Origin: an uncultured Alphaproteobacteria bacterium
GTDB lineage: Bacteria > Pseudomonadota > Alphaproteobacteria > Micropepsales > Micropepsaceae
Direction: 5' to 3'
Assembly (NCBI GenBank): GCA_903862715.1
Contig: CAIOYY010000003.1
Coordinates: 1,687-65,686 of the forward strand
Length of the DNA: 64,000 nt
The notes under the pieces: generated by a model
What the model was told of the DNA's origin: nothing
The model's database searches: none
What the model saw: only the letters and a program-made list of their open reading frames with translations
Shown: positions 1 through 64,000 of the stretch, piece after piece
Layout of the letters: the number at the start of each line of letters is the position of its first letter
Numbering within the stretch: the first letter of the stretch is position 1
Made by a program: the position numbers and the translations under genes

Positions 1-301
1 AATCCGGAATAAGCCCGACGCCGAACGTTGCGACGCCCATCACCGTCATGGTGATGAGGAAGGTGTATTTGCGCCCGACAATGTCGCCGAAGCGGCCGAA
101 GACCAGCGCCCCGAACGGACGCACCGCGAAGCCCACGGCGAATGCGAGCAGCGTGAAAATGAACCCGGCCGTCGGATTGACGCCGGAGAAGAAGGCCATG
201 TTGATATTCGCGGCGAGAGAGCCGGCGAGATAGAAATCATACCACTCGAACACCGTGCCCGCCGACGAGGCGAGAATGACCTTGCGTTCTTCTTTCGTCA
301 T
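1..301 (-). CDS. MFS transporter (metabolite:H+ symporter type), N-terminal fragment; gene continues past window start
   Basis: Reverse complement of 1-301 reads MTKEERKVILASSAGTVFEWYDFYLAGSLAANINMAFF...PFGALVFGRFGDIVGRKYTFLITM with ATG at 301-299. The G-R-x-G-D-x-x-G-R-K loop is the MFS signature. It is absent from the ORF track because there is no stop in the window. Confidence 0.8.
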   Translation of the reverse strand, partial: MTKEERKVILASSAGTVFEWYDFYLAGSLAANINMAFFSGVNPTAGFIFTLLAFAVGFAVRPFGALVFGRFGDIVGRKYTFLITMTVMGVATFGVGLIPD

Positions 302-612
302 ACGGCGCGACTTCGTTCGCGCAGTTCCCGTTTCGGCCATTTCCACCCGCCCCATTCGTTTCCCGCCCATTTCCAAGGATGAGCCTTCCCGCAGCGCAGT
401 AAAATCTGCTTTTGACGCGGGTTGGCAAAGGATCACAGCTACCGGGCGACGACAAGGCGCGACGCAGCAAGAATCCCGCCCCCGAGGGGTAGCGGCCCGG
501 GGGGGCCGCCGCTATAAGCGGCCCCGGTTTTATGCGCCCAAAGCGGGCCAACACACGCTTAGGGATATCGCGCCTGCCCCACGGGGTACGCGCTCTTCAA
601 GGGAGGGGCTTT

Positions 613-1605
613 ATGAGCCGCACGAACGTCAAACTTACGATTGCCACCACCGACTATGATCATTTCCGCGATTTCCGTACCGGCGTCGTGAATGCCGAAG
701 GCATCGACCATACTTGGCTGCTGCATGGCCATCACGAGGTGTTCGCCCGCTTCACGCTGAACCGCGAATGGGACGTTTCGGAATTGTCCTTCGCGAAATT
801 CACCACGCAGGTCACACGCGAAGATTCCGACATTATCGGCCTTCCCGTCATCTGCTCGCGTCTGTTCCGCTTCGGCTCGTTCTACATCAACAAAAAGAGC
901 GGCATCAAAACCGTGCAGGACCTCAAGGGTAAGAAGGTCGGCTCGCCGGAATGGGCGCACTCCGCCGCCGTCTACATGCGCGGCTGGATGCACAATGAGC
1001 AGGGCGTGAAGCTGCAGGACGTGCATTGGTATCAGGCCGGCGCCAACGCGCCGGGCCGCGTCGAGAAGGTCGAACTGAGCCTTCCCGAAGGCACGAAGCT
1101 GACGCGCGTCTCCGACAAGTCCTTGAGCGAAATGCTGGCGAGCGGCGAAATCGATTGCGCCATCATCGCGCGTCCGCCGACCTGCTTCCTCGAAGGCAAT
1201 CCGGACATTGTTCGCCTCTACCCGAACTTCGTCGAGATGGAGCAGGAATATTTCGAACGCACGAAAGTGTGGCCGATCATGCACATCATCGCGCTGAAGA
1301 AGCAGCTGCTCGAGACCAATCCCTGGATCGCGCGCAATCTCTACAACGCGTTCCTAGAATCGAAGAACCGCTCGGTCGAACGGATCATGGACCCGGCCGT
1401 GTCGCGTTTCCCGGTGGCGTGGCTTCCGGCCTATGCGCGCCGCATGCGCGACATGTTCGGCGACATCTTCCCCTATGGCATCGAGGAAAACCGTCCGACG
1501 CTGGAACAGCTCGCGCTCTACAGCTACCAGCAGGGCATCGCCCACAAGCACGTCAAAATCGAGGACTACTTCCCGAAGGGGATCATGACGAAGATCGTGA
1601 TCTAG
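613..1605 (+). CDS. 4,5-dihydroxyphthalate decarboxylase-like / NMT1-type binding-fold protein
   Basis: ATG at 613 lies in frame with track ORF 532..1605 and is preceded by GGGAGGGG (601-608). The product (MSRTNVKLTIATTDYDHFRDF...PIMHIIALKK...) resembles the PhtD-type decarboxylase family along its whole length, as far as I recall it. No signal peptide. Confidence 0.55.
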   Translation: MSRTNVKLTIATTDYDHFRDFRTGVVNAEGIDHTWLLHGHHEVFARFTLNREWDVSELSFAKFTTQVTREDSDIIGLPVICSRLFRFGSFYINKKSGIKTVQDLKGKKVGSPEWAHSAAVYMRGWMHNEQGVKLQDVHWYQAGANAPGRVEKVELSLPEGTKLTRVSDKSLSEMLASGEIDCAIIARPPTCFLEGNPDIVRLYPNFVEMEQEYFERTKVWPIMHIIALKKQLLETNPWIARNLYNAFLESKNRSVERIMDPAVSRFPVAWLPAYARRMRDMFGDIFPYGIEENRPTLEQLALYSYQQGIAHKHVKIEDYFPKGIMTKIVI

Positions 1606-1759
1606 GGAATTCCGACCTTACCTAATGTCGTCATGGCCCGACTTGATCGGGCCATCCAGTGCGTCCCTTAAGGACAAGAGCCTTACGCTCCTCTGGATGG
1701 CCCGCTTTTGCGGGCCATGACACATAAAGGCGACGACAGAAGATAAAAGGGAGACGGCG

Positions 1760-2626
1760 ATGCGGTTCGTGACTTTTCGGGTGAGCGGGAAAACTTCCTA
1801 TGGCGCAGTGTCGGGCGACGGCGTCGTCGATCTCGGCAAGAAGCTAGGCGCGAAATATCCCGCATTGGTCGACATCATGCGCAGCGGCGATGCCGCCCTT
1901 GCTGAAGCGCGCAGCGCCGCCAACGGCCCCGCCGATTACAAGCTCTCCGACATCAAGTTTGTGCCGCCCGTTCCAGGCGGCGAGAAGATCGTCTGCGTCG
2001 GCATCAATTACCCGGAGCGCGCGGAAGAATACAAAGACAACCGAGAGAAGCCGAAATATCCGAATCTGTTCATGCGCGTGCCCGGCTCGATCGTCGGCCA
2101 CAATGAAGCGATCTTACGCCCGACGGTTTCCGAACAGTTCGATTACGAGGGCGAGATCGTCCTCGTGATCGGCAAAAAGGGCCGCAACATTTCGCGCGAG
2201 ACGGCGCTGGACCATGTGTTCGGCATGACGCTCGGCAATGAAGGCTCCGTCCGCGACTGGCTGCGCCATGGCACGCTGAATGTGACGCAAGGCAAGAATT
2301 TCGACGATTCCGGTTCTATGGGTCCGTGGGTCGTGACCAAGGACGAAGCGAACCCCTTCGCCAAACTGCGTTTGATGACGCGCGTGAATGGCGAATTGCG
2401 CCAGGACGATACGACGGATCGCCTGACCTGGGATTTCGCGGAGCTGGTCCGCTACCTCTCGATGTTCATGACGCTGAAGCCCGGCGACATGATTTTCACC
2501 GGCACGCCGGTCGGCGCGGGCGGACATCAGAACCCGAAGAAGTGGCTCGTGCCCGGCGATGTGGTGGAAGTCGAGGTCGCCGAGATCGGCGTCCTGAAAA
2601 ACCACGTCGAGGACTACAAGCCGTAA
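1760..2626 (+). CDS. Fumarylacetoacetate hydrolase (FAH) family protein
   Basis: 288-aa ORF preceded by AAGGGAGA. Carries FAH-family blocks (KIVCVGINYPERAEE, FDYEGEIVLVIGKKG, PGDMIFTGTPVGAG). Confidence 0.85.
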   Translation: MRFVTFRVSGKTSYGAVSGDGVVDLGKKLGAKYPALVDIMRSGDAALAEARSAANGPADYKLSDIKFVPPVPGGEKIVCVGINYPERAEEYKDNREKPKYPNLFMRVPGSIVGHNEAILRPTVSEQFDYEGEIVLVIGKKGRNISRETALDHVFGMTLGNEGSVRDWLRHGTLNVTQGKNFDDSGSMGPWVVTKDEANPFAKLRLMTRVNGELRQDDTTDRLTWDFAELVRYLSMFMTLKPGDMIFTGTPVGAGGHQNPKKWLVPGDVVEVEVAEIGVLKNHVEDYKP

Positions 2627-2644
2627 GGCAACATTCGCGGTCCT

Positions 2645-2745
2645 TCACCTCCCCTTGGCGGGGAGGTCGAAGCGCGGCACGCGCTTCGGGATTTCGCGCG
2701 CCCCTCCGCGCTTCGCGCACCTCCCCCGCAAGCGGGGGAGAAAAG
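2645..2745. repeat. Intergenic hairpin repeats, CTCCCC-loop-GGGGAG family (2 copies)
   Basis: cacctcccc-ttggc-ggggaggtc followed by cacctccccc-gcaagc-gggggag. The same stem sequence recurs at 5150-5345 and 14190-14335. Confidence 0.75.
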
Positions 2746-2779
2746 TATCGGGCGGCGTCCCTAAGTTTTCCGCTTTCCC

Positions 2780-2809
2780 AAAAACATACCGACCGGTCGG
2801 TATGTTTTT
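2780..2809. terminator. Perfect 30-nt palindrome flanked by A5/T5; candidate bidirectional terminator (alternatively an operator)
   Basis: AAAAACATACCGACC|GGTCGGTATGTTTTT lies between the convergent genes ending at 2626 (+) and 3039 (-). Its right half-site recurs imperfectly at about 2936-2955 (accgaccgtccggtatgtttt). Confidence 0.5.
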
Positions 2810-3038
2810 CTGAACGCCGCTGCGGATACCCACAGACGGGGCGGAGCGCCGTTTCTGGCCAAGCCTTTTATCGCACATTGTTTTTGGCGAAGCCGCAGGG
2901 GCGCTGTGTTGCCGGTTTACCGCAAACGGTAAAACCGACCGTCCGGTATGTTTTGCGGACGCTCGAGCGCGGGCGGAAATTTTCGACGATAAAGAATTCA
3001 GCCCCGCGTTTTCGAAAAGATCAAGTCCGCGGCTGCTG

Positions 3039-3614
3039 TCACAGCGGGCGGATATCGACTCTTCGAAACTTCACCACGCCCGCCGCATATTGCAGCGTGA
3101 AGGGACCCGCGGGATGCAGGCTGTCATGCACGTCGGCGGTGACTTCGCCGTTCAGCGTCACCGCGAGATGATCGCCCTCGACGCGGATTTCATAGGTGTT
3201 CCATTGGCCACCCGCCTTCGGCATATTTTCGATCGGCGACACATTGACGATGGCGCCGGTGCCGTAAGTCGGGTCTTCGCGCGTGTCGTAGATATTCACT
3301 TCGTAGCAGCTGTCCGCGCCCGGCATCGCGGGATCGTCGCAGCGCAAGAAAAGACCGCTGTTCGCGGGCTCATCGACCCAGAATTCGGCGATGAGTTCAA
3401 AATCCTCATAGGACTCGTTCGACATGAGATGGCCGGTACCGCCATCGGCGACCGCCATGCCGTCTTCGATGCGCCAGTTGGGATCACCCACGATGTGCCA
3501 TTGATCGAGGTCGCCGTCGATCAGCGAAACCCAGCCATCATCATCGGTGCAGGCCGAAAGCGAGAGAGAAGAGAGCGCAAGGACGCTTGCAAGCAGGACG
3601 GAGTGACGATTCAT
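3039..3614 (-). CDS. DUF1080 (3-keto-disaccharide hydrolase-like) lipoprotein
   Basis: Signal peptide with lipobox LSLSAC. Body pattern GHLMSNESYEDFELIAEFWVD..NSGLFLR...YEVNIYD...GTGAIVN...GQWNTYEIRVEGDHLAVTLNG is typical of DUF1080. Confidence 0.7.
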   Translation of the reverse strand: MNRHSVLLASVLALSSLSLSACTDDDGWVSLIDGDLDQWHIVGDPNWRIEDGMAVADGGTGHLMSNESYEDFELIAEFWVDEPANSGLFLRCDDPAMPGADSCYEVNIYDTREDPTYGTGAIVNVSPIENMPKAGGQWNTYEIRVEGDHLAVTLNGEVTADVHDSLHPAGPFTLQYAAGVVKFRRVDIRPL

Positions 3615-3676
3615 GACGAATTCCTCCCGATGTTTTCTGTTTTGCCCTAGTCAGCCTTTGATAGAAAGAATGGGTG

Positions 3677-3747
3677 CCTCGCCCTTCGACAGGCTCAGGG
3701 CGAGGTCACATATCGTCCTCACACTTCGACGAGCTCAGTGTGAGGAC
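3677..3747. repeat. Two tandem hairpins with conserved loop TTCGACRRGCTCA (second intergenic repeat family)
   Basis: cctcgccc-ttcgacaggctca-gggcgagg and gtcctcacac-ttcgacgagctca-gtgtgaggac. A third copy lies at 14394-14418 (caccc-ttcgacaagctca-gggtg). Confidence 0.7.
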
Positions 3748-3765
3748 GACATGGAGTATGCGTTT

Positions 3766-4983
3766 TTATTCCTTCGGCAATTCGCCCTTGTAGTCCTTGT
3801 CGTAATATTCGGGCTTCATGCGCACGGGCGTGCCTTCTTTCGCCAGCTGCGCTTCCCATTGCGTTTTCACGGCCGGATCTTCCATCCAATAGGGAATAGC
3901 GGAGCCGCCTTCCGGAATATCCATGCCGGTATAGTCGATGTGCTTCTCGCCCGGAGGACCCGGTTCGCGACCCGGATTCCACGGACCGAACCACGCCATC
4001 AGGCGCAGCGGATCTTTTGATACGCCGAAATGCTGGTGGAACCAGCGCGCGCCACCGGGCGCCGCCGAGATCATGCCAACGGGTTCGTAGTCGATGCGGC
4101 GGATCTTGTCTTCGTGACCGTCTTTCCACGGCGTCGTGCCGAGATATTCCGGCCAGGTGTGGGTGTAGCCCTTGCCTTTGATGCAGATGAGCACGGCGGC
4201 GGAGGTGTGGGCATGCGCCTTGGAATAGCGCCCCGTCTCGTGCTGGCCGATCCAGAAATAAAAGGTGTTGTTGGTCATGAAGGGTTCGACGCGGCGAAAG
4301 CCCGGCGAACGGCGATTGTCCAAAGGCAGATCGCAATTGACCGCATCGGGAATGAAATTCGTGCGGCGCATCGCGAGACCACGCACGGGATCGGGCTCCA
4401 CGTCATCCTTGTATTTGTAATAATCCTCGGCGCTGGAGAAGCGGTCGCGGAACACCATCGGGCAATTGAAGATGGCGTCGACGCTTTGCAGCGTGTTCAT
4501 GATGATCGGCGCGGTCGTGCCGCCGAGCAGCACGGCGGGGGCGGAGCTGGCATTGACGATGCGGTGATAGGCATTCATCGGGATGGAGAACAGCGAACCC
4601 TTCTGCCATTCGAAGACGTGTTTTTTGGTGTCGCCTTCCTGCCAGACCTCGGTGGTGCCGCGGCCTTCGACGACGAAATAAAGCTCTTCGTAGAGATGCT
4701 TTTCCGGGTTCAGCTCGCCGCGCGGCGGGACCTCGACCAGATAGCAGCCCCATTTGGATTCGGTGCCGTGCAGCTGGATGTAGGTGCCGCGTCCGCCTTT
4801 GCGCTTCCAAGGCTCCATCGGAAGATTAAGCACATTGCCGATGCCGATATCGCGGAAGCAGGGGATGCCTTCCGAGTCCATGAACTCGTCATAGGGGGTC
4901 TTCACGCGGCCCCATTTTCCGAAGCCGGCGCGCTTGCCCGCCGTGGGTTCATGCCAATGGGTTTTACTGGTGACGTCATGCAC
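3766..4983 (-). CDS. Bicupin protein of unknown specificity (paralogue A)
   Basis: 405-aa ORF. The C-terminal cupin carries KAHAHTSAAVLICIKGKG and WFHQHF. It is a tandem paralogue of 5374..6591. Confidence 0.7.
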   Translation of the reverse strand: MHDVTSKTHWHEPTAGKRAGFGKWGRVKTPYDEFMDSEGIPCFRDIGIGNVLNLPMEPWKRKGGRGTYIQLHGTESKWGCYLVEVPPRGELNPEKHLYEELYFVVEGRGTTEVWQEGDTKKHVFEWQKGSLFSIPMNAYHRIVNASSAPAVLLGGTTAPIIMNTLQSVDAIFNCPMVFRDRFSSAEDYYKYKDDVEPDPVRGLAMRRTNFIPDAVNCDLPLDNRRSPGFRRVEPFMTNNTFYFWIGQHETGRYSKAHAHTSAAVLICIKGKGYTHTWPEYLGTTPWKDGHEDKIRRIDYEPVGMISAAPGGARWFHQHFGVSKDPLRLMAWFGPWNPGREPGPPGEKHIDYTGMDIPEGGSAIPYWMEDPAVKTQWEAQLAKEGTPVRMKPEYYDKDYKGELPKE

Positions 4984-5149
4984 GGTGCGAACTCCCCTTG
5001 ATCTTACTATTTGCGATTTGCGCCAGTTTAGGGGGCGAGGTCCAGAGGAGAAAGGGGCGTTAGCCCCATTTTGGGCACTAGGCGCACAAAAGGAGTGGTT
5101 CCGGAGGACTGCGGGGAGGCGTGGCAGCCCCCCTCCGTCACGCTGAAGC

Positions 5150-5345
5150 CTGACACCTCCCCCGCAAGGCTGGGGAGGAAACCAAAGGCATCACCTCCCC
5201 TTCATGGGGAGGTCAAAGTGCGGACCCCGGACTTGATCCGGCGGACGCCCTTCGGGTGGGGAGCGGGTTGCATGATTGAACTTCCCCGCCCGTCGCTTCG
5301 TTGCGATGCGCCGAAGCGTCGGCCTCCCCACAAGGGGGAGGCGAT
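5150..5345. repeat. Three CTCCCC-loop-GGGGAG hairpin repeats between the bicupin paralogues
   Basis: cctcccc-cgcaaggct-ggggagg (5157-5178), cctcccc-ttcat-ggggagg (5194-5212) and gcctcccc-acaag-ggggaggc (5322-5342). ggggaggtcaaagtgcgg parallels ggggaggtcgaagcgcgg at 2660. Confidence 0.75.
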
Positions 5346-5373
5346 CACGGGGGAATGCGCGAAGGGCTTCCGC

Positions 5374-6591
5374 TTATTCCTGCGGCAGCTCGCCCTTGTA
5401 GTCCTTGTCGTAATATTCGGAGCGCATGCGGTTGGTGACGCCATTGGCATCGAGCGCAGCTTCGAAATCGGCTTTCACCTGCGGGTCTTCCATCCAATAG
5501 GGGATGTTGGTGCCGCCCTCATGGATATCCATGCCGGTGTAATCGAAATGCTTGGAGCCGGGCGGGCCGGGCTCGCGGCCCGGATTCCAAGGACCGAACC
5601 ACGCCATCAGGCGTAAGGGATCTTTGGAGACACCGAAATGCTGGTGATACCAGCGCGCGCCGCCGGGCGCCGCCGATACGATGCCGACGGGTTCGTAATC
5701 GACGCGCTTGATCTTGTCCTCGTGGCCATCTTTCCACGGCGTTACGCCGAGATGCTCCGGCCAGGTATGCGTGTAGCCCTTGCCTTTGACGCAGATGAGG
5801 ACGGCGGCGGAGGTGTGCGCGTGGGCTTTGGAATAACGTCCCGTCTCGTGCTGGCCGATCCAGAAATAGAAGGTGTTGTTGGTCATGAAGGGTTCGACGC
5901 GGCGATAGCCGGGCGAACGGCGGTTATCGAGCGGCAATTCGCAATTCACGACATCGGGCACGAAATTGGTACGGCGCATGGCAAGGCCGCGCACGGGATC
6001 GGGTTCGATATCGTCCTTGTATTTGTAATAGTCGTCGCCGCCCGAGAAACGGTCGCGGAACACCATCGGGCAATTGAAAACGGCATCGACGCTTTGCAGC
6101 GTGTTCATCACGATCGGCGCGGTGGTGCCCGCGAGCAGCAGGGCCGGCGCGGAGCTGGCGTTGACGATGCGGTGCCAGGCATTCATCGGGATGGAGAAGA
6201 TCGAACCTTCCTGCCATTCGAAGATGTGTTTCTTCTTGTCGCCTTCGATCCAGACTTCCGTCGAACCGCGTCCCTCGACGACGTAATAAATTTTTTCGAA
6301 GAGATGCTTTTCCGGATTCAGCGCGCCCGCGCCCGGAACCTCGACGACATAACCGCCCCATTTGGTTTCGGTGCCGTGCAGCTGAATGTAGCTGCCGCGC
6401 CCGCCGGTGCGTTTCCACGGGACGAGGGGCAGATTCTGCACCTTCGAAATTCCGATATCGCGGAAGCAGGGAATGCCCTCGGATTCCATGAATTCGTCAT
6501 AAGGCGTTTTGACGCGGCCCCATTGCCCGAAACCGGCGCGCTTGCCTGCCGTCGGTTCATGCCAATGGGTTTTGCTGGTCACGTCGTGCAC
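5374..6591 (-). CDS. Bicupin protein of unknown specificity (paralogue B)
   Basis: 405-aa ORF, the same length as paralogue A. By hand count, 53 of the first 60 residues are identical to A. Confidence 0.7.
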   Translation of the reverse strand: MHDVTSKTHWHEPTAGKRAGFGQWGRVKTPYDEFMESEGIPCFRDIGISKVQNLPLVPWKRTGGRGSYIQLHGTETKWGGYVVEVPGAGALNPEKHLFEKIYYVVEGRGSTEVWIEGDKKKHIFEWQEGSIFSIPMNAWHRIVNASSAPALLLAGTTAPIVMNTLQSVDAVFNCPMVFRDRFSGGDDYYKYKDDIEPDPVRGLAMRRTNFVPDVVNCELPLDNRRSPGYRRVEPFMTNNTFYFWIGQHETGRYSKAHAHTSAAVLICVKGKGYTHTWPEHLGVTPWKDGHEDKIKRVDYEPVGIVSAAPGGARWYHQHFGVSKDPLRLMAWFGPWNPGREPGPPGSKHFDYTGMDIHEGGTNIPYWMEDPQVKADFEAALDANGVTNRMRSEYYDKDYKGELPQE

Positions 6592-6792
6592 GCCGATTAC
6601 TCCTATGCCACGGGCAGATTTTTGGGGGTGGCTTAGACCCCCTTGCCCCCCTTGGCAAGAAGAACGAACACTTCGTGCGTTGTGCGCACGAAAGCCCCTA
6701 GCCCCAGCGGATTTCAGCCATTAGTGTGCCGCTCCCACCGCCCCGCGACACGCGGGGAAGAACGCCAACATGACGCCCGGGATGGAACGCCA

Positions 6793-7542
6793 ATGAGTGC
6801 TCTCGACACGCTTTTGAACGACCTGATTATCGCCAACAAGGTTCTCGCCAAGGAAGAGATTGTGGACGCCTATGGCCACATCTCCGTGCGCCACCCGGAC
6901 AAGCCGAACCATTTCTTTCTCGCGCGCTCGCTGGCCCCGGAACTGATCACCCGCGACGACATTGTCGAGCATGATCTGGAATGCAATTCGGTCAATGGCG
7001 ACAGCCGCCCGCTCTATCTCGAGCGTTTCATTCATGGCGCGATTTTCGAAGCGCGTCCGGATGTGAACGTCGTCGTGCACGCCCATGCCGAAGATATCCT
7101 TCCCTTCGGCATCGCAAACGGCACGCCGCTTCGCCCCGTGATCCATTCGGGAAGCTTCATCGGCGCGAATGTTCCGGTGTGGGATATCGCCGACACGTTC
7201 GGCGACACCAATGTGCTTGTCGCCAATATGGCGCAAGGCCGCGACCTGGCGAAAACCCTCGCCGGAAACAATGTGGCGCTGATGCGCGGCCATGGTTTCG
7301 CTTCCACGGGACGTTCGATCATCGAAGGCGTGCGCATGGCGGTGTTCCTGCCGCGCAACGCGCGCGCGCTGATGAAGGCGAAGATGCTGGGCGGCGACAT
7401 CAAATATCTAAGCCAGGGCGAAATCGACGGGCGCAACAAGGGCTACAGCCCCTATTCGCCGGAAACATGGCGCACCTGGGAATACTGGGCGAACAAATGC
7501 GGCTGCGGCCACATGCTGTCCAAGCCCGACGACAAGAAATAA
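6793..7542 (+). CDS. Class II aldolase/adducin family protein
   Basis: ATG at 6793 in frame with track ORF 6643..7542. Family blocks present: GHISVRHPDKPNHFFLA, VVVHAHAEDILPFG, ALMRGHGFASTGRS. Confidence 0.8.
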   Translation: MSALDTLLNDLIIANKVLAKEEIVDAYGHISVRHPDKPNHFFLARSLAPELITRDDIVEHDLECNSVNGDSRPLYLERFIHGAIFEARPDVNVVVHAHAEDILPFGIANGTPLRPVIHSGSFIGANVPVWDIADTFGDTNVLVANMAQGRDLAKTLAGNNVALMRGHGFASTGRSIIEGVRMAVFLPRNARALMKAKMLGGDIKYLSQGEIDGRNKGYSPYSPETWRTWEYWANKCGCGHMLSKPDDKK

Positions 7543-7557
7543 GCGGGCAGCCCGATC

Positions 7558-8403
7558 ATGAGACTTGCGAGTTATACCGCCAACGGAAAGGCGCGCTTCG
7601 GCGTCGTCACCGATCATGGCGTCATCGACATGAATGAGCGCCTTAACGGGCGCTACGATTCCTTGAAGGCGGTCATCGCCGGAGGCGCGCTGGACGAGGT
7701 CCGCCGCGCCGCGCAAGGCGTGAGGCCCGACCACGATCTGAAGAGCATCGATTTCCTTCCCGTCATTCCCAATCCGGGCAAAATTCTCTGCGTCGGAATC
7801 AACTACAAGGCGCATGCTGCGGAATCGGGGCATGCGGTGGCCGCAAAGCCGAACATCTTCACGAAGTTCACGGACACGATGATCGGCCATGACGGCAATA
7901 TGCTGCGTCCGAAGATTTCGGAAGAATTCGATTTCGAAGGCGAGCTGGCGCTCGTGATCGGCAAACCCGGCCGTTACATCAAGGCCGAGAACGCGCTCTC
8001 CCATGTCGCGGGTTACACCTGTTTCTGCGAGACCAGCGTGCGCGATTTCATCAAGGCCTCATTGGTGACGGGCAAGAATTTTCCCGCCTGTTCACCCCTC
8101 GGACCGTGGATGGTGACGACCGACGAAATTCCCGATCCGTCGAAACTGACGCTGGTGACGCGATTGAACGGCGTCGAGATGCAGCGTTCGGGCACCGACA
8201 TGCTGATTCATAGTGTGCCGGAACTGATCGCCTATATGTCGAACTTCACGCCGCTCGCCGCGGGCGACATCATTTCGACCGGTACGCCGGAAGGCATCGG
8301 CGCGAAGCGCACGCCGCCGGTGTGGATGAAGAACGGCGACGTGCTCGAAGTGGAAATATCCCATATCGGCACCGTGCGCGGCCATGTGGTGGACGAGAAG
8401 TAG
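7558..8403 (+). CDS. FAH family protein (second copy)
   Basis: 281 aa with KILCVGINYKAHAAE, FDFEGELALVIGKPG and AGDIISTGTPEGIG. Paralogue of 1760..2626. Confidence 0.85.
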   Translation: MRLASYTANGKARFGVVTDHGVIDMNERLNGRYDSLKAVIAGGALDEVRRAAQGVRPDHDLKSIDFLPVIPNPGKILCVGINYKAHAAESGHAVAAKPNIFTKFTDTMIGHDGNMLRPKISEEFDFEGELALVIGKPGRYIKAENALSHVAGYTCFCETSVRDFIKASLVTGKNFPACSPLGPWMVTTDEIPDPSKLTLVTRLNGVEMQRSGTDMLIHSVPELIAYMSNFTPLAAGDIISTGTPEGIGAKRTPPVWMKNGDVLEVEISHIGTVRGHVVDEK

Positions 8404-8635
8404 GACTTCCGCCTACTGGCAGACACCGATTGGGGCCACGTAATCCCGGGCGCGCGTCGCTTCGGGATTACCGTCTGCGAGCCCCGCATTGATGACCGCC
8501 ATGGCGGCGCTGAATGCGTTTCAAACATATGCATGTGCATGTTTGCAGCGCACAATGCGAAGACGCCGCTTCGCGTCGATGGACGCGTGTTCGATAGGCT
8601 GCTAAATTTCCGCTCGTATAAAGGGGAAACGTACA

Positions 8636-9343
8636 ATGCTGACGACACCGTTTCGTCTGGCTGTGGCGGGTATCGCCGTAACCGGAATCGCGTTGTGGTC
8701 GATGCAGCTTCTCGACACCGAAGCGCCGCCGTCTGGCCCGGGTGAGACTGACGTCGCCGCGATGGAAGCTTATGCCGCACAGGCCGCGGCCGAACAGGAC
8801 GCCGCGCGCGATGCGCTGGCGATGGGAAAATGGCCGGCGTTAAGCGCCGATCCGGGCTCCCCCGTTCTCGGCAACACAGACGGCGATGTCGTCATCGTCG
8901 AGTTCACCGATTACACCTGCACCTTTTGCAAGGCGGTGGAGCCACGGCTGCGTGAAGCGGTGGCCGCGGATGGCCGCGTGAAATTCGTCATCAAGGAATT
9001 TCCCATTCTGACGCCGGAATCGCTGATCGCCGCGAAAGCGGCGCTGGCCTCGGTCAACCAGGGCAAGTACGAGGCCTACCATCAGATCATGATGGATTTT
9101 CGCGGGACGCTGGACGAGGCGGCGATCTTCGAGATGGCGGCGCGCGTGGGCCTTGATGTGGCGCAATTGCAAAGCGACATGGCAGCAAGCGGCATCACCG
9201 ATCAGATCATCGCCAATTTCAATCTGGCGCGGGGCATACGCATTTTCCAGACGCCGACCTTTCTGATCGACGGCCATATCGTTACCGGGCCTTCAGCCGA
9301 GATCGATTTTCCCGCAGCCTTTGCGGCGGCGCGCGAGGGCTAA
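8636..9343 (+). CDS. DsbA-family thiol:disulfide oxidoreductase, membrane-anchored or secreted
   Basis: N-terminal hydrophobic segment. Thioredoxin-type CxxC in FTDYTCTFCKAVEP. C-terminal QTPTFLIDGH. Confidence 0.8.
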   Translation: MLTTPFRLAVAGIAVTGIALWSMQLLDTEAPPSGPGETDVAAMEAYAAQAAAEQDAARDALAMGKWPALSADPGSPVLGNTDGDVVIVEFTDYTCTFCKAVEPRLREAVAADGRVKFVIKEFPILTPESLIAAKAALASVNQGKYEAYHQIMMDFRGTLDEAAIFEMAARVGLDVAQLQSDMAASGITDQIIANFNLARGIRIFQTPTFLIDGHIVTGPSAEIDFPAAFAAAREG

Positions 9344-9457
9344 GCGCGCGCCTGTCGTTTATTGCGGAGCAACATCATGCGCCTTGGCCTTCGCCCCGTT
9401 GCCTAAGGCGGATCAACATGGGCAACATGCGCCCGCGTTTCTCGCCTGCAGGGGCAC

Positions 9458-10492
9458 ATGATCTCTCACCGCTTCAGCCTTCCTTCATTACGGTTTTGCG
9501 CTCTTGCCGCTTTTCTTGCGATGCCGGGTACGGCCGTGGCGGCGGATGAGGGTTTTTTCGCGGGCGAAACCATCACGCTGATATCGTCATCCGATGCAGG
9601 CGGCACCGCCGGCACCTATGCGCGGATCGTGAGCGATTTTCTGGGGCGGCACATTCCGGGCGCGCCTGTGGTCGTCATTCAGTTCATGCCGGGCGCGGGC
9701 GGCGCGGTAGGCGCCAATTATTGTTTCAACCGCGGCACCAAGGATGGGCTGACGCTGTGCCATATCCAGCCCGGCCTGCCGCATCTGCAACTTCTCGATC
9801 CGCGCAATGTGCGGTTCGATGTGCGTGAATTCTCCTATCTCGGGCGGACATCGACCACGAACAGCGCCATCTATGTCCGCTCGGAAAATCCCGCCATGAC
9901 TCTTCTCGATGTGCGCGAGCACCAGGTCATTCTGGGTGCGACGGGCAAGGCTGCCGACACGTTTGTCGATCCCACGGTCATCAACAACGTGCTTGGGACC
10001 AAATTTGAACTGATCGTCGGTTATCCGGGCGGCGGCGAAATCGATTACGCCATCGAGACCGGCGAGATCGAGGGCGATGCCGGACCGGTGATGTCGACCT
10101 TTCTGCGGCATCAATCCTGGATCGACGACGGCATGATCCGCTTTCTGGTGCAGACCGGCAGCGTACGCCATCCGCTGCTTCCGGATGTTCCGCTGTTGCA
10201 GGAATTCGCGCGCAATGACGATGAGCGCGCGATGTTCGACTTTCTCTCGCTGCGCTCGGAGATCGGCTACACGCTCATCGCGCCACCGGGCGTGCCGGAG
10301 GATCGCGTCGCGGTGCTGCGCAAGGCAATGGCAGACATGCTGGCCGATCCGGAATTTCTTGCGGCGGCGGCGCGCATCAAGCTCGACGTCATCCCCGCCA
10401 CGGGGGCGGCCGTCGAAGCGTCGATCGACCGCGTCTTCGCCACACCGCCCGATATCATCGCAAGATTGCACGAAGCGCTGGACATCCGCTGA
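9458..10492 (+). CDS. Periplasmic solute-binding protein, tripartite tricarboxylate transporter (TctC/Bug)-like
   Basis: Signal peptide ending AVAAD. AGGTAGTYARIVSDFLGRHIPG...MPGAGGAVGANY resembles Bug-family N-terminal blocks. No partner tctAB genes are adjacent. Confidence 0.5.
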   Translation: MISHRFSLPSLRFCALAAFLAMPGTAVAADEGFFAGETITLISSSDAGGTAGTYARIVSDFLGRHIPGAPVVVIQFMPGAGGAVGANYCFNRGTKDGLTLCHIQPGLPHLQLLDPRNVRFDVREFSYLGRTSTTNSAIYVRSENPAMTLLDVREHQVILGATGKAADTFVDPTVINNVLGTKFELIVGYPGGGEIDYAIETGEIEGDAGPVMSTFLRHQSWIDDGMIRFLVQTGSVRHPLLPDVPLLQEFARNDDERAMFDFLSLRSEIGYTLIAPPGVPEDRVAVLRKAMADMLADPEFLAAAARIKLDVIPATGAAVEASIDRVFATPPDIIARLHEALDIR

Positions 10493-10549
10493 TCGTGACG
10501 TTCCAGAAAACGGCCATCGCCGTCCGGGGACGGCCGCGGGGCGAGACGA

Positions 10550-11371
10550 TTACATCCGCTTTTCGATCCAGCCGGTGATATCGGCCATCACGCCTTCCTT
10601 GCCGAGATCGTTCAGCAGGTCGTGATAATGGCCTTCGTAGAGTTTCAGAGTCTTGTCGGACGAACCCGCCGTCTGATGGAAGAATTTGTTGCCCTCGGGA
10701 TCGGTCGCCTTGTCGGCGGTGCCGTGCAGGATGAAGACCGGGATCGTAATGCGGGGGAATTCCTTCTCCATCCGTTCGGTCGCGCGGACCAGCGCAGCTA
10801 CCGTGGCAGCCGGCTGAGCTTCCGAGCCGGTGCCCAGAGGATCGGAGCGCATCGCTTCGGTTGCCACCGGATCGCGCGAGAAATCTTCGGTCTTCAGTTT
10901 CAGAACCGGAAGGTTGGGCGCGATATGGCTTAAGCCCTTGATCATCGCCAGCGCGATCTTCGGTGCGTAGACGCGGAAGGCGAAGCTCTCGCAGATCAGC
11001 CCCTTCAGTTCGGATTGATGGTCGAACGCATAGATGCAGGAGACGACGCCGCCCGCGCTGTGACCGAGAAGGAAAACCGGAAGGCCGGGATGGCGCGATT
11101 TCGCGGTGCCGATCACCTGCGAAAGATCATCGACATATTCGGAGACGTTGTCGGCATAGAGCCGCTTGCCATCCGATTTGCCGCGGCCCCGAAGGTCGAG
11201 CGCATAAGTGGCAAAGCCCGCCGCGGCGAATTTCTCGCCGGCCCATCCATATTGCCCGCTATGCGACTTCACGCCGTGGCAGATCACGATGACGGCGCGT
11301 GGGGGGACCGATGGCAAAAATGACCGGAGAAAAAGTTTGCCCGCCTTGCCGCTTAGGAATTCTTCGCTCAT
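10550..11371 (-). CDS. Alpha/beta hydrolase, lysophospholipase/monoacylglycerol lipase-like
   Basis: ATG at 11371 (MSEEFLSGK...). Contains HGVKSHSGQY, LDLRGRGKSDG, nucleophile elbow GHSAGG and C-terminal HGTADKATD...HYHDLLND. Confidence 0.8.
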   Translation of the reverse strand: MSEEFLSGKAGKLFLRSFLPSVPPRAVIVICHGVKSHSGQYGWAGEKFAAAGFATYALDLRGRGKSDGKRLYADNVSEYVDDLSQVIGTAKSRHPGLPVFLLGHSAGGVVSCIYAFDHQSELKGLICESFAFRVYAPKIALAMIKGLSHIAPNLPVLKLKTEDFSRDPVATEAMRSDPLGTGSEAQPAATVAALVRATERMEKEFPRITIPVFILHGTADKATDPEGNKFFHQTAGSSDKTLKLYEGHYHDLLNDLGKEGVMADITGWIEKRM

Positions 11372-11487
11372 ATGCGCACCCCCGCGAGAGAATGAGACGC
11401 AAACTTTCCTCCGCTTCGGAAAAAAAGCGAGAGCGGATTTTATGGACACATAACCTGCCCAACAAACAGGCAATGTCCACGCTACTT

Positions 11488-12009
11488 TTATGGGGCCGCC
11501 GCGTCGATCATATAGACGCCCACGGGATCATGGGCTTCCGCTTTCATAAGCAGCATGGGCGTGAAGCGGCTGGCATCCTCAATTTTGCAGACGACCGGCA
11601 TGACGCCGTCATCCAGCGAAAGCACCTCGGCCGCGATATAACGCGCATCTTCCGCCGGATCGCAGCCAAACGCGAAGTCGCGCACCTCATTGCCGTCTAT
11701 CTCGACCAGGCCATAACCGTAAAGCGGCGTTTCGGGGCTGATATGCTGGACGAGGAAATAATTACCCTCGATCCGCCGGAACCATAATTGCGCGATCATG
11801 CCGTCCTGCTCGCGCACATAATGATCGGCCTCGCGGCGCAGGCTTCCCGGCACCGCGGCATGAAAACCGTCGCGATACATGTAGGTGACGGCCGCCGGAA
11901 AAGGATATTCGGCATTGGCTTCATCGATCAGCGGATCGTCACTGGTGTAACAGCCAGCAAGCGCAAGAACGGCAACGCCAGAAACAACAAAGGAACGCAG
12001 CGCTTTCAC
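11488..12009 (-). CDS. Lipoprotein of unknown function (tandem family, copy 1)
   Basis: GTG at 12009 preceded by GGAGA. Lipobox LALAGC followed by Y-x-S-x-x-PL...EA-x-YPF, a pattern shared with the next two genes. Confidence 0.6.
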   Translation of the reverse strand: MKALRSFVVSGVAVLALAGCYTSDDPLIDEANAEYPFPAAVTYMYRDGFHAAVPGSLRREADHYVREQDGMIAQLWFRRIEGNYFLVQHISPETPLYGYGLVEIDGNEVRDFAFGCDPAEDARYIAAEVLSLDDGVMPVVCKIEDASRFTPMLLMKAEAHDPVGVYMIDAAAP

Positions 12010-12022
12010 GACGGTCTCCAAT

Positions 12023-12562
12023 TCAGGGAAAAGTCCCAAGGATGAGATAGGATTCCTGTGGCAGCACCGAGCTCATACGCTCTTTAAGCGCGGCGCGGAT
12101 CGGCTCAAGATCGAAGGCCTCGCAACTCAAGCCGAAATCCGCGTCTTCTGCATAGAAATCGCCGGCAATGACGGCATCGGCGTCGAAAATTTCGCTGCAG
12201 CGCATGCCCAGGAGATAGACGGTGTCGGGCGTGATGCGGACGGCATCATAATTGGCGGTGCCCAGGGCCGTGTCGGTTTCCTGGACGAGATAATATTCGC
12301 CCTCGAGCTGCTGGAAGAGAAGCGTCGTTTCCGCGTCCTGCCCCGGCTGATCGAGTACATAATGATCGCCGTCACGCCGGAGCGTGCCTTGCGTCTGCAC
12401 GCCCGCAACATCGGTACGCGTGTATTCGATGCGCTGAGCGAAAGGATAATCGGCTTCTGCAGCGGTCAGGAGCGGCGTATCGCTGTTGTAGCAGGCTGCG
12501 AGGAGCAGCGTAGTGGAAGCAGCGAGAAGGCGAGAGAAGTTCCGCAAGGAAGCAATCTCCAA
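12023..12562 (-). CDS. Lipoprotein of unknown function (tandem family, copy 2)
   Basis: Lipobox LLAAC followed by YNSDTPLLTAAEADYPF, then YYLVQE and two conserved Cys. The start is uncertain: TTG at 12562 or TTG at 12547. Confidence 0.6.
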   Translation of the reverse strand: MEIASLRNFSRLLAASTTLLLAACYNSDTPLLTAAEADYPFAQRIEYTRTDVAGVQTQGTLRRDGDHYVLDQPGQDAETTLLFQQLEGEYYLVQETDTALGTANYDAVRITPDTVYLLGMRCSEIFDADAVIAGDFYAEDADFGLSCEAFDLEPIRAALKERMSSVLPQESYLILGTFP

Positions 12563-12573
12563 TAGAACTCTGG

Positions 12574-13095
12574 TTACGGGCCGACGCCGAGGATGCGGAA
12601 TTCTTCCTTCGGGATGGCGCCGTCGATCTTCGACTCGATCAATTCGCGTATCGTATCAAGGCTGGTCGCGGTACAGGTCAGGCCGCCGAAGCTTTCGGGC
12701 GCCGCCGTCACCGCACCCGCTGTGATGGCGGGCGCGTCGGTGACTTCGCCGCAACGCAGATTATAGATGAAGACGATGTCCGGCCTGATCCGGACGAGAT
12801 CGTAATTGGAGCCGCCACCCTCGGCATTACTTTCCTGCACGAGGTAAAATTCGTCGCGTAGGTGCTGGAAGAGAATGTGGCTGTCGACGTCCCTTCCCTG
12901 CTCGCTGCGGACATAGACATCGCCTTCCCGTTGGAGCTTGCCCTGGGTCTGGACCTCCGCCGTATCAAAATGGATGTAATCCACCTGGGCGCCGAACGGA
13001 TAAGCAGCCTCGGAGGGGCTCAGAAGCGGGGTGGTGCTTGCATAGCAGCCCGAAAGAACCAGAAGGAGCCCGCATGCGCCAAGGGCGCGAAACAT
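12574..13095 (-). CDS. Lipoprotein of unknown function (tandem family, copy 3)
   Basis: ATG at 13095 (MFRALGACGLLLVLSGC). Contains YASTTPLLSPSEAAYPF, FYLVQE and YDLVRIRPD. The longer track ORF up to 13239 has a non-signal N-terminus. Confidence 0.6.
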   Translation of the reverse strand: MFRALGACGLLLVLSGCYASTTPLLSPSEAAYPFGAQVDYIHFDTAEVQTQGKLQREGDVYVRSEQGRDVDSHILFQHLRDEFYLVQESNAEGGGSNYDLVRIRPDIVFIYNLRCGEVTDAPAITAGAVTAAPESFGGLTCTATSLDTIRELIESKIDGAIPKEEFRILGVGP

Positions 13096-13283
13096 GGAAG
13101 TCCGCACAACATTCTCCCGAACAGCCCCCCGGTCACCGGTGGGCAAGAAATAAACCAGGACCTGTTGAATGACATGCCCCAAACGGGGTGGAAAGAGAAA
13201 GAAGCAGAGACGCGGGGCGCACGGCGGCTTTTGATTCAATAATGTGGTTGACTATTAAATCCACCTTCCATAAACTAAACCCT

Positions 13284-13649
13284 ATGGTTGAATTACATGC
13301 ACCCCAACTCGACAGTTTGTTTCACGCCCTAAGCGACGCCACGCGGCGGCAGATGCTGCGGACCCTGTCTGAGGGCCCCCAAACGGTCAGCGCATTGGCC
13401 GGGCCGCACGCCATGTCGCTGGCTGCCGCTTCCAAGCACATCAGAGTGCTGGAGAGCGCCGGGCTCATCCGGCGCAAAGTGCAGGGCCGCACGCATTGGT
13501 GCCAGCTCGAGCCCGGGCCGCTGGCCACCGCCCATGAATGGCTGAGCTTCTACGACCGCTTCTGGACTAGCCGCCTCGATGCGCTGGAGCAGCTGCTGCG
13601 CGAGATGAACGCCAAGAATCCCCCCCACTCCGAAGGAGACGATCAATGA
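13284..13649 (+). CDS. ArsR/SmtB-family transcriptional regulator
   Basis: ATG at 13284. Winged-HTH block LSDATRRQMLRTLSEGPQTVSALAGPHAMSLAAASKHIRVLESAGLIRR. Confidence 0.85.
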   Translation: MVELHAPQLDSLFHALSDATRRQMLRTLSEGPQTVSALAGPHAMSLAAASKHIRVLESAGLIRRKVQGRTHWCQLEPGPLATAHEWLSFYDRFWTSRLDALEQLLREMNAKNPPHSEGDDQ

Positions 13650-14173
13650 CCATAACCCTCGACGCCTATGGCGCGCTGACCAGCCCGACAGAACTCAAAA
13701 TCCAGCGCGTCCTGCCTGGCCCCATCGAACGCGCCTGGGCGTTTCTCACGACCAGCGATCTCAGACGCCAATGGCTGGCGTCCGGCGAGATGGATTTGCG
13801 CGAAGGCGGCGCGTTCGAATTCGTCTGGCGCAATGACACATTGACCACGCCGCCCGGCAAACGCCCCGAAGGCTTCGCGGAAGAACACCGGATGAAGGGA
13901 ACAATTCTCAGCATCGACGCGCCGAAGAAACTCGTCATCACCTGGGGCGAGAAAGGCGAAGTATTGTTCGAACTGAAGGCGCAGGGGACGAATGTGCTGC
14001 TGACGATTCTTCACGCCCGCGCGCCCGACCGCAAAACGCTGCTCAATGTCAGCGCGGGCTGGCACACGCATCTCGATATTCTGGTCGCGCGCGTGTCCGG
14101 CAAGGAGCCGTCGCCGTTCTGGGAAACGTGGCAGCGCCTTCGCGCCGAATATGATCAGCAGCTTCCGGAGTAA
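13646..14173 (+). CDS. SRPBCC / AHSA1-domain protein
   Basis: Start overlaps the ArsR stop (ATGA). LKIQRVLPGPIERAWAFLTTSDLRRQWL is a typical AHSA1/SRPBCC N-terminus. ArsR-SRPBCC pairing is common. Confidence 0.75.
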   Translation: MTITLDAYGALTSPTELKIQRVLPGPIERAWAFLTTSDLRRQWLASGEMDLREGGAFEFVWRNDTLTTPPGKRPEGFAEEHRMKGTILSIDAPKKLVITWGEKGEVLFELKAQGTNVLLTILHARAPDRKTLLNVSAGWHTHLDILVARVSGKEPSPFWETWQRLRAEYDQQLPE

Positions 14174-14189
14174 GGATGGCCGTCAGCGA

Positions 14190-14335
14190 TTTCCTCCCCC
14201 GCCTGGCGGGGGAGTTGGCGCGACGCGCCGGAGGGGGCGTGTAATCCCCCCCTTCGTCCGCAAAGTTTATCCTCGCGCTGGCCTACGGCCAGACGCGGAG
14301 CGGACACTTCCCCGTAAACGGGGGAAGAAAAAATT
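14190..14335. repeat. CTCCCC-loop-GGGGAG hairpin repeats (2 copies)
   Basis: tcctccccc-gcctggc-gggggag and cttcccc-gtaaac-ggggaag. Confidence 0.7.
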
Positions 14336-14350
14336 GCGCTGCTTCAAACA

Positions 14351-14381
14351 AAACGCCCCGGATTGCTCCGGGGCGTTTTTT
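14351..14381. terminator. Rho-independent terminator, bidirectional
   Basis: aaaacgccccgg-attgct-ccggggcgtttttt lies between the convergent genes ending at 14173 (+) and 14428 (-). Confidence 0.8.
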
Positions 14382-14427
14382 GTTTCTGCAGGCACACCCT
14401 TCGACAAGCTCAGGGTGAAGGAGAACG

Positions 14428-15633
14428 CTACTGCACGATCTGGACGATGGTGCCGTCCTTGGCTTTGCCCTGGCTGCGATACTGGCCGATGTTTTCCAAC
14501 AGCGACTTGTCGGACACAGTGTAGATGATCGCGTCTTCATTGCCGGTGTTGACGTGGCGGCGCCACAGGAAGTTCGGAATCGCCATGACGTCGTTCTCGG
14601 TCCAGTCGTAACGCTCGCCGCCGATTTCGGAGAAGCCCTTGCCCTGGAGGATCAGTGCATAGGTGCTGCAGGTTTCGCGCTTCCATTGCAGTTCTTCACC
14701 CGGACGCAGGAGCTGCGCCGAATAATCGAGCGTCGGATAGACCGGCTTGCCCGTGACGGGATTGACAAACTGGAACTTGATGCCTTCGAACGGATCGCCT
14801 TTTTCCGATGACAGGCGCTTCAGCGCGGCGCGCACATCGTCACCGCGGAAATGGAACATCGGCGACATGCCCTGACCCCAGCCGCGCTGGTTGGACTGGA
14901 ACACCGGCTTCAGACCGCCATTGCCATACAGGCGCGCGGAGTGGCCGTCCTGATGGACCATCGGCTGCGATTTGGAATTGCCGCCCATCGGATTTTCATA
15001 GGTCTGATCGACCCAGACGCAGTCGAGATATTCGATCAGCGGCCAGTCGAGCGTATCGATCCAGATCATCGGATCCTGATCTTCATTGCCGTGATCGTGC
15101 CAGGTGCCGTTCGGCGTGAAGACGATGTCGCCGCGGCGGCAGTCGCAACGCTCGCCCTCGACATTGGTATAGCCGCCCTTGTCGGACAGGATCGTGCGGC
15201 TGGCGTTCGGACTGTGAATATGCGCGGGCGCGAGATCGGCCGGGTTGTAGATGGCAATGGCGCAGCGGATCGTGTTGGTGATCTGCAGGCGGCCGCCGAG
15301 ACCGGGATTGGTGAGCAGGATGCCCTGACGGTCGGTGGTTTCGATCGGCTTGATTTCGGCGTTGCGCGCAATCTCGGCGATCTTGAACAGATAGGGGCTT
15401 ATCTCGGACCAGCGCCAGCGATGCGGCTGCATCTTGAGCTGATTGGCGGCAACGCGGCCCTTAGCGAGCTGACCCGCGCCCGAACCATCCGTTTCGGCGA
15501 ACCAGGCGCGCTGCGCCGGCGAATTCGCCTGGGTGCGAATCCACGCATAGAGTTTCGCCGTCTCGGCGTTCATCTGGTCCATCATTTCCGCCGCTGAGGT
15601 CGGGCGGTTATGAACCTGGGGGTTGCTGCTCAT
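14428..15633 (-). CDS. Gentisate 1,2-dioxygenase-like bicupin dioxygenase (copy 1)
   Basis: 401 aa. Cupin metal motif APAHIHSPNASRTILSDKGGYTNVEGERCDCRRGDIVFTPNGTWHDHGNE matches the HxH...H pattern of gentisate/salicylate-type ring-cleavage dioxygenases. Confidence 0.7.
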   Translation of the reverse strand: MSSNPQVHNRPTSAAEMMDQMNAETAKLYAWIRTQANSPAQRAWFAETDGSGAGQLAKGRVAANQLKMQPHRWRWSEISPYLFKIAEIARNAEIKPIETTDRQGILLTNPGLGGRLQITNTIRCAIAIYNPADLAPAHIHSPNASRTILSDKGGYTNVEGERCDCRRGDIVFTPNGTWHDHGNEDQDPMIWIDTLDWPLIEYLDCVWVDQTYENPMGGNSKSQPMVHQDGHSARLYGNGGLKPVFQSNQRGWGQGMSPMFHFRGDDVRAALKRLSSEKGDPFEGIKFQFVNPVTGKPVYPTLDYSAQLLRPGEELQWKRETCSTYALILQGKGFSEIGGERYDWTENDVMAIPNFLWRRHVNTGNEDAIIYTVSDKSLLENIGQYRSQGKAKDGTIVQIVQ

Positions 15634-15821
15634 GGGGGCTCCTATTCTCGTTCTTCCGGGCGTCGTCGTTGGGACCGAAACTATCGCCTAATCGCCCTTC
15701 CCGGCAATGTTGATCTGGCAACTGCTTATGAGCCTAGGTTTAAGCAAAACGTCCCCCGAAAGACAACGGCGCCACCGGAGAGGAGGCGCCGTTTCAACGG
15801 AAAAAGAAGGCTTGAAAGAGG

Positions 15822-17045
15822 TTAGACGCCGAGTTGAACCACGGTGCCGTCGTCTTGCCTGCCCTGTGCCCGGTACTGCCCGATGCTGCGCATCAGGGCA
15901 GCGTCGGACACGGTGTAGAGCACCGCATCGGCTTTGCCGGTGTTCACGTGGCGGCGCCACAGGAAGTTTGGCAGCACCATCACGTCGTTCTTCTTCCAGG
16001 TGAAGCGCTTGTCCACGACCTCGGTATAACCCTCGCCGTCCATCACAATGACAAAGGTGTTCGAGGTTTCGCGCTTCTGCTTGGTCGCTTCGCCGGGACG
16101 CAGCAATTGCGCGCCGTAATCCATCGTCGGATAGATCGACGTGCCCGTGACCGGATTAACGAACTGCATCGCGATACCTTCATACGGATCGCCCGCTTCC
16201 CCACGCAGCGCATCGAGAGAAGCGCGAATGTCTTCTCCGCGGAAATGGATCATCGGCGTCATGCTGTGACCCCAGCCGCGCTGATGCGATACGAAACGCG
16301 GCTTCATGCCCCCCTTGCCGTATAGCCGCGTGGAGTACCCGTCGCTATGCGCGGCCGCCTGCACCGTATCGTTCGAACCGCTGGCCGCCGGATAATCCAT
16401 ATCGACCCAGGCCGCATCGAGATACTCAAGTAGCGGCCAGTCGAGCATGTCGATCCACATGACGGGCGTTTCGGATTCATTGCCGTGATCGTGCCACGTG
16501 CCGTTCGGCGTCCAGATGATGTCACCGCGTCGGCACTCGCAGCGTTCACCTTCGACATTAGTGTAGCCGCCGGTGTCGGTAAGAATGGTGCGGCTGGCAT
16601 TGGCGCTGTGAATATGGGCCGGGGCCTTGTCGGTCGGGATATAGACCGAGATGGCGGTGCGCATCGTGCTGGTGATCTGCAGACGTCCGCCAAGGCCCGG
16701 ATTGGTGAGAAGAATGCTTTGCCGGTCGGTGAGTTCGTATAGCGGCACCGTCGCATCAGCGGCGATCTTCGCGATCTTTTCGAGATAAGGTCCGTAATCC
16801 TTCCATGCCCAGTGGCACGGAAGCGCCTTCAACTGGTTCGCGGACACACGCCCGGCCTTCAGAAGATTGCCGCCGCCGGTGCCGGCGGTATCGGTGAACC
16901 ATGCGCGTTGCGAGGGCGTGTTCAACTCGGTGCGGAGCCAGAAATTGAACTTGGCGGCTTCGCCGTTCAGTTCCTCCAGCAAGGCGCGGGTGTCCGTGGA
17001 CGCCACGCCGGGCTTGTGGGTTGCGGCCTTTGCCGAAGCAGCCAT
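15822..17045 (-). CDS. Gentisate 1,2-dioxygenase-like bicupin dioxygenase (copy 2)
   Basis: ATG at 17045 preceded by AGGAGG. APAHIHSANASRTILTDTGGYTNVEGERCECRRGDIIWTPNGTWHDHGNE. Close paralogue of 14428..15633. Confidence 0.7.
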   Translation of the reverse strand: MAASAKAATHKPGVASTDTRALLEELNGEAAKFNFWLRTELNTPSQRAWFTDTAGTGGGNLLKAGRVSANQLKALPCHWAWKDYGPYLEKIAKIAADATVPLYELTDRQSILLTNPGLGGRLQITSTMRTAISVYIPTDKAPAHIHSANASRTILTDTGGYTNVEGERCECRRGDIIWTPNGTWHDHGNESETPVMWIDMLDWPLLEYLDAAWVDMDYPAASGSNDTVQAAAHSDGYSTRLYGKGGMKPRFVSHQRGWGHSMTPMIHFRGEDIRASLDALRGEAGDPYEGIAMQFVNPVTGTSIYPTMDYGAQLLRPGEATKQKRETSNTFVIVMDGEGYTEVVDKRFTWKKNDVMVLPNFLWRRHVNTGKADAVLYTVSDAALMRSIGQYRAQGRQDDGTVVQLGV

Positions 17046-17139
17046 GAAAACCTCCTGTAACGGACGAAACCGAAATGTTGATGTCGCAACATAATCGGAA
17101 CGCCGCGGAGGCTCCTTGATCTGGATCAAGCCCGGATAT

Positions 17140-17916
17140 TCAGCCCAGAAACGCCGTAAGCGCGCCCGAAAAGGCTTGCGGCTGTTCGATATTCGAGATG
17201 TGTCCCGCCCCTTCGATCTCGACCATCCGGGCGCCTGGAATGGCCCCGGACAGGAACTTCACGCCCGGATAGGCAGCATCCTTGGTACCGGCGATCAGAA
17301 GAACCGGCGCCTTGATGTTGCCAAGGCCCGCTTTGAAATCGAAATCGGACAGCGCGAGGGCGCAGCCAATGAAGCCATTGACCGGCGTCGTGCGGATCAT
17401 CTGGCGGACCTTGCCGTAACCGGGCGGGTTCGCCGCCACCACTTCCGGCGGAAACCAGCGTTCGGCGGTGATGTCGACGAGCGCCTCCATGCCCTTGTCC
17501 TTTGCCAGCTGAATGCGCTCGGACCATTGCTGCGCCGAGGCGGGCGTCGAGGCCGCCGGGCAATCGCACAAAACAAAGCGGCGGAAGCGATCGGGATAGG
17601 TTTGCGCGAGCGCCTGGCCCGTGATGCCGCCCATCGACAGACCGCAGAAATCGGCACGCGTAATATCGAGCGCATCCATCAGCGCGATTACATCGGCGGC
17701 GAGCGTGGTGAAATGATACGCGCCTTGCGGGGCGTCGGTACCGCCATGGCCGCGCTGATCGTAGCGCAGCACGCGGAACGTGCTGCTGAGCTCCAGCGCC
17801 TGATCGTCCCACATCGAAATGTTGGTCGCGAGCGAGTTCGAGAAGATCACCCAGGGCGCGTCCTCAGGGCCATCGACCCGGCAGTTGAAATTGATCCCGT
17901 TGGCATGCACGTTCAT
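17140..17916 (-). CDS. 3-oxoadipate enol-lactonase-like alpha/beta hydrolase
   Basis: SNSLATNISMWDDQ, FRVLRYDQRGHGGT, nucleophile elbow GLSMGG, and GAGHISNIEQPQAF at the C-terminus. Confidence 0.7.
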   Translation of the reverse strand: MNVHANGINFNCRVDGPEDAPWVIFSNSLATNISMWDDQALELSSTFRVLRYDQRGHGGTDAPQGAYHFTTLAADVIALMDALDITRADFCGLSMGGITGQALAQTYPDRFRRFVLCDCPAASTPASAQQWSERIQLAKDKGMEALVDITAERWFPPEVVAANPPGYGKVRQMIRTTPVNGFIGCALALSDFDFKAGLGNIKAPVLLIAGTKDAAYPGVKFLSGAIPGARMVEIEGAGHISNIEQPQAFSGALTAFLG

Positions 17917-18701
17917 TTCATGTCTCCCCAGAAATCGGTGAGCAGCGCGAGCAGCGCCGGGCCTGAAGTGGTCGGCAGGAAATGCCCGCCATCAATGGTT
18001 TCGAAGCGCGCGCCTGCGATTTTGCCAGCAATGCCTTCGGTGACGGATACCGCGCGGACATAGTCCTGGCGGCCCGCAATTACCATGGTGGGCGCTTTCA
18101 GGTTTTCCAGCGCCGACAGGAGATTGGTGCGCGCCATCATGCGGAAGGCATGGGCGAAGCCGACGGGATCATTCGCAAGATAGCGCCCGCGATAGGCATC
18201 ATAGGTCGCGCGGTCGGACAATTCGGGCGGATAGGATTTGTCGAGCATCAACGGCATGACGCCGCGAATGCCTTCGGCTTCCGCTTTCGCCGCGACGGTT
18301 TCGAGGCCCGCCGCGCGCGAAGGATCGACGCCCGGCGCAGGATTGCAGAACACAAACGAGCCCACCTCACCCGCGTGACGGTTGTTGAAGGTGAGCGCCT
18401 GCATCGAGGACGCCGCGAGCGAAACGATGTGGAAAGGCGGCTTCAGGGAAAGCGCTGCAATCAATGCATCGAGATCATTGCCGAGATCGTCCTGGGAATA
18501 GGGCGCGCGCACCTTTTCGGTGAAACCAAAGCCGCGCTGATCGTAGCGGAAGACGCGGAACTTGGCGGTGAGGCCGGGGACGATACCGTCCCAGCTATCC
18601 AGCGAACCGCCGATTTCGTGCAGCAGAATGACGGTGGGGCCAGCTTCCTTGCCCTCCAATTTGTAGTGAAAGCTTGTCCCGTTGGCTTCGATCCAAGGCA
18701 A
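17913..18701 (-). CDS. Alpha/beta hydrolase with atypical nucleophile elbow
   Basis: Stop overlaps the next gene's start (ATGA at 17913-17916). FRVFRYDQRGFGFT. The elbow reads H-I-V-S-L-A-A instead of G-x-S-x-G. Confidence 0.65.
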   Translation of the reverse strand: MPWIEANGTSFHYKLEGKEAGPTVILLHEIGGSLDSWDGIVPGLTAKFRVFRYDQRGFGFTEKVRAPYSQDDLGNDLDALIAALSLKPPFHIVSLAASSMQALTFNNRHAGEVGSFVFCNPAPGVDPSRAAGLETVAAKAEAEGIRGVMPLMLDKSYPPELSDRATYDAYRGRYLANDPVGFAHAFRMMARTNLLSALENLKAPTMVIAGRQDYVRAVSVTEGIAGKIAGARFETIDGGHFLPTTSGPALLALLTDFWGDMK

Positions 18702-18850
18702 TGGCTGTCCCTCCGTTTGACCGGGGCTTTGCTAGCTTGACGTTCGTTGAGGGTCAATCGCGGAGGGCCTTCGGTCCGCGATCGCCAGCTTTGCCTTAGG
18801 GTGCCCGCCTGATAGGCTGAACGCCTAGAACGGCACGCCACAAGATTTGA

Positions 18851-19906
18851 GTGTTTCACCGCATGGCGACCGAGCCCCGGCTTCTCGCACTCCAGACGGC
18901 AGTGCCTCCCTTTATGCTGGAGCAGGCGGTGGTGGCCGATATTGCGCGGACGCTGTTCACCGGCCACGCCGATATCGAGCGCCTGATGCCGGTTTTCACC
19001 AACACCGGAATCGAGAAGCGGTATTCCTGCGTGCCGCCCGAATGGTATCTCGGGACTCATGGCTGGAAAGATCGCAATGCGATCTTTCTCGATCATGCGG
19101 TGACGCTGCTGACGCGCGTGGCGGAGAAGCTTCTGGCCGAAGCGGGGCTTCGGCGCGACGAGATCGACGCCATTGTGACGGTAACGACCACCGGCATCGC
19201 GACGCCGAGCCTTGACGCGCTGATTGTCGAACGCATGGGGTTACGTCGCGATATTCAGCGCACGCCGATTTTCGGCTTCGGCTGCGCGGGCGGCGTATTG
19301 GGCCTTGCGCGCGCGGGCGCACTCGCCAAAGCCCAGCCCGGTTCGAAAGTCCTGTTTCTCGCCGTCGAGCTTTGCGCGCTGACCTTCCGCAAGGACGATG
19401 TGTCCAAAAGCAATATCGTGGCGACGGCGCTATTCGGCGACGGCGCGGCGGGTGCGATTGTTTCGACCGAAGGCGACGGCCCCAAGATCGGCGCGAGCTT
19501 CGAGCACACCTGGCCCGGCTCGCTCGACATCATGGGATGGGAAGTCGAGGAGGATGGGCTGAAGGCGATCTTCTCGCAGAGCATTCCCGGCCTTGTGAAT
19601 AATGAGCTGGAAAAGGTCCTGCAGGATTTTCTCGGGCGTAACGCGACCGCGCTCTCCGACATCGACGCCTTTGCCTGCCATCCCGGAGGCGCGAAAGTTT
19701 TGACCGCGCTGGAGCGCGCGCTGCGTCTTGAGGAAGGCGGGCTGACCGACAGCCGCAGCGTCTTGCGCGATTACGGGAATATGTCATCGGTGACGGTGCT
19801 GTTCGTGCTGGAACGCATGCGCATCGTTGCGCAGAAGAAGCGCGCCTTGATGTCGACACTGGGACCGGGCTTCACCGCCGCCTTTCTGATGCTGGAGGGG
19901 AGATGA
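18851..19906 (+). CDS. Type III polyketide synthase (chalcone synthase superfamily)
   Basis: Cys-His-Asn triad contexts are present: FGFGCAGG, ACHPGGAKV, YGNMSSVTVLF. Start is GTG at 18851 or ATG at 18863. Confidence 0.85.
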   Translation: MFHRMATEPRLLALQTAVPPFMLEQAVVADIARTLFTGHADIERLMPVFTNTGIEKRYSCVPPEWYLGTHGWKDRNAIFLDHAVTLLTRVAEKLLAEAGLRRDEIDAIVTVTTTGIATPSLDALIVERMGLRRDIQRTPIFGFGCAGGVLGLARAGALAKAQPGSKVLFLAVELCALTFRKDDVSKSNIVATALFGDGAAGAIVSTEGDGPKIGASFEHTWPGSLDIMGWEVEEDGLKAIFSQSIPGLVNNELEKVLQDFLGRNATALSDIDAFACHPGGAKVLTALERALRLEEGGLTDSRSVLRDYGNMSSVTVLFVLERMRIVAQKKRALMSTLGPGFTAAFLMLEGR

Positions 19907-20409
19907 GCCTCGCGCTTCTTCTCGTTTTACTGGTCGCCGCGCAGCGGCTGGCCGAAACGCTGTACGCCGCGCGCAACACGACGGCGCTGCTGGCGCGAGG
20001 CGCGATCGAGACGGGCGCGAAGCATTATCCGCTGATCCTTCTGCTGCATGGCGGCTGGCTGGCGGCGATTTTCGTCGCGGTGGCGATCACGCCGGATCCG
20101 GTCATCCATCCTTTACCGCTGGTGCTGTTTCTCGTTCTTCAGGCCGCGCGGCTCTGGGTGATTTCCACACTCGGGCCCTATTGGACGACACGGATCATCA
20201 CGCTGCCCGGCGCAGCCCTGGTAAATAAGGGCCCGTACCGGTTTGTGCGTCACCCGAATTACATCGTCGTCGCGGGAGAGATTGCGGTGTTTCCGCTGGT
20301 GTTCGGTGAAATCTGGATCGCGGTGATTTTTTCCGTGCTCAATGCGCTGGTGCTGGGCATACGCATTCGCGTCGAGAATGACTCGCTGGCCGCACGGCGT
20401 CGTTCCTGA
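19903..20409 (+). CDS. Isoprenylcysteine carboxyl methyltransferase (ICMT) family membrane methyltransferase
   Basis: Start overlaps the PKS stop (ATGA). Polytopic, with the GPYRFVRHPNYIVVAGE motif typical of ICMT-type enzymes. Confidence 0.75.
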   Translation: MSLALLLVLLVAAQRLAETLYAARNTTALLARGAIETGAKHYPLILLLHGGWLAAIFVAVAITPDPVIHPLPLVLFLVLQAARLWVISTLGPYWTTRIITLPGAALVNKGPYRFVRHPNYIVVAGEIAVFPLVFGEIWIAVIFSVLNALVLGIRIRVENDSLAARRRS

Positions 20410-20442
20410 CTATCGCCGTCCCGCATTTGCGGTTCACGTAAC

Positions 20443-21867
20443 CTAGCCGGTGCTTAATGCCTTCGGGGGTGCGGAGAGCGAGGGGACCGGTGCACCATCG
20501 GCGCCGGCCACGAGCTCGGCGATAAAGCGCTCCCCCCAATTCTCGATGTCGTTCTCTTTCAGAGCAGAGAACAATTCGGCATGCCGGGACCGGCGTTCGG
20601 CCAGCGGCATGGCGAGCGCGCGCGCAATGGCGGTGCCGACCGATTCCGCATCATAGGGATTGACCAGCAGCGCCGCCTTCAGTTCCGTGGCGGCGCCTGC
20701 GAAGCGCGACAGAATGAGAACGCCGGGATCCTCCTCATCCTGCGCCGCGACATATTCCTTGGCGACGAGATTCATGCCGTCGCGCAAAGGTGTCACGAGA
20801 GCGGCGCGCGCGAGGCGATAGAAACCGGCGAGCGCAAGGCGGCTATAGGTGCGGTTGATATAGCGGACAGGGAGCCATGACACGTCGCCATAACGGGCAT
20901 TGATTTCGCCCGCCAGCCCATCGATCCGGTGTTTCATGTCGATATATTCGGGAAGATCGTCGCGGCTTTGGGGCGTGATCTGAAGGAACGTGACATGCCC
21001 GCGCCATTCCTCATGCGCCCGCAGGAAATGCTCGAACCCTTCGAGGCGGTGCGTGATGCCCTTGGTGTAATCGAGGCGGTCTACGCCGATCATCAAGACG
21101 CCTGGAATGGTGGCGCGTATGCGCTGCACCAGATCGGAATCGGCAGCGCCGGCGGCGCGTTTGCGAAATTCCTCCGTGGCAATTCCGACCGGGAACACGC
21201 CGACGCGCATGCCTTGCGTGCGGCCCGCGCGCGGCGCCGGCCATTGATTGGGGAAGCCGCATTCGGCGGCGAGATAGCGGGAGAAATTGGCGGAATCGGC
21301 GTGGGTCTGAAACCCGACAAGATCATATTCCGCCAGCGCCGGAATGAGTTTTTCGTGATGGGACAACGCCGTCAGAATATCGGGCGGCGGCATCGGAATA
21401 TGCAGGAAGAAGCCGATGCGGTTCGCGTGACCGCGCAGGCGCAGCGCGCGCGCCAGCGGAATGTAATGATAGTCATGCACCCAGATGATATCGTCGGGCT
21501 TCAGGACCTTGCTCAGTTCATCCGCGAATTGTTCATTGACGCGGATATAGCCGGAGAGATCGCGGCGCGAAAATTCCGCGAGATCAAGACGGTAATGCAG
21601 GATCGGCCATAGAACGCGATTGGCGAAGCCGCTGTAATATTCCTGATAGTCCTCTTCGGAGAGATCGGTGACGATATAGGTCGTATTGCCGCTGCGAAGG
21701 GTTTTGGTTTCCACCTCCGCCTTCGGCTTGACGCCGCCGCTCCATCCGAACCAGGTGACATCACGCCGGTTCAGCGTCGCTTTCAGCGCTACTTCAAGCC
21801 CTCCCGCGCGCCGCGCCGCGCCTGTCGGAACAGACACGCGGTTCGATACTATGAAGAGCCGTGCCAA
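20443..21867 (-). CDS. otsA: Trehalose-6-phosphate synthase (GT20)
   Basis: [13 protein letters not shown]...WFGWSGG...[12 protein letters not shown]...[11 protein letters not shown]...[17 protein letters not shown] favour TTG at 21867, which is preceded by GGGAGGA and gives 474 aa. The track ORF extends to an ATG at 22062 and there is another ATG at 21951. Confidence 0.85.
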
Positions 21868-23690
21868 TAGCGGTCCTCCCAGCTGCGGGACAGGCGTTTC
21901 GCGGTCAGGATCAATCCCGCCAGTGAATAGGTTTGAGGGAAGTTGCCCCATAGAGCGCCCGTTGCGGGATGAACGTCTTCGGACAGAAGACCGAAATGAT
22001 TGCGATAGCGCAGCGCATCGCGGAATAGCTCCCGGGCTTCCTCTTTCCGTCCCTGGCGCCAACGCGCATCGGCTAGCCAGAAACGGCAGACGAGAAAGGC
22101 CGTTTCCGGAAAGCCGAAATCATCGGCGGCGGCATAGCGCATGACGTGATGACCCTGCATCAGATGGCGCTCCACGGCATCGACCGTTGCGGTGAAGCGT
22201 GGATCATTCGCCTCGACCAGCCCAAGATCGGCAAGCAGCAGCACGCTGGCGTCAAGATCGGCCGAACCGAATGCACCGGTGAACGCATTCACGGACGGAT
22301 TCCACGCTTGTTCGAGAATCGTCGCCTGCAATGTGTCGGAAATCTTCTGCCAGTGCGCGGCGCGCGCGTGGAGATTGAGATGTCGCGCGATCGCCGCGAC
22401 GCGGTTGCAGCCTGCCCAGCACATGGCCGCCGAATAGGTATGAACTTCCGCCCGCCCGCGATATTCCCAGATTCCCGCATCGGGTTTGAGCGCAAGCTCT
22501 GCGGCCTTCTGCCCGAGTTTTTCGAGGAGCGGAAACAGCGCCGGACTGGCGGGACTGGGCAGGCGCTGATCGAAGAACATCGGCATCGCTGCAAGAATGA
22601 CGCTGCCATAGGCATCGTGCTGAACCTGATCGGCCGCCGCATTGCCGACGCGCACCGGGCCGTGGCCATTATATCCCGAAAGATTCTCGGCCACGCGCTC
22701 GGTCAATGCGTCATTCGGTACGATGCCATAGACGGGACGCAAATCCTTCGCGTCACCCGCGGCGATGCTGAGCACAAAGCCGATGAATTCCTCCATCGTC
22801 TTGGTCGCGCCCAGATGATTGAGCGCCTGTACGACGAAAAACGCGTCGCACAACCAGCAGGCGCGATAATCCCAGTTGCGGCCCGAATGTGGGCTTTCGG
22901 GAATCGAAGTGGTGAGCGCGGCGACGACCGCGCCGGTTTCCTCGAAATTGCACAGCTTCAGCGTGATCGCGGCGCGGATCACCTCTTCCTGCCAGTCATA
23001 GCCGATCGACAGAAAGCGCACCCATTCCAGCCAATAGGCGGTGGTGCGCTCGTTCAGTTCGCGGCAGGCCTTGTGCAGATCGTCGGGAAAGGGTTCGTCG
23101 GCGCCGAACACCAGATGCACGGGTTGCGTCAGAACGAAGGGCGTTTCCTTTTCGATATAGGATAAAGGCGCATCAGTGGTGAGCCGCAAGGTGTGAAACA
23201 GGCCGCCACTTTGGTAGCGCATATGATTAGACCCGCTCTCGCGCCGGGGGAGCGGGTCGCCATAATGGTGGGTAGGGCGAAAGCGCACAGAGATTCGCGG
23301 ATAGCCCGACAGGGGCTCGATGATGCGGATAAGCTGCGGCGGGCGGTAAATGCGCCCGAGATTCTTGTAACGCGGCGCGAAATCGGTAATCCGAACGGAA
23401 GAACCATCGCTCGACGTCATGATGGTGCATACCGTGGCGGTGTTGCGCACATAGGCAGTTTCGATATGGGTGAGGCCATCGAGCACAATATCGGTGAAGC
23501 CTTTTTCCTCATCGCCCGCGAGAAGGCGCGAGAACACCGGATCGCCGTCGAAGCGCGGATAGCACCACCAGACAAGGCGCGCTTTGGTATCGAGCAGCGC
23601 CGCGGTTCGGCCATTTCCGATGACCGCGAGATCGAGCGTTTGGGGGTTTACCGTCCGTGCTCCGCGCGGACGGCGAGAGCGGCAAGCCAT
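21849..23690 (-). CDS. Glycoside hydrolase family 15 (glucoamylase/trehalase-like) protein
   Basis: NPQTLDLAVIGNGRTAALLD...WWCYPRFDGDPVF is a typical GH15 N-terminus. It sits between otsB and otsA and overlaps both neighbours. Confidence 0.75.
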   Translation of the reverse strand: MACRSRRPRGARTVNPQTLDLAVIGNGRTAALLDTKARLVWWCYPRFDGDPVFSRLLAGDEEKGFTDIVLDGLTHIETAYVRNTATVCTIMTSSDGSSVRITDFAPRYKNLGRIYRPPQLIRIIEPLSGYPRISVRFRPTHHYGDPLPRRESGSNHMRYQSGGLFHTLRLTTDAPLSYIEKETPFVLTQPVHLVFGADEPFPDDLHKACRELNERTTAYWLEWVRFLSIGYDWQEEVIRAAITLKLCNFEETGAVVAALTTSIPESPHSGRNWDYRACWLCDAFFVVQALNHLGATKTMEEFIGFVLSIAAGDAKDLRPVYGIVPNDALTERVAENLSGYNGHGPVRVGNAAADQVQHDAYGSVILAAMPMFFDQRLPSPASPALFPLLEKLGQKAAELALKPDAGIWEYRGRAEVHTYSAAMCWAGCNRVAAIARHLNLHARAAHWQKISDTLQATILEQAWNPSVNAFTGAFGSADLDASVLLLADLGLVEANDPRFTATVDAVERHLMQGHHVMRYAAADDFGFPETAFLVCRFWLADARWRQGRKEEARELFRDALRYRNHFGLLSEDVHPATGALWGNFPQTYSLAGLILTAKRLSRSWEDRYWHGSS

Positions 23691-24448
23691 GTACGTACCT
23701 CGCCCGGTCCCGCGAGCATATGATCCGCACCGGCCATCGGACGCCCCACGGAAATGCCGATCCCGGAAAATTCGCCGAGCGCCGCAAACGCCGCTTCATC
23801 GGTTACATCATCGCCGATGAAAACGGGGCGACGTCCCCGAAACGGCGTCGTGCCGAGCAGCGTGCGCAGCGCCCGTCCCTTGTCGATCCCCACCGGTTTT
23901 ACTTCGACGACGCCTTTGCCTTCCAGCAGGCCGATGCCTTCACCCGCAGCTTCCGCGCAAATTTCATGGGCGCGGGCACGGAGCGCCGGGCCTTCCGCCG
24001 GCGCGGAACGGTAATGAAGCGCGACAGAAAATATTTTGTCTTCGACAATGACACCCGGATGCGCTTCGCCCAGACGTTTAAGCCGCGCGCGTAAATTCGG
24101 CGACAGGGGCTCAGCGTAAAGCGACCGCATGCTCTCATTCGGGCTTTCTTCGGTCCGCGCGTCTAGTGAAAGCCGGACCTCCGCCCCGTGACAGCCGACG
24201 ACGAAAAGAGCGAGATGGGGAAAGAGATGATCGATAGTGGACAAGGAACGCCCGCTGATAAGGGCGACCGCGCCGCCGAAGCCCCTCTGTAGACGCGCAA
24301 GGACGGCGTGAAGTTCCGCAGGAACAATCACCTCATCCGGATTTTCGGCGATATCGAGCAATGTTCCATCGATATCGAGGAGAAGGGCGCAGGAGGCGGG
24401 ATCGATTGAAAGCGATTCAACGCCTTGAGAGGATTCCAACAAAGACAT
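23648..24448 (-). CDS. otsB: Trehalose-6-phosphate phosphatase (HAD-IIB)
   Basis: HAD motif I LLLDIDGTLLD, ALISGRS, and C-terminal FIGDDVTDE. Confidence 0.8.
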   Translation of the reverse strand: MSLLESSQGVESLSIDPASCALLLDIDGTLLDIAENPDEVIVPAELHAVLARLQRGFGGAVALISGRSLSTIDHLFPHLALFVVGCHGAEVRLSLDARTEESPNESMRSLYAEPLSPNLRARLKRLGEAHPGVIVEDKIFSVALHYRSAPAEGPALRARAHEICAEAAGEGIGLLEGKGVVEVKPVGIDKGRALRTLLGTTPFRGRRPVFIGDDVTDEAAFAALGEFSGIGISVGRPMAGADHMLAGPGEVRTWLAALAVRAEHGR

Positions 24449-24510
24449 CAGGCGCGCAGTGTAGCCCGATAAAAGCGGAGGACGAAACCCCAGAAAGCGT
24501 AAGCGTGGCT

Positions 24511-25188
24511 TCAGCAGGGCGCCTTGCGCGCGAGGCCGTCATAAAGATCGAGACCGCGCTCGAACCATTCCATGACCGGATCGTCTTTTTCCAGAAGCGG
24601 AAAATCGCTGACCACGCGCGCCCAGAGAAAGGGCGCGAGGCAAACATAATCGGCATAAAGCGGCGCGTCGCCGCCGATCCATCTCTGCTGCTTCAACATC
24701 ATGCGCAAGGGTTGCAGGCTGTTTCGGAAGTCAGGCAGATGTTCATCGCGCGGCGCTTGCAGTTCCTCGAGTGTCTGGCCGAAACGTTTTTCGCGCGAGG
24801 CGCGGAAATAGTCTCTGTCCGCGGAATCGAGCACGTTCAGAATGTCGAGAAGAATGAGAGGAATGATTCCGGCATGGAGCGTCGTGATCGCCCAGGACTG
24901 GACGAAGGCCGTAAGACCTTCCGCCTCCTTGCCGCCGAACAGGGATGGGCGATCCGGATAATGCGTTTCCAGATAGCGGGCGATGGCCCAGGAATCGCCG
25001 ATGATATGCCCGCCATCGTCGATCACCGGCACAGTTTTCTGCGCGCCATCGGCGAGGGACGCGATTTGGGTAAAGCACACCGCACGCGTTTCGACGGCAA
25101 CGCCCTTATGGGCTAGCGCCCAGCGCGTGCGCCAGCAATTGGGGCTGAAGCGGCGGCCGTCCTGCCCCGCGAGATCATAGAGAATCAT
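24511..25188 (-). CDS. Glutathione S-transferase family protein
   Basis: 225 aa. The N-terminal thioredoxin-like part carries SPNCWRTRWALAHKG...TVPVIDDGGHIIGDSWAIARYLE. Confidence 0.75.
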   Translation of the reverse strand: MILYDLAGQDGRRFSPNCWRTRWALAHKGVAVETRAVCFTQIASLADGAQKTVPVIDDGGHIIGDSWAIARYLETHYPDRPSLFGGKEAEGLTAFVQSWAITTLHAGIIPLILLDILNVLDSADRDYFRASREKRFGQTLEELQAPRDEHLPDFRNSLQPLRMMLKQQRWIGGDAPLYADYVCLAPFLWARVVSDFPLLEKDDPVMEWFERGLDLYDGLARKAPC

Positions 25189-25355
25189 GCCGTGCCCGCC
25201 ATTGTTACTGGTCCGCCAAACCTAAAGTGGGGACAGGGAATGGAAAAGGCCAAGCCGCCGCGTCACACCGGCGTGAATGTCGCGGGAGGGTTCGCCCTTG
25301 CGCCCGGGAATTGCTATAAGCGCGCAACGCGAAAACGCCTGAGGGAGCCCGCCAG

Positions 25356-26222
25356 ATGGACCAGAGACTGATCGACCTGCACCATGATTATGTGCATCAC
25401 CATTTCGACCGCCGCAAATTTCTTGAACAGGCAGGACGGATTGTCGGCAGCGCGGGCGCGGCGGCGGCGCTTCTGCCGCTGCTCGACAGCAATAACGCCA
25501 ATGCGCAGACGATTGCCGAAACCGACAACCGCATCACCACCGAATGGGTGACGTTTGAGGGCGTGACGGGCGAGGTGAAAGCCTATCTGGCAAAACCGTC
25601 AGGCGCGGGAGAGCATCCGGGCGTCGTGATCGTGCACGAGATCGGCGGCGTCAGCCCGCATCAGCAGGATATCGCGCGCAGGCTCGCGGTCGCGGGCTTT
25701 GTCGCGCTGGGTGTGGACTTTCTATCGCCCGCAGGCGGCACGCCCGCACCGGGCGAAGGCAATGGCGCGGAACGCGCCCGTACGCTCGATCCCGTGCAGA
25801 CGGTCGAGAACGGCGTTGCCGCCGTCGCCTATTTGCGCGCCCGCGACGACACCACCGACAAGATCGGCGCGGTGGGCTTCTGCTGGGGCGGACGCGTGAC
25901 GCAGCAGCTTTCGGTGAACGATCCTACGCTGAACGCCGTCGTGGTGTTTTACGGCCAGCCTCCGCATCCTTCCGAAGCCCCGCGCGTGAACGCTCCGATT
26001 CTGATGAATTACGCCGATGTCATGCTCGACATGAACAATACCGGCGAAGTTATTCTCTATCGCGAAGAACTCGAGCGGCTGGGCAAGCCTTTCCAGTTTT
26101 ATATGTATGAAGGCGCGCAGCACGGCTTCAACAACGACACCAATCAGGAGCGTTACAATCAGGCGGCGGCGGAGCTGGCCTGGGGCCGCACCATCGACTG
26201 GTTCAAGGAATATCTGGCGTAG
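25356..26222 (+). CDS. Dienelactone hydrolase family protein with twin-arginine signal
   Basis: FDRRKFLEQAGRIVGSAGAAAALLP...ANAQT (Tat-type signal). VIVHEIGGV, GAVGFCWGG (Cys nucleophile context), YEGAQHGF. Confidence 0.75.
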   Translation: MDQRLIDLHHDYVHHHFDRRKFLEQAGRIVGSAGAAAALLPLLDSNNANAQTIAETDNRITTEWVTFEGVTGEVKAYLAKPSGAGEHPGVVIVHEIGGVSPHQQDIARRLAVAGFVALGVDFLSPAGGTPAPGEGNGAERARTLDPVQTVENGVAAVAYLRARDDTTDKIGAVGFCWGGRVTQQLSVNDPTLNAVVVFYGQPPHPSEAPRVNAPILMNYADVMLDMNNTGEVILYREELERLGKPFQFYMYEGAQHGFNNDTNQERYNQAAAELAWGRTIDWFKEYLA

Positions 26223-26342
26223 AGTGATTTTCCATCTCAGGGCGAAGGCGGCGCGAGCCATTCCGCCGCCTTTTCCTTTTTGATCTGAATCACGGCGGTG
26301 GCGCGAGCACAGCCGGATAATGGCTCCCAAATGGAGGACGCC

Positions 26343-26654
26343 ATGAGACCGGCATTTTTTCTCACTGTGTTCGTATTTGTGGCGACGATGGGCGCGGCCG
26401 ACGCGCAGACAGACGCGCAAGACGGTGCGCGCATTGCCGAGCAATGGTGCGCTTCGTGCCATCAGGTCGCGCCCGGCGGCCTGGCGCGCGACGCCGCGCC
26501 TTCTTTCGTGACGCTGGCAAACACGCGCGGCGAGAACCTCAACTGGGTGCGCAACCGAATGCAGAACCCGCTTTATCCGATGACGGGAATCAATCTCTCG
26601 CGCCGGGAAATCGAGGATATCGTCGCCTATTTCGAAACGCTGCGGACCGAGTAG
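26343..26654 (+). CDS. Monoheme c-type cytochrome
   Basis: ATG at 26343 preceded by GGAGGA. Signal peptide, then the heme motif CASCH. Confidence 0.7.
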   Translation: MRPAFFLTVFVFVATMGAADAQTDAQDGARIAEQWCASCHQVAPGGLARDAAPSFVTLANTRGENLNWVRNRMQNPLYPMTGINLSRREIEDIVAYFETLRTE

Positions 26655-26775
26655 CCCGCCGTCGGCGGAGCCCCCGCGATGGGAGCTGCCCCATGGTCTG
26701 CTTTGGGAACTGGAATGATTCTCTGGTAGCGTTGTTCCCGATCATCATCCGACCTCTCACGGCTGATCTGGAGCA

Positions 26776-27573
26776 ATGAAAAAAGCCCTCAAATATATTC
26801 TGCTCCTGCCTCTCGCATTGGCGGCGTCCCTCTATCTGACGGCGGGTGTTGCGCTTTATGTCTCGCAGCGCGGCATCATCTATCAGTCCTCCACGACGAT
26901 CGTCGCGCCGCCGCCGGCGGGGTCGATCTACAGCGCGCGCAACATAGCGCCCGAGGGTGGACGGCTTGTGGTCTGGACCGCGCCGCCCGCGCGCGCGGAT
27001 CTGCCGACCATCTTTTTCTTTCACGGCAATGCGAGCGACGTCAGCGACTTTGCGCAATTCGGCGAAATTTTTCACCGGCAGGGCTGGGGCGTGGTCCTCG
27101 CTGATTATCGCGGCTATGCCGGCAATAGCGGCAAGCCCAGCGAGCAAGGATTGTTCGATGACGCGCGCGCCCTCCTGGCCGCGATCCATCCGTCGGGCCC
27201 CGTCCTTCTGTGGGGACACAGTCTGGGGACAGGCGTTGCCGCACAACTCGCCAGCGAGGGGCTGGGCGATGCGCTGGTGCTGGAAGCGCCCTTCACGTCG
27301 CTCGCCGAGGTCGGAGCGGAACTGTATCCTCTGTTCCCTGTCGAATGGCTTCTGACCGACAGATTCGATACCGCGTCGCTGGTTCCCACCATTGATATGC
27401 CGGTTCTCATATTCCACGGCACGATTGACCCCATCGTGCCCTTCGCCTTGGGACAGAAGCTTGCCGAAAGCTTCGGCGCGCGCGCGGCCTTCGTGCCGAT
27501 GGAAAATGTGGGCCACATTCCGCATCAGCATGATCTGTCGGGCGTGGTGTTTCGCTGGTTTGAAAAACGCTGA
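26776..27573 (+). CDS. Alpha/beta hydrolase, N-terminally membrane-anchored
   Basis: N-terminal TM segment, FFFHGNASD, nucleophile elbow GHSLGTG, IFHGTIDPIVP. Confidence 0.7.
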   Translation: MKKALKYILLLPLALAASLYLTAGVALYVSQRGIIYQSSTTIVAPPPAGSIYSARNIAPEGGRLVVWTAPPARADLPTIFFFHGNASDVSDFAQFGEIFHRQGWGVVLADYRGYAGNSGKPSEQGLFDDARALLAAIHPSGPVLLWGHSLGTGVAAQLASEGLGDALVLEAPFTSLAEVGAELYPLFPVEWLLTDRFDTASLVPTIDMPVLIFHGTIDPIVPFALGQKLAESFGARAAFVPMENVGHIPHQHDLSGVVFRWFEKR

Positions 27574-27575
27574 CG

Positions 27576-27986
27576 TTATCCGCGCGCGGGCCTGGCTTCG
27601 CGGAAACAGGCTTCGATATTGTTGCCGTCCGGATCAAGCAGAAACGCGCCGTAATAATTGTCCGCGCCTTCGCGTGGACCGCGCTTGCCGAAATCCTTTC
27701 CTCCGGCAGCGATCCCCGCGCGATGGAATTCGTGAACCGCGTCCTTGCTTGCGGCAACAAAGGCGACATGCATCTGGTTGAGACCGGCGCGCGAGCCTTC
27801 CACCCAATAGGACGGACGACTGGTACCAATCCACAGATACGGAATGGGGTCGTCGGCGCTTTTCCCGAACAGGAACGCTTCCGGGCCATTGTCGGCGGTG
27901 CTGAGCCCCAAAGGCTTCGCAATGGCATCGTAGAAGCGGCGGGCACGGCCAAGGTCGGTAACGACGATTCCGGTGTGATCGAGCAA
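27576..27986 (-). CDS. VOC (glyoxalase/bleomycin resistance/dioxygenase) family protein
   Basis: MLDHTGIVVTDLGRARRFYD...HVAFVA...GAFLLDPDGNNIEA. Confidence 0.8.
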   Translation of the reverse strand: MLDHTGIVVTDLGRARRFYDAIAKPLGLSTADNGPEAFLFGKSADDPIPYLWIGTSRPSYWVEGSRAGLNQMHVAFVAASKDAVHEFHRAGIAAGGKDFGKRGPREGADNYYGAFLLDPDGNNIEACFREARPARG

Positions 27987-28049
27987 GGAGAGGAAATGGC
28001 GAACCCCCGCGTACGGTTCCCCCGAGGCTTCCTCACGCTTCGGTACAAA

Positions 28050-29000
28050 TTACGGCTTGCTGGCCTCTTCCAGGCGCGTTTGCGCGAAATCGCCAAGGTC
28101 GAGCCGTGACGCAATGGAAAAATCGCGCAATTGAGAGATGTTGCTGACGCTCGCAATAGGCGCTGCAATCGTCGGCTGGCGCATCAGCCAGGCGAGCGCC
28201 ACGGCCGACGGCGTGATGCCATAGGCTTTGGCGACGACATCGAGTCCGGCGAGAATGCGAAGCCCGCGCGGGTTCAGATAATTCCCCATGCCGCCGCCAC
28301 GGCGGCTTTTGGCGAAATCCGCTTGCGAGCGGTATTTGCCGGTGAGAAACCCCGAGGCCAGCGCGTAATAGGGAATGACACCGATATTCTCGGCGCGGCA
28401 CAGCGGCTGGAGCTCGCGTTCGAATCCTTCGCGGTCATAGAGATTGTAGCGCGGCTGCAATGTGACGAAGCGTGGAAAGCCCTCCCGATCGGAAATCTCC
28501 AGGGCCTGACGAAGCCGCGCCGCGCTGTAGTTCGACGCGCCGATCGCGCGCACCTTTCCGGCGGCGACGAGTTCGGCAAACGTCTCCAGCGTTTCCTCGA
28601 GCGGCGCGAGCGGATCGTCCTTATGGGCCTGATAGAGATCGATGTAATCGGTCTGAAGCCGAGCGAGCGAGGCTTCGACTTCCTGCATGATGTGCGCACG
28701 TGACAGGCCTTTGCCGCGCGCGCCGTGATCCCAGCCGACCTTGGTGGCGACCACGATATCGGCGCGGTTGCCGCGCGCCTTCATCCAGGCGCCGATGATC
28801 GCTTCGGATTCGCCGCCGACATTGCCAGGCGCCCAGTCGGAATAGACATTGGCGGTATCGACAGCGTTGAACCCCGCATCGACAAAGGCATCGAGCAGCG
28901 CGAAGGCTTTATCGCGATCGACCGTCCAGCCGAAGACATTGCCGCCGAACATGATGGGGGCGATGTGAATGCCCGAATTGCCAAGCTCGCGTCGATCCAT
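28050..29000 (-). CDS. Aldo/keto reductase
   Basis: ATG at 29000 (MDRRELGNSGIHIAPIMFGGNVFG). DTANVYS, DLYQAHKDD, IGASNY. The upstream part of track ORF 28050..29330 is non-coding-like. Confidence 0.85.
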   Translation of the reverse strand: MDRRELGNSGIHIAPIMFGGNVFGWTVDRDKAFALLDAFVDAGFNAVDTANVYSDWAPGNVGGESEAIIGAWMKARGNRADIVVATKVGWDHGARGKGLSRAHIMQEVEASLARLQTDYIDLYQAHKDDPLAPLEETLETFAELVAAGKVRAIGASNYSAARLRQALEISDREGFPRFVTLQPRYNLYDREGFERELQPLCRAENIGVIPYYALASGFLTGKYRSQADFAKSRRGGGMGNYLNPRGLRILAGLDVVAKAYGITPSAVALAWLMRQPTIAAPIASVSNISQLRDFSIASRLDLGDFAQTRLEEASKP

Positions 29001-29098
29001 TGCCGTTCCCGCTTTCCCAGCGCATGGGTCATGGCCCACCGCTGACGCGTCGGTTCTAACCCGGCGCGCGCGGCCTGTGTACCCCGTGGTGACGGGCG

Positions 29099-29452
29099 CT
29101 ATTCGCCCTGCAGCAGCGGAATGGAATCGGGATCGGGCGAGGCGGGAATGGTCAGGAGGTAGGCGTAGATATCGGCCGCGTCCCGCGCCGGGAGCACATC
29201 CGCCGAATAGGGCGGCATGACCTGACGCGGCGTACGCAGCTGCAGTTCGAAAGCTTCGAAGGCGAGCGGCGGCGCAATCATCGGCCCTGCGGCGCCACCC
29301 TGTCCGACATAGCCGTGACATTGATAGCAACCGACGGCCACAAAGAGCTGGCCTCCGTGATCAGCATTTCCCGCCGGCGCGGTTTGCGCGGAAGCGGAGC
29401 CGGTGAAAAGCGCGAGCGCGCCGAAGACAATGGAGATCGTGCGAGCGGACAT
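29099..29452 (-). CDS. Monoheme cytochrome c, partner of ThDP enzyme module 1
   Basis: Sec-type signal (ALALFTGSASAQ), CYQCH, Met-ligand context MPPY, C-terminal IYAYLLTIPASPDPDSIPLLQ. It starts 14 nt after the stop of 29467..31389. Confidence 0.8.
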   Translation of the reverse strand: MSARTISIVFGALALFTGSASAQTAPAGNADHGGQLFVAVGCYQCHGYVGQGGAAGPMIAPPLAFEAFELQLRTPRQVMPPYSADVLPARDAADIYAYLLTIPASPDPDSIPLLQGE

Positions 29453-29466
29453 GGGTGGCCCCTGAC

Positions 29467-31389
29467 TTAGCGCGGTTGGGTGACGACATCGACGAGCGCG
29501 GGTTCACCGCGCCGCACGACATCGAGGGCGCGGCGAAGCGCCGGTCCGAGATCGACAGGATTGCTGACCGGGCCTTCGGCAAAGACGCCCATACCCTTCG
29601 CCACCGCCGCGTAATCGATATTGGGCTCGTTGATCGCAGTGCCGATATGCGCGCGGTCGATGCCGCGATTGTGGCGGGCGGCCATGCGCTGGATATGCAT
29701 GGTTTCCTGATGATAGCCGCGATTGTTGTGAATGATCATCAGAATGGGAATCTGATGATGCGCGGCAGTCCAGATGACGCCGGGCTGCATCATGTAGTCG
29801 CCGTCGCCGACAATACCGATGGTCAAACGGCCTAGAGCGCGATTGGCGAGCGCCGCGCCGACGGCGGACGGCGCGTTGTAACCGACGCCAAAACCGCCTG
29901 ATGTACCGAGATAATTGTAATAGTGATTCATCGTCCAAAGCCGGTTCGGCCAATAGCTCTGGAACTGACATTCGGTAGCGATCGTGTATTCGTCGTTTTT
30001 GATCTGATCCCATAGTTCCGCGGCGAGACGTGCGGTGCTGATGGGGCTGGCCTCCCAGGCGCGCGCCGCTTCGACGCGCGTGGCCTCGGCAAGTCCGCTC
30101 GTGGCCATGCGCAGACGTTCGCCGCGCGTGCGGAACGAGGCTTTCGCGCCGCGTTTCACCGCTTCCGTCAGATAGGGCAGCGTGGCTTCGGCGCTGGCCG
30201 AGATTTCAATATCGGCAGCGGCATAACGCTGCGACGCGCCGTAATTTGAACGCTGCGACAGTGTTGTGGTGCCAAGACGCACAACCCGCGTCTGGGGGCG
30301 CAGCCGCGATACGGCATTGCGTTCGACCGTATCGGCGAGGTTGTTGACCATACCGAACAGATCGCGCGCTTCCAGCGCCAGAACGAGATCGGCCGCCCGC
30401 AGGGTCGGGCCCGCGATCTCCGTGTGGTTCAGCGGATGCTTGTTGGGGAAGTTCATGCGCCCGCGCGTGTCGATGACGGGGGCCTGAAGGGCTTCGGCGA
30501 GTTCGACCAGAAGCGGAACCGATTCCATGCTGGTGCCGAAGCGATCGACGACGATCACCGGATTTTCGGCATTGCACAGCATGTCGGCGATTTCCTGCAC
30601 CACGCCGCTGTCGGCACCCACCTTGGTGATACGCCCCATGCGCGGGACATGGAGCTGCTCCATGTGTTCGGGATGCACTGCCTCTTCCTGGTGGTCGGCA
30701 TCGGCAACGAGCAGCGTCGGGCCCGGAGAACCCGTAACGGCGGCCTGATAGCAGCGCGCCGCGGCATTGGAGAAATCGCGCAGCGAGGGCGGTTGTTCGT
30801 CCCATTTGACGAAATCGCGCACCATCTGCGCCTGGTCGATGGAGGCATGGGCGGATTCGGCGCCCGGACGGCGCGTCCATTCGCTGATCGAATTGCCGGC
30901 GATGACATAGACCGGCGTCTGATCGGCAAAGGCGTTATAAATCGCCATCGTCGCGTGCTGCAGGCCCACCACGCCATGCACCAGGGCCGCCATCGGCTTG
31001 CCGGTGATGCGCGCATAGCCGATGCCATAATGCACCGCTGAATCTTCATGCAGCGCGGTCAGAAATTCCGGTTTGGAATTGCCGCCATAATTGATGATCG
31101 ATTCCTGCAGCGAGCGGAATGTCGAGGCAGGGTTCGATGCGATGTATTCGATGTCGAGTGCTTTGAGCACATCGACCATGTGATCGCTGCCGCAGGTATA
31201 GCCCTCGGGAAGCGGCGTCGCTTCGCCGGGAGGATTAACCTCGCCCGCGGCATTCGGCACCGCCGGTACCGATGCGGCCTGCGCCCTGGCGGGGCTGCCA
31301 TTCAATGCGACGGCAGCAACGGCCGGAGCCGCAGCGGCGCCCGCGAGGAACTGACGGCGCTTGATTTTGGACTGGTCGGCTCCCGACAT
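29467..31389 (-). CDS. Thiamine diphosphate-dependent enzyme (ALS/POX/BFD superfamily) with twin-arginine signal, module 1
   Basis: ATG at 31389 preceded by GGAGG. KRRQFLAGAAAAPAVAAVAL...ARAQA. PYR-domain LHEDSAVHYGIGYA. ThDP-Mg motif GDGDYMM..(24)..HNNRGY. Confidence 0.8.
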   Translation of the reverse strand: MSGADQSKIKRRQFLAGAAAAPAVAAVALNGSPARAQAASVPAVPNAAGEVNPPGEATPLPEGYTCGSDHMVDVLKALDIEYIASNPASTFRSLQESIINYGGNSKPEFLTALHEDSAVHYGIGYARITGKPMAALVHGVVGLQHATMAIYNAFADQTPVYVIAGNSISEWTRRPGAESAHASIDQAQMVRDFVKWDEQPPSLRDFSNAAARCYQAAVTGSPGPTLLVADADHQEEAVHPEHMEQLHVPRMGRITKVGADSGVVQEIADMLCNAENPVIVVDRFGTSMESVPLLVELAEALQAPVIDTRGRMNFPNKHPLNHTEIAGPTLRAADLVLALEARDLFGMVNNLADTVERNAVSRLRPQTRVVRLGTTTLSQRSNYGASQRYAAADIEISASAEATLPYLTEAVKRGAKASFRTRGERLRMATSGLAEATRVEAARAWEASPISTARLAAELWDQIKNDEYTIATECQFQSYWPNRLWTMNHYYNYLGTSGGFGVGYNAPSAVGAALANRALGRLTIGIVGDGDYMMQPGVIWTAAHHQIPILMIIHNNRGYHQETMHIQRMAARHNRGIDRAHIGTAINEPNIDYAAVAKGMGVFAEGPVSNPVDLGPALRRALDVVRRGEPALVDVVTQPR

Positions 31390-31521
31390 CGTGACCTCCG
31401 ATAACATCTTTTTGTTTGGACATTATCAGCAGACGGGAGGTGCCAAAAGTCAATTGGCCGCCCCGAAAAACCGGGACGGCCAATGAACGCAGGTCCTATG
31501 AAATCGCAGGCGTGAACAGCG

Positions 31522-31875
31522 TTACTGCAATTGCTGCAACAGCGGTATGGAGGCGGGATCGGGCGTCGCGGGAATGGACTCCAGGTAGGCATGGATGTTC
31601 TGCAATTCCTCGTCCGACAATGTCGCCGGTGTGAAGGGCGGCATGTCGCCCGAAGTCTGGCGGACGAAGGTGCTGAACGCATCAAAGGCGAGCGGCTCGG
31701 GTGCGAGCTTGGGGCCCGTGCCGGCGCCTTGTCCTTCGTAGCCATGGCAGGTGTAACAGCCGAAGCGGACAAAGGCTTCTTCCCCGGCGGCGGCATCCGC
31801 CGCGAAAGCGGAACCGGCGATCAGGATCGGAACCAGAATTGCGGCCGCTCCCGCAAGCAAACGAATCGAACGCAT
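31522..31875 (-). CDS. Monoheme cytochrome c, partner of ThDP enzyme module 2
   Basis: ATG at 31875, 10 nt after the upstream stop, with a GAGGGGA RBS. Signal peptide, CYTCH, MPPF, IHAYLESIPATPDPASIPLLQ. Confidence 0.8.
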   Translation of the reverse strand: MRSIRLLAGAAAILVPILIAGSAFAADAAAGEEAFVRFGCYTCHGYEGQGAGTGPKLAPEPLAFDAFSTFVRQTSGDMPPFTPATLSDEELQNIHAYLESIPATPDPASIPLLQQLQ

Positions 31876-31885
31876 GGTTTTCCCC

Positions 31886-33871
31886 TCAGCGCGGTTGAGT
31901 GATGACATCGACGAGCGCGGGCTCGCCGGCTTTGACGATATCAATGGCACGGCGCAGCGCCGGCGCAAGGTCGTTCGGATTCTCGATCGGACCGATGCCG
32001 GCAACGCCCATGGATTCGGCCAGTTTGGCGTAATCGACATTCGGGTTCTCGATGGTCGTCGCCACCCGCCATGAACCATCGCTCAGGCCGCGCTGACGCC
32101 AGCTCGCCATGCGCTGCAGATGCATGACTTCCTGATGATAGGCGCGGTTATTGTGCATGACGTTGAGCAGCGGAATCTTGTGATGCGCCGCTGTCCACAA
32201 TGCGCCGGGGGCATACATGCAGTCGCCGTCGTTCTGGATGTTGACGACGAGGCGGCCGTGCGGACGATGGGCCAGCGCCGCGCCGACCGCAGCGGGAAGG
32301 CCGTAGCCGATGCCCGCGCCGCCGGGACCGCCGATCCATTGATAATATTTGTCGAAGGTCCAGACACGGTGCGGCCAGTTGCTGATGCTCTGGTCGCGTG
32401 ACACCAGCGCCCAGTCTTCGTTCTTGATCAGCTCCCACAATTCGAAGGAGAGGCGCGCGCCGGAGATCGGGCTGGCATTCCAGGCGCTCGCCGCGGCATC
32501 CGCCGCCACGCGCGAACGCGCGGTGTTATAGGCATCGCGCGCCGCCTGGCCGCGATTGTCGATGCGCGTGCGCGCGGCACCGTCGAGGAGCATGCGCACC
32601 GCCTCGATGAGCGAAGGAAGCGTCGCTTCCGCGTCCGCCGCGATGGCGATATCGACCGGCTGATAGCGCTGGAAGTCCTGATAATTGGCGCGGATATACA
32701 CATCGCCCGTGCCGATGCTGACCATGCGTGTGCCTTCGCGCACAATCGGCCCCTGCTGGGCATGGGCCGTGTCCGAGAAATCATTCACGGTGCCCCAGAA
32801 ATCCGTGAGCTCCATGCCAACGACGACATCGGCGCGGCGGATCGCTGCGGCGCCGCGTGCCGCGAGGTGATGCATGTTCGGGAAGTTCATGCGGCCGCCC
32901 TGATCGACGACCGTCGCCTGCAGAAGTTCGGCGAGTTCCACCATAAGGGCGAGGCCCGCCGGGGTACGCGCGACGCGATCGACGACGAAGACCGGATTTT
33001 CCGCCGCGACGAGCATCGCCGCGGTTTCGCGCACCGCATTCGATTCGCCCTGCGGCGGCGTGGGAAGGGCGACTTTCGGAATCGAGAAGTTTTCGAAATG
33101 TCCCGGCTCCGGAACGCCTTCCTGCAATTCTTCGCCCATCACAATGAGAACCGGCTCATAGGGAGGCGTCATCGAGATGCGATAGGCCCGCACCATGGAT
33201 TCAGAAAAATGCTGCAACGATCCCGGCTGATCGTCCCATTTCGTGAAATCGCGGATCATCGCAGCGGGGTCTTGCGCCGCGTGCGTGGTCGGAACGCCCG
33301 GACGGCGCACATTCGCGTCCATCTCGTTGCCGATCATCATCAGAATCGGCGCGCGGTCGCACCAGGCGTTGTAGACGGCCATCGCGGCGTGCTGCAGACC
33401 GACCGTGCCGTGGCAGAGCGAACCCATCGGCTTCAGCGCCACCTTGAAATAGCCATGCGCCATCGCGGTGCCGGACTCTTCATGCATGGTGGTGAGCAGT
33501 TCGGGCATTCTGTTGCCGCCGTAATTCACAATCGATTCGTGAATGCCGCGGCAGCTGGAGGCCGGATTGGTGACGATATATTCGATATCGAGAGTTTTCA
33601 GGACGTCGACCATATAGTCGGAGCCCGGCTTGCCGTTCTGCGTGCCCGGATAAGCGGGCGCGGATACGGAAGCCGTCGCGACTTCGGCCTGCGCCATTAC
33701 GGTGGAGGGCCGCATCGCGCTGGGCGCTGCGGGCGCGGGCGCACCCGGCGGCAGAATCGCGGACTTGGCTTCCGTGGAGACGACCGCAGCGCCTGCGACG
33801 GCGACGCCCGCCATGAATTTGCGCCGGTCCACCTTCGTTACGGCCTGCTTCGATTTCGACTTATCCGTCAT
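31886..33871 (-). CDS. ThDP-dependent enzyme with twin-arginine signal, module 2
   Basis: ATG at 33871 (MTDKSKSKQAVTKVDRRKFMAGVAVAGAAV). TMHEESGTAMAHGYF. NDGDCMY..HNNRAYHQE. Confidence 0.8.
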   Translation of the reverse strand: MTDKSKSKQAVTKVDRRKFMAGVAVAGAAVVSTEAKSAILPPGAPAPAAPSAMRPSTVMAQAEVATASVSAPAYPGTQNGKPGSDYMVDVLKTLDIEYIVTNPASSCRGIHESIVNYGGNRMPELLTTMHEESGTAMAHGYFKVALKPMGSLCHGTVGLQHAAMAVYNAWCDRAPILMMIGNEMDANVRRPGVPTTHAAQDPAAMIRDFTKWDDQPGSLQHFSESMVRAYRISMTPPYEPVLIVMGEELQEGVPEPGHFENFSIPKVALPTPPQGESNAVRETAAMLVAAENPVFVVDRVARTPAGLALMVELAELLQATVVDQGGRMNFPNMHHLAARGAAAIRRADVVVGMELTDFWGTVNDFSDTAHAQQGPIVREGTRMVSIGTGDVYIRANYQDFQRYQPVDIAIAADAEATLPSLIEAVRMLLDGAARTRIDNRGQAARDAYNTARSRVAADAAASAWNASPISGARLSFELWELIKNEDWALVSRDQSISNWPHRVWTFDKYYQWIGGPGGAGIGYGLPAAVGAALAHRPHGRLVVNIQNDGDCMYAPGALWTAAHHKIPLLNVMHNNRAYHQEVMHLQRMASWRQRGLSDGSWRVATTIENPNVDYAKLAESMGVAGIGPIENPNDLAPALRRAIDIVKAGEPALVDVITQPR

Positions 33872-34048
33872 TATCCATCTCCCGAATCTTTTCGAGATCT
33901 TTCGCCACGCAATGCCCCTGAATGCTATAGCCAAGCCCCGAGACGGCCCGTTCCCTATGAGTTTGGGCGCTTTATTGGAGCAAAGCCTAGCAGCGCTTCA
34001 CCCGGTCGGCCAGATCACGGCCATTTATTTTACGCGCGTGAACGATCC

Positions 34049-34414
34049 TTAATCAGAAAAGACGTCCTGCAGCAGCGGCAGGGTTTCCGGCGCCGGAGGC
34101 TCCGGAATGGATTGCAGATAGGCATAGATTTTTTCGAGATCGGCATCCGGAACGATGCGCGCCGTGAAGGGCGGCATGTCGCCGGTGGAATTGCGCACAA
34201 AGGTCGAGAAGGCTTCGTAAGACAAAGCGGTGTGCGCAATCTGCGGTCCGTCGCGACCGCCCTGACCGAGATACGCATGACAGCCCCAGCAGCCGGAACG
34301 GCTATAGACGGCCGCGCCATCCTCGGCCGCCGCATCGGCAGCCTGTGCGGCGCCCGCGAAGAACAGCGAGGCAAGAAGCGCGGATACAAAACCCGGAAGT
34401 GTTTTACGGTGCAT
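34049..34414 (-). CDS. Monoheme cytochrome c, partner of ThDP enzyme module 3
   Basis: ATG at 34414 with GAGGAA 6 nt upstream. Signal peptide, CWGCH, MPPF, IYAYLQSIPEPPAPETLPLLQ. Confidence 0.8.
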   Translation of the reverse strand: MHRKTLPGFVSALLASLFFAGAAQAADAAAEDGAAVYSRSGCWGCHAYLGQGGRDGPQIAHTALSYEAFSTFVRNSTGDMPPFTARIVPDADLEKIYAYLQSIPEPPAPETLPLLQDVFSD

Positions 34415-34445
34415 GACCATTTCCTCGAAATCCTGACGGGCTGGT

Positions 34446-36425
34446 TTAGCGGGGCTGTGCGACGACATCGATGACGACGGGCTGCCCCGACTTCACGACT
34501 TCAATGCCACGACGGATCGCGGCGGCGAGATCGTTCGGGTCCTCGATCGGACCGATGCCTTCGACGCCCATGCCGCGCGCGAGATCGGAGAAGCTGAGAT
34601 TGGGATTGGTCAGCACCGTACCGATCAGCGCGTTCTGAATCCCGCGCTGCCGCCAGCTCGCCATACGCTGCATATGCATGACTTCCTGATGATAGGCGCG
34701 GTTGTTGTAGATGATGTTGAGCATCGGAATGGAGTGATGCGCCGCCGTCCACAGCGAGCCCGGCACATACATGAAGTCGCCGTCATTCTGTAAATTCACG
34801 ACGAGGCGGCCATGCGCGCGATGCGCCAGCGCCGCGCCCACAGCGGCAGGAAGACCATAGCCGATGCCCTGCCCGCCTGGTCCGCCGATGAACTGATGGA
34901 ATTGTTCGATGGCCCATAGACGATGCGGCCAGAAGGACATGCTCTGGTCGCGCGAAACGAGCGCCCAGTCTTCGTTCTTTATTTGCGCCCATAATTCGGC
35001 GGTCAGACGCGAGGATGAGATCGGGCGCGCATTCCAGGCGTTGGCGGCGGCCTGCTGCAATGTGCGTTCGCGGCCTGCGGTGAAGGCGCGCATCGAATCC
35101 TCGCCGCGTTGCGCGATACCTGCGCGGCGCGCCTGCGGGATCGCCATTCTGACGGCCTCGATGAGCGAGGGCAGCGTGGTTTCGGCGTCCGCCGCGATGG
35201 CGATATCGACCGGCTGATAGCGCTGGAAGTCCTGAAAATTGGCGCGGATATAAAGATCGGAAACGCCAAGGCTGATCAGTTTCGTGCCTTCGCGGACAAT
35301 GGGCGCCCGCGTCTGTTCGGCATTGTCCATGAAGTCGTTGACGGTGCCCCAGTAATCCATGAGTTCGATGCCGAGCACGACATCGGCGCGGCCCACTGCG
35401 GGGCCGCCCATCTGGTAGAGATGATGCGTGTTGGGGAAGTTCATCCGCCCCATGCGATCGACGACCGGCGCGTTCAGCGCTTCGGCGAGTTCGATCATAT
35501 ATTGCACGCCTGCCGGTGTGCGCGCGGCGCGGTCGACGACGATGACCGGGTATTCGGCATTGGCGAGAAGCTGCGCCGCTTCACGCACCGCGTTCAGATC
35601 GCCCTGCGGGAAAGACGGCATCGAGAGACGCGGAATCGTCAGCGGACGCTCCGAATGTATTTCGTGTTCCTGAAGATGCTCCTCCATAGAGATGAGCACC
35701 GGTTCGGTCGGCGGCGTCAGCGCGATCTTGTAAGCGCGCACCATGGATTCGGCGAAATGCTGCAGCGAGCCCGGCTGGTCGTCCCATTTGGTGAAGTCGC
35801 GCACCATCGCGGCAGGATCCTGCACCGTGTGCAGGGTCGGCGTACCGGGAACGCGCGTATCGGCGTCGGTATTGTTGCCGACCATCATGAAAACCGGCAC
35901 GCGGTCGCACCACGCATTGTAGATCGCCATCGACGCATGCATCAGGCCGACCGTGCCGTGACACAGCGCGATGAGCGGCTTGCCCGATACTTTGAAATAG
36001 CCGTGGCCCATCGCCGTCGCCGCTTCTTCATGCGTCGCGGTGAGAAGCTCCGGCATCGCATTGCCGCCATAGGTGACAAAGGATTCGTGGATGCCGCGGC
36101 AGGAGGAAGCCGGATTGGTGATGACATATTCGACGCCGAGCGTTTTCACGACATCGACCATGAAGTCGGAACCCGGTTTGCCATTGACCGTTCCGGGCGA
36201 ACCATCGCTGCCGGCATCGCGCACCGGCCCGGTTTCTGCCGCCAGCATTTGCGCGCTGGGCCGAAGCGCCATGGGCGGCGCGTTCTGCGTGGCGCCCGGC
36301 AGGATCGCCGCCGATGCGCCTTCGCCCACGCTTACCGCCGCGCCCGCTACGGCAACGCCTTTGAGGAAATTGCGCCGATCCACATTGCGCGCGTTCGAAC
36401 GAACTGAATCCGTTTTTCTCGACAT
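34446..36425 (-). CDS. ThDP-dependent enzyme with twin-arginine signal, module 3
   Basis: MSRKTDSVRSNARNVDRRNFLKGVAVAGAAV. ATHEEAATAMGHGYF. NDGDFMY..YNNRAYHQE. Close paralogue of module 2. Confidence 0.8.
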   Translation of the reverse strand: MSRKTDSVRSNARNVDRRNFLKGVAVAGAAVSVGEGASAAILPGATQNAPPMALRPSAQMLAAETGPVRDAGSDGSPGTVNGKPGSDFMVDVVKTLGVEYVITNPASSCRGIHESFVTYGGNAMPELLTATHEEAATAMGHGYFKVSGKPLIALCHGTVGLMHASMAIYNAWCDRVPVFMMVGNNTDADTRVPGTPTLHTVQDPAAMVRDFTKWDDQPGSLQHFAESMVRAYKIALTPPTEPVLISMEEHLQEHEIHSERPLTIPRLSMPSFPQGDLNAVREAAQLLANAEYPVIVVDRAARTPAGVQYMIELAEALNAPVVDRMGRMNFPNTHHLYQMGGPAVGRADVVLGIELMDYWGTVNDFMDNAEQTRAPIVREGTKLISLGVSDLYIRANFQDFQRYQPVDIAIAADAETTLPSLIEAVRMAIPQARRAGIAQRGEDSMRAFTAGRERTLQQAAANAWNARPISSSRLTAELWAQIKNEDWALVSRDQSMSFWPHRLWAIEQFHQFIGGPGGQGIGYGLPAAVGAALAHRAHGRLVVNLQNDGDFMYVPGSLWTAAHHSIPMLNIIYNNRAYHQEVMHMQRMASWRQRGIQNALIGTVLTNPNLSFSDLARGMGVEGIGPIEDPNDLAAAIRRGIEVVKSGQPVVIDVVAQPR

Positions 36426-36594
36426 GGTGCCCCGTCCTGGTGATCGCCTCCGGCAGCTTCAGCCGCTCTGAAGGATTCTGAAATCCCGATGCCAAGCTAA
36501 CAGCGCAAAAGCCATGCGGCTAGGCATGGGTTTCGTGCTGCACTGCGAAGGGGCGCACCCTTATCGCCGCACCTTCTGTCGGCCTCAGCAATCT

Positions 36595-37616
36595 TTAGCG
36601 AATCGGGGGCGCATAAAGGAGCCCGCCTTCGGTCCAGAGCCTGTTCGGGCCGCGCGGGAGATGGGCGGCATCGGCCGCACCGAGATGGCGATCAAAAATC
36701 TCGCCATAATTGCCGGTGGCTTTGACGATGGCCGAAGTCCAGTCGGGCGCAAGGCCCGACGCGATTGGCGGCTCCTGAAAGAAGGAAAGGATCGCGGGGT
36801 CGGTGCTCGCCCGCAGGGCATCCACATTTGCGGCGGAGATGCCGAGCGCCTCAGCATTGACGAGCGCGTGGACAGCCCAGTCCACCACCGCATCGAATTC
36901 ATCGTCGCCCTTACGCAGCAGCGGCGCGAGCGGCTCTTCCTCATATGCCCGGGAAGAATTCTGTAGGCCGTCGCATCCTCTGCGTGCCGGATCACGGCGC
37001 TCGCCAGTTCGGCGTAATCGGCGGTGACCGCATCGCATTGGCCATCGAAGAATCGCGCTTCGGATTCTGCGCGCGTCTGCGTGCCGATGCCGTGAAAGGT
37101 GAGACCGTTCGACTCAAAATAGTGCTGTAACGGCGGGAAGAAATCGGCATAGACGTCGGAGGAAACACAGATGGTCTTGCCCGAAAGATCGGCAAAATTC
37201 TCCACGTGCAAATCGGCGCGGACCAGAAAGGTCTGGCCGTTGTAAAGAAGGACGGGACCGAAATGGACATTGCCACCGACATCGCGGCGGAAGGATTGCG
37301 TGAGGCCGCGGATCACCAGATCGATCTCGTCGTTTTCGAGAAAGAGGGCGAGCGTTTCGGCGGGGGCGAACACGACATTCGGAGCGCCGAAAATCCCCGC
37401 CGCGATGGCGCGGCAGATGTCAGGCTCGAAGCCCTGAAAGGTACCGTCATCCTGCACCTCGGACATGCCGGGTTCCGCGATGGCAACGCCGCAATTCAGA
37501 TGCCCCCGCGCCTTTATGGCGTCGAGCCGCGGCCCCGCATGCGCCGCAGTGGCGATCACGCAGGGACCTAAGACGGCAAGCGCCCTAATTATTGACATAA
37601 AGGGGGTGAGACTCAT
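36595..37616 (-). pseudogene. AapJ/BztA-like general amino-acid ABC transporter substrate-binding protein, frame broken by a 1-nt deletion
   Basis: The N-terminal frame (signal MSIIRALAVLGPCVIATAAHA...AYRILPG) and the C-terminal frame (AYEEEPLAPLLRKGDDEFDAVVDW...GNYGEIFDRHLG...GLLYAPPIR) join only if one base is added in the CCCGGG run at 36948-36953. Confidence 0.75.
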
Positions 37617-37781
37617 CGCGGCCCGTTCGTCGATATTAAAATGTCGAAAGACTGTATGCTTTACGCTCATGACCAGACCGGATTCTAGCACGAGAATGAT
37701 CCGCCGGGACCGCGTCGGAAAAAAGGCGCCGGGAAAGGCGCCGGTATCGCGTATTCGTGCGCACCCACCCCAGGCCGCGCC

Positions 37782-39209
37782 ATGACCCGGATGCGGCGCA
37801 GGGACTTGCTCGCGGCGGGCGGCGCGGTGGCATTGTTTGCACCAGCCCTTGCGCGCGGCCAGATACCGGGGGGCGCGGAAACCATTCTTATTATCGGCGC
37901 GGGGCTCGCCGGCCTTACGGCGGCGCTGCGCCTGCGAGAGACTGGACGGCGCGTGATCGTGCTGGAGGGCCGAAGCGTTGCGGGCGGACGTGTGCGCACG
38001 ATCCGCGATCCTTTCGACAACGGGCTCTATGGCGAGGCGGGCGCCGCGCGCATTTCCGACGTTCACCATTTCGTTCTGCACTGGCTGAATCGCTTTGGCC
38101 TGAACGCCGTTCCGTTTTCCCCGCCGGAGGGACGCACGATCTTCGTCAACGGCGCGGTCAGCGCGTTCTCTGACGATCCGCGCGCGGGCGCGCTACTGGA
38201 ACCGGATTTGCGCGAAGACGAACGTGGGTTTCTGCCCAGCGAACTCGCCAATCATTATCTCGAAGGCCTTCCTGAGAATTTGCAGAGCACGGATGTCGAC
38301 GCCGAAATGCTTGCGGGATGGGCCGATTTCGACGGGGTGACCTGGCCCCAATGGCTGAAAAAACGCGGCGCATCGGACGCGGCAGTGCGGCTTCTGACGC
38401 TGGGCGCGGATTCGAGCGACATCTCGGCGCTTTATGTTTTACGGCAAATTTTCATGCATCGCGCGGGACGCGCCTATTTGAAAATCGAAGGCGGCATGGA
38501 CCGCCTGCCGCGCGCGCTGGCCGATGAACTTGGTGATGATGTCCGCTATGATTGCTGCGTGACGGCGATGGAGCAGACGCGCGACGGCGTCAGCGTTTCC
38601 TACCGCGAGAATGGCGAGACGAAAATTGCTTCGGGCGCGCGCCTCCTGATAACCTTGCCCTTCACGATATTGCGCGACATGGACATTACGCCCGCACTCT
38701 CGCCCGAGAAACGCGCCATCATTTCCGCCATGCCCTACCGGTCGTCCATCCGTTTTCTGTTGCAGAGCGATACAGCGTTCTGGCGGATGCGCGGGCTTTC
38801 GGGCGCCGCGCGCACCAACGCGCCTTGCGAGATATGGGATGCCAGCTTCGGCCAGCTCAGCGTTCATGGCCTGTTGTCGGTGACCGCTGGTGGGCGCGCC
38901 GACATGCGGGCGCGATTCGCCGAAATGGACGAACAGGCCCAGTTGGCGCTGGGAAGCGATATGGCGGAAGCGGCGTTTCCGGGGTTCAAGAGCCACTATC
39001 AAAAGGGCTTCACGCAAAATTGGACCGACGACCTATGGTCTAAAGGGGCTTTCGCGGTATCTCATCCGGGCCAGATGACGAGATGGGGTGAAAAGGCCTG
39101 GACGCCGGAGGGACGCATCCACTTTGCGGGCGAGCATGTTTCGCCGTGGCCGGGATGGATGGAAGGAGCGTTATGGTCTGCCGAAAGAGCAGTACAAGAG
39201 TTACTCTAA
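37782..39209 (+). CDS. Flavin-containing amine oxidase family protein with twin-arginine signal
   Basis: MTRMRRRDLLAAGGAVALFAPALARG. Dinucleotide fold IIGAGLAGLTAALRL...VLEGRSVAGGRV. The C-terminal HFAGEHVSPWPGWMEGA is typical of the amine oxidase family. Confidence 0.8.
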   Translation: MTRMRRRDLLAAGGAVALFAPALARGQIPGGAETILIIGAGLAGLTAALRLRETGRRVIVLEGRSVAGGRVRTIRDPFDNGLYGEAGAARISDVHHFVLHWLNRFGLNAVPFSPPEGRTIFVNGAVSAFSDDPRAGALLEPDLREDERGFLPSELANHYLEGLPENLQSTDVDAEMLAGWADFDGVTWPQWLKKRGASDAAVRLLTLGADSSDISALYVLRQIFMHRAGRAYLKIEGGMDRLPRALADELGDDVRYDCCVTAMEQTRDGVSVSYRENGETKIASGARLLITLPFTILRDMDITPALSPEKRAIISAMPYRSSIRFLLQSDTAFWRMRGLSGAARTNAPCEIWDASFGQLSVHGLLSVTAGGRADMRARFAEMDEQAQLALGSDMAEAAFPGFKSHYQKGFTQNWTDDLWSKGAFAVSHPGQMTRWGEKAWTPEGRIHFAGEHVSPWPGWMEGALWSAERAVQELL

Positions 39210-39229
39210 AGGCCCGATAGGGAGGGGAA

Positions 39230-39685
39230 ATGAATATCTTTTTGCTTATTCTGCACGGCCTGTGTGCAGTCGCCCTTCTGGGCGCGCTCACGCATCAGGC
39301 GTTTTCCACCGTATGGCCACGAAAACCGGGCGAGACGGGTTTTGTCGCGCGGTATCGCGGTGCGAACGGCGTCGGTTACACCAACGCGATTGTGGTGCTG
39401 TATATTCTGACCTTCGTTCTCGGCGGCTATATTTACATCTTCTATCGCATCGAAGTGCGCCCGCCGCTGGAAGTACTGGGCGATCTGCCGACCATTGGGA
39501 CATTCGAGATCAAGGAGCATTTCCTCGCCATCGCGCTCGGGATGCTTCCTGCCTATTGGTATTTCTGGAAAAGACGGCCCGAAAACAAAATGGCCCGCAC
39601 TGGCACCACGCTGTTGCTCGCCTTCGCCGTCTGGTTCGGCTTCATCGCCGGACATCTCGTGAACAATGTGAGAGGTCTCCTATGA
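39230..39685 (+). CDS. Small integral membrane protein, about 4 TM, His-containing, unknown family
   Basis: 151 aa, starting 20 nt after the oxidase stop. Hydrophobic segments at roughly residues 2-22, 50-72, 95-112 and 123-145. His residues at positions 9, 22, 97 and 141. Confidence 0.55.
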   Translation: MNIFLLILHGLCAVALLGALTHQAFSTVWPRKPGETGFVARYRGANGVGYTNAIVVLYILTFVLGGYIYIFYRIEVRPPLEVLGDLPTIGTFEIKEHFLAIALGMLPAYWYFWKRRPENKMARTGTTLLLAFAVWFGFIAGHLVNNVRGLL

Positions 39686-40029
39686 AAACCGAAACCATGG
39701 CGCGCGCCTTTCCCGCCTTCGCGGTCGGCTTCACGATCTATTATGCGATCGCCTTCGAATATAATTGCTGCTACCTGCCAGCCTTCACCTATTACCCGGC
39801 GATCAACGAGTTCGTGCCCTTCTTTGCCACCGGCAATGACGAAATCGGCCCCCCGATGCATTGGTATGGCTGGATGGTGAATGCCGCGCTGGCCGGGGCC
39901 GCTTTGGCCGTCATTTCATTGCTTTTGCCCGCGAAGGCTACGGAAAAGGCCTGGGGCGTACTGGCCTGGGCCGTGCCGCTGGTCGGCATGGGGGCAATGG
40001 TCTATTTCGACCGGCTCTTTTTTATCTGA
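39682..40029 (+). CDS. Small integral membrane protein, about 3 TM, unknown family
   Basis: ATG at 39682 overlaps the preceding stop (ATGA). MKTETMARAFPAFAVGFTIYYAIAF...WYGWMVNAALAGAALAVISLLLP...VLAWAVPLVGMGAMVYF. Confidence 0.5.
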   Translation: MKTETMARAFPAFAVGFTIYYAIAFEYNCCYLPAFTYYPAINEFVPFFATGNDEIGPPMHWYGWMVNAALAGAALAVISLLLPAKATEKAWGVLAWAVPLVGMGAMVYFDRLFFI

Positions 40030-40108
40030 AGTCAGGGGATTATATTCCCGCTGAAGTTGAAGGGCCAATATGCGTCGAGACGCACCGAGGCCTTACAGAG
40101 GTGACAGG

Positions 40109-40531
40109 ATGCGCAACACGGGAACGTTAAGGGGCCTTACGGTAGCGTTCGCCCTTGCCGGAACGGCAGCGCCCGCGCTGGCCAATGGCGGCGACTTCTT
40201 CGCGGAATTTGCGGCGCAATTGGCCGCAGAAAACGGCGTCGGCCCGGCCTATTTCGGCTTTGTCCGCGATGAGCAGGGCCGCACCGTGCAGGGCGCCGCC
40301 GTAACAGCCACAATTATGCCCAATGGGTCCGCCATAACAGTACGGACGGATGTTCTGGGCCATTACAAGGTTTCCGGTTTCGTCGCCGAAATCGATCCGG
40401 CGAGCGTCGAGATCAGCTGCTCCAAGCCGGGCTACGCCCAGGTTTCCGCAGCGCGGCGTCATACCCGCAATCCCGATGCGCCCGTGGAAACGGATTGTTT
40501 ACTGGCACCAGTGACCGCAGAGGCGTCTTGA
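40109..40531 (+). CDS. Secreted protein with a carboxypeptidase-regulatory-like (beta-sandwich) pattern, paralogue 1
   Basis: ATG at 40109. Signal ...AAPALANGG, then DFFAEFA...YFGFVRDEQGRTVQGAAVTAT...TDVLGHYKVSGF...SCSKPGYAQ...APVTAEAS. Confidence 0.55.
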   Translation: MRNTGTLRGLTVAFALAGTAAPALANGGDFFAEFAAQLAAENGVGPAYFGFVRDEQGRTVQGAAVTATIMPNGSAITVRTDVLGHYKVSGFVAEIDPASVEISCSKPGYAQVSAARRHTRNPDAPVETDCLLAPVTAEAS

Positions 40532-40572
40532 TCGTTTATACTGTGACGATGGGACGAACAGGAGTTACGACC

Positions 40573-41007
40573 ATGAGACACGGCAAGATTACAGGATTAT
40601 GCGCGGGCCTCGCGATGGCCGCTGCCGCCTTTGCCATCCAGCCGGCTTTTGCCAATGGCGGCGACTTCTTCGAAGAACTCGCGCTGCACGCGCTGGAAGA
40701 GAACCCGAATATGGGGTCGCCCTATTTCGGCTTTGCGCGCGATGCGCGCGGACGCGGCGTGAACGGCGCGACCGTTACGGCGACCGTGAAGGCAACCGGC
40801 GAAACCAAATCGGCCCAGACCAATATTCTCGGCCACTACAAGCTTTACGGCTTCGACAAATCGATCAGCTCGGACGACGTTGAGCTGACCTGCTCCAAGG
40901 ACGGCTTCACGCAGGCGAGCATGGTGCGCGAAGTGATGGAAGACCGTCCGATGCAGCCGGTCGAGGCCAATTGCGTGATGGCGCCGGTTACAGCAGACGC
41001 GTCCTAA
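40573..41007 (+). CDS. Secreted protein with a carboxypeptidase-regulatory-like pattern, paralogue 2
   Basis: ATG at 40573 preceded by AGGAG. Signal ...QPAFANGG, then DFFEELA...YFGFARDARGRGVNGATVTAT...TNILGHYKLYGF...TCSKDGFTQ...APVTADAS. Confidence 0.55.
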   Translation: MRHGKITGLCAGLAMAAAAFAIQPAFANGGDFFEELALHALEENPNMGSPYFGFARDARGRGVNGATVTATVKATGETKSAQTNILGHYKLYGFDKSISSDDVELTCSKDGFTQASMVREVMEDRPMQPVEANCVMAPVTADAS

Positions 41008-41029
41008 ATTCAGACCAAAGCGAGATGTG

Positions 41030-41059
41030 AAAAGCCGGGCCCTTCAGCCCGGCTTTTTG
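41030..41059 (+). terminator. Rho-independent terminator closing the 37782-41007 operon
   Basis: aaaagccgggc-ccttca-gcccggcttttt. Confidence 0.8.
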
Positions 41060-41202
41060 CTGTCCAGCGCACGGCCTTCTAGTGATTGTCGTTAACGCCC
41101 CTTTGCCATTTGGGGAATGCATGGAAATGCCGCCCCGCTCCGTGGCAGAGTGCGGCGAACGATAAGCCCCGACAGCTTCTCCCGGGGCGAGGAACCCGCA
41201 GA

Positions 41203-43458
41203 ATGACCAATGGCTTCGTGCAATGGCGGCGCAATGCGATCAGCAAGCGTGTGCTCACATGGTATCGCAAAGTGCTTCCGCCGATTTCCGACACCGAACA
41301 GGCGGCGATCGACGCGGGCACCGTGTGGTGGGACGGAGAATTGTTTTCCGGCAAGCCGGACTGGAAAAAACTGCGCGATTACCCCACGCCGAATTTAAAC
41401 GTCGAAGAGCAAGCCTTCCTCGATGGGCCGGTCGAAACCCTTTGCGGCATGATTTCGGACTGGGAGATACGGCGTGCGGGCGATCTGCCGCCGGAGGTAT
41501 GGAGCTTCATCCGCGACAACGGCTTCATGGGCATGATCATCCCGAAGGAGCGTGGGGGCCTCGGCTTCTCCGCGCTCGCCCATTCCGCCGTCGTGATGAA
41601 GGTCGCAAGCCGCAGCCCGACTGCGGCGGTGACCGTGATGGTGCCGAATTCGCTCGGGCCCGCCGAACTTCTGATGCGCTACGGCACCGACGCGCAACGC
41701 GATCATTATCTACCGCGCCTTGCGAAAGGCATCGAAATTCCCTGTTTCGCCTTGACCGGACCGGAAGCGGGATCGGACGCGGCATCCATCCCCGACACCG
41801 GCATCGTTTGTTATGGCGAGCATGAGGGCGCACGAAAACTGGGGCTCAGGGTCAGCTGGAACAAGCGCTACATCACGCTGGCGCCCGTCGCCACGATTCT
41901 CGGCCTCGCCTTTCGCGCTTTCGATCCCGATCATCTGCTGGGAAGCGAAACCGATCTCGGCATCACGCTGGCGCTGATTCCCACCGACACGAAAGGCGTT
42001 GAGATCGGCCGCCGTCATTTTCCCGCCGGACAGGCCTTTCAGAACGGTCCGACGCAAGGAGGGGACGTGTTCATTCCGATGGAATGGATTATCGGCGGCC
42101 AGCCGCGCATCGGCGAGGGCTGGCGCATGCTGATGGATTGTCTTGCGGCAGGACGCGCGATTTCATTGCCCGCACTCGGCACCGGCGCTGCGATGTTCTG
42201 TGCGCGCTATGCCGGTGCTTACGCCCATGTCCGCCGCCAGTTCGGCCTTTCCATCGGCCGCTTCGAAGGCGTGGAAGAACCGCTGGCGCGCATCGCAGCC
42301 TATGCCTATTCGCTGGATGCCGCGCGCAAACTGACCGCATCCTCACTCGATCTGGGCGAGCAGCCCTCGGTGCTTTCGGCCATTCTGAAATACCACGCGA
42401 CCGAACGCATGCGCACCGCGCTGAACGACGCGCTGGATATTCATGGCGGACGCGGTATCTGCGACGGCCCGAACAATTATCTGTTCGGCGTCTATCAGAG
42501 TGTGCCTGTCGCCATTACCGTGGAAGGCGCGAACATACTGACGCGCAATCTGATGATTTTCGGACAGGGCGCGATCCGATGCCACCCGCATCTGTTGAAG
42601 GAGATGGAGGCCGCCGCGCTTCCCGATCCGAATGAAGCGCTGGCCGCATTCGACAAGGAATTATGGAAACATGTCGGCGATGCGTCGTCGAATGTGTTTC
42701 GCGCCTTCTGGCACAATCTGACCTTCGGCATATTCGGGCAGACACCTGAAGTGCGCGGCATCGGCTGGATGTACCGGCAATTGCACACGGCTTCCGTCAC
42801 CTTCGCGGCGGTCGCCGATGTGGTTATGGGAACGCTGGGCGGCGCACTGAAACGGCGCGAAAGCATTTCCGCGCGCCTCGGCGATGTGCTCTCCGAGCTA
42901 TACATCATGAGCTGTGTTTTGAAGCGGTTCGAGACCGATGGCAGCCTCGCGGCCGATCTGCCGCTGGTCGAATGGAACCATCGCATGGCGCTGTACAACA
43001 TCCAGACGCGCCTCGACGAAGTGCTGATCAATCTGCCCAATCGTCCGGTGGCCTGGCTGTTGCGCCTTGTCGCCTTCCCGCTGGGCCGCCACAAACGTCC
43101 GCCTTCGAGCCGCCTGATGCAGGCCTGCGCGAATCTCATCTTCGCGCCGGGCGATGTGCGCGAAAGACTGACCGCTGGGATCTATATCAGCAAGGACAAG
43201 AACGACGCGACCGGATTGATGGAGACCGCCTTCGCGGCTGCGGTCGGGCGCGACATGATCGAGGACAAATTGCGTCAGGCGGTCAAAACGGGACGCAAGG
43301 CGCTCGCCGATACCGAAGCGCTGGTGGCGCAGGGCGCGCTGACCCGCGACGAAGCCGATCTGTTGACGCAGGCCAACGAAGTCATCCGTCGAGCCATCCA
43401 GGTCGACGACTTCGATCCGGCAGACCTTACGGCGCGGGCCGCCCCTGCGCCGGGCTGA
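41203..43458 (+). CDS. fadE: Large FadE-type acyl-CoA dehydrogenase
   Basis: ATG at 41203. ISDTEQAAIDAGTVWWDGELFSGKPDWKKLRDYP...EEQAFLDGPVE is the conserved FadE N-terminal block. It lacks the N-terminal TM region I recall for the E. coli protein. Confidence 0.8.
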   Translation: MTNGFVQWRRNAISKRVLTWYRKVLPPISDTEQAAIDAGTVWWDGELFSGKPDWKKLRDYPTPNLNVEEQAFLDGPVETLCGMISDWEIRRAGDLPPEVWSFIRDNGFMGMIIPKERGGLGFSALAHSAVVMKVASRSPTAAVTVMVPNSLGPAELLMRYGTDAQRDHYLPRLAKGIEIPCFALTGPEAGSDAASIPDTGIVCYGEHEGARKLGLRVSWNKRYITLAPVATILGLAFRAFDPDHLLGSETDLGITLALIPTDTKGVEIGRRHFPAGQAFQNGPTQGGDVFIPMEWIIGGQPRIGEGWRMLMDCLAAGRAISLPALGTGAAMFCARYAGAYAHVRRQFGLSIGRFEGVEEPLARIAAYAYSLDAARKLTASSLDLGEQPSVLSAILKYHATERMRTALNDALDIHGGRGICDGPNNYLFGVYQSVPVAITVEGANILTRNLMIFGQGAIRCHPHLLKEMEAAALPDPNEALAAFDKELWKHVGDASSNVFRAFWHNLTFGIFGQTPEVRGIGWMYRQLHTASVTFAAVADVVMGTLGGALKRRESISARLGDVLSELYIMSCVLKRFETDGSLAADLPLVEWNHRMALYNIQTRLDEVLINLPNRPVAWLLRLVAFPLGRHKRPPSSRLMQACANLIFAPGDVRERLTAGIYISKDKNDATGLMETAFAAAVGRDMIEDKLRQAVKTGRKALADTEALVAQGALTRDEADLLTQANEVIRRAIQVDDFDPADLTARAAPAPG

Positions 43459-43459
43459 G

Positions 43460-43484
43460 GGAACAAAGCTGGGCAATTGCCGTT
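43460..43484 (+). promoter_or_regulatory. EcfG-type (general stress response) promoter motif
   Basis: GGAAC(43460-64)-N16-CGTT(43481-84), 30 nt upstream of the DUF3309 start codon. Confidence 0.6.
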
Positions 43485-43514
43485 ACCTTCTCAACTCATG
43501 AGAGGGCCAACCGC

Positions 43515-43670
43515 ATGTTAAGCACTATCCTTATTATTGTTCTTATTCTTCTTCTTCTCGGAGCTCTGCCCGCATGGCCGCATAGTTCAGGCTGGGGCTA
43601 TGGTCCGAGCGGCCTATTGGGCACGGTGCTCATCGTGATTCTGATCCTTGCATTGATGGGACGGCTGTAA
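43515..43670 (+). CDS. DUF3309-type small membrane protein (51 aa)
   Basis: MLSTILIIVLILLLLGALPAWPHSSGWGYGPSGLLGTVLIVILILALMGRL. Two TM segments around the WPHS..WGYGP core. It is hidden inside the C-terminal part of spurious track ORF 42972..43670. Confidence 0.7.
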   Translation: MLSTILIIVLILLLLGALPAWPHSSGWGYGPSGLLGTVLIVILILALMGRL

Positions 43671-43854
43671 ATTTTTTTTGCGCGCGCCCGCGGGTGTTTC
43701 TCCCGCGCGGTGCATTCCATTGATGTTTTTGATTATCGGGGAGGCGGCCTAGTTTGGCCGTCTCGTCGCTTTGGCGTAGCCTTTTGGAAGGGCGCTGCGG
43801 CCTTGCAAACGAGTGGACGGATGCTATGACGTCCCATTGCAGGAAGAGATTGTG

Positions 43855-46119
43855 ATGACGTCTCAAGACGATATCTCTCCGGTCCTTCATTCGACGAATG
43901 ATGTGCCCGAACGGGACAGCGATCCGGCAGCACCAACGCTCGCGGAGCGCTTTCGCACGGTACGCAGCGAGACCGAGACGCTGGCTGCGCCCTTGTCGAG
44001 CGAAGATCAGGCCATTCAATCCATGCCGGATGCGAGTCCGACCAAATGGCATCGCGCCCATGTCACCTGGTTTTTTGAAACCGTTCTGCTGAAACGTTTT
44101 GCGACCGGCTATCGCGTCTTCGATCCGAGCTTCGCCTACCTGTTCAATTCCTATTACGAGGCGCTCGGAAAGCGTCATCCCCGTGGCGAACGCGGGCTAA
44201 TTACGCGGCCAAGCGTGGCGGAGGTCGGGAAATACCGCGCGCATGTCGACCGCGCGATGATCGCGATGCTGGAAGACACCGCGTTGGCAGAAGACCCCAA
44301 GGTGGCCGCGCTGACCGAACTCGGGCTGCATCACGAGCAGCAGCACCAGGAATTGCTGCTGACCGATATTCTCCATGCCTTTGCGCAGAACCCGCGCCAC
44401 CCCGTTTATAGCCCGCATCTGCCCGCTCTCGTGCGCGGGGCGAAGCCCATGCGTTTCATCGAGATCGCAGGCGGCGTGGTTTTCACAGGGCATGACGGAA
44501 GAGGCTTCGGCTTCGACAATGAATTTCCACGTCACCGGACCTATCTTGAGCCCTATCGCATCGCGGATCGTCCCGTGACCAATGGTGAATGGATCGCGTT
44601 CATTGAAGCGGGCGGCTATCGCAATCCGCTTCTGTGGCTGGCGGATGGCTGGTCGCATGCGGTGGGCGGAGAATGGAATGCCCCCCTTTACTGGCGCGAA
44701 ATCAACGGCGCGTGGCACAGCATGACATTGTCGGGATTTCGCCCTGTAGATCCCGACGCACCTGTGACGCATGTCAGTTTTTACGAGGCAGACGCCTATG
44801 CCCGCTGGTGCGGAAAACGCCTGCCGCGCGAAGCGGAATGGGAACACGCGATGGCCGTGGCGGGCGACAACGAAGGCCATTTTGCGGGAAGCCGTTATTT
44901 CCGGCCGCTTGCCGCGCAGGATCATGGCAGGCCGCTGAAGCAGATGATCGGCGATGTCTGGGAGTGGACATCGAGCGCCTATACGCCCTATCCCGGTTTT
45001 GAACCGTTCAGCGGATCGGTCGCCGAATACAACGGCAAATTCATGATCAATCAGATGGTGCTGAAGGGCGGCTCCTGCGCAACGCCGGAAGATCATATTC
45101 GCCCGAGTTACCGTAATTTCTTCTACCCGCAGCAGCGTTGGCAATTCACCGGCGTGCGTCTGGCGGAAGATGTTCGGGTTGCGAGACCGCGCCTGCAGGA
45201 AGTTGAAAGCGATCTTATGACGGCGGTGCGGGAAGGATTGTCGGCAACGCCAAAAAGCCTCCCCTGCAAATATTTCTACGATGAGGAAGGCTCGCGCCTG
45301 TTCGATGCCATATGCGGACTGCCGGAATATTATCCGACGCGCACCGAGATTGCGCTTCTGAAATCCCTTGCGCCGGAGATGGCGGCGCGTGTTGAACCGG
45401 GCACCGCGCTGGTGGAATTCGGCGCAGGGATGGAGACCAAGGCCGAAATTCTGTTGGGCGCGGCAAGGAATGTTTCTGCGTATGTTCCGATCGAGATCAG
45501 CACAACGCATCTTGCGGCGCTGACCGAACGCGTGACGGCGAAATACCGCCGGCTGAAGGTGCTTCCGGTCGCGGGGGATTTCACGGTCGATGTCCGCCTT
45601 CCCGCCGCGATCATTTCAATGCCACGGCTCGGTTTCTTCCCTGGATCGACTATCGGTAATTTCGAACCGTCCGACGCGATCGCGCTTCTGCAATCAGCGC
45701 GGCGCATCCTTGGAGCCGAAGCGCAATTCCTTGTCGGGGTCGATCTCATCAAGGAGAAAGACGTGCTTCTAGCGGCCTATGACGATGCCGCCGGAATTAC
45801 CGCCGCCTTCAACAAAAATCTTCTCGGGCATATCAATCGCCGACTCGATAGCGATATCGACCTGACGGCGTTTTCGCATCGCGCGATCTGGAACGAGGAA
45901 AGGAGCCGTATCGAGATGCATCTGGTCTCGGCATGCGAGCAGACGCTTTCCATCGGGGGTGACGATTTCGTCCTGAAGAAGGACGAGACCATCCACACCG
46001 AGAACGCGCACAAATACACAGTCGACGGGTTCACTGCGCTGGTGCGTGACGCGGGGTGGGACGTCGTCAAAACATGGCAGAGCGACGCGCCGCGTTTCGC
46101 CGTTTTTCTGCTGCGTTAG
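43855..46119 (+). CDS. egtB/egtD: Fused ergothioneine biosynthesis protein: EgtB-like sulfoxide synthase (N-terminal) plus EgtD-like histidine N-alpha-methyltransferase (C-terminal)
   Basis: N-terminal part: DinB-type TKWHRAHVTWFFE, LGLHHEQQHQELLLTD, and FGE-sulfatase-type GDVWEWTSSAYTPYPGF. C-terminal part, from about 45180: LSATPKSLPCKYFYDEEGSRLFDAICGLPEYYPTRTE...FFPGSTIGNF...AYDDAAGITAAFNKNLL. There is no stop between the two parts. Start is ATG at 43855, or GTG at 43813 or 43852. Confidence 0.8.
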   Translation: MTSQDDISPVLHSTNDVPERDSDPAAPTLAERFRTVRSETETLAAPLSSEDQAIQSMPDASPTKWHRAHVTWFFETVLLKRFATGYRVFDPSFAYLFNSYYEALGKRHPRGERGLITRPSVAEVGKYRAHVDRAMIAMLEDTALAEDPKVAALTELGLHHEQQHQELLLTDILHAFAQNPRHPVYSPHLPALVRGAKPMRFIEIAGGVVFTGHDGRGFGFDNEFPRHRTYLEPYRIADRPVTNGEWIAFIEAGGYRNPLLWLADGWSHAVGGEWNAPLYWREINGAWHSMTLSGFRPVDPDAPVTHVSFYEADAYARWCGKRLPREAEWEHAMAVAGDNEGHFAGSRYFRPLAAQDHGRPLKQMIGDVWEWTSSAYTPYPGFEPFSGSVAEYNGKFMINQMVLKGGSCATPEDHIRPSYRNFFYPQQRWQFTGVRLAEDVRVARPRLQEVESDLMTAVREGLSATPKSLPCKYFYDEEGSRLFDAICGLPEYYPTRTEIALLKSLAPEMAARVEPGTALVEFGAGMETKAEILLGAARNVSAYVPIEISTTHLAALTERVTAKYRRLKVLPVAGDFTVDVRLPAAIISMPRLGFFPGSTIGNFEPSDAIALLQSARRILGAEAQFLVGVDLIKEKDVLLAAYDDAAGITAAFNKNLLGHINRRLDSDIDLTAFSHRAIWNEERSRIEMHLVSACEQTLSIGGDDFVLKKDETIHTENAHKYTVDGFTALVRDAGWDVVKTWQSDAPRFAVFLLR

Positions 46120-46147
46120 CGTTCTGGTTCCGGCTGGTATCGTGACC

Positions 46148-46172
46148 GGAACTTCGCCTTGGGCCTGACGTT
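46148..46172 (+). promoter_or_regulatory. EcfG-type promoter motif
   Basis: GGAAC(46148-52)-N16-CGTT(46169-72), about 60 nt upstream of the 46234 start codon. Confidence 0.6.
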
Positions 46173-46233
46173 TCCACTTCAGAGCGTTTGCGCGGTGAAG
46201 CCTACCGGCGCCCGCCCACCCAAGGAGGACTAC

Positions 46234-46401
46234 ATGAACCCGCCCGGACAAGACCACCACGACGCCGACGACGACGTTGTCCTGACCACCACCGAAGCGC
46301 GGCAGGGCATTACCTCCGGCCATGTGCGCACGGTTCTGGCGGCCAGCCTCGTGCTGGCGTTGATCGCCTTTCCGATCCTCTATTATTCGTTTTTTGGATA
46401 G
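46234..46401 (+). CDS. Small (55 aa) acidic protein with C-terminal TM anchor, unknown family
   Basis: ATG at 46234 preceded by AAGGAGG at 6-nt spacing. MNPPGQDHHDADDDVVLTTTEARQGITSGHVRTVLAASLVLALIAFPILYYSFFG. Confidence 0.6.
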   Translation: MNPPGQDHHDADDDVVLTTTEARQGITSGHVRTVLAASLVLALIAFPILYYSFFG

Positions 46402-46464
46402 CAGAAGGCTGGCGCCGAAGCCCGTGCCGACCTCATGACTTCTTCGCTGCGCAAGCTCAGATAC

Positions 46465-47640
46465 CTAACAATTCGGAAGCCTGGATGCGCGGCGACTACG
46501 GCGTCGCGCCGCAGGACCGCTGACGGTCGCGAGAAGCAGCCCGACCGGACGCAGGGAAGGGACATGCATCGCAATCGTATGGAAGAAAATCAAAAGCGGC
46601 ACGGCGGTAATGGCCGCTGCCGGACCCCACATCCATAACAGAAGCGCCACGGTCACGAAGATCGCAATGGGGCTGACCACGATGCGGCGCGACAGCAGCC
46701 AGGGCTGCACGAGATTGGCTTCGATCGTGTTGAGCACCAGAAGAATGAGGGTCGGCAGCAATGCTCCCATGACGCTGTCTTCGGTGGCAAAGCCCACGAG
46801 CGCGGCAGCCAGCATCACGGCGGACGGGCCAATCACCGGAATGAAATTCAGAAGGCCAAAGGCCGCGCCCCACAAGAGCGGATCCGCGACGCCAATCAGG
46901 TGAAAGCATGCGGCGGTAATCACGGCGAGACCCGCATTGATCATCGCCAGCGTGAAGAGATAGCTGGAGACTCGAAGCCTTACATCGCGGCAGATGCGCG
47001 ACATGCGGCAGCGATTGCGAAAGCGCGTCGGCATCAAAATCAATTGTTCGGTGTAATGGCGGCGGCAGGCGAGCAGGAAGATCGTCAGAATGACGACATA
47101 GACGATGGTGGCGAGCGCGGCGGGCGCTTCATGCACCGCAGATGAGAGTATGCCGGCTTGTGCCGCAGCAGCTGGCGCTGCGGCAGGCCCCGCGTCGGAC
47201 GCGACCTGGGTGATGCGCTGGGAGACCGATTCCACTGCCGCAATCTGTTCTTTCAGCGGTGCAAGCTTCTGTTCGATCGTGCGGGTGATTTCCGGGGCCC
47301 GCTCGATCCAGTCATTGACCGATGGGACCATCGCATAAGCGAGGCCACCGAGAAGAACGAAGGTCACCATCACGGCACACACGGACGAGATGCCCGTCGG
47401 AAGGCCGGCGCGCTCCATGGTGCGGGCGACCGGGGCAAGCACGAGGGCGAACACGATGGCGAGTGCGGTCGGTGCAAGAACGCTGGCGGCCGCCATCGCA
47501 GCGGCGACGCCGGCAACAGCGGTGAGGAAAATAAGACAGCCACGGATGACGCGGACTTCTCCGCGAATGCGTGCGATGCGCTTCAGCGCGCGCGCCGTCT
47601 GCGGAATTTGGGTGCGAATCGGCCGGATTTCCAAATTCAT
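46465..47640 (-). CDS. AI-2E family transporter (UPF0118/PerM-like)
   Basis: 391 aa, polytopic, with the usual AI-2E organisation: N-terminal TM pair, a long amphipathic loop (ERAPEITRTIEQKLAPLKEQIAAVES), then multiple TM segments with a FIPVIGP-type block. Confidence 0.7.
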   Translation of the reverse strand: MNLEIRPIRTQIPQTARALKRIARIRGEVRVIRGCLIFLTAVAGVAAAMAAASVLAPTALAIVFALVLAPVARTMERAGLPTGISSVCAVMVTFVLLGGLAYAMVPSVNDWIERAPEITRTIEQKLAPLKEQIAAVESVSQRITQVASDAGPAAAPAAAAQAGILSSAVHEAPAALATIVYVVILTIFLLACRRHYTEQLILMPTRFRNRCRMSRICRDVRLRVSSYLFTLAMINAGLAVITAACFHLIGVADPLLWGAAFGLLNFIPVIGPSAVMLAAALVGFATEDSVMGALLPTLILLVLNTIEANLVQPWLLSRRIVVSPIAIFVTVALLLWMWGPAAAITAVPLLIFFHTIAMHVPSLRPVGLLLATVSGPAARRRSRRASRLPNC

Positions 47641-47841
47641 CGACCGATCCTAGCCGGGGCCAAAGGACCCGCTCCGCGATGTTCAGATTTTGTGAAATGA
47701 GCGGACCACCAATGCCGACTGTCGAGGGGGGCAATTTGACGTTGTTCGGGACCGGGGCCCGCTCGGAAAAGGAAATGCGTCAGCACGAAAATTGTTCCTG
47801 TCTCGGGTAAATATTTCGCGCTGGGTTGCGCAGGACTGAGG

Positions 47842-48014
47842 CTAAATCGGAGGCCGACCCTGGACGGCACTACGCACGCCGCTGACCACCAGAAGGATCA
47901 AAAAGAGGACGAACAGAACCTTGGCGATGGTCGCGGCAAGGCCCGCCAGACCGAGAAAGCCCAGATAGGCCGCCAGGATAGCGAGAATGAAAAAGTGAGA
48001 GCCCAACCGAGCAT
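47842..48014 (-). pseudogene. DUF1328 (UPF0391) small membrane protein, frame broken in a homopolymer run (or TTG start at 48006)
   Basis: ATG at 48014 gives MLGWALTF, then the frame is lost. Adding one base to the A5 run at 47990-47994 restores [44 protein letters not shown]..., which parallels the intact paralogue at 53162..53335. Confidence 0.6.
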
Positions 48015-48047
48015 CGCGCGTTACCCCGCGTTTGATTGCCCAATAGA

Positions 48048-48073
48048 AACGCCCCGGTGGGAACCGAAGTTCC
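48048..48073 (-). promoter_or_regulatory. EcfG-type promoter motif (minus strand)
   Basis: The plus strand reads AACG(48048-51)-N17-GTTCC(48069-73), which is GGAAC-N17-CGTT on the minus strand. It lies 34 nt upstream of the ATG at 48014. Confidence 0.6.
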
Positions 48074-48102
48074 CTTCCCGGCGGAAAAGCGTCAGCGGAG
48101 GT

Positions 48103-48474
48103 TTATTTCTTGCGGAACAGTGTCGTCGCGGCACCAAAAAGGCCCGCGAGGGCAACGGCGATGATCGGCTTGTCGCGCGCCAGTCCCGCCAGGAAAGCGA
48201 GGGTTATATCATCAGTCTGAGGCGGCTTGGCCGCCTGCGTTTCCAGAAGTTTTTTCCACTCGGTTTTGCGATACTTCGCGCGGTAGGCAAACACGGCGAG
48301 ACCAAAAACCGCCATTAAGAGAAGAACGGCCGCCGCAATCCCTGCGGCAGCCGCTGTTCCGACATAAGGTACAAAGGCAGCATAGAGCGCATAACAGGCG
48401 AAAGACGTGCCCGCGCACACAAGGACTACTCCACAGAAGAAGAGGAGCAGTGCCGCCGCAATTTTATGCCGCAT
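48103..48474 (-). CDS. Membrane protein, phage-holin-3_6/DUF1469-like, typically found next to DUF883 genes
   Basis: 123 aa with two N-terminal TM segments and one C-terminal TM segment. It starts 10 nt after the DUF883 stop. Confidence 0.45.
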   Translation of the reverse strand: MRHKIAAALLLFFCGVVLVCAGTSFACYALYAAFVPYVGTAAAAGIAAAVLLLMAVFGLAVFAYRAKYRKTEWKKLLETQAAKPPQTDDITLAFLAGLARDKPIIAVALAGLFGAATTLFRKK

Positions 48475-48483
48475 AAAAAATCC

Positions 48484-48807
48484 TCACCGCCGCAGCAGCA
48501 GCGCTCCGAGAAGCGCACCGGCGCCCATTGCAAGGGCACACGCCGCCAGAGGCTGTTCACGAACCTGTTCGCGGAGCGAAACAATATGATCCGCGCCCCA
48601 GTCCTCGACCCGTTCGGCCATGTCCTGCACTGTTTCCATAGCACCGTTCAGGGCTTCGTTCATCTTCGCCGTGGCGGCTTCACCGGCATCGCCTGCGATA
48701 CCGCGTACATCTTTCTGCAAGGCCGCAAGATCGGATTTCAGTGCGCTGAGTTTGCCGTGAAAATCATCTTCGCTTGTTTTCGCCGCTGTTTTGCGCCGTG
48801 GTGCCAT
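48484..48807 (-). CDS. DUF883 (ElaB/YqjD/YgaM-like) stress-associated membrane-anchored protein
   Basis: ATG at 48807 preceded by GGAGGA. Coiled hydrophilic body (LSALKSDLAALQKDVRG...) and a C-terminal anchor PLAACALAMGAGALLGALLLRR. Confidence 0.7.
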   Translation of the reverse strand: MAPRRKTAAKTSEDDFHGKLSALKSDLAALQKDVRGIAGDAGEAATAKMNEALNGAMETVQDMAERVEDWGADHIVSLREQVREQPLAACALAMGAGALLGALLLRR

Positions 48808-48880
48808 TTTATCCTCCAATAGGTCCGCCTCGTCGCGGAACATTTAACAGGGAAATCCCTAGGTAATTGATAACGCAGCA

Positions 48881-49665
48881 CTAAGCTGCTTGACGCTTGA
48901 CCGAGTGGAAAAATAACGCCTGTCCGATAGTGGCCTGCACGGTTTCGGGCAGGAAGGGTTTGGTAACGAGATAGGTAGGCTCCGGCCGCTCACCGGTCAG
49001 CAGGCGTTCCGGATAGGCGGTGATGAAGATCACCGGCACATCGAAGCTCTGCAAAATTTCGGTGACGGCATCGATGCCCGAACCGCCTTCGCCGAGATTG
49101 ATGTCGGCAAGGATAAGCCCGGGACGCTCGGCGCGGGCTTTGGCGACCGCTTCATCCTTGGTCGCGGCCATCGCCACAACGTCGTGTCCGAGCCCTGTAA
49201 CCAGCCCTTCGAGGTCGAGCGCGATGATGGATTCGTCTTCGATAATCAGCACCCGCGACGCGAGCTGACGCTCGATGGCGCGCTGCGCCTCGACAATCGA
49301 CGCTTCGACCTCATCCGGGGTCTGACCAAGAATGCGGGCGGCATCGGACGTCGAAAAACCTTCGACAGCCGTCAAAAGCAGCGCCGCGCGGTCGGCCGCA
49401 GAGAGCGAGCGCAGGCGTTCTTCCGCTGGAAGGTCGGCCGGATAGGCGCCTTCATCATTGGTGGAGGAACTTAGCCAGATCGCGTGAAAGAGATGATAGA
49501 GGCCGACTTTCGGAGACATGTCCTTGGACAGGTCATTCCGGCCCGCGACAAGGGCGCTGAGGGAGGCACGGACATAGGCGTCGCACTGGCCTGCGAGCCG
49601 GTCAAGGCGCGCGCGTAACGGCGCAGATGCGGCAGGTGCGGCGCGAGAGTTTCGGTCTTTGTCAT
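48881..49665 (-). pseudogene. phyR: PhyR anti-anti-sigma factor (sigma-like domain plus receiver), frame broken by a 1-nt deletion
   Basis: ATG at 49665 gives MTKTETLAPHLPHLRRYARALTGSQAS, then the frame shifts. The second frame continues DAYVRASLSALVAGRNDLSKDMSPKVGLYHLFHAIW and ends in a receiver domain (VLIIEDESIIA...LILADINLG...LVTKPF). One added base near 49584 restores the conserved LTGSQASGDAYV. Confidence 0.8.
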
Positions 49666-49695
49666 TGGTTCTTTTCCTGATTTCCCCAGGCTGAA

Positions 49696-49720
49696 TACGG
49701 TCCAGCTAAGGGAAAGTTCC
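49696..49720 (-). promoter_or_regulatory. EcfG-type promoter motif for phyR (variant -10)
   Basis: The minus strand reads GGAAC(49720-16)-N16-CGTA(49699-96), about 30 nt upstream of the phyR ATG. Confidence 0.5.
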
Positions 49721-49749
49721 CCACGGTTCCCAAAAGTTCCCATAGGCCG

Positions 49750-49775
49750 GGAACCATAGCCCAGACTGGCGCGTT
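49750..49775 (+). promoter_or_regulatory. EcfG-type promoter motif for nepR-ecfG
   Basis: GGAAC(49750-54)-N17-CGTT(49772-75), upstream of the nepR ATG at 49855. Confidence 0.65.
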
Positions 49776-49854
49776 TTGATCGCTACTGGCGGGAAATGTT
49801 CGTAGGTGCCGACCGTGCGAAACCATCGATAGGCAGGAATTAGCGAGTATTATC

Positions 49855-50097
49855 ATGCACAAAAGTGCAATTTGGAACGAGCAGGCGGCGAACCCAGGGG
49901 GGACTGGCTTGGCAGAAGAAGACCGACCCGAAGATCGGGAAAAGATTGCGAACATAAGGGCGCGGCAGCGCGCCATCGGGCGGGAATTGCGGCGCATGTA
50001 CGACGAAGTCGTGCAGGAGCCGGTCCCGGACGATTTCCTCGACCTCCTTCGTCAGATCGATGCGAAGGATACGAACAAGGGGAAGAAACCCGAGTGA
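49855..50097 (+). CDS. nepR: NepR anti-sigma factor
   Basis: 80 aa with the conserved core RAIGRELRRMYDEVVQEPVPDDFLDLLRQID. Positioned immediately upstream of the ECF sigma gene. Confidence 0.8.
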   Translation: MHKSAIWNEQAANPGGTGLAEEDRPEDREKIANIRARQRAIGRELRRMYDEVVQEPVPDDFLDLLRQIDAKDTNKGKKPE

Positions 50098-50849
50098 CCA
50101 TACACCAGCCCAAACCAGCGACGAACGGGGCCGCACGTCCACCCGGCGAGCCTCTGAACGCGGCCGACCGGTCGCTCTCTGAAGGAGCAGGTGCCGCGCG
50201 GGCCCCTTCCAAGGCTGATCCGGCTGTGGAGCGCGAGTTCCGCGATGGGCTGATCGAATTGCTTCCCTTCCTGCGCGCCTTCGCGCGGTCGCTTTGCGGC
50301 AATCGGGAGCTTGCCGACGACATCGCGCAGGAGGCTCTGGCAAAGGCCTGGCAATCGCGCGACAGCTTTCGTCCGGGTTCGAATTTAAAGGCATGGTTGT
50401 TCACCATCCTGCGCAATCTTTATTACTCCGACCGCAGGCGCGCCTGGCGTCAGGCCCCGTGGGATGAAACGGCCGCCGAACGCATTCCTTCGCCACGCGG
50501 CGAGCAATCTTGGGCGGTGGACCTCTCGGACACCGCACGGGCGATGACGGCCCTGCCCGATGAACAGCGTGAAGCGCTGATCCTCGTTGGCGCCGGCGGC
50601 TTCTCTTATGAAGATGCCGCTAGAATCAGCGGCTGCGCTGTGGGTACTGTGAAAAGCCGCGTCGCGCGGGCGCGCAAAGCGCTGATTGCGGCGCTGGATG
50701 GTCGGGAGCCCTTGGCGGAAAAGCGCCGCCTTGCGGGACAGGATGCAACGCATGAAATTATGGCCGAGCTTGAACGCTTGGCGCCGGACGAACGGCCGGG
50801 CGAACCCGACGGACCCGGCTCCAAAGGACGCATCGCCGGAACGCGTTGA
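50094..50849 (+). CDS. ecfG: ECF sigma factor, EcfG type (general stress response)
   Basis: GTG at 50094 overlaps the nepR stop (GTGA). Region 2 reads DIAQEALAKAWQSRDSFRPGSNLKAWLFTILRNLYYS. Region 4 reads LPDEQREALILVGAGGFSYEDAARISGCAVGTVKSRVARAR. Confidence 0.85.
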   Translation: MTIHQPKPATNGAARPPGEPLNAADRSLSEGAGAARAPSKADPAVEREFRDGLIELLPFLRAFARSLCGNRELADDIAQEALAKAWQSRDSFRPGSNLKAWLFTILRNLYYSDRRRAWRQAPWDETAAERIPSPRGEQSWAVDLSDTARAMTALPDEQREALILVGAGGFSYEDAARISGCAVGTVKSRVARARKALIAALDGREPLAEKRRLAGQDATHEIMAELERLAPDERPGEPDGPGSKGRIAGTR

Positions 50850-52596
50850 GCATTCCCTTCGAACCCGTCTTCTCGTCATTGTCGTGCTGGCGCTGCTGCC
50901 TGCCGCAATCGTCAGCGTGGTCCAGGGACTTGATCGCATCCAACGCGACAATGAGGATGTCCGCGCGCTGTTGGTGCAGACCGCGCGCGCGACCGCTAGC
51001 GACGAACAGAACCTTCTGGCCTCGGCGGAGCAGATTTTACGCGCGCATGCCAACCAGCCCGACGTACGGCAGGCCTCGCCCGCCTGCGACGGCGCGCTGG
51101 CCAATGCCCTTTTAGGGATTTCGTTCTTTCCCAACATCATGCGCCTCGACGCCGAGGGCAATGTCGTCTGTTCCGCACTGCCTCATGAGCCGCTGAATTT
51201 CAGCGATCGTGACTGGTGGCAGGCCGCGCAGCGAACGACCGGCTTTTTTGTTTCCGAACCCGATTATGAAACGCTGACCCGCAGCATTGTGATCGGAGGC
51301 GTTTTGCCTTTGCGCAATGCCGACGGCGCCTTCGACGGCACACTGAATATCGCGCTGGATGTGCAATGGCTCGATTTCATGTTGCAGGCCCGGCAATTGC
51401 CGCAAGGCGCGGTCGCGGCGCTGTTTAACCAGGCGGGCTCTCTGATCACCGCGACCAATCAGGACGAAGCGTCGGAAATTTTCCGCGGCGGCGTGCTGCC
51501 GGAATTGAGCAATCAGCTTTTGACCGGCACTGGGCATGGCGGTGAAACCTGGAGTTATGCGGTGGCGCCGCTATCAGGCAGCAACACCTATCTCGGATTC
51601 GCCATGCCCAATTCGGTGCTGTTCCGCACCACTTATATTCATGTGGCGACCGATCTGCTTCTGCCGGCCCTGATGCTGGGACTGGCTTCCGTTGCCATCT
51701 GGATCGCGACCGATCGGCTGGTGTTACGCTGGATCGTCTATCTGCGCCGCATGGCGGTGGCGTATTCCCGCGGCCATTACGCGATCCGTCCCACCATTTT
51801 GAACAGGGCACCGAGCGAATTCCGGACACTGGGCGATGCCCTGACCAATATGGCCTCCGCCGTGGACGAACGCGACCGTTCGCTACGCGATGCGGTGGCG
51901 CAGAAATCCAATCTCATCCGGGAAATCCATCACCGGGTTAAAAACAATTTGCAGATCGTGATGAGTCTGTTGTCGCTGCAGGCGGGACAATTGAAAGACC
52001 AGGCTGCGAAGGACGCGTTGCGCGAGACGCAGATTCGCGTGAATGCGCTTGCGCTGGTGCACCGTATTCTGCATGAGCTGGAGAATGTGCATCTCGTCGA
52101 TATCAGCGAGCTTCTGACGGATCTGGTGCGCCAGGTGCATGAGGGATTCGGCGCCGCACACCGTGACGTGGCGCTCGAACTCGATATTCTTCCACGGCAG
52201 ATGACGAGCGATCTCGCGGTGCCGTTGACTCTGTTCACGGTGGAGGCGCTGACCAATGCTTTCAAACATGCATTTCCGGAAGAATCCGGCGGCGGCAATA
52301 TTCGCGTTTCGCTGAAAGCGGTAGACGGCGCTTCCCTGCGACTTGCCATCGAAGACAATGGCCTAGGCCTCAACACCAGAAAAACGGGCACGAGCATCGG
52401 TTCACGATTGATGCGGGCGTTTTCCGCGCAGGTGAACGGTACTTCGAACATAAACGCGCGCGACGGCGGCGGCACATCGGTCACGCTTGTGTTTCCCGAT
52501 CCGCTGAAAACCCTGGATGACCGTGACGAGGGCGATGCCGCTTATGCGGTGGCGAACACGAACCGCGACGAAGCCGCAACGCAGCGTTTTGCCTGA
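50743..52596 (+). CDS. Sensor histidine kinase, HisKA_2/HWE type (PhyK-like) with periplasmic sensor domain
   Basis: TM segment (LLVIVVLALLPAAIVSVV), extracytoplasmic domain, second TM segment, then the H-box IREIHHRVKNNLQIVMSLLSLQ and an ATPase domain. The start is uncertain (ATG at 50743 or 50752) and overlaps the 3' end of ecfG. Confidence 0.8.
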   Translation: MQRMKLWPSLNAWRRTNGRANPTDPAPKDASPERVEHSLRTRLLVIVVLALLPAAIVSVVQGLDRIQRDNEDVRALLVQTARATASDEQNLLASAEQILRAHANQPDVRQASPACDGALANALLGISFFPNIMRLDAEGNVVCSALPHEPLNFSDRDWWQAAQRTTGFFVSEPDYETLTRSIVIGGVLPLRNADGAFDGTLNIALDVQWLDFMLQARQLPQGAVAALFNQAGSLITATNQDEASEIFRGGVLPELSNQLLTGTGHGGETWSYAVAPLSGSNTYLGFAMPNSVLFRTTYIHVATDLLLPALMLGLASVAIWIATDRLVLRWIVYLRRMAVAYSRGHYAIRPTILNRAPSEFRTLGDALTNMASAVDERDRSLRDAVAQKSNLIREIHHRVKNNLQIVMSLLSLQAGQLKDQAAKDALRETQIRVNALALVHRILHELENVHLVDISELLTDLVRQVHEGFGAAHRDVALELDILPRQMTSDLAVPLTLFTVEALTNAFKHAFPEESGGGNIRVSLKAVDGASLRLAIEDNGLGLNTRKTGTSIGSRLMRAFSAQVNGTSNINARDGGGTSVTLVFPDPLKTLDDRDEGDAAYAVANTNRDEAATQRFA

Positions 52597-52725
52597 CATC
52601 CGGTTCAGGTTTTCAACGTAGCAGTCTTTCAAGAAGCAGTGCGAAAAGTCGGCGGCGCCACGAGCCATTGTGAGGTCGCGGCCAGGATCAAGCTCTCAGC
52701 AGATCAGAATTAAGTCCTCGTAACT

Positions 52726-52751
52726 GCAACCTTTTTTCGCCGTTGTCCGTT
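52726..52751 (+). promoter_or_regulatory. Possible EcfG-type promoter (one mismatch in -35)
   Basis: GCAAC(52726-30)-N17-CGTT(52748-51), 40 nt upstream of the ATG at 52792. Confidence 0.35.
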
Positions 52752-52791
52752 TTCAGATTAGGGGAAAACATAATCCGAAGAGGAAAACGTC

Positions 52792-53088
52792 ATGACGAAC
52801 CAGAATCAGCAGAACCAAAATCAGAACCAGAAAAATCAGGATCAACAGAACCAGAATCAGGGCCGTCCGCAGCAGCAGCAGCCGGACGCGCGTGATCGGA
52901 ACGACGAGAATCAGCAGCAGCAGAATCGCGCTCAGGGCCAGAATCAGCAGGGCCATCAGGATCAGAATAAGCGCGATCAGCAGAACCAGCAGAGTCCGTC
53001 TGGTCAGAACCAGGCCGGTCAGAGTGGGCAGCGCGAGCAGAATCAGGAACCCGATAATCAGAACAAGAACCGGAATCAGCAGCGCTGA
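52792..53088 (+). CDS. 98-aa Gln/Asn-rich, fully hydrophilic low-complexity protein
   Basis: The ATG is preceded by AGAGGAA, and the gene is followed by a strong terminator. The product MTNQNQQNQNQNQKNQDQQNQNQGRPQQQQ... has 38 Gln and 20 Asn by hand count, and no aromatic or large aliphatic residue after Met1. Confidence 0.65.
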   Translation: MTNQNQQNQNQNQKNQDQQNQNQGRPQQQQPDARDRNDENQQQQNRAQGQNQQGHQDQNKRDQQNQQSPSGQNQAGQSGQREQNQEPDNQNKNRNQQR

Positions 53089-53110
53089 ATTGCGTTCTCG
53101 TGAATAAACG

Positions 53111-53138
53111 AAAGGCCGGCGGTGACGCCGGCCTTTTT
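53111..53138. terminator. Rho-independent terminator, bidirectional
   Basis: aaaggccggcg-gtga-cgccggccttttt lies between the convergent genes ending at 53088 (+) and 53162 (-). Confidence 0.85.
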
Positions 53139-53161
53139 GTTTGCGTATTTAGATGAGGATG

Positions 53162-53335
53162 TCAGCCGAGAGACCGCCCGCGTATGAGGGCAAAAATCAG
53201 ACTGACCGCGAACAGCACCAGAAAAATGACGAAGAGCAATTGCGCTATTCCGGCGGCGGCCGCGGCTACACCGCTGAAGCCAAAAAAGGCGGCCACCAGC
53301 GCAACGATGAGAAATGTCAGAGCCCAACCCAGCAT
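53162..53335 (-). CDS. DUF1328 (UPF0391) small membrane protein, intact copy (57 aa)
   Basis: [60 protein letters not shown] at 53335. It is hidden inside spurious track ORF 53076..53471. Confidence 0.75.
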
Positions 53336-53366
53336 GGTTATTTTCCTTTTGGAATTCCATGACGGA

Positions 53367-53392
53367 AACGCTCCGGCTACGCTTTGGGTTCC
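53367..53392 (-). promoter_or_regulatory. EcfG-type promoter motif (minus strand)
   Basis: The plus strand reads AACG(53367-70)-N17-GTTCC(53388-92), which is GGAAC-N17-CGTT on the minus strand. It lies 32 nt upstream of the ATG at 53335. Confidence 0.6.
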
Positions 53393-53483
53393 GGCGCTTT
53401 ACATGGCGGGAGAAATGCAAAGGGGGCGCCCCGGAAACGGAGCACCCCCTTGCAGTATTTTGAATTCTCAATCGCGCAGGCGA

Positions 53484-53821
53484 TCAATCATCCAGGCGGG
53501 CCTGAAAGGTTTGACCGCGCAGTGAGACGATTTCTTCCCTGGTGAGATCGGCGATCAGGATGTTACGTTCCGGGAGATACACGAAATCGTCCGCATCCAG
53601 CGTGACGATCTCCTCGCCCCAGCCATAGCCCCCGGAGACTTCGATCTCGATCGTTTCAGCCTCGCCGTCTTCGTCGAGCAGCGTGCGATAGACAGGTCCG
53701 ACACTGAGCGTTGCGCATCGTCGACCTTGGCGTTGGAGAGCGTGCTTTCCGGCAGGCCGACGTCATCCAGCTCGAGCGCCGCCGCACGTTCTTCCACACT
53801 GATATGATCCTGTGTGACCAT
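53484..53821 (-). pseudogene. Small acidic protein of unknown family, apparent frameshift near 53700-53712
   Basis: The frame from ATG 53821 reads MVTQDHISVEERAAALELDDVGLPESTLSNAKVDDAQR and then degenerates into Arg/Ser-rich sequence. The -1 frame continues SVGPVYRTLLDEDGEAETIEIEVSGGYGWGEEIVTLDADDFVYLPERNILIADLTREEIVSLRGQTFQARLDD to a stop at 53484, and has no start codon of its own. Confidence 0.5.
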
Positions 53822-54115
53822 GGCTCGGGACACACGGTGCCGGGCGCGTGCCGCCGCGCGCGTTACGGTGAGCGCGGTTCCGCTTGCCAAGAAAATCATT
53901 TGGAAACAGCCGCTTACACTATCCCCTGCAAATCGAGGGCATTCACATCAAGTTCAGGGACAGAGGGACACACTCCGTGTGAAGGATGGACCGGCAGGCA
54001 GACAGGCATAGCTTGTTACAATTTGCCCGATTCACCGCCATTTCTGACACAGTGCCCTGACGCCTCTCGCTTAGGTTCCGCAACGTAACACCAGCATAAG
54101 TCGACCCGAGTTCAC

Positions 54116-55480
54116 ATGAGTCTATTCGCCAAACAAAGCGCAACCGGAACCCCGTCGCCGCCACCGACGCGCAAGGGAAGAAGTATCGGCGCGACCGTGC
54201 GGCGCAATCACAGGCTGATGCTCGCAGGGGCCGCCCTCATTGCCCTTGTCGGGGTTTTTGCCTTCTGGGGCGAGGAGGAAGACACCGAGGAACAGAACCT
54301 CGCCGCCGTCAGCCGTGGCGATATCGAAAATGTCGTAACCGCCGCCGGCAATTTGCAGCCTCTGAATTTCGTCGATGTCGGCGCGCAGGTCTCGGGCCAG
54401 CTGGATACGCTCTATGTCGATGCGGGCGATCAGGTGATGGAAGGCGATCTTCTCGCCGAGATCGATGCGACCGTGCAGATGACTCAGGTGGCTTCGATCC
54501 GCGCGCAATTGCAGGCGCTTCAGGCCGAACTACAGGACCGGCAGGCGCAACTGCGGCTCGCGCGCATTCAGGCCGAGCGTCAGGCGCGCCTCATGGCCGA
54601 TAACGCGACCAGCCAGGAAGAGATCGACAGTGCGGACGCAACGCTTACATCGGCCGAAGCGCAACTGAGATCCACAGAGGCCCGGATCGATGAAGTGCGT
54701 TCCGAATTGCAGGGCGAGGAAGCCCTGCTCGGCTACAGCAAAATCTATGCACCTTTCTCCGGCACGATATCCTCCATTACAGCGAAGGAAGGTCAGACGC
54801 TGAATGCCAACCAATCCGCGCCGACCATTCTGCAGATTGCCGATCTGTCGAAGATGACGGTTTCGACGCAGGTATCGGAAGCCGATGTTCCCAAACTCAA
54901 CATCGGCATGGACGCCTACTTCACGACGCTGGGCGGCGGCGCGCGGCGCTGGAGCGGAAATCTCCGCCAAATTCTTCCGACGCCCACCGTCGTCAACAAT
55001 GTCGTCCTCTACACGGCGCTGTTCGAGGTCGAAAATTCCGGACAGGAATTGATGACGCAGATGACGGCGCAGGTCTTCTTCGTGGTCGATGCCGCGTACG
55101 ACGTATTGCGGGTGCCGGTGGGTGCCGTTCGGTATCAGCCACGGGAACGCCCCTCGCGCGACAACGACGGAGAAGCGGAAGGCAGCAATGGGGCACGCAA
55201 TGAAACCGCCGAGGCGACGGCGCCGCGTTCCCCCCAGCCGCAACACAGGTCCGACGAAGGCCGCCCCGCAACCGTCATGGTGGTGAACGCCGACGGCGAA
55301 ACAGAGGCGCGTGACATCGTGACCGGCGCCAGCGACCGCATCTATGTGGAAGTGAAGTCCGGACTTGAGGACGGTGACCAGGTTGTGGTTATGGCGACAG
55401 CCCGCGCGCCAGCGCAGAACAATAATAACAACAACCGATTTGGCGGCGGCTTCGGTCCGCCCATGGGCGGTCTGCCATGA
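54116..55480 (+). CDS. macA: Efflux periplasmic adaptor (membrane fusion protein), MacA-like
   Basis: TM anchor, lipoyl/hairpin blocks ([30 protein letters not shown], long coiled coil, [11 protein letters not shown]). C-terminal low-complexity tail with an N6 run. Confidence 0.8.
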
Positions 55481-57447
55481 GCATGTCCTATGCCGATGGC
55501 TTCGACGTCGATGCGCCACTGATCGAACTCGACGAAATTAGAAAAACCTTCATTACCGGGGGCGGCGTCGCGGTCGAAGCCTTGCGTGGCGTTTCGATGT
55601 CGATCCGCGCCGGCGAATTCGTCGCCATTATGGGCGCATCGGGTTCCGGAAAATCGACGCTCATGAACATTCTCGGCTGTCTCGATCGGCCGACCTCGGG
55701 GGCCTATCGCTTTGCCGGGCGTGAAGTCTCGGCGCTCGACGCCGATCAGCTGGCATGGCTGCGCCGCGAGGCGTTCGGCTTTGTGTTTCAGAGCTACAAT
55801 CTTCTCGCCAGCGCCACCGCCGAAGAAAATGTGGAAATACCGGCGGTCTATGCGGGGCTCGACGTCGACACGCGCAAGGAACGCGCCATCGAGCTTCTCA
55901 CGCTGCTGGGCGTCGGCGAACGCGTACATCACCGTCCGTCGCAATTGTCCGGCGGGCAGCAACAGCGCGTTTCGATCGCGCGGGCGTTGATGAATGGCGG
56001 GCAGGTTATCCTCGCCGACGAACCGACCGGCGCCCTCGATTCCAAAAGCGGCGCCGAAGTCATTCAGCTTCTCGAAAACCTTGCGGCTCAGGGCCATACC
56101 GTCATCCTCATCACGCATGACGCCAAGGTGGCCGCCCATGCGCATCGCGTCATCGAAATCCGCGACGGCGAGATCGTCGCCGACAGCGGAGCGCGGGCGG
56201 ATGCTCCGGTGCATCGTGTGACGCTGTCGGACAGCGCCAATGACAGCCCGTCGCTTTTCTCAGGGCTAAATGAATCGCTCGGCATGGCGACTCGCGCGCT
56301 GAAGGCCAACTTCTTCCGCACCATCCTGACGCTGCTCGGAATCGTTATCGGGGTCGGGTCGGTGGTCGCCATGCTGGCCATTGGGGAAGGCGCGAAGCAG
56401 CGCGTGGTGGACCAGATCGGCTCGATGGGCACCAACCTTATCGTCGTCCGGCCCCTACGAGGGCGAGACGCCACCGTGAACGCGACGCTGATGCCGGAGG
56501 ATGCCGAGGCGATTGCGCAATTGCCCAATGTCATGTCGTCGATGCCCGACGTCACCGGCGAACAGACCGTGCGATACGGCAATGTCGATTACCGTCCGGA
56601 AGATATCATCGCGACGACCACGGACCTGCCCTTCACGCGCAGCTGGCCGGTGGCGCAGGGCGCGTTCTTCACCGAGCAGGATATGGAAGATTACGCGCCG
56701 GTCGCGGTGCTGGGCGATATTGTCTACGAGACATTGTTCCCCGGCGGCGAAGATCCCGTTGGGCAATACATTCTGATTGCGAATGTTCCGTTCCAGGTGA
56801 TCGGCGTGATGTCGCCCAAGGGCGCTATGTCGGCGGCGCAGGACGCTGATGATGTGGTGTTCGTGCCGTTGACGACCGGCATGATGCGCATATTCGGTCA
56901 GCGCCATCTCGGTTCGATCACTGTTGCGGTCAGCGATATTTCGGTGATGGACGATACCCAGAACGCCATTCTCGATCTGTTGAAGGCCCGTCATGACGGT
57001 GCGGAGAGTTTCCGTATCCGCAACATGGCGGACCTTCTGGAAACCGCGACCACGGCGCAGAACACGCTGACGACGCTCCTCGCGGCGGTGGCGGCCATTT
57101 CGCTGCTGGTCGGCGGTATCGGGATCATGAATATCATGCTGGTGAGTGTGACGGAGCGCACGCGCGAGATCGGCATTCGCATGGCGACGGGCGCGCGCCA
57201 GCGCGACATCCTCCAGCAATTTCTTTCCGAGGCGTTGATGGTGTCGGCTATTGGCGGTGTGGTCGGCGTGATCGGCGGCGTTGCCGTGGGCGTCACCGTC
57301 GAAGCGTTCGGCACGCCGATTCTCTTCACGGCGACGCCGATGATTCTGGCTTTCGCTTGCGCTGCCGCGACCGGCCTTGTTTTCGGTTATGCGCCCGCGC
57401 GCAAGGCGGCACGGCTCGACCCCGTCGTCGCGCTAGCGAATGAATAG
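55477..57447 (+). CDS. macB: MacB-type ABC transporter (fused ATPase plus FtsX-like permease)
   Basis: Start overlaps the macA stop (ATGA). Walker [10 protein letters not shown], signature LSGGQQQRV, Walker [10 protein letters not shown]-terminal permease with a large periplasmic loop. Confidence 0.85.
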
Positions 57448-58846
57448 GCGTTTCATGCGTGCGTCCCTTCTCCTTCTCTCCAGCGCTTTTCTTATCGCCG
57501 GATGCGCTACGGGCCCCGTGCCGACGCTTCAGGCGACCGACGTTCCCACCGGCTGGGAGCAGCCCATCGCCATCAATGCGCCGGTCTGGCCCGAACAGTA
57601 TTGGTGGCAGGGTTTTCAAAGCAGCGATCTCAATGCGCTGATTGCGGCGGTAGAGGCGGGCAATCTCGATCTCGCCGCCGCCGAGCAACGCATTCGCCAG
57701 GCCGATGCGCGCGTAAGGCAGGCCGGGGCATCGCTATTGCCCAATCTCGGCGTGAGCGCCGGGGGATCGCGCAGCGGCAACCCGGGCGATGCGAATTCGT
57801 TCGGCGATTCATTTCGCGCAGGGTTCAGTGCGAGCTATGAGGTCGATTTCTGGGGCGCAAACCGGGCCGGACTCGATGCCGCCGACGCAGGACGGCGGGG
57901 TACGATTGCCGATCGTGAAACCGTGGCGTTGACCGCGGTTTCGGGCGCCGCCAATACCTACTTTCAATTGCTTTCGTTGCGCGAACGTCTCGCCATCGCG
58001 CGGCTCAATCTCGACATTGCGCGTTCGGTTCTTGATGTCACGGAATCGCGGGTGCGCAACGGCATTGCGACGCCACTGGAGCTCAGCCAGCAATTGGGAA
58101 CGATCGCCGGGCAGGAAGCCATTATTCCCGATCTTGAGCAGCAATTGCTGGAAACGCGGGCGGCACTTGCGCTTCTGACGGGACGCCCGCCCGAGGGCTT
58201 CGATATTGCCGGCGACAACCTTGATGGCATCGCAACACCCAATGTGGCCCCCGGTCTTCCTTCCGAGCTTCTTTCGCGCCGTCCCGACATCTTTGCGGCG
58301 GAAGCAAACCTTGTCGCCGCGCATGCCGATCTTGTCGCGACGCGCGCGGCACTGTTTCCGTCGATTTCCCTGAGCGCCGGCGGCGGGACATCAAGCGATC
58401 TGCTGCTTGAACTTCTGAACGGCCCGGCGGCAACGCTTTCCATCGGGATCGCCCTGTCACAAACGATTTTCGATGCGGGCGGGCGCGCGGCGGGGAATGA
58501 CGCGGCGGAAGCCAGCCAACTGGAAGTGCTCGCGAATTACCGCAGCACCGTGATCTCGGCTTTCGCCGATGTGGAAATTGCCTTAGGCGCGATCACGCAT
58601 CTTGCGGAGCAGGAACGTTACGAGATGGTGCAGGCGGCGAAGGCTGAGCGCTCCTTCGATATCATCCAGTCACGCTACCGCGAGGGCGTCGCCGATTATC
58701 TGGCGCTGCTCGATGCGCAGCGTACGCTGTATGAATCGCGCGATTCACTCGGTCAGTTGAAGCTGGCCCGACTACAGGCGGTCGTCGCTCTGTTTCAGGC
58801 GCTGGGCGGCGGCTGGCAGGACGAAACCGCGCTGGCCGCGAACTGA
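57440..58846 (+). CDS. Outer membrane efflux lipoprotein, NodT/OMF family
   Basis: Overlaps the 3' end of macB. Lipobox FLIAGC. Two OEP repeats (e.g. [26 protein letters not shown]). Confidence 0.8.
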
Positions 58847-58901
58847 TTTCAAAACCAGATAACGAAACCAGATCCGCGCGCGGGTCCGTTTTGCGGGTCC
58901 G

Positions 58902-59561
58902 TTACTGCGCAGGCGCGACCGCGCGACCTTCGGCTTCTTCCTTCATCCGCGCCATCGCGGCGGCAAAACCGGTGACTGAAAAAGGCAGCGTCAGGGCTTC
59001 GGCCTGATTATAGGGAAGGATGGTAATGGTCGTGTCTTCCGTCATCGTGGCCAGCGTATCGATCGTTGCCTGCGGCAGCGCCATTTCAACATAGCAGCCA
59101 TCGCGTTCGCAGCGGTTGAAGCTGATCCCGGTCAGCGAGTTTTCACCCGCCGCGAGCGTCATGCCGCGCGAGAGCTGTACGCCGAGTGGAACGATGAGCT
59201 GCATCGCATAAGCATCGCGCGCCGGAAGATAGGCAATCGAGATCAGCAGCACGCGCTGCTGCGTTTCGGAATTGGTTCCAATCTGCAGCACGTCGCAGGG
59301 CGCGGGCGATTCAACACGGAAGCAGCGGACGCTCCAGTTCTCATGCGGCTCGTTCAGCGCGAGATTCGGATCGACCACGGGCTGCGCCGTGGGTGCGGCG
59401 GCGGGCGCCGTGGCGGCGGGTGCTGCAGGCTCTGCAACGGCAGCGGCCGGAGCGGCGGGAGCTGTGGGGGCGGCGGCGCCTTCGGCGCCCTGCGCAAAGG
59501 CCGGGGCCGCGCCAAGAAGCGAAAGAGCGATGAGAGTGTTTCCGAGAATACGTCCGAACAT
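58902..59561 (-). CDS. Invasion-associated locus B (IalB) family protein with Ala/Pro-rich linker
   Basis: Signal peptide, low-complexity APTAPAAPAAAVAEPAAPAATAPAAAP stretch, then the IalB-type body W-x-V-x-C...C-x-L...C....GC. Confidence 0.65.
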   Translation of the reverse strand: MFGRILGNTLIALSLLGAAPAFAQGAEGAAAPTAPAAPAAAVAEPAAPAATAPAAAPTAQPVVDPNLALNEPHENWSVRCFRVESPAPCDVLQIGTNSETQQRVLLISIAYLPARDAYAMQLIVPLGVQLSRGMTLAAGENSLTGISFNRCERDGCYVEMALPQATIDTLATMTEDTTITILPYNQAEALTLPFSVTGFAAAMARMKEEAEGRAVAPAQ

Positions 59562-59621
59562 CTTCTGATGACCTTCAACTATGTGGTCTGGCGGTTGACC
59601 TTGTTTCGCGGCAAGGGAATT

Positions 59622-60218
59622 TCAGCGCGAGAGGAAGCTCCAGATGGAATTGCGGCGGCCCTGTTCATCTTCCAGCGCGGCATAACCGTCGGCGAAGCCG
59701 TTCAGGGAGTAAGGAATGGTCACCGGAGAGCCCGAAGCAGGCACCACGACGATGGCACCGTTCATGTTGGTGCGCAGCAATTCGAGCATCGCCGTATCGA
59801 GGGGGACATCGGCAAAACAACCGACGGGCATGCAGGTTTCAAACGGATGGATGACCAGCGGCTGATCGCCGACCGAAAAGCCGAGACCCGGTTCCAGGAA
59901 CACGCCATGCGGAACGGCCACACGCAGGCGGCTGCCCAGGGTCGCGTTGTCGAGCGTCAGCGAAACCTGATCGCGCACGACCTCAAGCGTGAGCGAACAG
60001 TTCGGCGTATCGTCGGTTTTCGGCGGGCAGACGACGCGCCAGTCGCCAAAACCGATAACGCGCAGTTCCTCGGGGCCGTTGCCGGAAAGGAAGCGCTCGC
60101 CGATCAGCGCCGTGGCGCCACCAGCGATGAAGATGAGCACGGGAATGACGATGGCGAAAATGGTGCGCGTCGTATTCGCGCTTCGCGACGTTTCCTGGGA
60201 GGCGTCAAAGTCCGACAT
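59622..60218 (-). CDS. IalB family protein, membrane-anchored (paralogue)
   Basis: ATG at 60218 preceded by GGAGA. TM anchor IFAIVIPVLIFIAGGATALI. WRVVCPPKTDDTPNCSL...FETCMPVGCFADV. Confidence 0.65.
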   Translation of the reverse strand: MSDFDASQETSRSANTTRTIFAIVIPVLIFIAGGATALIGERFLSGNGPEELRVIGFGDWRVVCPPKTDDTPNCSLTLEVVRDQVSLTLDNATLGSRLRVAVPHGVFLEPGLGFSVGDQPLVIHPFETCMPVGCFADVPLDTAMLELLRTNMNGAIVVVPASGSPVTIPYSLNGFADGYAALEDEQGRRNSIWSFLSR

Positions 60219-60409
60219 CAAGTCTCCAATGAATATGCGGAAAGGCCGATCTTCGGCTTCCCGGTCTCTAGGCGGCAGATGCCGCGAGGCGGTCATTTTG
60301 CAAAGGCGCGCCTTTGCCGGGGCGCCTATTTACCCTGCCGATCCGCATTTGGCGATATGCCTTGAGCGGTAAACCTTAAGGCCGGGATTTCCCGTGGATT
60401 ACAGCGGGA

Positions 60410-62494
60410 TTACCACAATTGCACCCGCTCCGCGGGCGGCAGGTAAAGGGCATTTTCCTCGGAAACCGCAAAAGCGTCGTACCAGGCATCGACATTGCGG
60501 ATGGTGCCGTTGACACGAAATTCCGGCGGGCTATGGGGGTCGGAGAGCAGCCGGCGGCGCATGGTCGCCTCCTGCGCCTTGAAGCGCCAGATCTGGGCCC
60601 AGCTCAAAAACACACGCTGAGACCCTGAGAAGCCGTCAAGAACTGGCGCTTGTGCCCCCTGCAACGACAGGTCATAGGCGGCGGCGGCAATGGTGAGGCC
60701 AGCACTGTCGGCGATGTTCTCGCCCAGCGTCAACTGCCCGTTCACGAACATGCCTTCGAGCGGGCTATAGGCATTGAACTGATCGACCAGCCGCGCAGTA
60801 CGGCCATCGAAATTCTGCCGGTCCATTTCGGTCCACCAGTTCTGCAACTCGCCGCGCGCATCATATTTGCTGCCCTGATCGTCGAAGCCATGGCTGATCT
60901 CATGTCCGATGACCGCACCGATGCCGCCATAATTGACCGCGTCGTCGGCCGCGGGATCGAAGAACGGCGCCTGCAGAATGGCGGCGGGAAACACGATCTC
61001 GTTCAGCGAAGGATTGTAATAGGCATTCACGGTTTGCGGCGACATATGCCATTCGCCCCGGTCAACCGGCTGGTCGAGCCGGGCCACATCGCGGTTCCAA
61101 TCGAATGCCACACCGCGCGCGCGATTACCGAGAAGATCGCCTTCCATCACTTCGAAGGCAGCGTAATCGCGCCACATATCCGGATAGCCGATCTTCACCG
61201 TGAAGGAGTCGGCTTTCTCGATCGCCTTCTGACGCGTTTCCTCGCCCATCCAGTCGAGCGTGCGAATCCGCTCACGGTAAACGGCCAGCAGATTTCCGAC
61301 CAGCGCCTCGGCCTCGGCCTTGGCCTCGGGTGGGAAATAGCGCCCGACATAAATCTGCCCGACGCCTTCACCGATCATCTGGTTCAGGAACTGGACGCCG
61401 CGCTTGACCCGTTCCAATTGCTGATCCTGGCCGCCGAGAATTTTGCCATGAAAGGCAAAGCTCGCTTCGTCAAAGGCGTCGGTCAGATAGGAGGCGTGCG
61501 AATCGAGATAGTGGAAGATCAGATAGTCGCGCCACACTTCGACCGGCGTCGCCGCGAACAACGCACTGAGCGGCGGGAACGCGGTGTTCTCGCTGGCGAC
61601 GATAATACGCTCGCCGTCGCCCTTCATGGGGCTGATGCCCATATTTTCGAGGAACAGCGCCCAGGGGAATTCGGGCGCGAAGGTTACGAGCGCGCTTACC
61701 GTCATCGGATTGTAAATCTTGTCGGCGTCGCGCTGGTCTTCGCGCGGCCAATGAATGCGCGCGATTTCGGTTTCCAGCGCGAAAATGGTCGCAGCCTTTT
61801 CGGGCCCGCCCTCGAAGCCACCCATCGTCAGGATTTCGGCGATATAGGCGACATAGGCTTCGCGCGCGGTGACGATATTGGGATCGTCGAGAAGATAGTA
61901 GTCCCGGTCGGGAAGGCCGAGGCCCGATTGCGTGGCGAACACCGCATAGGCGTCCGAATCCTTGTCGTCGATGCCGATGCCGACATCGAAGATGCTTTGC
62001 GTTCCCATCGGAACCGACGCCATCAGGCGGGCGATATCGTCATGGGTCTGGGCCGCGGTAATGGCGTTCAGCGCGGGGGCGGCGGGGGACAGTCCGAGAT
62101 CTTCCAGATTCTCGACATCGATATAACTGCGATAGAGATCACGCACTTTCTGATCGACCGGAGTCAGATCCTCTTTGTCCTCGAGTTCGGCGAGGATCGC
62201 CTGCACGCGTTCTTCGCTGCGGATCGACAGATCAAGAAAGGAGCCGGTGCTGGTGCGGTCGGCGGGAATCTGGACCGTGTCGAGCCAGGCGCCGTTGACG
62301 TAACGGAAGAAATCATCGCCCGGCGCGACGCGCCTATCCATGCCGTCGAGATCGATGCCCCATGGTCCCAGTTCGGCAGGGGCAGGCGGCGCGACCTCGG
62401 CCACCGGCGGCGCTTCGACGCCATAAAGCGCATACCAGGCCAGCGCACCCGCAAGCACCAATCCCGCGATCAAGGCCAATTGCTTCATGGACAC
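60410..62494 (-). CDS. M13 family zinc metallopeptidase (PepO/endothelin-converting-enzyme-like)
   Basis: 694 aa with an N-terminal anchor. Zinc motif VIGHEISHGFD, downstream GENIADSAG, and a C-terminal ...ERVQLW typical of M13. Confidence 0.85.
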   Translation of the reverse strand: MSMKQLALIAGLVLAGALAWYALYGVEAPPVAEVAPPAPAELGPWGIDLDGMDRRVAPGDDFFRYVNGAWLDTVQIPADRTSTGSFLDLSIRSEERVQAILAELEDKEDLTPVDQKVRDLYRSYIDVENLEDLGLSPAAPALNAITAAQTHDDIARLMASVPMGTQSIFDVGIGIDDKDSDAYAVFATQSGLGLPDRDYYLLDDPNIVTAREAYVAYIAEILTMGGFEGGPEKAATIFALETEIARIHWPREDQRDADKIYNPMTVSALVTFAPEFPWALFLENMGISPMKGDGERIIVASENTAFPPLSALFAATPVEVWRDYLIFHYLDSHASYLTDAFDEASFAFHGKILGGQDQQLERVKRGVQFLNQMIGEGVGQIYVGRYFPPEAKAEAEALVGNLLAVYRERIRTLDWMGEETRQKAIEKADSFTVKIGYPDMWRDYAAFEVMEGDLLGNRARGVAFDWNRDVARLDQPVDRGEWHMSPQTVNAYYNPSLNEIVFPAAILQAPFFDPAADDAVNYGGIGAVIGHEISHGFDDQGSKYDARGELQNWWTEMDRQNFDGRTARLVDQFNAYSPLEGMFVNGQLTLGENIADSAGLTIAAAAYDLSLQGAQAPVLDGFSGSQRVFLSWAQIWRFKAQEATMRRRLLSDPHSPPEFRVNGTIRNVDAWYDAFAVSEENALYLPPAERVQLW

Positions 62495-62557
62495 AGGTTC
62501 TCCTCGGCTCCTCGCGCATCATCGGCGCCAAACGCGGCATTGTCCGCCGTCAAAGGG

Positions 62558-62872
62558 TCACTCTTTAGGGAAGGGACCCAGCGGGAACGGACGCTCATCC
62601 TGCGCAAGCATGATGTAATCGAACATTTCCTGCATATAACGGCTCATGCGCCGGCTGAATTGCGCCAGCTCGTCGTTCTTTTCGCCATTGATAGCCACCG
62701 TCACGAATTGCAGCACGGCAATCACGATCACCACCCAGAAAACGACGGAGGCGATGACCGCAAACAGGATGGCATATAGAAGACGGGCCACGGGAAAAGG
62801 TTCGCGGAGAATTTCCGCAGGGGGCTGAGCCGGGGGCTCGCCCGCCCGCTGAGCGCCGAATTCATCCGTCAT
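62558..62872 (-). CDS. DUF4389 domain membrane protein
   Basis: 104 aa. ARLLYAILFAVIASVVFWVVIVIAVLQFVTVAINGEKNDEL matches the DUF4389 two-helix pattern as I recall it. Confidence 0.55.
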   Translation of the reverse strand: MTDEFGAQRAGEPPAQPPAEILREPFPVARLLYAILFAVIASVVFWVVIVIAVLQFVTVAINGEKNDELAQFSRRMSRYMQEMFDYIMLAQDERPFPLGPFPKE

Positions 62873-62979
62873 TGCCGTCTCCTTCTCGGACTATTTCTTA
62901 CTATAGCAAAGAGCGGAGCAAGGGGCTTGCCGTCCCGGCTTGCCTTGCGGCGGGCAGGAACGACATGTCGTCGCGGGTT

Positions 62980-63642
62980 TCAGGCGGACCCCACAGGGGC
63001 GGCGGTGCGATCGAACAACCCGATTGTCAGCAGGCCGGCGAAATAGCCTCCCATATGTGCGACCCAGGCGATCAGATCGCCCTCCTCGCTGAGGCCAAGG
63101 CCGGAGACCCCGGCGACGACATTGATCGCCAGCCAGATGGCGGTGAAAAACATTACCGGGCGTGAAAAGACCGAAACGAGCGGCGCGCCGAACACCCGAT
63201 GCCGCTCCGTATATAATATGCGAATGGCGCCCCCCATCAGACCCGCTATGGCGCCCGACGCGCCGATCACTGGCACGGATGAGCCCCAATCTGAGGCAAG
63301 CTGGGCCGCGGCCGCAGCCACGCCGCAGAAAAAATAGAAGGCGAGAAAGCGGAATGTTCCCAGGCGGCGGGCGACCGGCGGGCCGAAGGCCAGAAGCCAA
63401 AGGCAGTTCAACCCGACATGCGCATAGCTGCCATGGAGAAAGAGATAGGTCGCCCAGGTCTGGATCTGGCTGTAGTCCGCAGGAATGAACGCGAAGGTGA
63501 CGAGGATATCGTCCGCGGTCGTGGCGGGCAGCAGCACGCGCCCTACATGCGCGACAAGGATAACGCCGATTAACCACAAAACCGATGCGGGGGCGTTCAG
63601 AAACGGCTCCCGAGAGGGTCCGGTGTCTTGAAAAAAGGCCAT
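62980..63642 (-). CDS. Rhomboid family intramembrane serine protease
   Basis: ATG at 63642. LFLHGSYAHVGLNCLWLLAFG, catalytic GASGAIAGLMG, and downstream AHMGGYFAGL (the His). Confidence 0.8.
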   Translation of the reverse strand: MAFFQDTGPSREPFLNAPASVLWLIGVILVAHVGRVLLPATTADDILVTFAFIPADYSQIQTWATYLFLHGSYAHVGLNCLWLLAFGPPVARRLGTFRFLAFYFFCGVAAAAAQLASDWGSSVPVIGASGAIAGLMGGAIRILYTERHRVFGAPLVSVFSRPVMFFTAIWLAINVVAGVSGLGLSEEGDLIAWVAHMGGYFAGLLTIGLFDRTAAPVGSA

Positions 63643-64000
63643 GCCCTCTCTCGGATCATATGGCCGAAGGTCTGACGACGAACATTCGTTGCCGACCCCG
63701 ACGACATTTCCGGGTCTATCCAATCCCTCTCGGGAATGCGAGCCCGGAGATAGCAGGGAACTTGTGCGCGGCGCCGTCGCCGCGCCCCGCAACGGTACGG
63801 GACCGAACGCCCATCCCCGCAATTCGTCTTGATCTGGCACAGATTGCAGAGGTCAGAGCGCTGCGGAGTTGGCACGGCGGTTGCTCTTAAGGGTCCGAGA
63901 CATATTGGACGACCCGTCATGGATCGGCCTCTGATCGAGGGGTTCAAATGTGCCGCCGTGATTCGCCCGTAACCGACCGGGCTGACACAGGCGTATTTCC

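Follow-up and report, generated by a model that had tools for sequence, protein, structure and literature searches.

On the minus strand of the window (the whole 64,000-nt stretch of DNA analysed, from an uncultured alphaproteobacterium of the Micropepsaceae) a gene for a ThDP enzyme with a twin-arginine signal is followed, three times over, by a gene for a small c-type cytochrome. This raises the question of what chemistry the two proteins might share. The reading that we favour, at a probability of about 0.6 on the strength of the sequences, is that of a Tat-exported, flavin-free ThDP dehydrogenase, most likely one that decarboxylates 2-oxo acids, passing two electrons to its own cytochrome c. 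The pairing suggests a respiratory dehydrogenase of a kind not yet described, and the apparent lack of flavin sharpens the mechanistic question.

Organization of the modules

The three modules occupy positions 34049-36425, 31522-33871 and 29099-31389, and all six of their ORFs are present as set out in a preliminary description of this DNA, which had recognized a two-gene unit repeated three times on the minus strand. The features of the cluster are as follows.

34446..36425, minus strand: ThDP3, 659 aa, Tat-signal ThDP enzyme; module 3, first in transcription order
36303..36425, minus strand: twin-arginine signal peptide of ThDP3 (approximately aa 1-41, MSRKTDSVRSNARNVDRRNFLKGVAVAGAAVSVGEGASAA); Pfam TAT_signal, with an inferred cleavage site
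34049..34414, minus strand: cyt3, 121 aa, monohaem class I cytochrome c; Sec signal, CWGCH, MPPF
31886..33871, minus strand: ThDP2, 661 aa, Tat-signal ThDP enzyme
31522..31875, minus strand: cyt2, 117 aa, monohaem cytochrome c; CYTCH, MPPF
31453..31484, minus strand: terminator-like hairpin in the cyt2/ThDP1 interval, 14-bp stem with 9 G-C pairs and a T-rich tail; a consensus match only
29467..31389, minus strand: ThDP1, 640 aa, Tat-signal ThDP enzyme; divergent paralogue
29099..29452, minus strand: cyt1, 117 aa, monohaem cytochrome c; CYQCH, MPPY

The interval from the stop codon of the ThDP gene to the start of the cytochrome gene is 31 nt in module 3, 10 nt in module 2 and 14 nt in module 1, and every ThDP and cytochrome gene is preceded by an SD-like sequence of its own. 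ThDP2 most likely starts at the ATG at 33871 behind GGGAGA (661 aa) and not at the TTG of a 682-aa ORF; for ThDP1 the most likely start is the ATG at 31389 behind GGAGG (640 aa). The sizes given previously for the gaps (10-31 nt) and the cytochromes (117-121 aa) hold, and the starts of these two ThDP genes are corrected. The terminator-like hairpin located between cyt2 and ThDP1 suggests that module 1 may be a separate transcription unit. ThDP2 and ThDP3 are 65% identical in protein sequence, whereas ThDP1 is 46-47.5% identical to either, in agreement with the earlier view that modules 2 and 3 are close paralogues and module 1 is divergent. The three cytochromes are 41-48% identical to one another.

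The ThDP enzymes and their cytochromes

The Pfam domains TPP_enzyme_N, _M and _C are found in all three ThDP proteins (E 1e-5 to 5e-26). On alignment with PoxB, Gcl, IlvI and Oxc of Escherichia coli, the Glu of their HE(E/D) sequence falls in the catalytic-Glu column (occupied by Val in Gcl), and (G/N)DGD...NN coincides with the ThDP-Mg motif, bearing out the ALS/POX/BFD hallmarks noted from the letters. Neither the catalytic Glu nor the ThDP-Mg motif varies across a family alignment of 38 sequences, whose invariant residues include R17, R18, E133, H156, D548, N574 and N575 (ThDP3 numbering). H156 lies opposite His70 of BFD in two independent alignments, a His that the BFD and ThDP families have in common, and there is probably a Ser at the position of BFD Ser26. 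A further set of invariant His (H163, H199, H334, H563/564, H579 and H584) has no explanation. The AF2 model of ThDP3 has a mean pLDDT of 73.6, with residues 1-81 disordered and an active-site lid (residues 577-606) of low confidence.

In PoxB, Gcl and IlvI the first strand of the middle domain leads into a G-x-G sequence, for which the ADP-binding Oxc has G-K-G. At this Gly-loop position the ThDP family has an invariant D298-R299. The G(M/L)xG(L/M) segment and an RFDDR-type motif are absent from the ThDP family in the family and E. coli alignments, and the latter shows no counterpart of the C-terminal extension of PoxB. No Fe-S motif is found in the family; three Cys are near-invariant, but since they are missing in ThDP1 they are not taken to form an Fe-S site. 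Judged by motifs, the enzymes appear flavin-free; they may hold an unrecognised cofactor or metal site.

Each ThDP protein had been credited with a twin-arginine signal. The TAT_signal model of Pfam scores ThDP3 at 23.8 bits, above its cut-off of 22.7, and ThDP1 at 19.9 bits, below it, and does not report ThDP2. At the amino-acid level the consensus V-(D/N)-R-R-(K/N)-F-L is kept in 83 of 85 ThDP homologues, followed by a conserved Ala/Gly-rich h-region, and a low-confidence linker of 31-102 residues separates this signal from the catalytic core. The RR motifs lie within the translated proteins, and the SD-backed starts are upstream of them and not downstream. Export to the periplasm via Tat is the probable fate of the enzymes. 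The cytochromes all match Cytochrome_CBB3/Cytochrom_C of Pfam. As anticipated, each begins with a Sec-type signal (ending AxA) and carries one CxxCH, with MPP(F/Y) as the Met-ligand context, and the three have the tail Y(A)YL..IP..P.P..(I/L)PLLQ in common.

The best PDB sequence matches of the ThDP family are in the BFD/benzaldehyde lyase group (4q9d, 1bfd and 2ag0; E 6e-30 to 1e-18, ~20% identity), with which it shares the three-domain fold, the catalytic Glu, GDG...NN and the lack of a flavin Gly loop. The known enzymes of that group are cytoplasmic and non-redox, without a cytochrome partner, whereas the ThDP family adds the Tat signal, the linker and several family-specific insertions. The NCBIfam model for BFD scores 154-171 against a cut-off of 493, and the best curated model, PRK08327 ('thiamine pyrophosphate-requiring protein'), gives 204-249 bits over the full length against a cut-off of 456 bits. 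Public annotations are generic (acetolactate synthase or thiamine pyrophosphate-binding protein), and a check for a function already assigned to homologues returned none.

Distribution of the pair and its genomic neighbours

The homologue set comprises 85 ThDP genes at 78 genome loci of Alphaproteobacteria, Acidobacteriota and Beta- and Gammaproteobacteria; neighbours were counted over 79 sources, these loci and the window. Whether the pairing extends to other genomes had been left as a question, and it recurs in soil bacteria of several phyla, a c-type cytochrome gene lying directly downstream on the same strand in 81/85 homologues and being absent in four. The pair is also found in three cultured strains, Caballeronia zhejiangensis, Burkholderia sp. 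SFA1 and Novosphingobium sp. KACC 22771, in each case on a plasmid, so the dehydrogenase reading is open to direct testing. The spacing is 8-31 nt when the annotated plasmids of Caballeronia and Burkholderia are taken together with the window. Proteobacterial partners have one haem, those of Acidobacteriota and Burkholderiales often two; no natural ThDP-cytochrome fusion occurs among the cytochrome homologues searched. Homologues of 50-80% identity from several phyla keep the RR motif, the catalytic residues and the partner cytochrome, which argues that these features are not due to chance. The identity matrices of enzyme and cytochrome are correlated (Mantel r 0.78, a value reached in 0 of 999 permutations), and the three paralogous modules of the window and of the loci L001 and L002 match up congruently for both proteins. 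The ThDP enzyme and the cytochrome have duplicated together.

Signal-less homologues on Phyllobacterium and Sinorhizobium plasmids are 33-37% identical over residues 85-658. The Phyllobacterium relative (~36%) has neither signal peptide nor cytochrome, and its neighbours are a TTT uptake transporter and an oxidoreductase that depends on NAD(P). Such a cytoplasmic sister clade would fit a switch of compartment and acceptor.

Three genes flank the modules in the window.

36585..37664, minus strand: SBP_bac_3 periplasmic solute-binding protein (Pfam), 159 nt upstream of ThDP3
37782..39209, plus strand: flavin amine oxidase with an RR signal (MTRMRRRDLLAAGG...), divergently transcribed; Pfam Amino_oxidase 2e-51
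28050..29006, minus strand: aldo/keto reductase without signal peptide, 92 nt downstream of cyt1; Pfam Aldo_ket_red 8e-72

All three are syntenic in L001 and L002, the SBP_bac_3 gene in these only. The nearest solved relatives of the flavin amine oxidase are L-amino-acid oxidases (PDB matches, E 1e-45), and its link to the modules is limited to three syntenic, related genomes. Module 1 is followed in the window by a glyoxalase-family (VOC) protein as well as by the aldo/keto reductase. Upstream of the pair in an Acidobacteria locus (L073), at a distance of 72 nt, is a gene for a full-length PQQ alcohol/glucose dehydrogenase (611 bits); L035 likewise carries a PQQ dehydrogenase on the upstream side, and this linkage is confined to 2/78 loci. 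The genomic context of the loci gives no consistent clue to the substrate. Besides the cytochrome, no neighbour is shared by more than 17 of the 79 sources, so the pair is regarded as an autonomous unit.

Proposed reaction, alternatives and known systems

The grounds for rejection named in the preliminary description were examined as far as sequences and models permit, and none told against it. We infer that the ThDP chemistry is oxidative and that cytochrome c accepts the electrons, and with this the physical and redox coupling within the modules, the way the electrons flow and the class of substrate. Each module would be a two-component periplasmic dehydrogenase. The large subunit, a ThDP/Mg enzyme of the ALS/BFD/POX fold, would acquire its cofactor and assemble in the cytoplasm before being exported folded by Tat, and the small subunit, a class I cytochrome c, would be exported by Sec and matured by Ccm. 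In the periplasm the ThDP ylide would attack a carbonyl substrate, most likely a 2-oxo acid that is then decarboxylated (favoured because of the BFD-like catalytic His), or alternatively an aldehyde or α-dicarbonyl. The hydroxyalkyl-ThDP enamine would be oxidised by the haem of the cognate cytochrome in two one-electron steps, with no flavin or Fe-S relay, after which the acyl-ThDP would be hydrolysed to the carboxylate and the reduced cytochrome would feed the respiratory chain. One-electron acceptors are known to oxidise hydroxyethyl-ThDP, ferricyanide and the Fe-S clusters of PFOR being examples. The three modules may be old paralogues with different substrate ranges, and in this lineage their 2-oxo acids might be supplied in the periplasm by the Tat-exported L-amino-acid-oxidase-like flavoprotein encoded nearby.

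The same two-component construction could act on aldehydes or α-dicarbonyls as a ThDP-dependent aldehyde:cytochrome c oxidoreductase, without decarboxylation; ThDP would add to the aldehyde, the cytochrome would oxidise the enamine and the acyl-ThDP would be hydrolysed. The upstream PQQ dehydrogenases might then be read as part of a route from alcohol through aldehyde to acid, the aldo/keto reductase and VOC protein following module 1 would be in keeping, and the aldehyde-activating benzaldehyde lyase and formolase are among the nearest structural relatives. Yet that linkage is seldom seen, and the His at the BFD His70 position and probable Ser at Ser26 are features of 2-oxoacid decarboxylases (in benzaldehyde lyase Ala takes the place of this Ser), so we consider this variant rather doubtful. 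A periplasmic enzyme with no redox role (a decarboxylase, lyase or carboligase), the cytochrome serving another process or only stabilising it, seems improbable. The solved enzymes nearest in sequence (BFD, benzaldehyde lyase and catabolic ALS) are indeed non-redox and flavin-free, the large subunit shows no evident redox cofactor besides ThDP, and four homologues lack the cytochrome; but a co-duplicated partner, conserved in 95% of cases across phyla and in variable context and spaced at 8-31 nt in the window and the annotated plasmids, would be difficult to account for if the two were not directly linked in function, and we know of no non-redox role of this kind for a c-type cytochrome.

A pyruvate-oxidase-like flavocytochrome, in which FAD or an unrecognised cofactor of the large subunit relays electrons from ThDP to the cytochrome, is given similarly little credence. 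The known ThDP oxidases with the ALS/BFD/POX fold use FAD, the FAD-binding glyoxylate carboligase is among the top Foldseek matches, and several invariant His are unexplained. PoxB and LpPOX (EC 1.2.5.1 and 1.2.3.3) share the fold and the HEE context of the catalytic Glu with the ThDP family, and perform an oxidative decarboxylation of a 2-oxo acid like that proposed, the acyl-ThDP undergoing hydrolysis or phosphorolysis while an external acceptor takes up the electrons. However, PoxB requires FAD, works at the cytoplasmic membrane face and reduces quinone, whereas the ThDP family has a Tat signal and a cytochrome c partner and lacks both the FAD motifs (with Asp-Arg for G-x-G, and neither the seven-residue Gly/Met segment nor an RFDDR-type motif) and the C-terminal membrane peptide. 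In NCBIfam it matches non-flavin decarboxylases best, and pyruvate oxidase scores much less (66-94 bits). The TAT_signal results for ThDP1 and ThDP2 might suggest that the RR motifs are non-functional, the ThDP proteins cytoplasmic and their adjacency to a periplasmic cytochrome incidental. This is very unlikely given RR-x-F-L with an h-region in nearly all homologues and the linker between signal and core; moreover, the closest clade without the motif is also without the cytochrome.

No curated family, solved structure or paper describing a Tat-exported ThDP enzyme with a cytochrome c was found in the sources searched, nor any periplasmic or Tat-exported ThDP enzyme in full-text literature searches. 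In PFOR a metal centre oxidises the ThDP enamine in one-electron steps without flavin, as is proposed for the modules, but PFOR has an unrelated domain architecture with three [4Fe-4S] clusters, and is cytoplasmic and CoA-dependent. The SorAB sulfite dehydrogenase, the flavocytochrome c FccAB and PchCF each combine a Tat-exported catalytic subunit with a Sec-exported cytochrome c. Their gene logic and presumed electron path, and those of NicA2-CycN, are as in the modules; the cofactors are FAD or molybdopterin, and in none is it ThDP. NicA2 is a Tat-exported flavin amine 'oxidase' whose acceptor is the cytochrome c CycN and not O2, and as a member of an 'oxidase' family that acts as a cytochrome c-dependent dehydrogenase it provides a precedent for the modules (bioRxiv 10.64898/2026.08.27.747611).

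Organization of the three modules

The arrangement of three tandem gene pairs, each comprising a ThDP enzyme followed by a monohaem cytochrome c, is real and conserved. Reading along the minus strand, the region is made up as follows:

34446-36425, minus strand: ThDP3 of module 3, 659 aa
34049-34414, minus strand: cyt3 of module 3, 121 aa, separated from ThDP3 by 31 nt
31886-33871, minus strand: ThDP2 of module 2, 661 aa, starting from the ATG after a Shine–Dalgarno-like GGGAGA
31522-31875, minus strand: cyt2 of module 2, 117 aa, separated from ThDP2 by 10 nt
31453-31484: strong terminator-like hairpin between modules 2 and 1
29467-31389, minus strand: ThDP1 of module 1, 640 aa, starting from the ATG after a Shine–Dalgarno-like GGAGG
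29099-29452, minus strand: cyt1 of module 1, 117 aa, separated from ThDP1 by 14 nt

The six genes, their pairing and their motifs stand as they were given in the preliminary description, while the start codons of ThDP2 and ThDP1 have been revised. That modules 2 and 3 are close and module 1 divergent is borne out by the enzymes, with 65% identity between ThDP2 and ThDP3 and 46-47.5% between ThDP1 and either of these. The three cytochromes are 41-48% identical. No promoters were found in a scan with the sigma-70 consensus, which is uninformative for this organism.

The ThDP enzyme and its cofactors

ThDP1-3 belong to the ALS/BFD/POX superfamily of ThDP enzymes, where BFD is benzoylformate decarboxylase and POX is pyruvate oxidase; each of the hallmarks from which this had been proposed is present by alignment. 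The Pfam domains TPP_enzyme_N (PYR), TPP_enzyme_M (middle) and TPP_enzyme_C (PP) are matched in all three proteins, with the middle domain of ThDP2 scoring 25.7, under the cut-off of 30.4, and homologous by alignment. In an alignment with E. coli PoxB, Gcl, IlvI and Oxc the glutamate of the HE(E/D) motif falls in the catalytic glutamate column. This residue (E133, numbered as in ThDP3), which activates the aminopyrimidine, is invariant in 38 sequences of the family formed by ThDP1-3 and their homologues, and aligns with the glutamates of PoxB, IlvI and Oxc and with E47 of BFD. The predicted diphosphate-Mg site, (G/N)DGD...NN, lies on the ThDP-Mg motif of the E. coli enzymes (tested as GDG-X(24-27)-NN), and its D548-G549-D550 and N574-N575 are invariant in the same 38-sequence alignment. 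An AlphaFold2 model has the standard fold with a mean pLDDT of 73.6, in which the N-terminal 81 residues are disordered and a lid at 577-606 is of low confidence. Foldseek matched the model with a probability of 1.00 to GCL, BFD, benzaldehyde lyase and AHAS; these are generic fold matches, and no specific nearest structural relative emerged from the model and Foldseek.

PoxB, Gcl and IlvI bind flavin, and Oxc binds ADP. In the middle domain, just after its first strand, the flavin binders have G-x-G (GSG or GGG) and Oxc has G-K-G, where the family has VVDR(A/V/F) with invariant D298-R299. A deletion of seven residues removes the Gly/Met-rich G(M/L)xG(L/M) segment of the flavin binders, and their RFDDR-type motif is absent from the family in the alignment with the E. 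coli enzymes. The C-terminus of the family ends where PoxB runs on into its membrane-binding tail. Against the NCBIfam models ThDP1-3 score 66-94 bits for pyruvate oxidase (PRK08611, cut-off 742) and 154-171 bits for BFD (PRK07092, equivalog cut-off 493). Membership in the BFD, POX or PRK08327 families was rejected because the proteins fall short of the defining scores and, in the case of POX, lack the FAD motifs. The best curated or solved relatives are the flavin-free BFD-like proteins, benzaldehyde lyase and catabolic ALS, at ~20% identity and with scores far under the family cut-offs. An iron-sulfur cluster is unlikely in the family, since the near-invariant cysteines C109, C155 and C173 are missing from ThDP1; a conserved four-cysteine pattern of the [4Fe-4S] type was sought in the family without success, as were PFOR Pfam domains in ThDP1-3.

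The BFD active-site residues Ser26, His70 and His281 were compared with the family. H156 is invariant, and aligns with the catalytic His70 of BFD in two independent alignments. In one of these the numbering of the BFD sequence reproduces S26, E47, H70 and H281. The equivalent of Ser26 is probably S107 in the HMMER alignment and is ambiguous in that from MAFFT, while the column of His281, where the alignment is unreliable, is not conserved in the family.

Export signal, cytochrome partner and distribution

Relatives were sought in one genome per GTDB species. They are encoded in 420 stretches, of which the best 78 loci, all from metagenome-assembled genomes (MAGs), were analysed together with the window. 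The sequence V-(D/N)-R-R-(K/N)-F-L is kept in 83 of the 85 family genes in this set, 31-102 residues ahead of the catalytic core. Judged by the pattern of a Tat signal, in which an (S/T)-R-R-x-F-L-K-like motif precedes a moderately hydrophobic h-region and an AxA-type c-region, the N-termini qualify, and the Pfam TAT_signal model is matched over threshold by ThDP3 and close to threshold by ThDP1. The twin-arginine signal noted earlier is thus upheld, and from it we infer that the ThDP protein would be exported by Tat in a folded, cofactor-loaded state.

The small partners are monohaem c-type cytochromes, as originally described. All three match Cytochrome_CBB3/Cytochrom_C in Pfam and have the class I features of a Sec signal, a single N-terminal CxxCH and a distal methionine ligand; C39, C42, H43 and M77-P78 are invariant in 27 cytochrome sequences. 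Among PDB domains, the C-terminal haem domain of actinobacterial QcrC comes nearest. A c-type cytochrome gene lies directly downstream on the same strand in 81 of the 85 family genes (best 78 of 420 stretches plus the window), so that the pairing extends across genomes of several phyla. The downstream cytochrome is monohaem in most Proteobacteria, and in Acidobacteriota frequently has two haems or forms part of a longer fusion protein. On clustering of the ORFs no other neighbour was common to more than 17 of the 79 sources (78 loci and the window), and the two-gene pair is therefore the unit. Identities of the enzymes and cytochromes correlate over 79 pairs (r = 0.78, a value reached in 0 of 999 permutations). 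Between the window and two homologous loci, L001 (a Micropepsaceae chromosome) and L002, every paralogous ThDP gene and its own cytochrome retrieve the same orthologous module; enzyme and cytochrome have therefore been duplicated and inherited together. No natural fusion of the two was found among the cytochrome homologues, 70 of which are all 111-145 aa long. A profile search of 1.84 billion proteins gave 2345 representatives at E <= 1e-10, a number that exceeds the family because the cytochrome domain type is broader, and the long matches in it are multi-haem proteins or cytochrome b fusions.

The best 78 loci come from Alphaproteobacteria (Xanthobacteraceae, Pseudolabrys, Micropepsaceae, Beijerinckiaceae and Rhodospirillaceae) and Acidobacteriota, with a few from Beta- and Gammaproteobacteria. 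L001 and L002 keep the entire local synteny of the window, and at least six family genes are present on one Micropepsaceae chromosome (L001, L004, L011 and L022). Plasmids of three cultured strains carry the pair, each with a twin-arginine signal, and allow direct testing:

Caballeronia zhejiangensis plasmid: WP_244808613.1 and the dihaem WP_244808614.1, 8 nt apart
Burkholderia sp. SFA1 plasmid: pair with twin-arginine signal
Novosphingobium sp. KACC 22771 plasmid: pair with twin-arginine signal

Relatives in Sinorhizobium and Phyllobacterium have 33-37% identity and match from residue 85 onward only. That of Phyllobacterium has neither signal nor cytochrome gene, and adjoins a tripartite tricarboxylate transporter and an NAD(P) oxidoreductase. 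Such a contrast between clades would be expected if the Tat/cytochrome clade had shifted its chemistry to the periplasm and swapped its electron acceptor. In public pipelines family members go under the general name 'thiamine pyrophosphate-binding protein' or under 'acetolactate synthase-1/2/3 large subunit'. The latter label very probably reflects systematic misannotation, because the proteins carry a Tat signal, are paired with a cytochrome and lack the FAD motifs.

Proposed chemistry and genomic context

As read from sequence, the family combines an intact ThDP catalytic apparatus and a conserved Tat signal with a co-evolving cytochrome c and no flavin motifs. Known ThDP oxidoreductases pass electrons to lipoamide, FAD or Fe-S clusters. 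In the chemistry that we propose, the ThDP holoenzyme would be exported by Tat and would form a hydroxyalkyl-ThDP enamine from a carbonyl substrate; the enamine would be oxidised by the cytochrome haem in two one-electron steps, and the resulting acyl-ThDP hydrolysed. This is plausible from established knowledge, as classical assays use ferricyanide to oxidise hydroxyethyl-ThDP, and in PFOR the same oxidation is carried out by Fe-S clusters. The proposal resembles PFOR in the oxidation of the enamine by a metal centre, and PoxB functionally in its oxidative decarboxylation. Known pairs of a Tat-exported enzyme with a Sec-exported cytochrome (SorAB, FccAB and NicA2-CycN) have the same gene logic and architecture as the modules. 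The preliminary description had read the modules as oxidative ThDP chemistry coupled to a periplasmic cytochrome c, and this is supported as far as genomics allows. We put at a little under one half (about 0.45) the probability that they represent a new class of respiratory dehydrogenase with ThDP as the sole organic cofactor, whose enamine or radical would be oxidised directly by a c-type haem in the periplasm. Such a class would be widely distributed among Alphaproteobacteria and Acidobacteriota of soil, where paralogy would have expanded it.

To our knowledge all characterised enzymes of the superfamily are cytoplasmic, in agreement with the searchable literature. In keeping with the earlier remark that no description was known, no periplasmic, Tat-exported or cytochrome-linked ThDP enzyme was found described in that literature (mostly outside subscription journals), Pfam, NCBIfam or the source annotations. 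One candidate, PDB 8RPH, proved to be the cytoplasmic carboligase JanthE. If the proposal is true, the superfamily would have a periplasmic member and ThDP would join the cofactors carried as Tat cargo. Transfer from ThDP to cytochrome c, apparently flavin-free, would be a new electron route and a natural counterpart of the ferricyanide assay, with a new acceptor class, 2-oxoacid or aldehyde:cytochrome c oxidoreductase. Since MAGs from soil and freshwater commonly contain the module, in several phyla and with multiple copies inside genomes, it would constitute an unrecognised periplasmic oxidation of 2-oxo acids or aldehydes feeding respiration. A soluble ThDP enzyme with a small cytochrome would also be attractive for bioelectrocatalytic decarboxylation or oxidation.

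The clues to substrate are weak. A 2-oxo acid, with loss of CO2, is the likeliest case because of the BFD-like histidine. The modules of the window are flanked by a divergent flavoprotein with a twin-arginine signal and an aldo/keto reductase, and on the flavoprotein side the genes are:

36585-37664, minus strand: orphan SBP_bac_3 solute-binding protein, directly upstream of ThDP3
37782-39209, plus strand: flavin amine oxidase with a twin-arginine signal (MTRMRRRDLLAAGG...)

Both are syntenic with the modules in L001 and L002, and no ABC permease or ATPase genes were found near the SBP_bac_3 gene. The flavin amine oxidase has L-amino-acid oxidases as its nearest solved relatives (E 1e-45). In NicA2-CycN an enzyme from an 'oxidase' family has been documented to be a dehydrogenase of the periplasm that depends on cytochrome c (bioRxiv 10.64898/2026.08.27.747611), and by analogy the flavin amine oxidase could be such a dehydrogenase and not an oxidase. 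A pathway in the periplasm leading from amino acids through 2-oxo acids to carboxylates is attractive, but its basis is three related genomes. Aldehydes or alpha-dicarbonyls are a live alternative, because in other loci the pair adjoins a PQQ dehydrogenase (2 loci) or aromatic-acid oxygenase and PdxA-family genes. Clustering of neighbours over the 78 loci gave nothing universal. The commonest, a Rieske/LigXa-like oxygenase, a PdxA-family dehydrogenase, luciferase-like proteins and FAD monooxygenases, each occur in 12-14 loci and probably reflect lineage synteny. On the plasmids of C. zhejiangensis (p3, L084) and Burkholderia sp. SFA1 (p4, L087) the neighbourhood occupies 163-7409 of the locus, where the pair adjoins a Rieske aromatic-ring dioxygenase set, a PdxA-family dehydrogenase, an FAD oxidoreductase, an MFS transporter and a porin. 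Neighbours of the Rieske/LigXa-like and PdxA-like kinds are seen again in about 14 MAG loci. Linkage to a PQQ dehydrogenase is limited to 2 of the 78 loci, both Acidobacteriota MAGs (L073, 5749-10736; L035, 5259-9902), which have the gene of a PQQ-dependent dehydrogenase immediately upstream of that for the ThDP enzyme. In L073 the cytochrome makes up the N-terminal portion of a protein of 297 aa. L035 has an intervening xylose-isomerase-like TIM-barrel gene and lacks a cytochrome gene after that of the ThDP enzyme.

Several other genes were observed in the window:

14428-15633 and 15822-17129: tandem bicupin ORFs
17140-17916 and 17913-18701: tandem alpha/beta hydrolases
18851-19906: divergent type III polyketide synthase
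20443-24448, minus strand: trehalose set of GT20 OtsA-like synthase, GH15/trehalase-like hydrolase and OtsB-like phosphatase
25356-26222, plus strand: dienelactone hydrolase family protein
43813-46119, plus strand: single 768-aa ORF with DinB_2 and FGE-sulfatase (EgtB-like sulfoxide synthase) and Methyltransf_33 (EgtD-like histidine methyltransferase)

The genes at 14428-19906 may form a small secondary-metabolite or aromatic-catabolic cluster. The ORFs of the trehalose set overlap, so that their start codons need revision. The N-terminus of the dienelactone hydrolase family protein weakly matches a Rieske-type Tat signal model, and its gene is kept beside the locus in L001 and L002. The 768-aa ORF has the appearance of an ergothioneine-biosynthesis fusion in which EgtB precedes EgtD.

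Follow-up and report, generated by a model that had tools for sequence, protein, structure and literature searches.

In the 64,000-nucleotide stretch of DNA analysed here (the window), a plus-strand operon of five genes (37782-41007) opens with a gene (g1) for a flavoprotein of predicted L-amino-acid-oxidase type, and members of the g1 clade are found almost always directly upstream of the same two membrane-protein genes (g2 and g3) and one or two secreted beta-sandwich genes. Hundreds of uncultured bacteria also have the g2-g3-beta-sandwich trio next to periplasmic redox proteins of other kinds, so it may carry electrons from the periplasm into the membrane by a route not yet described. Our preferred reading, to which we give somewhat less than an even chance, sees in the trio a generic module of the membrane that accepts electrons from periplasmic redox enzymes or docks them; with the same reserve, we take the operon for a periplasmic amino-acid-oxidising system resting on this generic, so far undescribed module.

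The first-pass annotation had described a tightly spaced five-gene unit, and all five open reading frames were found at the positions it gave: g1 (37782-39209, 475 aa), g2 (39230-39685, 151 aa), g3 (39682-40029, 115 aa, overlapping g2 by 4 nt), g4 (40109-40531, 140 aa) and g5 (40573-41007, 144 aa), all on the plus strand with gaps of 20, -4, 79 and 41 nt. Tight spacing and a hairpin at the end support an operon-like unit. The strong intrinsic terminator proposed to close it (41030-41059, plus strand) is visible in the sequence and folds stably (-25.6 kcal/mol, z = -5.3 against shuffled sequences); a consensus terminator scanner missed this hairpin because its T-run pairs with an upstream A-run. 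Each of the five has many same-order homologues in other genomes, and they are therefore genuine genes, not chance open reading frames.

The amine-oxidase FAD fold and the twin-arginine signal attributed to g1 were both confirmed. Pfam PF01593 (Amino_oxidase) matches g1 at 2e-51 and 176.1 bits (cutoff 19.8) over residues 42-475, covering profile positions 1-443 of 443, and the N-terminal GxGxxG dinucleotide-binding motif (IIGAGLAGL) and the C-terminal FAD contact (HFAGEH) are invariant in seven orthologues. The protein starts MTRMRRRDLL, so that the arginine pair lies downstream of the start codon, and the signal peptide (37782-37859, plus strand, approximately residues 1-26) shows the Tat pattern of RR in the n-region, then a hydrophobic segment and a cleavage site of AxA type: MRRRDLLAAGGAVALFAPALARG. 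The RR is kept in all seven orthologues examined (RRRDVL, RRRELL, HRRQFL, DRRGFL, TRRQFL, NRRRFL and RRRFLQ). From this motif inspection and orthologue comparison, g1 is predicted to leave via the Tat pathway folded, carrying its FAD. Its nearest solved relatives are L-amino-acid oxidases (1e-45), with NicA2-type enzymes reaching only ~1e-16, and the closest solved structures are those of true oxidases. In alignment with an ancestral L-amino-acid oxidase, GEAGAARI of g1 falls on AELGAMRI, the segment with the carboxylate-binding Arg (GxMR motif), and R90 of g1 is invariant among orthologues; at the second carboxylate-contacting residue, a Tyr, the SYT segment reads SVT in g1. We therefore class g1 as an L-amino-acid-oxidase-type flavoprotein of predicted activity.

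Seen from the oxidase, the link to g2 is near-obligate. Among metagenome loci with an oxidase relative and enough downstream sequence to be informative, g2 lay downstream in 58 of 63, and many oxidase-relative loci show a 4-nt stop/start overlap with g2. This arrangement is kept at 40-71% identity and in three gene orders, and the bins with it are alphaproteobacterial, acidobacterial and gammaproteobacterial, bearing out the expectation that the gene order would be co-conserved elsewhere. Seen from the membrane genes, the picture differs. Relatives of g2 occur in 465 species-level genomes, almost all of uncultured soil or freshwater bacteria, and the 80 genome loci found through g2 and examined share an invariant core of g2-g3-(beta-sandwich), with g3 after g2 in almost all of them. 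The oxidase is present in only nine of these 80 and is one of several partners; contrary to what the first-pass annotation had supposed, the membrane proteins are thus not dedicated to the oxidase.

Most of the partners are redox proteins. A protein combining CarboxypepD_reg, CxxCH and a Vgb-lyase propeller lies at most 3 kb away in 39 of the 80 loci (directly upstream in 26), and a cytochrome-c'-like protein, whose C-terminal CxxCH is invariant, accompanies 11, being co-operonic in stand-alone modules; overall, a haem-c or flavin partner is present in 54. Most often the trio follows the haem-c/beta-propeller protein or precedes the cytochrome-c'-like protein; sometimes it is alone, and in some genomes it has no partner enzyme and is surrounded by housekeeping genes. 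Non-redox partners also occur, namely a metallophosphoesterase in four loci and an amidohydrolase. That most trio partners are redox proteins strengthens the proposal that the membrane, and not O2, receives the electrons of the g1 flavin, a proposal that we consider plausible but unproven.

It is unlikely, though worth serious weight, that g1 is instead an ordinary O2-using periplasmic L-amino-acid oxidase yielding 2-oxo acid, ammonium and H2O2, with a module that takes no flavin electrons and has some other envelope role, such as coping with the reactive product or peroxide. The five-gene operon contains no cytochrome c gene, g1 has true oxidases as its nearest solved relatives, the module is also found without any enzyme partner, and Tat-exported amine oxidases that lack a neighbouring cytochrome c are for the most part true oxidases, fast with O2 (PMC12224317); the first and last of these points are also counted against the electron-accepting reading. 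However, the near-obligate and often translationally coupled link to g2 argues for a stoichiometric partner, not a loosely useful neighbour, and the other partners of the module are mostly haem-c proteins, which make no peroxide. Relatives of g1 with a cytochrome-c'-like gene in the oxidase operon weigh in the same direction. Where a Tat signal together with an adjacent same-operon cytochrome c marks a dehydrogenase (PMC12224317), g1 has the signal and lacks the cytochrome, but four relatives (L127, L128, L141 and L153) have both, since a cytochrome-c'-like gene lies directly upstream of their oxidase on the same strand.

Neither g2 nor g3 has a match above threshold in Pfam or NCBIfam. All 569 g2 homologues are labelled 'hypothetical' or carry one evidently spurious label, and no true fusions were found in the g2 family (826 clusters at 50% identity). 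The AF2 model of g2 has four long helices (pLDDT 86.6) and that of g3 three (pLDDT 76); Foldseek gave no significant PDB fold match for g2 and no fold match was obtained for g3, in agreement with the earlier view that the two belong to no recognisable family. Significant sequence or fold similarity of g2 to any cytochrome b, CopD or oxidase subunit was likewise absent. No profile of the four-helix membrane cytochromes b (FdnI, HyaC or cytochrome b561 type) matched g2, and a hydrogenase cytochrome b reached a Foldseek E of 1.8 only. The top Foldseek matches were subunit III chains, but at E >=0.49 and TM ~0.56; g2 has no sequence or fold match to haem-copper oxidase subunits III/IV (CyoC/CyoD type), and hhalign against CyoC gave a probability of 0.1. 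Within g2, residues H9, Y69, K95 and E96 are invariant, and H22, H97, H142, R73, R77, N145 and N146 are about 90% conserved, the three His of this second group at 88-90%, each replaced in about 10% of members. The invariant His and other polar residues lie at one depth across all four helices, and Gly adjoins two of the His. The first loop of g3 holds the motifs FTY(H/Y)P and GPxM(Y/H)WYGW.

The secreted g4 and g5 had been proposed as carboxypeptidase-regulatory-like paralogues with two conserved Cys, and this description stands: g4 scores 36.9 bits against PF13620 (CarboxypepD_reg; cutoff 32.3), and g5, slightly under the cutoff at 29.7 bits, is 49% identical to g4. Both signal peptides end in AxA cleavage (in g4 after ALA), followed by NGGDFF, and both proteins have the two Cys, which are conserved in most of the family. 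The family alignment contains no conserved His or Met, no free Cys ligands and no CxxCH. In loci of architecture types A and B, the oxidase has a second beta-sandwich copy with it, and the commonest trio partner has a domain of the same type fused at its N-terminus, the oxidase having an extra free copy instead. This distribution of CarboxypepD_reg would suit a non-redox scaffold, in which g2, g3 and the beta-sandwich tether periplasmic enzymes to the inner membrane on its outer side, CarboxypepD_reg docks them, and any electron transfer runs via soluble cytochromes c. The non-redox enzymes among the partners and the lack of a provable cofactor motif in the fold and profile searches with g2 are consistent with it as well, but the buried cluster of invariant His, Tyr, Lys, Glu, Asn and Arg in the g2 helices exceeds the needs of a passive anchor, and we judge a pure scaffold to be quite improbable.

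Metal handling in the manner of CopC/CopD, with g2 as the His-bearing counterpart of CopD in the membrane and the beta-sandwich as a periplasmic metal carrier, appears most unlikely. The two systems do resemble each other in pairing a periplasmic beta-sandwich with a His-containing membrane protein, and in one locus (L081) a multicopper oxidase precedes g2 by 2 nt, recalling copA-copC-copD; such a neighbour was found in just one of the 80 loci. No CopD profile matched g2. DUF2269 was matched by three of 52 g2 family members, below cutoff (best E 1.9e-4), and hhalign of g2 against YebZ, the E. coli CopD homologue, aligned 15 columns covering the H9 motif at E 0.07; neither similarity is significant. 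Furthermore, the beta-sandwich lacks a metal-ligand pattern, and FAD alone is needed by the oxidase.

Upstream of the operon, the minus strand carries associated genes. The nearest (36595-37691) encodes an AapJ-like periplasmic amino-acid-binding protein (SBP_bac_3); it is frameshifted in the window, with a 1-bp deletion near 36943 and a tblastn match divided over two frames, and is intact (365 aa) in a 99.9%-identical contig (L001). A gene of this kind adjoins most oxidase loci, always on the opposite strand. Beyond it, at 29099-36425, lie three pairs in tandem, each a thiamine-diphosphate enzyme with a Tat signal followed by a small monohaem cytochrome c, together with a fourth cytochrome c, also on the minus strand. 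Pfam domains on contig L001 support these assignments, along with RR motifs in the enzymes (29467-31389, 31886-33871 and 34446-36425) and CxxCH motifs in the cytochromes (~29099-29452, ~31522-31875 and ~34049-34420); against NCBIfam, every match in this region was below the family cutoff. The cytochrome c nearest to g1 is that at 34049-34420, on the opposite strand and paired with a thiamine enzyme. The arrangement of thiamine enzymes and cytochromes c is kept beside the oxidase in type A and B loci, and the wider cluster, with its amino-acid-binding protein and exported thiamine enzymes, suggests periplasmic amino-acid oxidation.

Solute-binding protein genes, either same-strand NMT1/SsuA-like or AapJ-like, neighbour the trio in 34 of the 80 loci, a frequency that the electron-transfer model does not account for. 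Together with their presence in most oxidase loci, this would fit a new small uptake system in which g2, g3 and the adjacent binding protein import a substrate or product of the neighbouring periplasmic enzyme, and the small subunits of TRAP and TTT transporters are like g2 in size and helix count. Such a system is nevertheless very improbable: g2 and g3 have just seven helices altogether, the cluster encodes neither a large permease nor an ATPase, the AapJ-like gene invariably runs on the other strand, and many loci have the module with no binding protein.

Under the electron-accepting reading, g2, with four helices and its N-terminus outside, would form a small inner-membrane complex with the three-helix g3. 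A redox cofactor, for which a b-type haem is the most plausible candidate, would sit in a conserved putative pocket facing the periplasm (H9, H97, H142, Y69, Y72, R73, R77, E93, K95, E96, N145 and N146). Another conserved patch, close to the cytoplasmic side (T21, H22, Q23, Y109, W113 and R123), is a possible quinone site, and the beta-sandwich proteins may serve as periplasmic docking subunits. Reduced FAD would pass its electrons to the trio, directly or via a nearby cytochrome c, and thence to the respiratory chain, avoiding H2O2 production; in this lineage the 2-oxo acids are probably processed by the neighbouring exported thiamine enzymes, each with its own cytochrome c. Counted against this reading are the replacement of H22, H97 and H142, each in about 10% of members, the lack of significant similarity between g2 and known cytochromes b, CopD or oxidase subunits, the non-redox partners, the partnerless trios and the beta-sandwich proteins without conserved His/Met or CxxCH. 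Use of acceptors other than O2 has precedents within the flavoprotein family, in NicA2/Pnao with CycN (PMC9396064, PMC12224317) and in Synechocystis Slr0782 (PMC2652061). A bolder version, possible but doubtful, makes the trio a new and widespread family of inner-membrane redox modules, small, cofactor-bearing and unrelated to known cytochromes b, which would connect several periplasmic dehydrogenases to the quinone pool and here belong to a respiration-linked periplasmic pathway. Its electron donors would be the L-amino-acid-oxidase-type flavoprotein, the haem-c/beta-propeller enzymes and the cytochrome-c'-like carriers, and the pathway would lead from amino acid to 2-oxo acid to decarboxylated acid wholly in the periplasm, by way of the exported thiamine enzymes and their own cytochromes c.

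The use of O2 by flavoprotein amine oxidases was long taken for granted. The demonstration of cytochrome-c-dependent dehydrogenases among the Tat-exported members is recent, and for at least one exported member the oxidant is still unknown (PMC12224317). The locus described here defines a clade of exported enzymes of L-amino-acid-oxidase type that have an unannotated membrane module, not a cytochrome c, as their conserved partner, and the trio is a concrete candidate for a second, membrane-bound acceptor. It is a conserved unit in which g2 and g3 have neither a Pfam or NCBIfam model nor a structural analogue. Should it prove to be a redox module, bacterial respiratory chains would gain a new entry point, and there would be an explanation of how periplasmic amino acids could be respired by abundant uncultured groups, freeing ammonium without peroxide; if it is not, the three protein families still merit family models.

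Among known systems, the membrane-bound L-amino-acid deaminase of Proteus, a periplasm-facing flavoprotein that feeds electrons into the respiratory chain without forming H2O2, is a functional model for the g1 proposal, coupling amino-acid oxidation on the periplasmic side to the membrane. It differs in its D-amino-acid-oxidase-type fold, in being anchored by its own N-terminal helix and in lacking small membrane subunits dedicated to it. The architecture of g1-g2, a Tat-exported catalytic subunit with an adjacently encoded small, His-bearing helical membrane subunit, recurs in MsrP-MsrQ and formate dehydrogenase-N (FdnGH-FdnI), but g2 has no detectable sequence or fold kinship to MsrQ/FdnI-type cytochromes b and only one invariant His. 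In the alphaproteobacterium Gluconacetobacter diazotrophicus, the lao-cccA-ridA cluster encodes a Tat-signal L-amino-acid oxidase together with an electron carrier, and the 2-oxo acid product (indolepyruvate) feeds a further pathway (PMC5053998); the window likewise has decarboxylase-type thiamine-enzyme genes nearby, but it lacks ridA and an in-operon cytochrome c, and genes for g2, g3 or the beta-sandwich are not reported for that cluster (PMC5053998). Finally, NicA2/Pnao-CycN of Pseudomonas putida S16 and other Tat-exported amine dehydrogenases (PMC9396064, PMC12224317) share with g1 the PF01593 domain, the Tat signal, the periplasmic location and an operon-encoded partner proposed to take electrons in place of O2, and some g1 relatives have a c-type cytochrome gene directly upstream. 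In sequence, g1 is nearer to the L-amino-acid oxidases than to the NicA2 type, and the partner of NicA2 is a soluble cytochrome c, whereas that of g1 is a polytopic membrane pair with secreted beta-sandwiches.

Exactly at the positions claimed for them, the ORF listing places the five plus-strand genes of the operon: g1, encoding the Tat-exported flavin amine oxidase (37782-39209), the membrane-protein genes g2 (39230-39685) and g3 (39682-40029), and the secreted beta-sandwich paralogues g4 (40109-40531) and g5 (40573-41007), with intergenic gaps of 20, -4, 79 and 41 nt. The hairpin that ends the operon, AAAAGCCGGGC-CCTTCA-GCCCGGCTTTTT (41030-41059), can be read in the sequence and deserves its earlier description as a strong terminator (-25.6 kcal/mol, z = -5.3, 0 of 200 shuffles folding as well); it is absent from the consensus terminator scan because its T-run is base-paired to the A-run before it. 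For regulatory RNA, the entire window was scanned against Rfam with zero matches, and a promoter scan upstream of g1 returned nothing useful. The five-gene set was also found at 99.9% identity on several public contigs of uncultured Pseudomonadota, the nearest named relative being a Micropepsaceae genome whose g2 is 70% identical.

The g1 product matches Pfam Amino_oxidase from end to end (2e-51), and among solved proteins it is closest to L-amino-acid oxidases, both reconstructed tetrapod ancestors (1e-45) and snake-venom enzymes (1e-36 to 1e-30); its matches to monoamine, putrescine and nicotine enzymes are far weaker. In a residue-by-residue alignment, the carboxylate-binding Arg is kept (GEAGAARI versus AELGAMRI), and the second carboxylate-contact position is occupied by Val, not Tyr. 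The N-terminus MTRMRRRDLLAAGGAVALFAPALARG is the twin-arginine signal that the first-pass annotation had recognized; since the RR motif before the hydrophobic stretch is kept in all seven recovered orthologues, a start downstream of it is excluded.

Upstream, on the minus strand, lie a gene for an AapJ-like amino-acid-binding protein and three pairs in tandem, each a thiamine-diphosphate enzyme gene with a monohaem cytochrome c gene after it; together with a fourth cytochrome c, the pairs occupy 29099-36425. The thiamine enzymes, each with a perfect twin-arginine motif (KRRQFLAG, DRRKFMAG and DRRNFLKG), resemble benzoylformate decarboxylase and acetolactate synthase, below every NCBIfam cutoff. 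Judged against L001, a contig that is 99.9% identical and has the AapJ-like gene whole (365 aa), a 1-bp deletion near 36943 divides this gene (36595-37691, minus strand) between two frames; the frameshift reflects an error of sequencing or assembly, or else marks a recent pseudogene. Because L-amino-acid oxidases produce 2-oxo acids and the thiamine enzymes fall within the 2-oxo-acid decarboxylase superfamily, it is attractive to suppose a periplasmic route in which an amino acid would be converted to a 2-oxo acid and then to a decarboxylated product, the cytochromes c taking the electrons. We found no literature on exported or periplasmic thiamine enzymes paired with cytochrome c. The divergent region between the binding-protein gene and g1 also holds a GC-rich minus-strand hairpin (GGCGCC-TTTCCC-GGCGCC, then T6; 37719-37742), which is terminator-like on that strand, is without an upstream gene and has ordinary fold energy (z = -0.4). 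On the plus strand, a 768-aa ORF (43813-46119) matches EgtB (1e-172) and EgtD (7e-113), denoting a fused ergothioneine-biosynthesis protein.

A profile of the oxidase orthologues searched against metagenomes yielded 80 loci (38-71% identity), of which 63, those extending 300 nt or more past the oxidase, were counted. At 48 of these g2 immediately follows the oxidase, commonly with a 4-nt overlap, and at a further 10 it lies within 2 kb, mostly behind an intervening beta-sandwich gene; clear exceptions include the most divergent sequences (38-39% identity). Viewed from the oxidase, the linkage to g2 is thus near-obligate. Three architectures were distinguished. Type A, that of the window (65-71% identity to g1), has repeated cytochrome c-thiamine enzyme units and the AapJ-like gene divergent from an oxidase-g2-g3-sandwich-sandwich operon, while type B (46-49%) has the same upstream genes and the order oxidase-sandwich-g2-g3-sandwich; in both, the thiamine enzyme/cytochrome c pairs are co-conserved with the oxidase. 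Type C, acidobacterial-like (40-45%), has oxidase-g2-g3, a membrane-anchored NGQAFF sandwich, a convergent AapJ-like gene and a cytochrome-c'-like gene; at four loci this last gene instead immediately precedes the oxidase, in the same orientation. With g2 present at 58 of the 63 loci and in three architectures, the gene order is therefore co-conserved elsewhere, and the five-gene logic is kept across phyla. The genomic data speak for a complex, physical or functional, that joins the exported flavoprotein to g2-g3 and the beta-sandwich proteins.

When the search started from g2, a relative was found in 465 of the 185,579 species genomes scanned, nearly all metagenome-assembled (Alphaproteobacteria, Burkholderiales, Acidobacteriota, Binatia and others). 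At 80 genome loci found in this way, g3 comes next and is usually followed by a beta-sandwich gene, and only nine include the oxidase. The trio occurs with other, commoner partners or alone; therefore, contrary to what the first-pass annotation had proposed, the membrane genes are not dedicated to the oxidase. The commonest partner is a secreted protein of 550-830 aa combining CarboxypepD_reg, a single conserved CxxCH and a virginiamycin-B-lyase-type beta-propeller, encoded directly upstream on the same strand at 26 of the 80 loci and within 3 kb at 39 (L019, 7577-9967; L031, 8297-9967; L015, about 2000-9960; and 36 other loci). This family is uncharacterised and often multi-copy, with four members in tandem in L015. 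Near g2 at 11 loci is a gene whose product, about 160-200 aa long, has an invariant CxxCH at its C-terminus and matches cytochrome c' weakly, and altogether a haem-c or flavin partner lies within 3 kb at 54 of the 80. Other neighbors are NMT1/SsuA-like (22/80) and AapJ-like (12/80) binding proteins, a metallophosphoesterase-like protein (4/80) and, at one locus, a three-domain multicopper oxidase (L081, 8625-10004) ending 2 nt before the g2 homologue, an arrangement reminiscent of copA-copC-copD. Some Alphaproteobacteria have a g2-g3-beta-sandwich-cytochrome-c'-like unit, or just the trio, surrounded by housekeeping genes such as relA/spoT, rpoZ, tsaD, gpsA and leuS. Some stand-alone alphaproteobacterial g2-g3 modules are directly preceded by one or two genes for DUF1761 membrane proteins (L088 and L089, 7034-7874; L012 and L014, about 9460-9890).

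The module may be a membrane acceptor or docking complex for electron transfer from periplasmic redox enzymes, in line with the earlier proposal that electrons go to the membrane rather than to O2. This electron-transfer role is one that we favor tentatively, since haem c is present in most of the other proteins with which the trio is associated, and the stand-alone units encode a c-type cytochrome. The CarboxypepD_reg domain would then be the docking element: the haem-c/propeller partner has it as a fused domain, and the oxidase is accompanied by an additional free paralogue. Cytochrome c-using dehydrogenases exist among exported members of the g1 superfamily (PMC9396064, PMC12224317), and the Tat-exported enzyme of Erythrobacter sp. 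1414 reacts slowly with O2 (PMC12224317). Against electron transfer, most Tat-exported members without an adjacent cytochrome c are real oxidases (PMC12224317), and the window operon is without a cytochrome c of its own; alongside the near-obligate linkage, we consider it unlikely that g1 is such an ordinary oxidase and the neighboring module unrelated to it. Likewise, electron transfer leaves the frequent binding-protein neighbors unexplained, and hydrolases are among the trio partners. A passive scaffold, a small transporter or a metal-handling system jointly account for most of the remaining probability.

Regarding the membrane proteins themselves, g2 and g3 belong to no family above threshold in Pfam or NCBIfam, as the first reading had found. 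At permissive E-values, scans of both, alone and with 20 and 52 members, gave scattered sub-threshold matches (DUF2269, COX15-CtaA, HisKA_7TM), none consistent. The g2 relatives number 569 at 90% clustering, all unnamed except for one evidently spurious label, and a profile search run without filters over 1.84 billion representative proteins returned 826 clusters, all single-domain and about 150 aa; no function-revealing fusion was found there, the few long matches being mis-called starts or frameshifts. The g2 AF2 model (pLDDT 86.6) has long helices at 3-28, 47-82, 91-114 and 120-150 and a short one at 38-43, and the positive-inside rule suggests that the Arg/Lys-rich loops 29-46 and 114-124 are cytoplasmic, with both termini and the acidic 74-96 loop periplasmic. 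Among 52 diverse members, H9, L16, G65, Y69, F92, K95, E96 and P107 are invariant, and H22, Q23, Y72, R73, R77, E93, H97, H142, N145 and N146 are 88-98% conserved. H9, Y69/Y72/R73, H97 and H142/N145 are at roughly one depth, close to where the four helices end on the periplasmic side; T21-H22-Q23, Y109, W113 and R123 are close to the cytoplasmic face. H22, H97 or H142 is lost in scattered members, none of which lacks both H97 and H142. In the model, this pattern fits a putative pocket for a cofactor such as b-haem, with propionates on R73/R77/K95, or a putative metal site, and the cytoplasmic-side patch could be a quinone site.

Foldseek of the g2 model against the PDB gave nothing at E ≤0.001 (the top matches being generic helical bundles of oxidase subunit III, E 0.49), and the g2 profile had no match among PDB sequences. 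A further comparison by hhalign, with E. coli CyoC, was negative too, and CopD membership was rejected, the E. coli homologue YebZ aligning over 15 columns only (E 0.07); a MAPEG-type membrane enzyme was considered and dropped, support from Pfam or fold matches being nil. For g3, a word-indexed search found only nine relatives. It has three helices, a conserved aromatic first loop with FTY(H/Y)P and GPxM(Y/H)WYGW, no invariant His and, in its AF2 model (pLDDT 76), no fold neighbor.

The carboxypeptidase-regulatory-like assignment of the beta-sandwich proteins also stands: g4 exceeds the CarboxypepD_reg cutoff, and g5 falls just short, yet is 49% identical to g4. Across 66 secreted members, the signal peptide, a Gly-Gly right after the cleavage site and GPxYFGFVKD are retained, and most have the Cys pair (CxKxGY ... 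ExxC); no conserved His, Met or CxxCH was found among them. The oxidase-linked type C proteins (L132, 7147-7740, and other loci) have NGQAFF after the signal peptide, compared with NGGDFF in the window, are without the Cys pair and end in a hydrophobic anchor followed by basic residues.

In brief, the two membrane-protein families and the specific beta-sandwich family are without a family model, structural analogue or literature, and searches on DUF2269, or on CarboxypepD_reg with cytochrome c and propeller, found no account of these modules. The module has a real chance of being a new type of respiratory entry point. The remaining elements have precedents: g1 is a new member of an already-known enzyme family, and pairing a periplasmic enzyme with a partner in the membrane is an idea known before. 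For electron acceptors besides O2 there is precedent as well: in Synechocystis an L-amino-acid-oxidase-like protein supplies the electron-transport chain (PMC2652061), and in Gluconacetobacter a cytochrome c is clustered with a Tat-signal L-amino-acid oxidase (PMC5053998).
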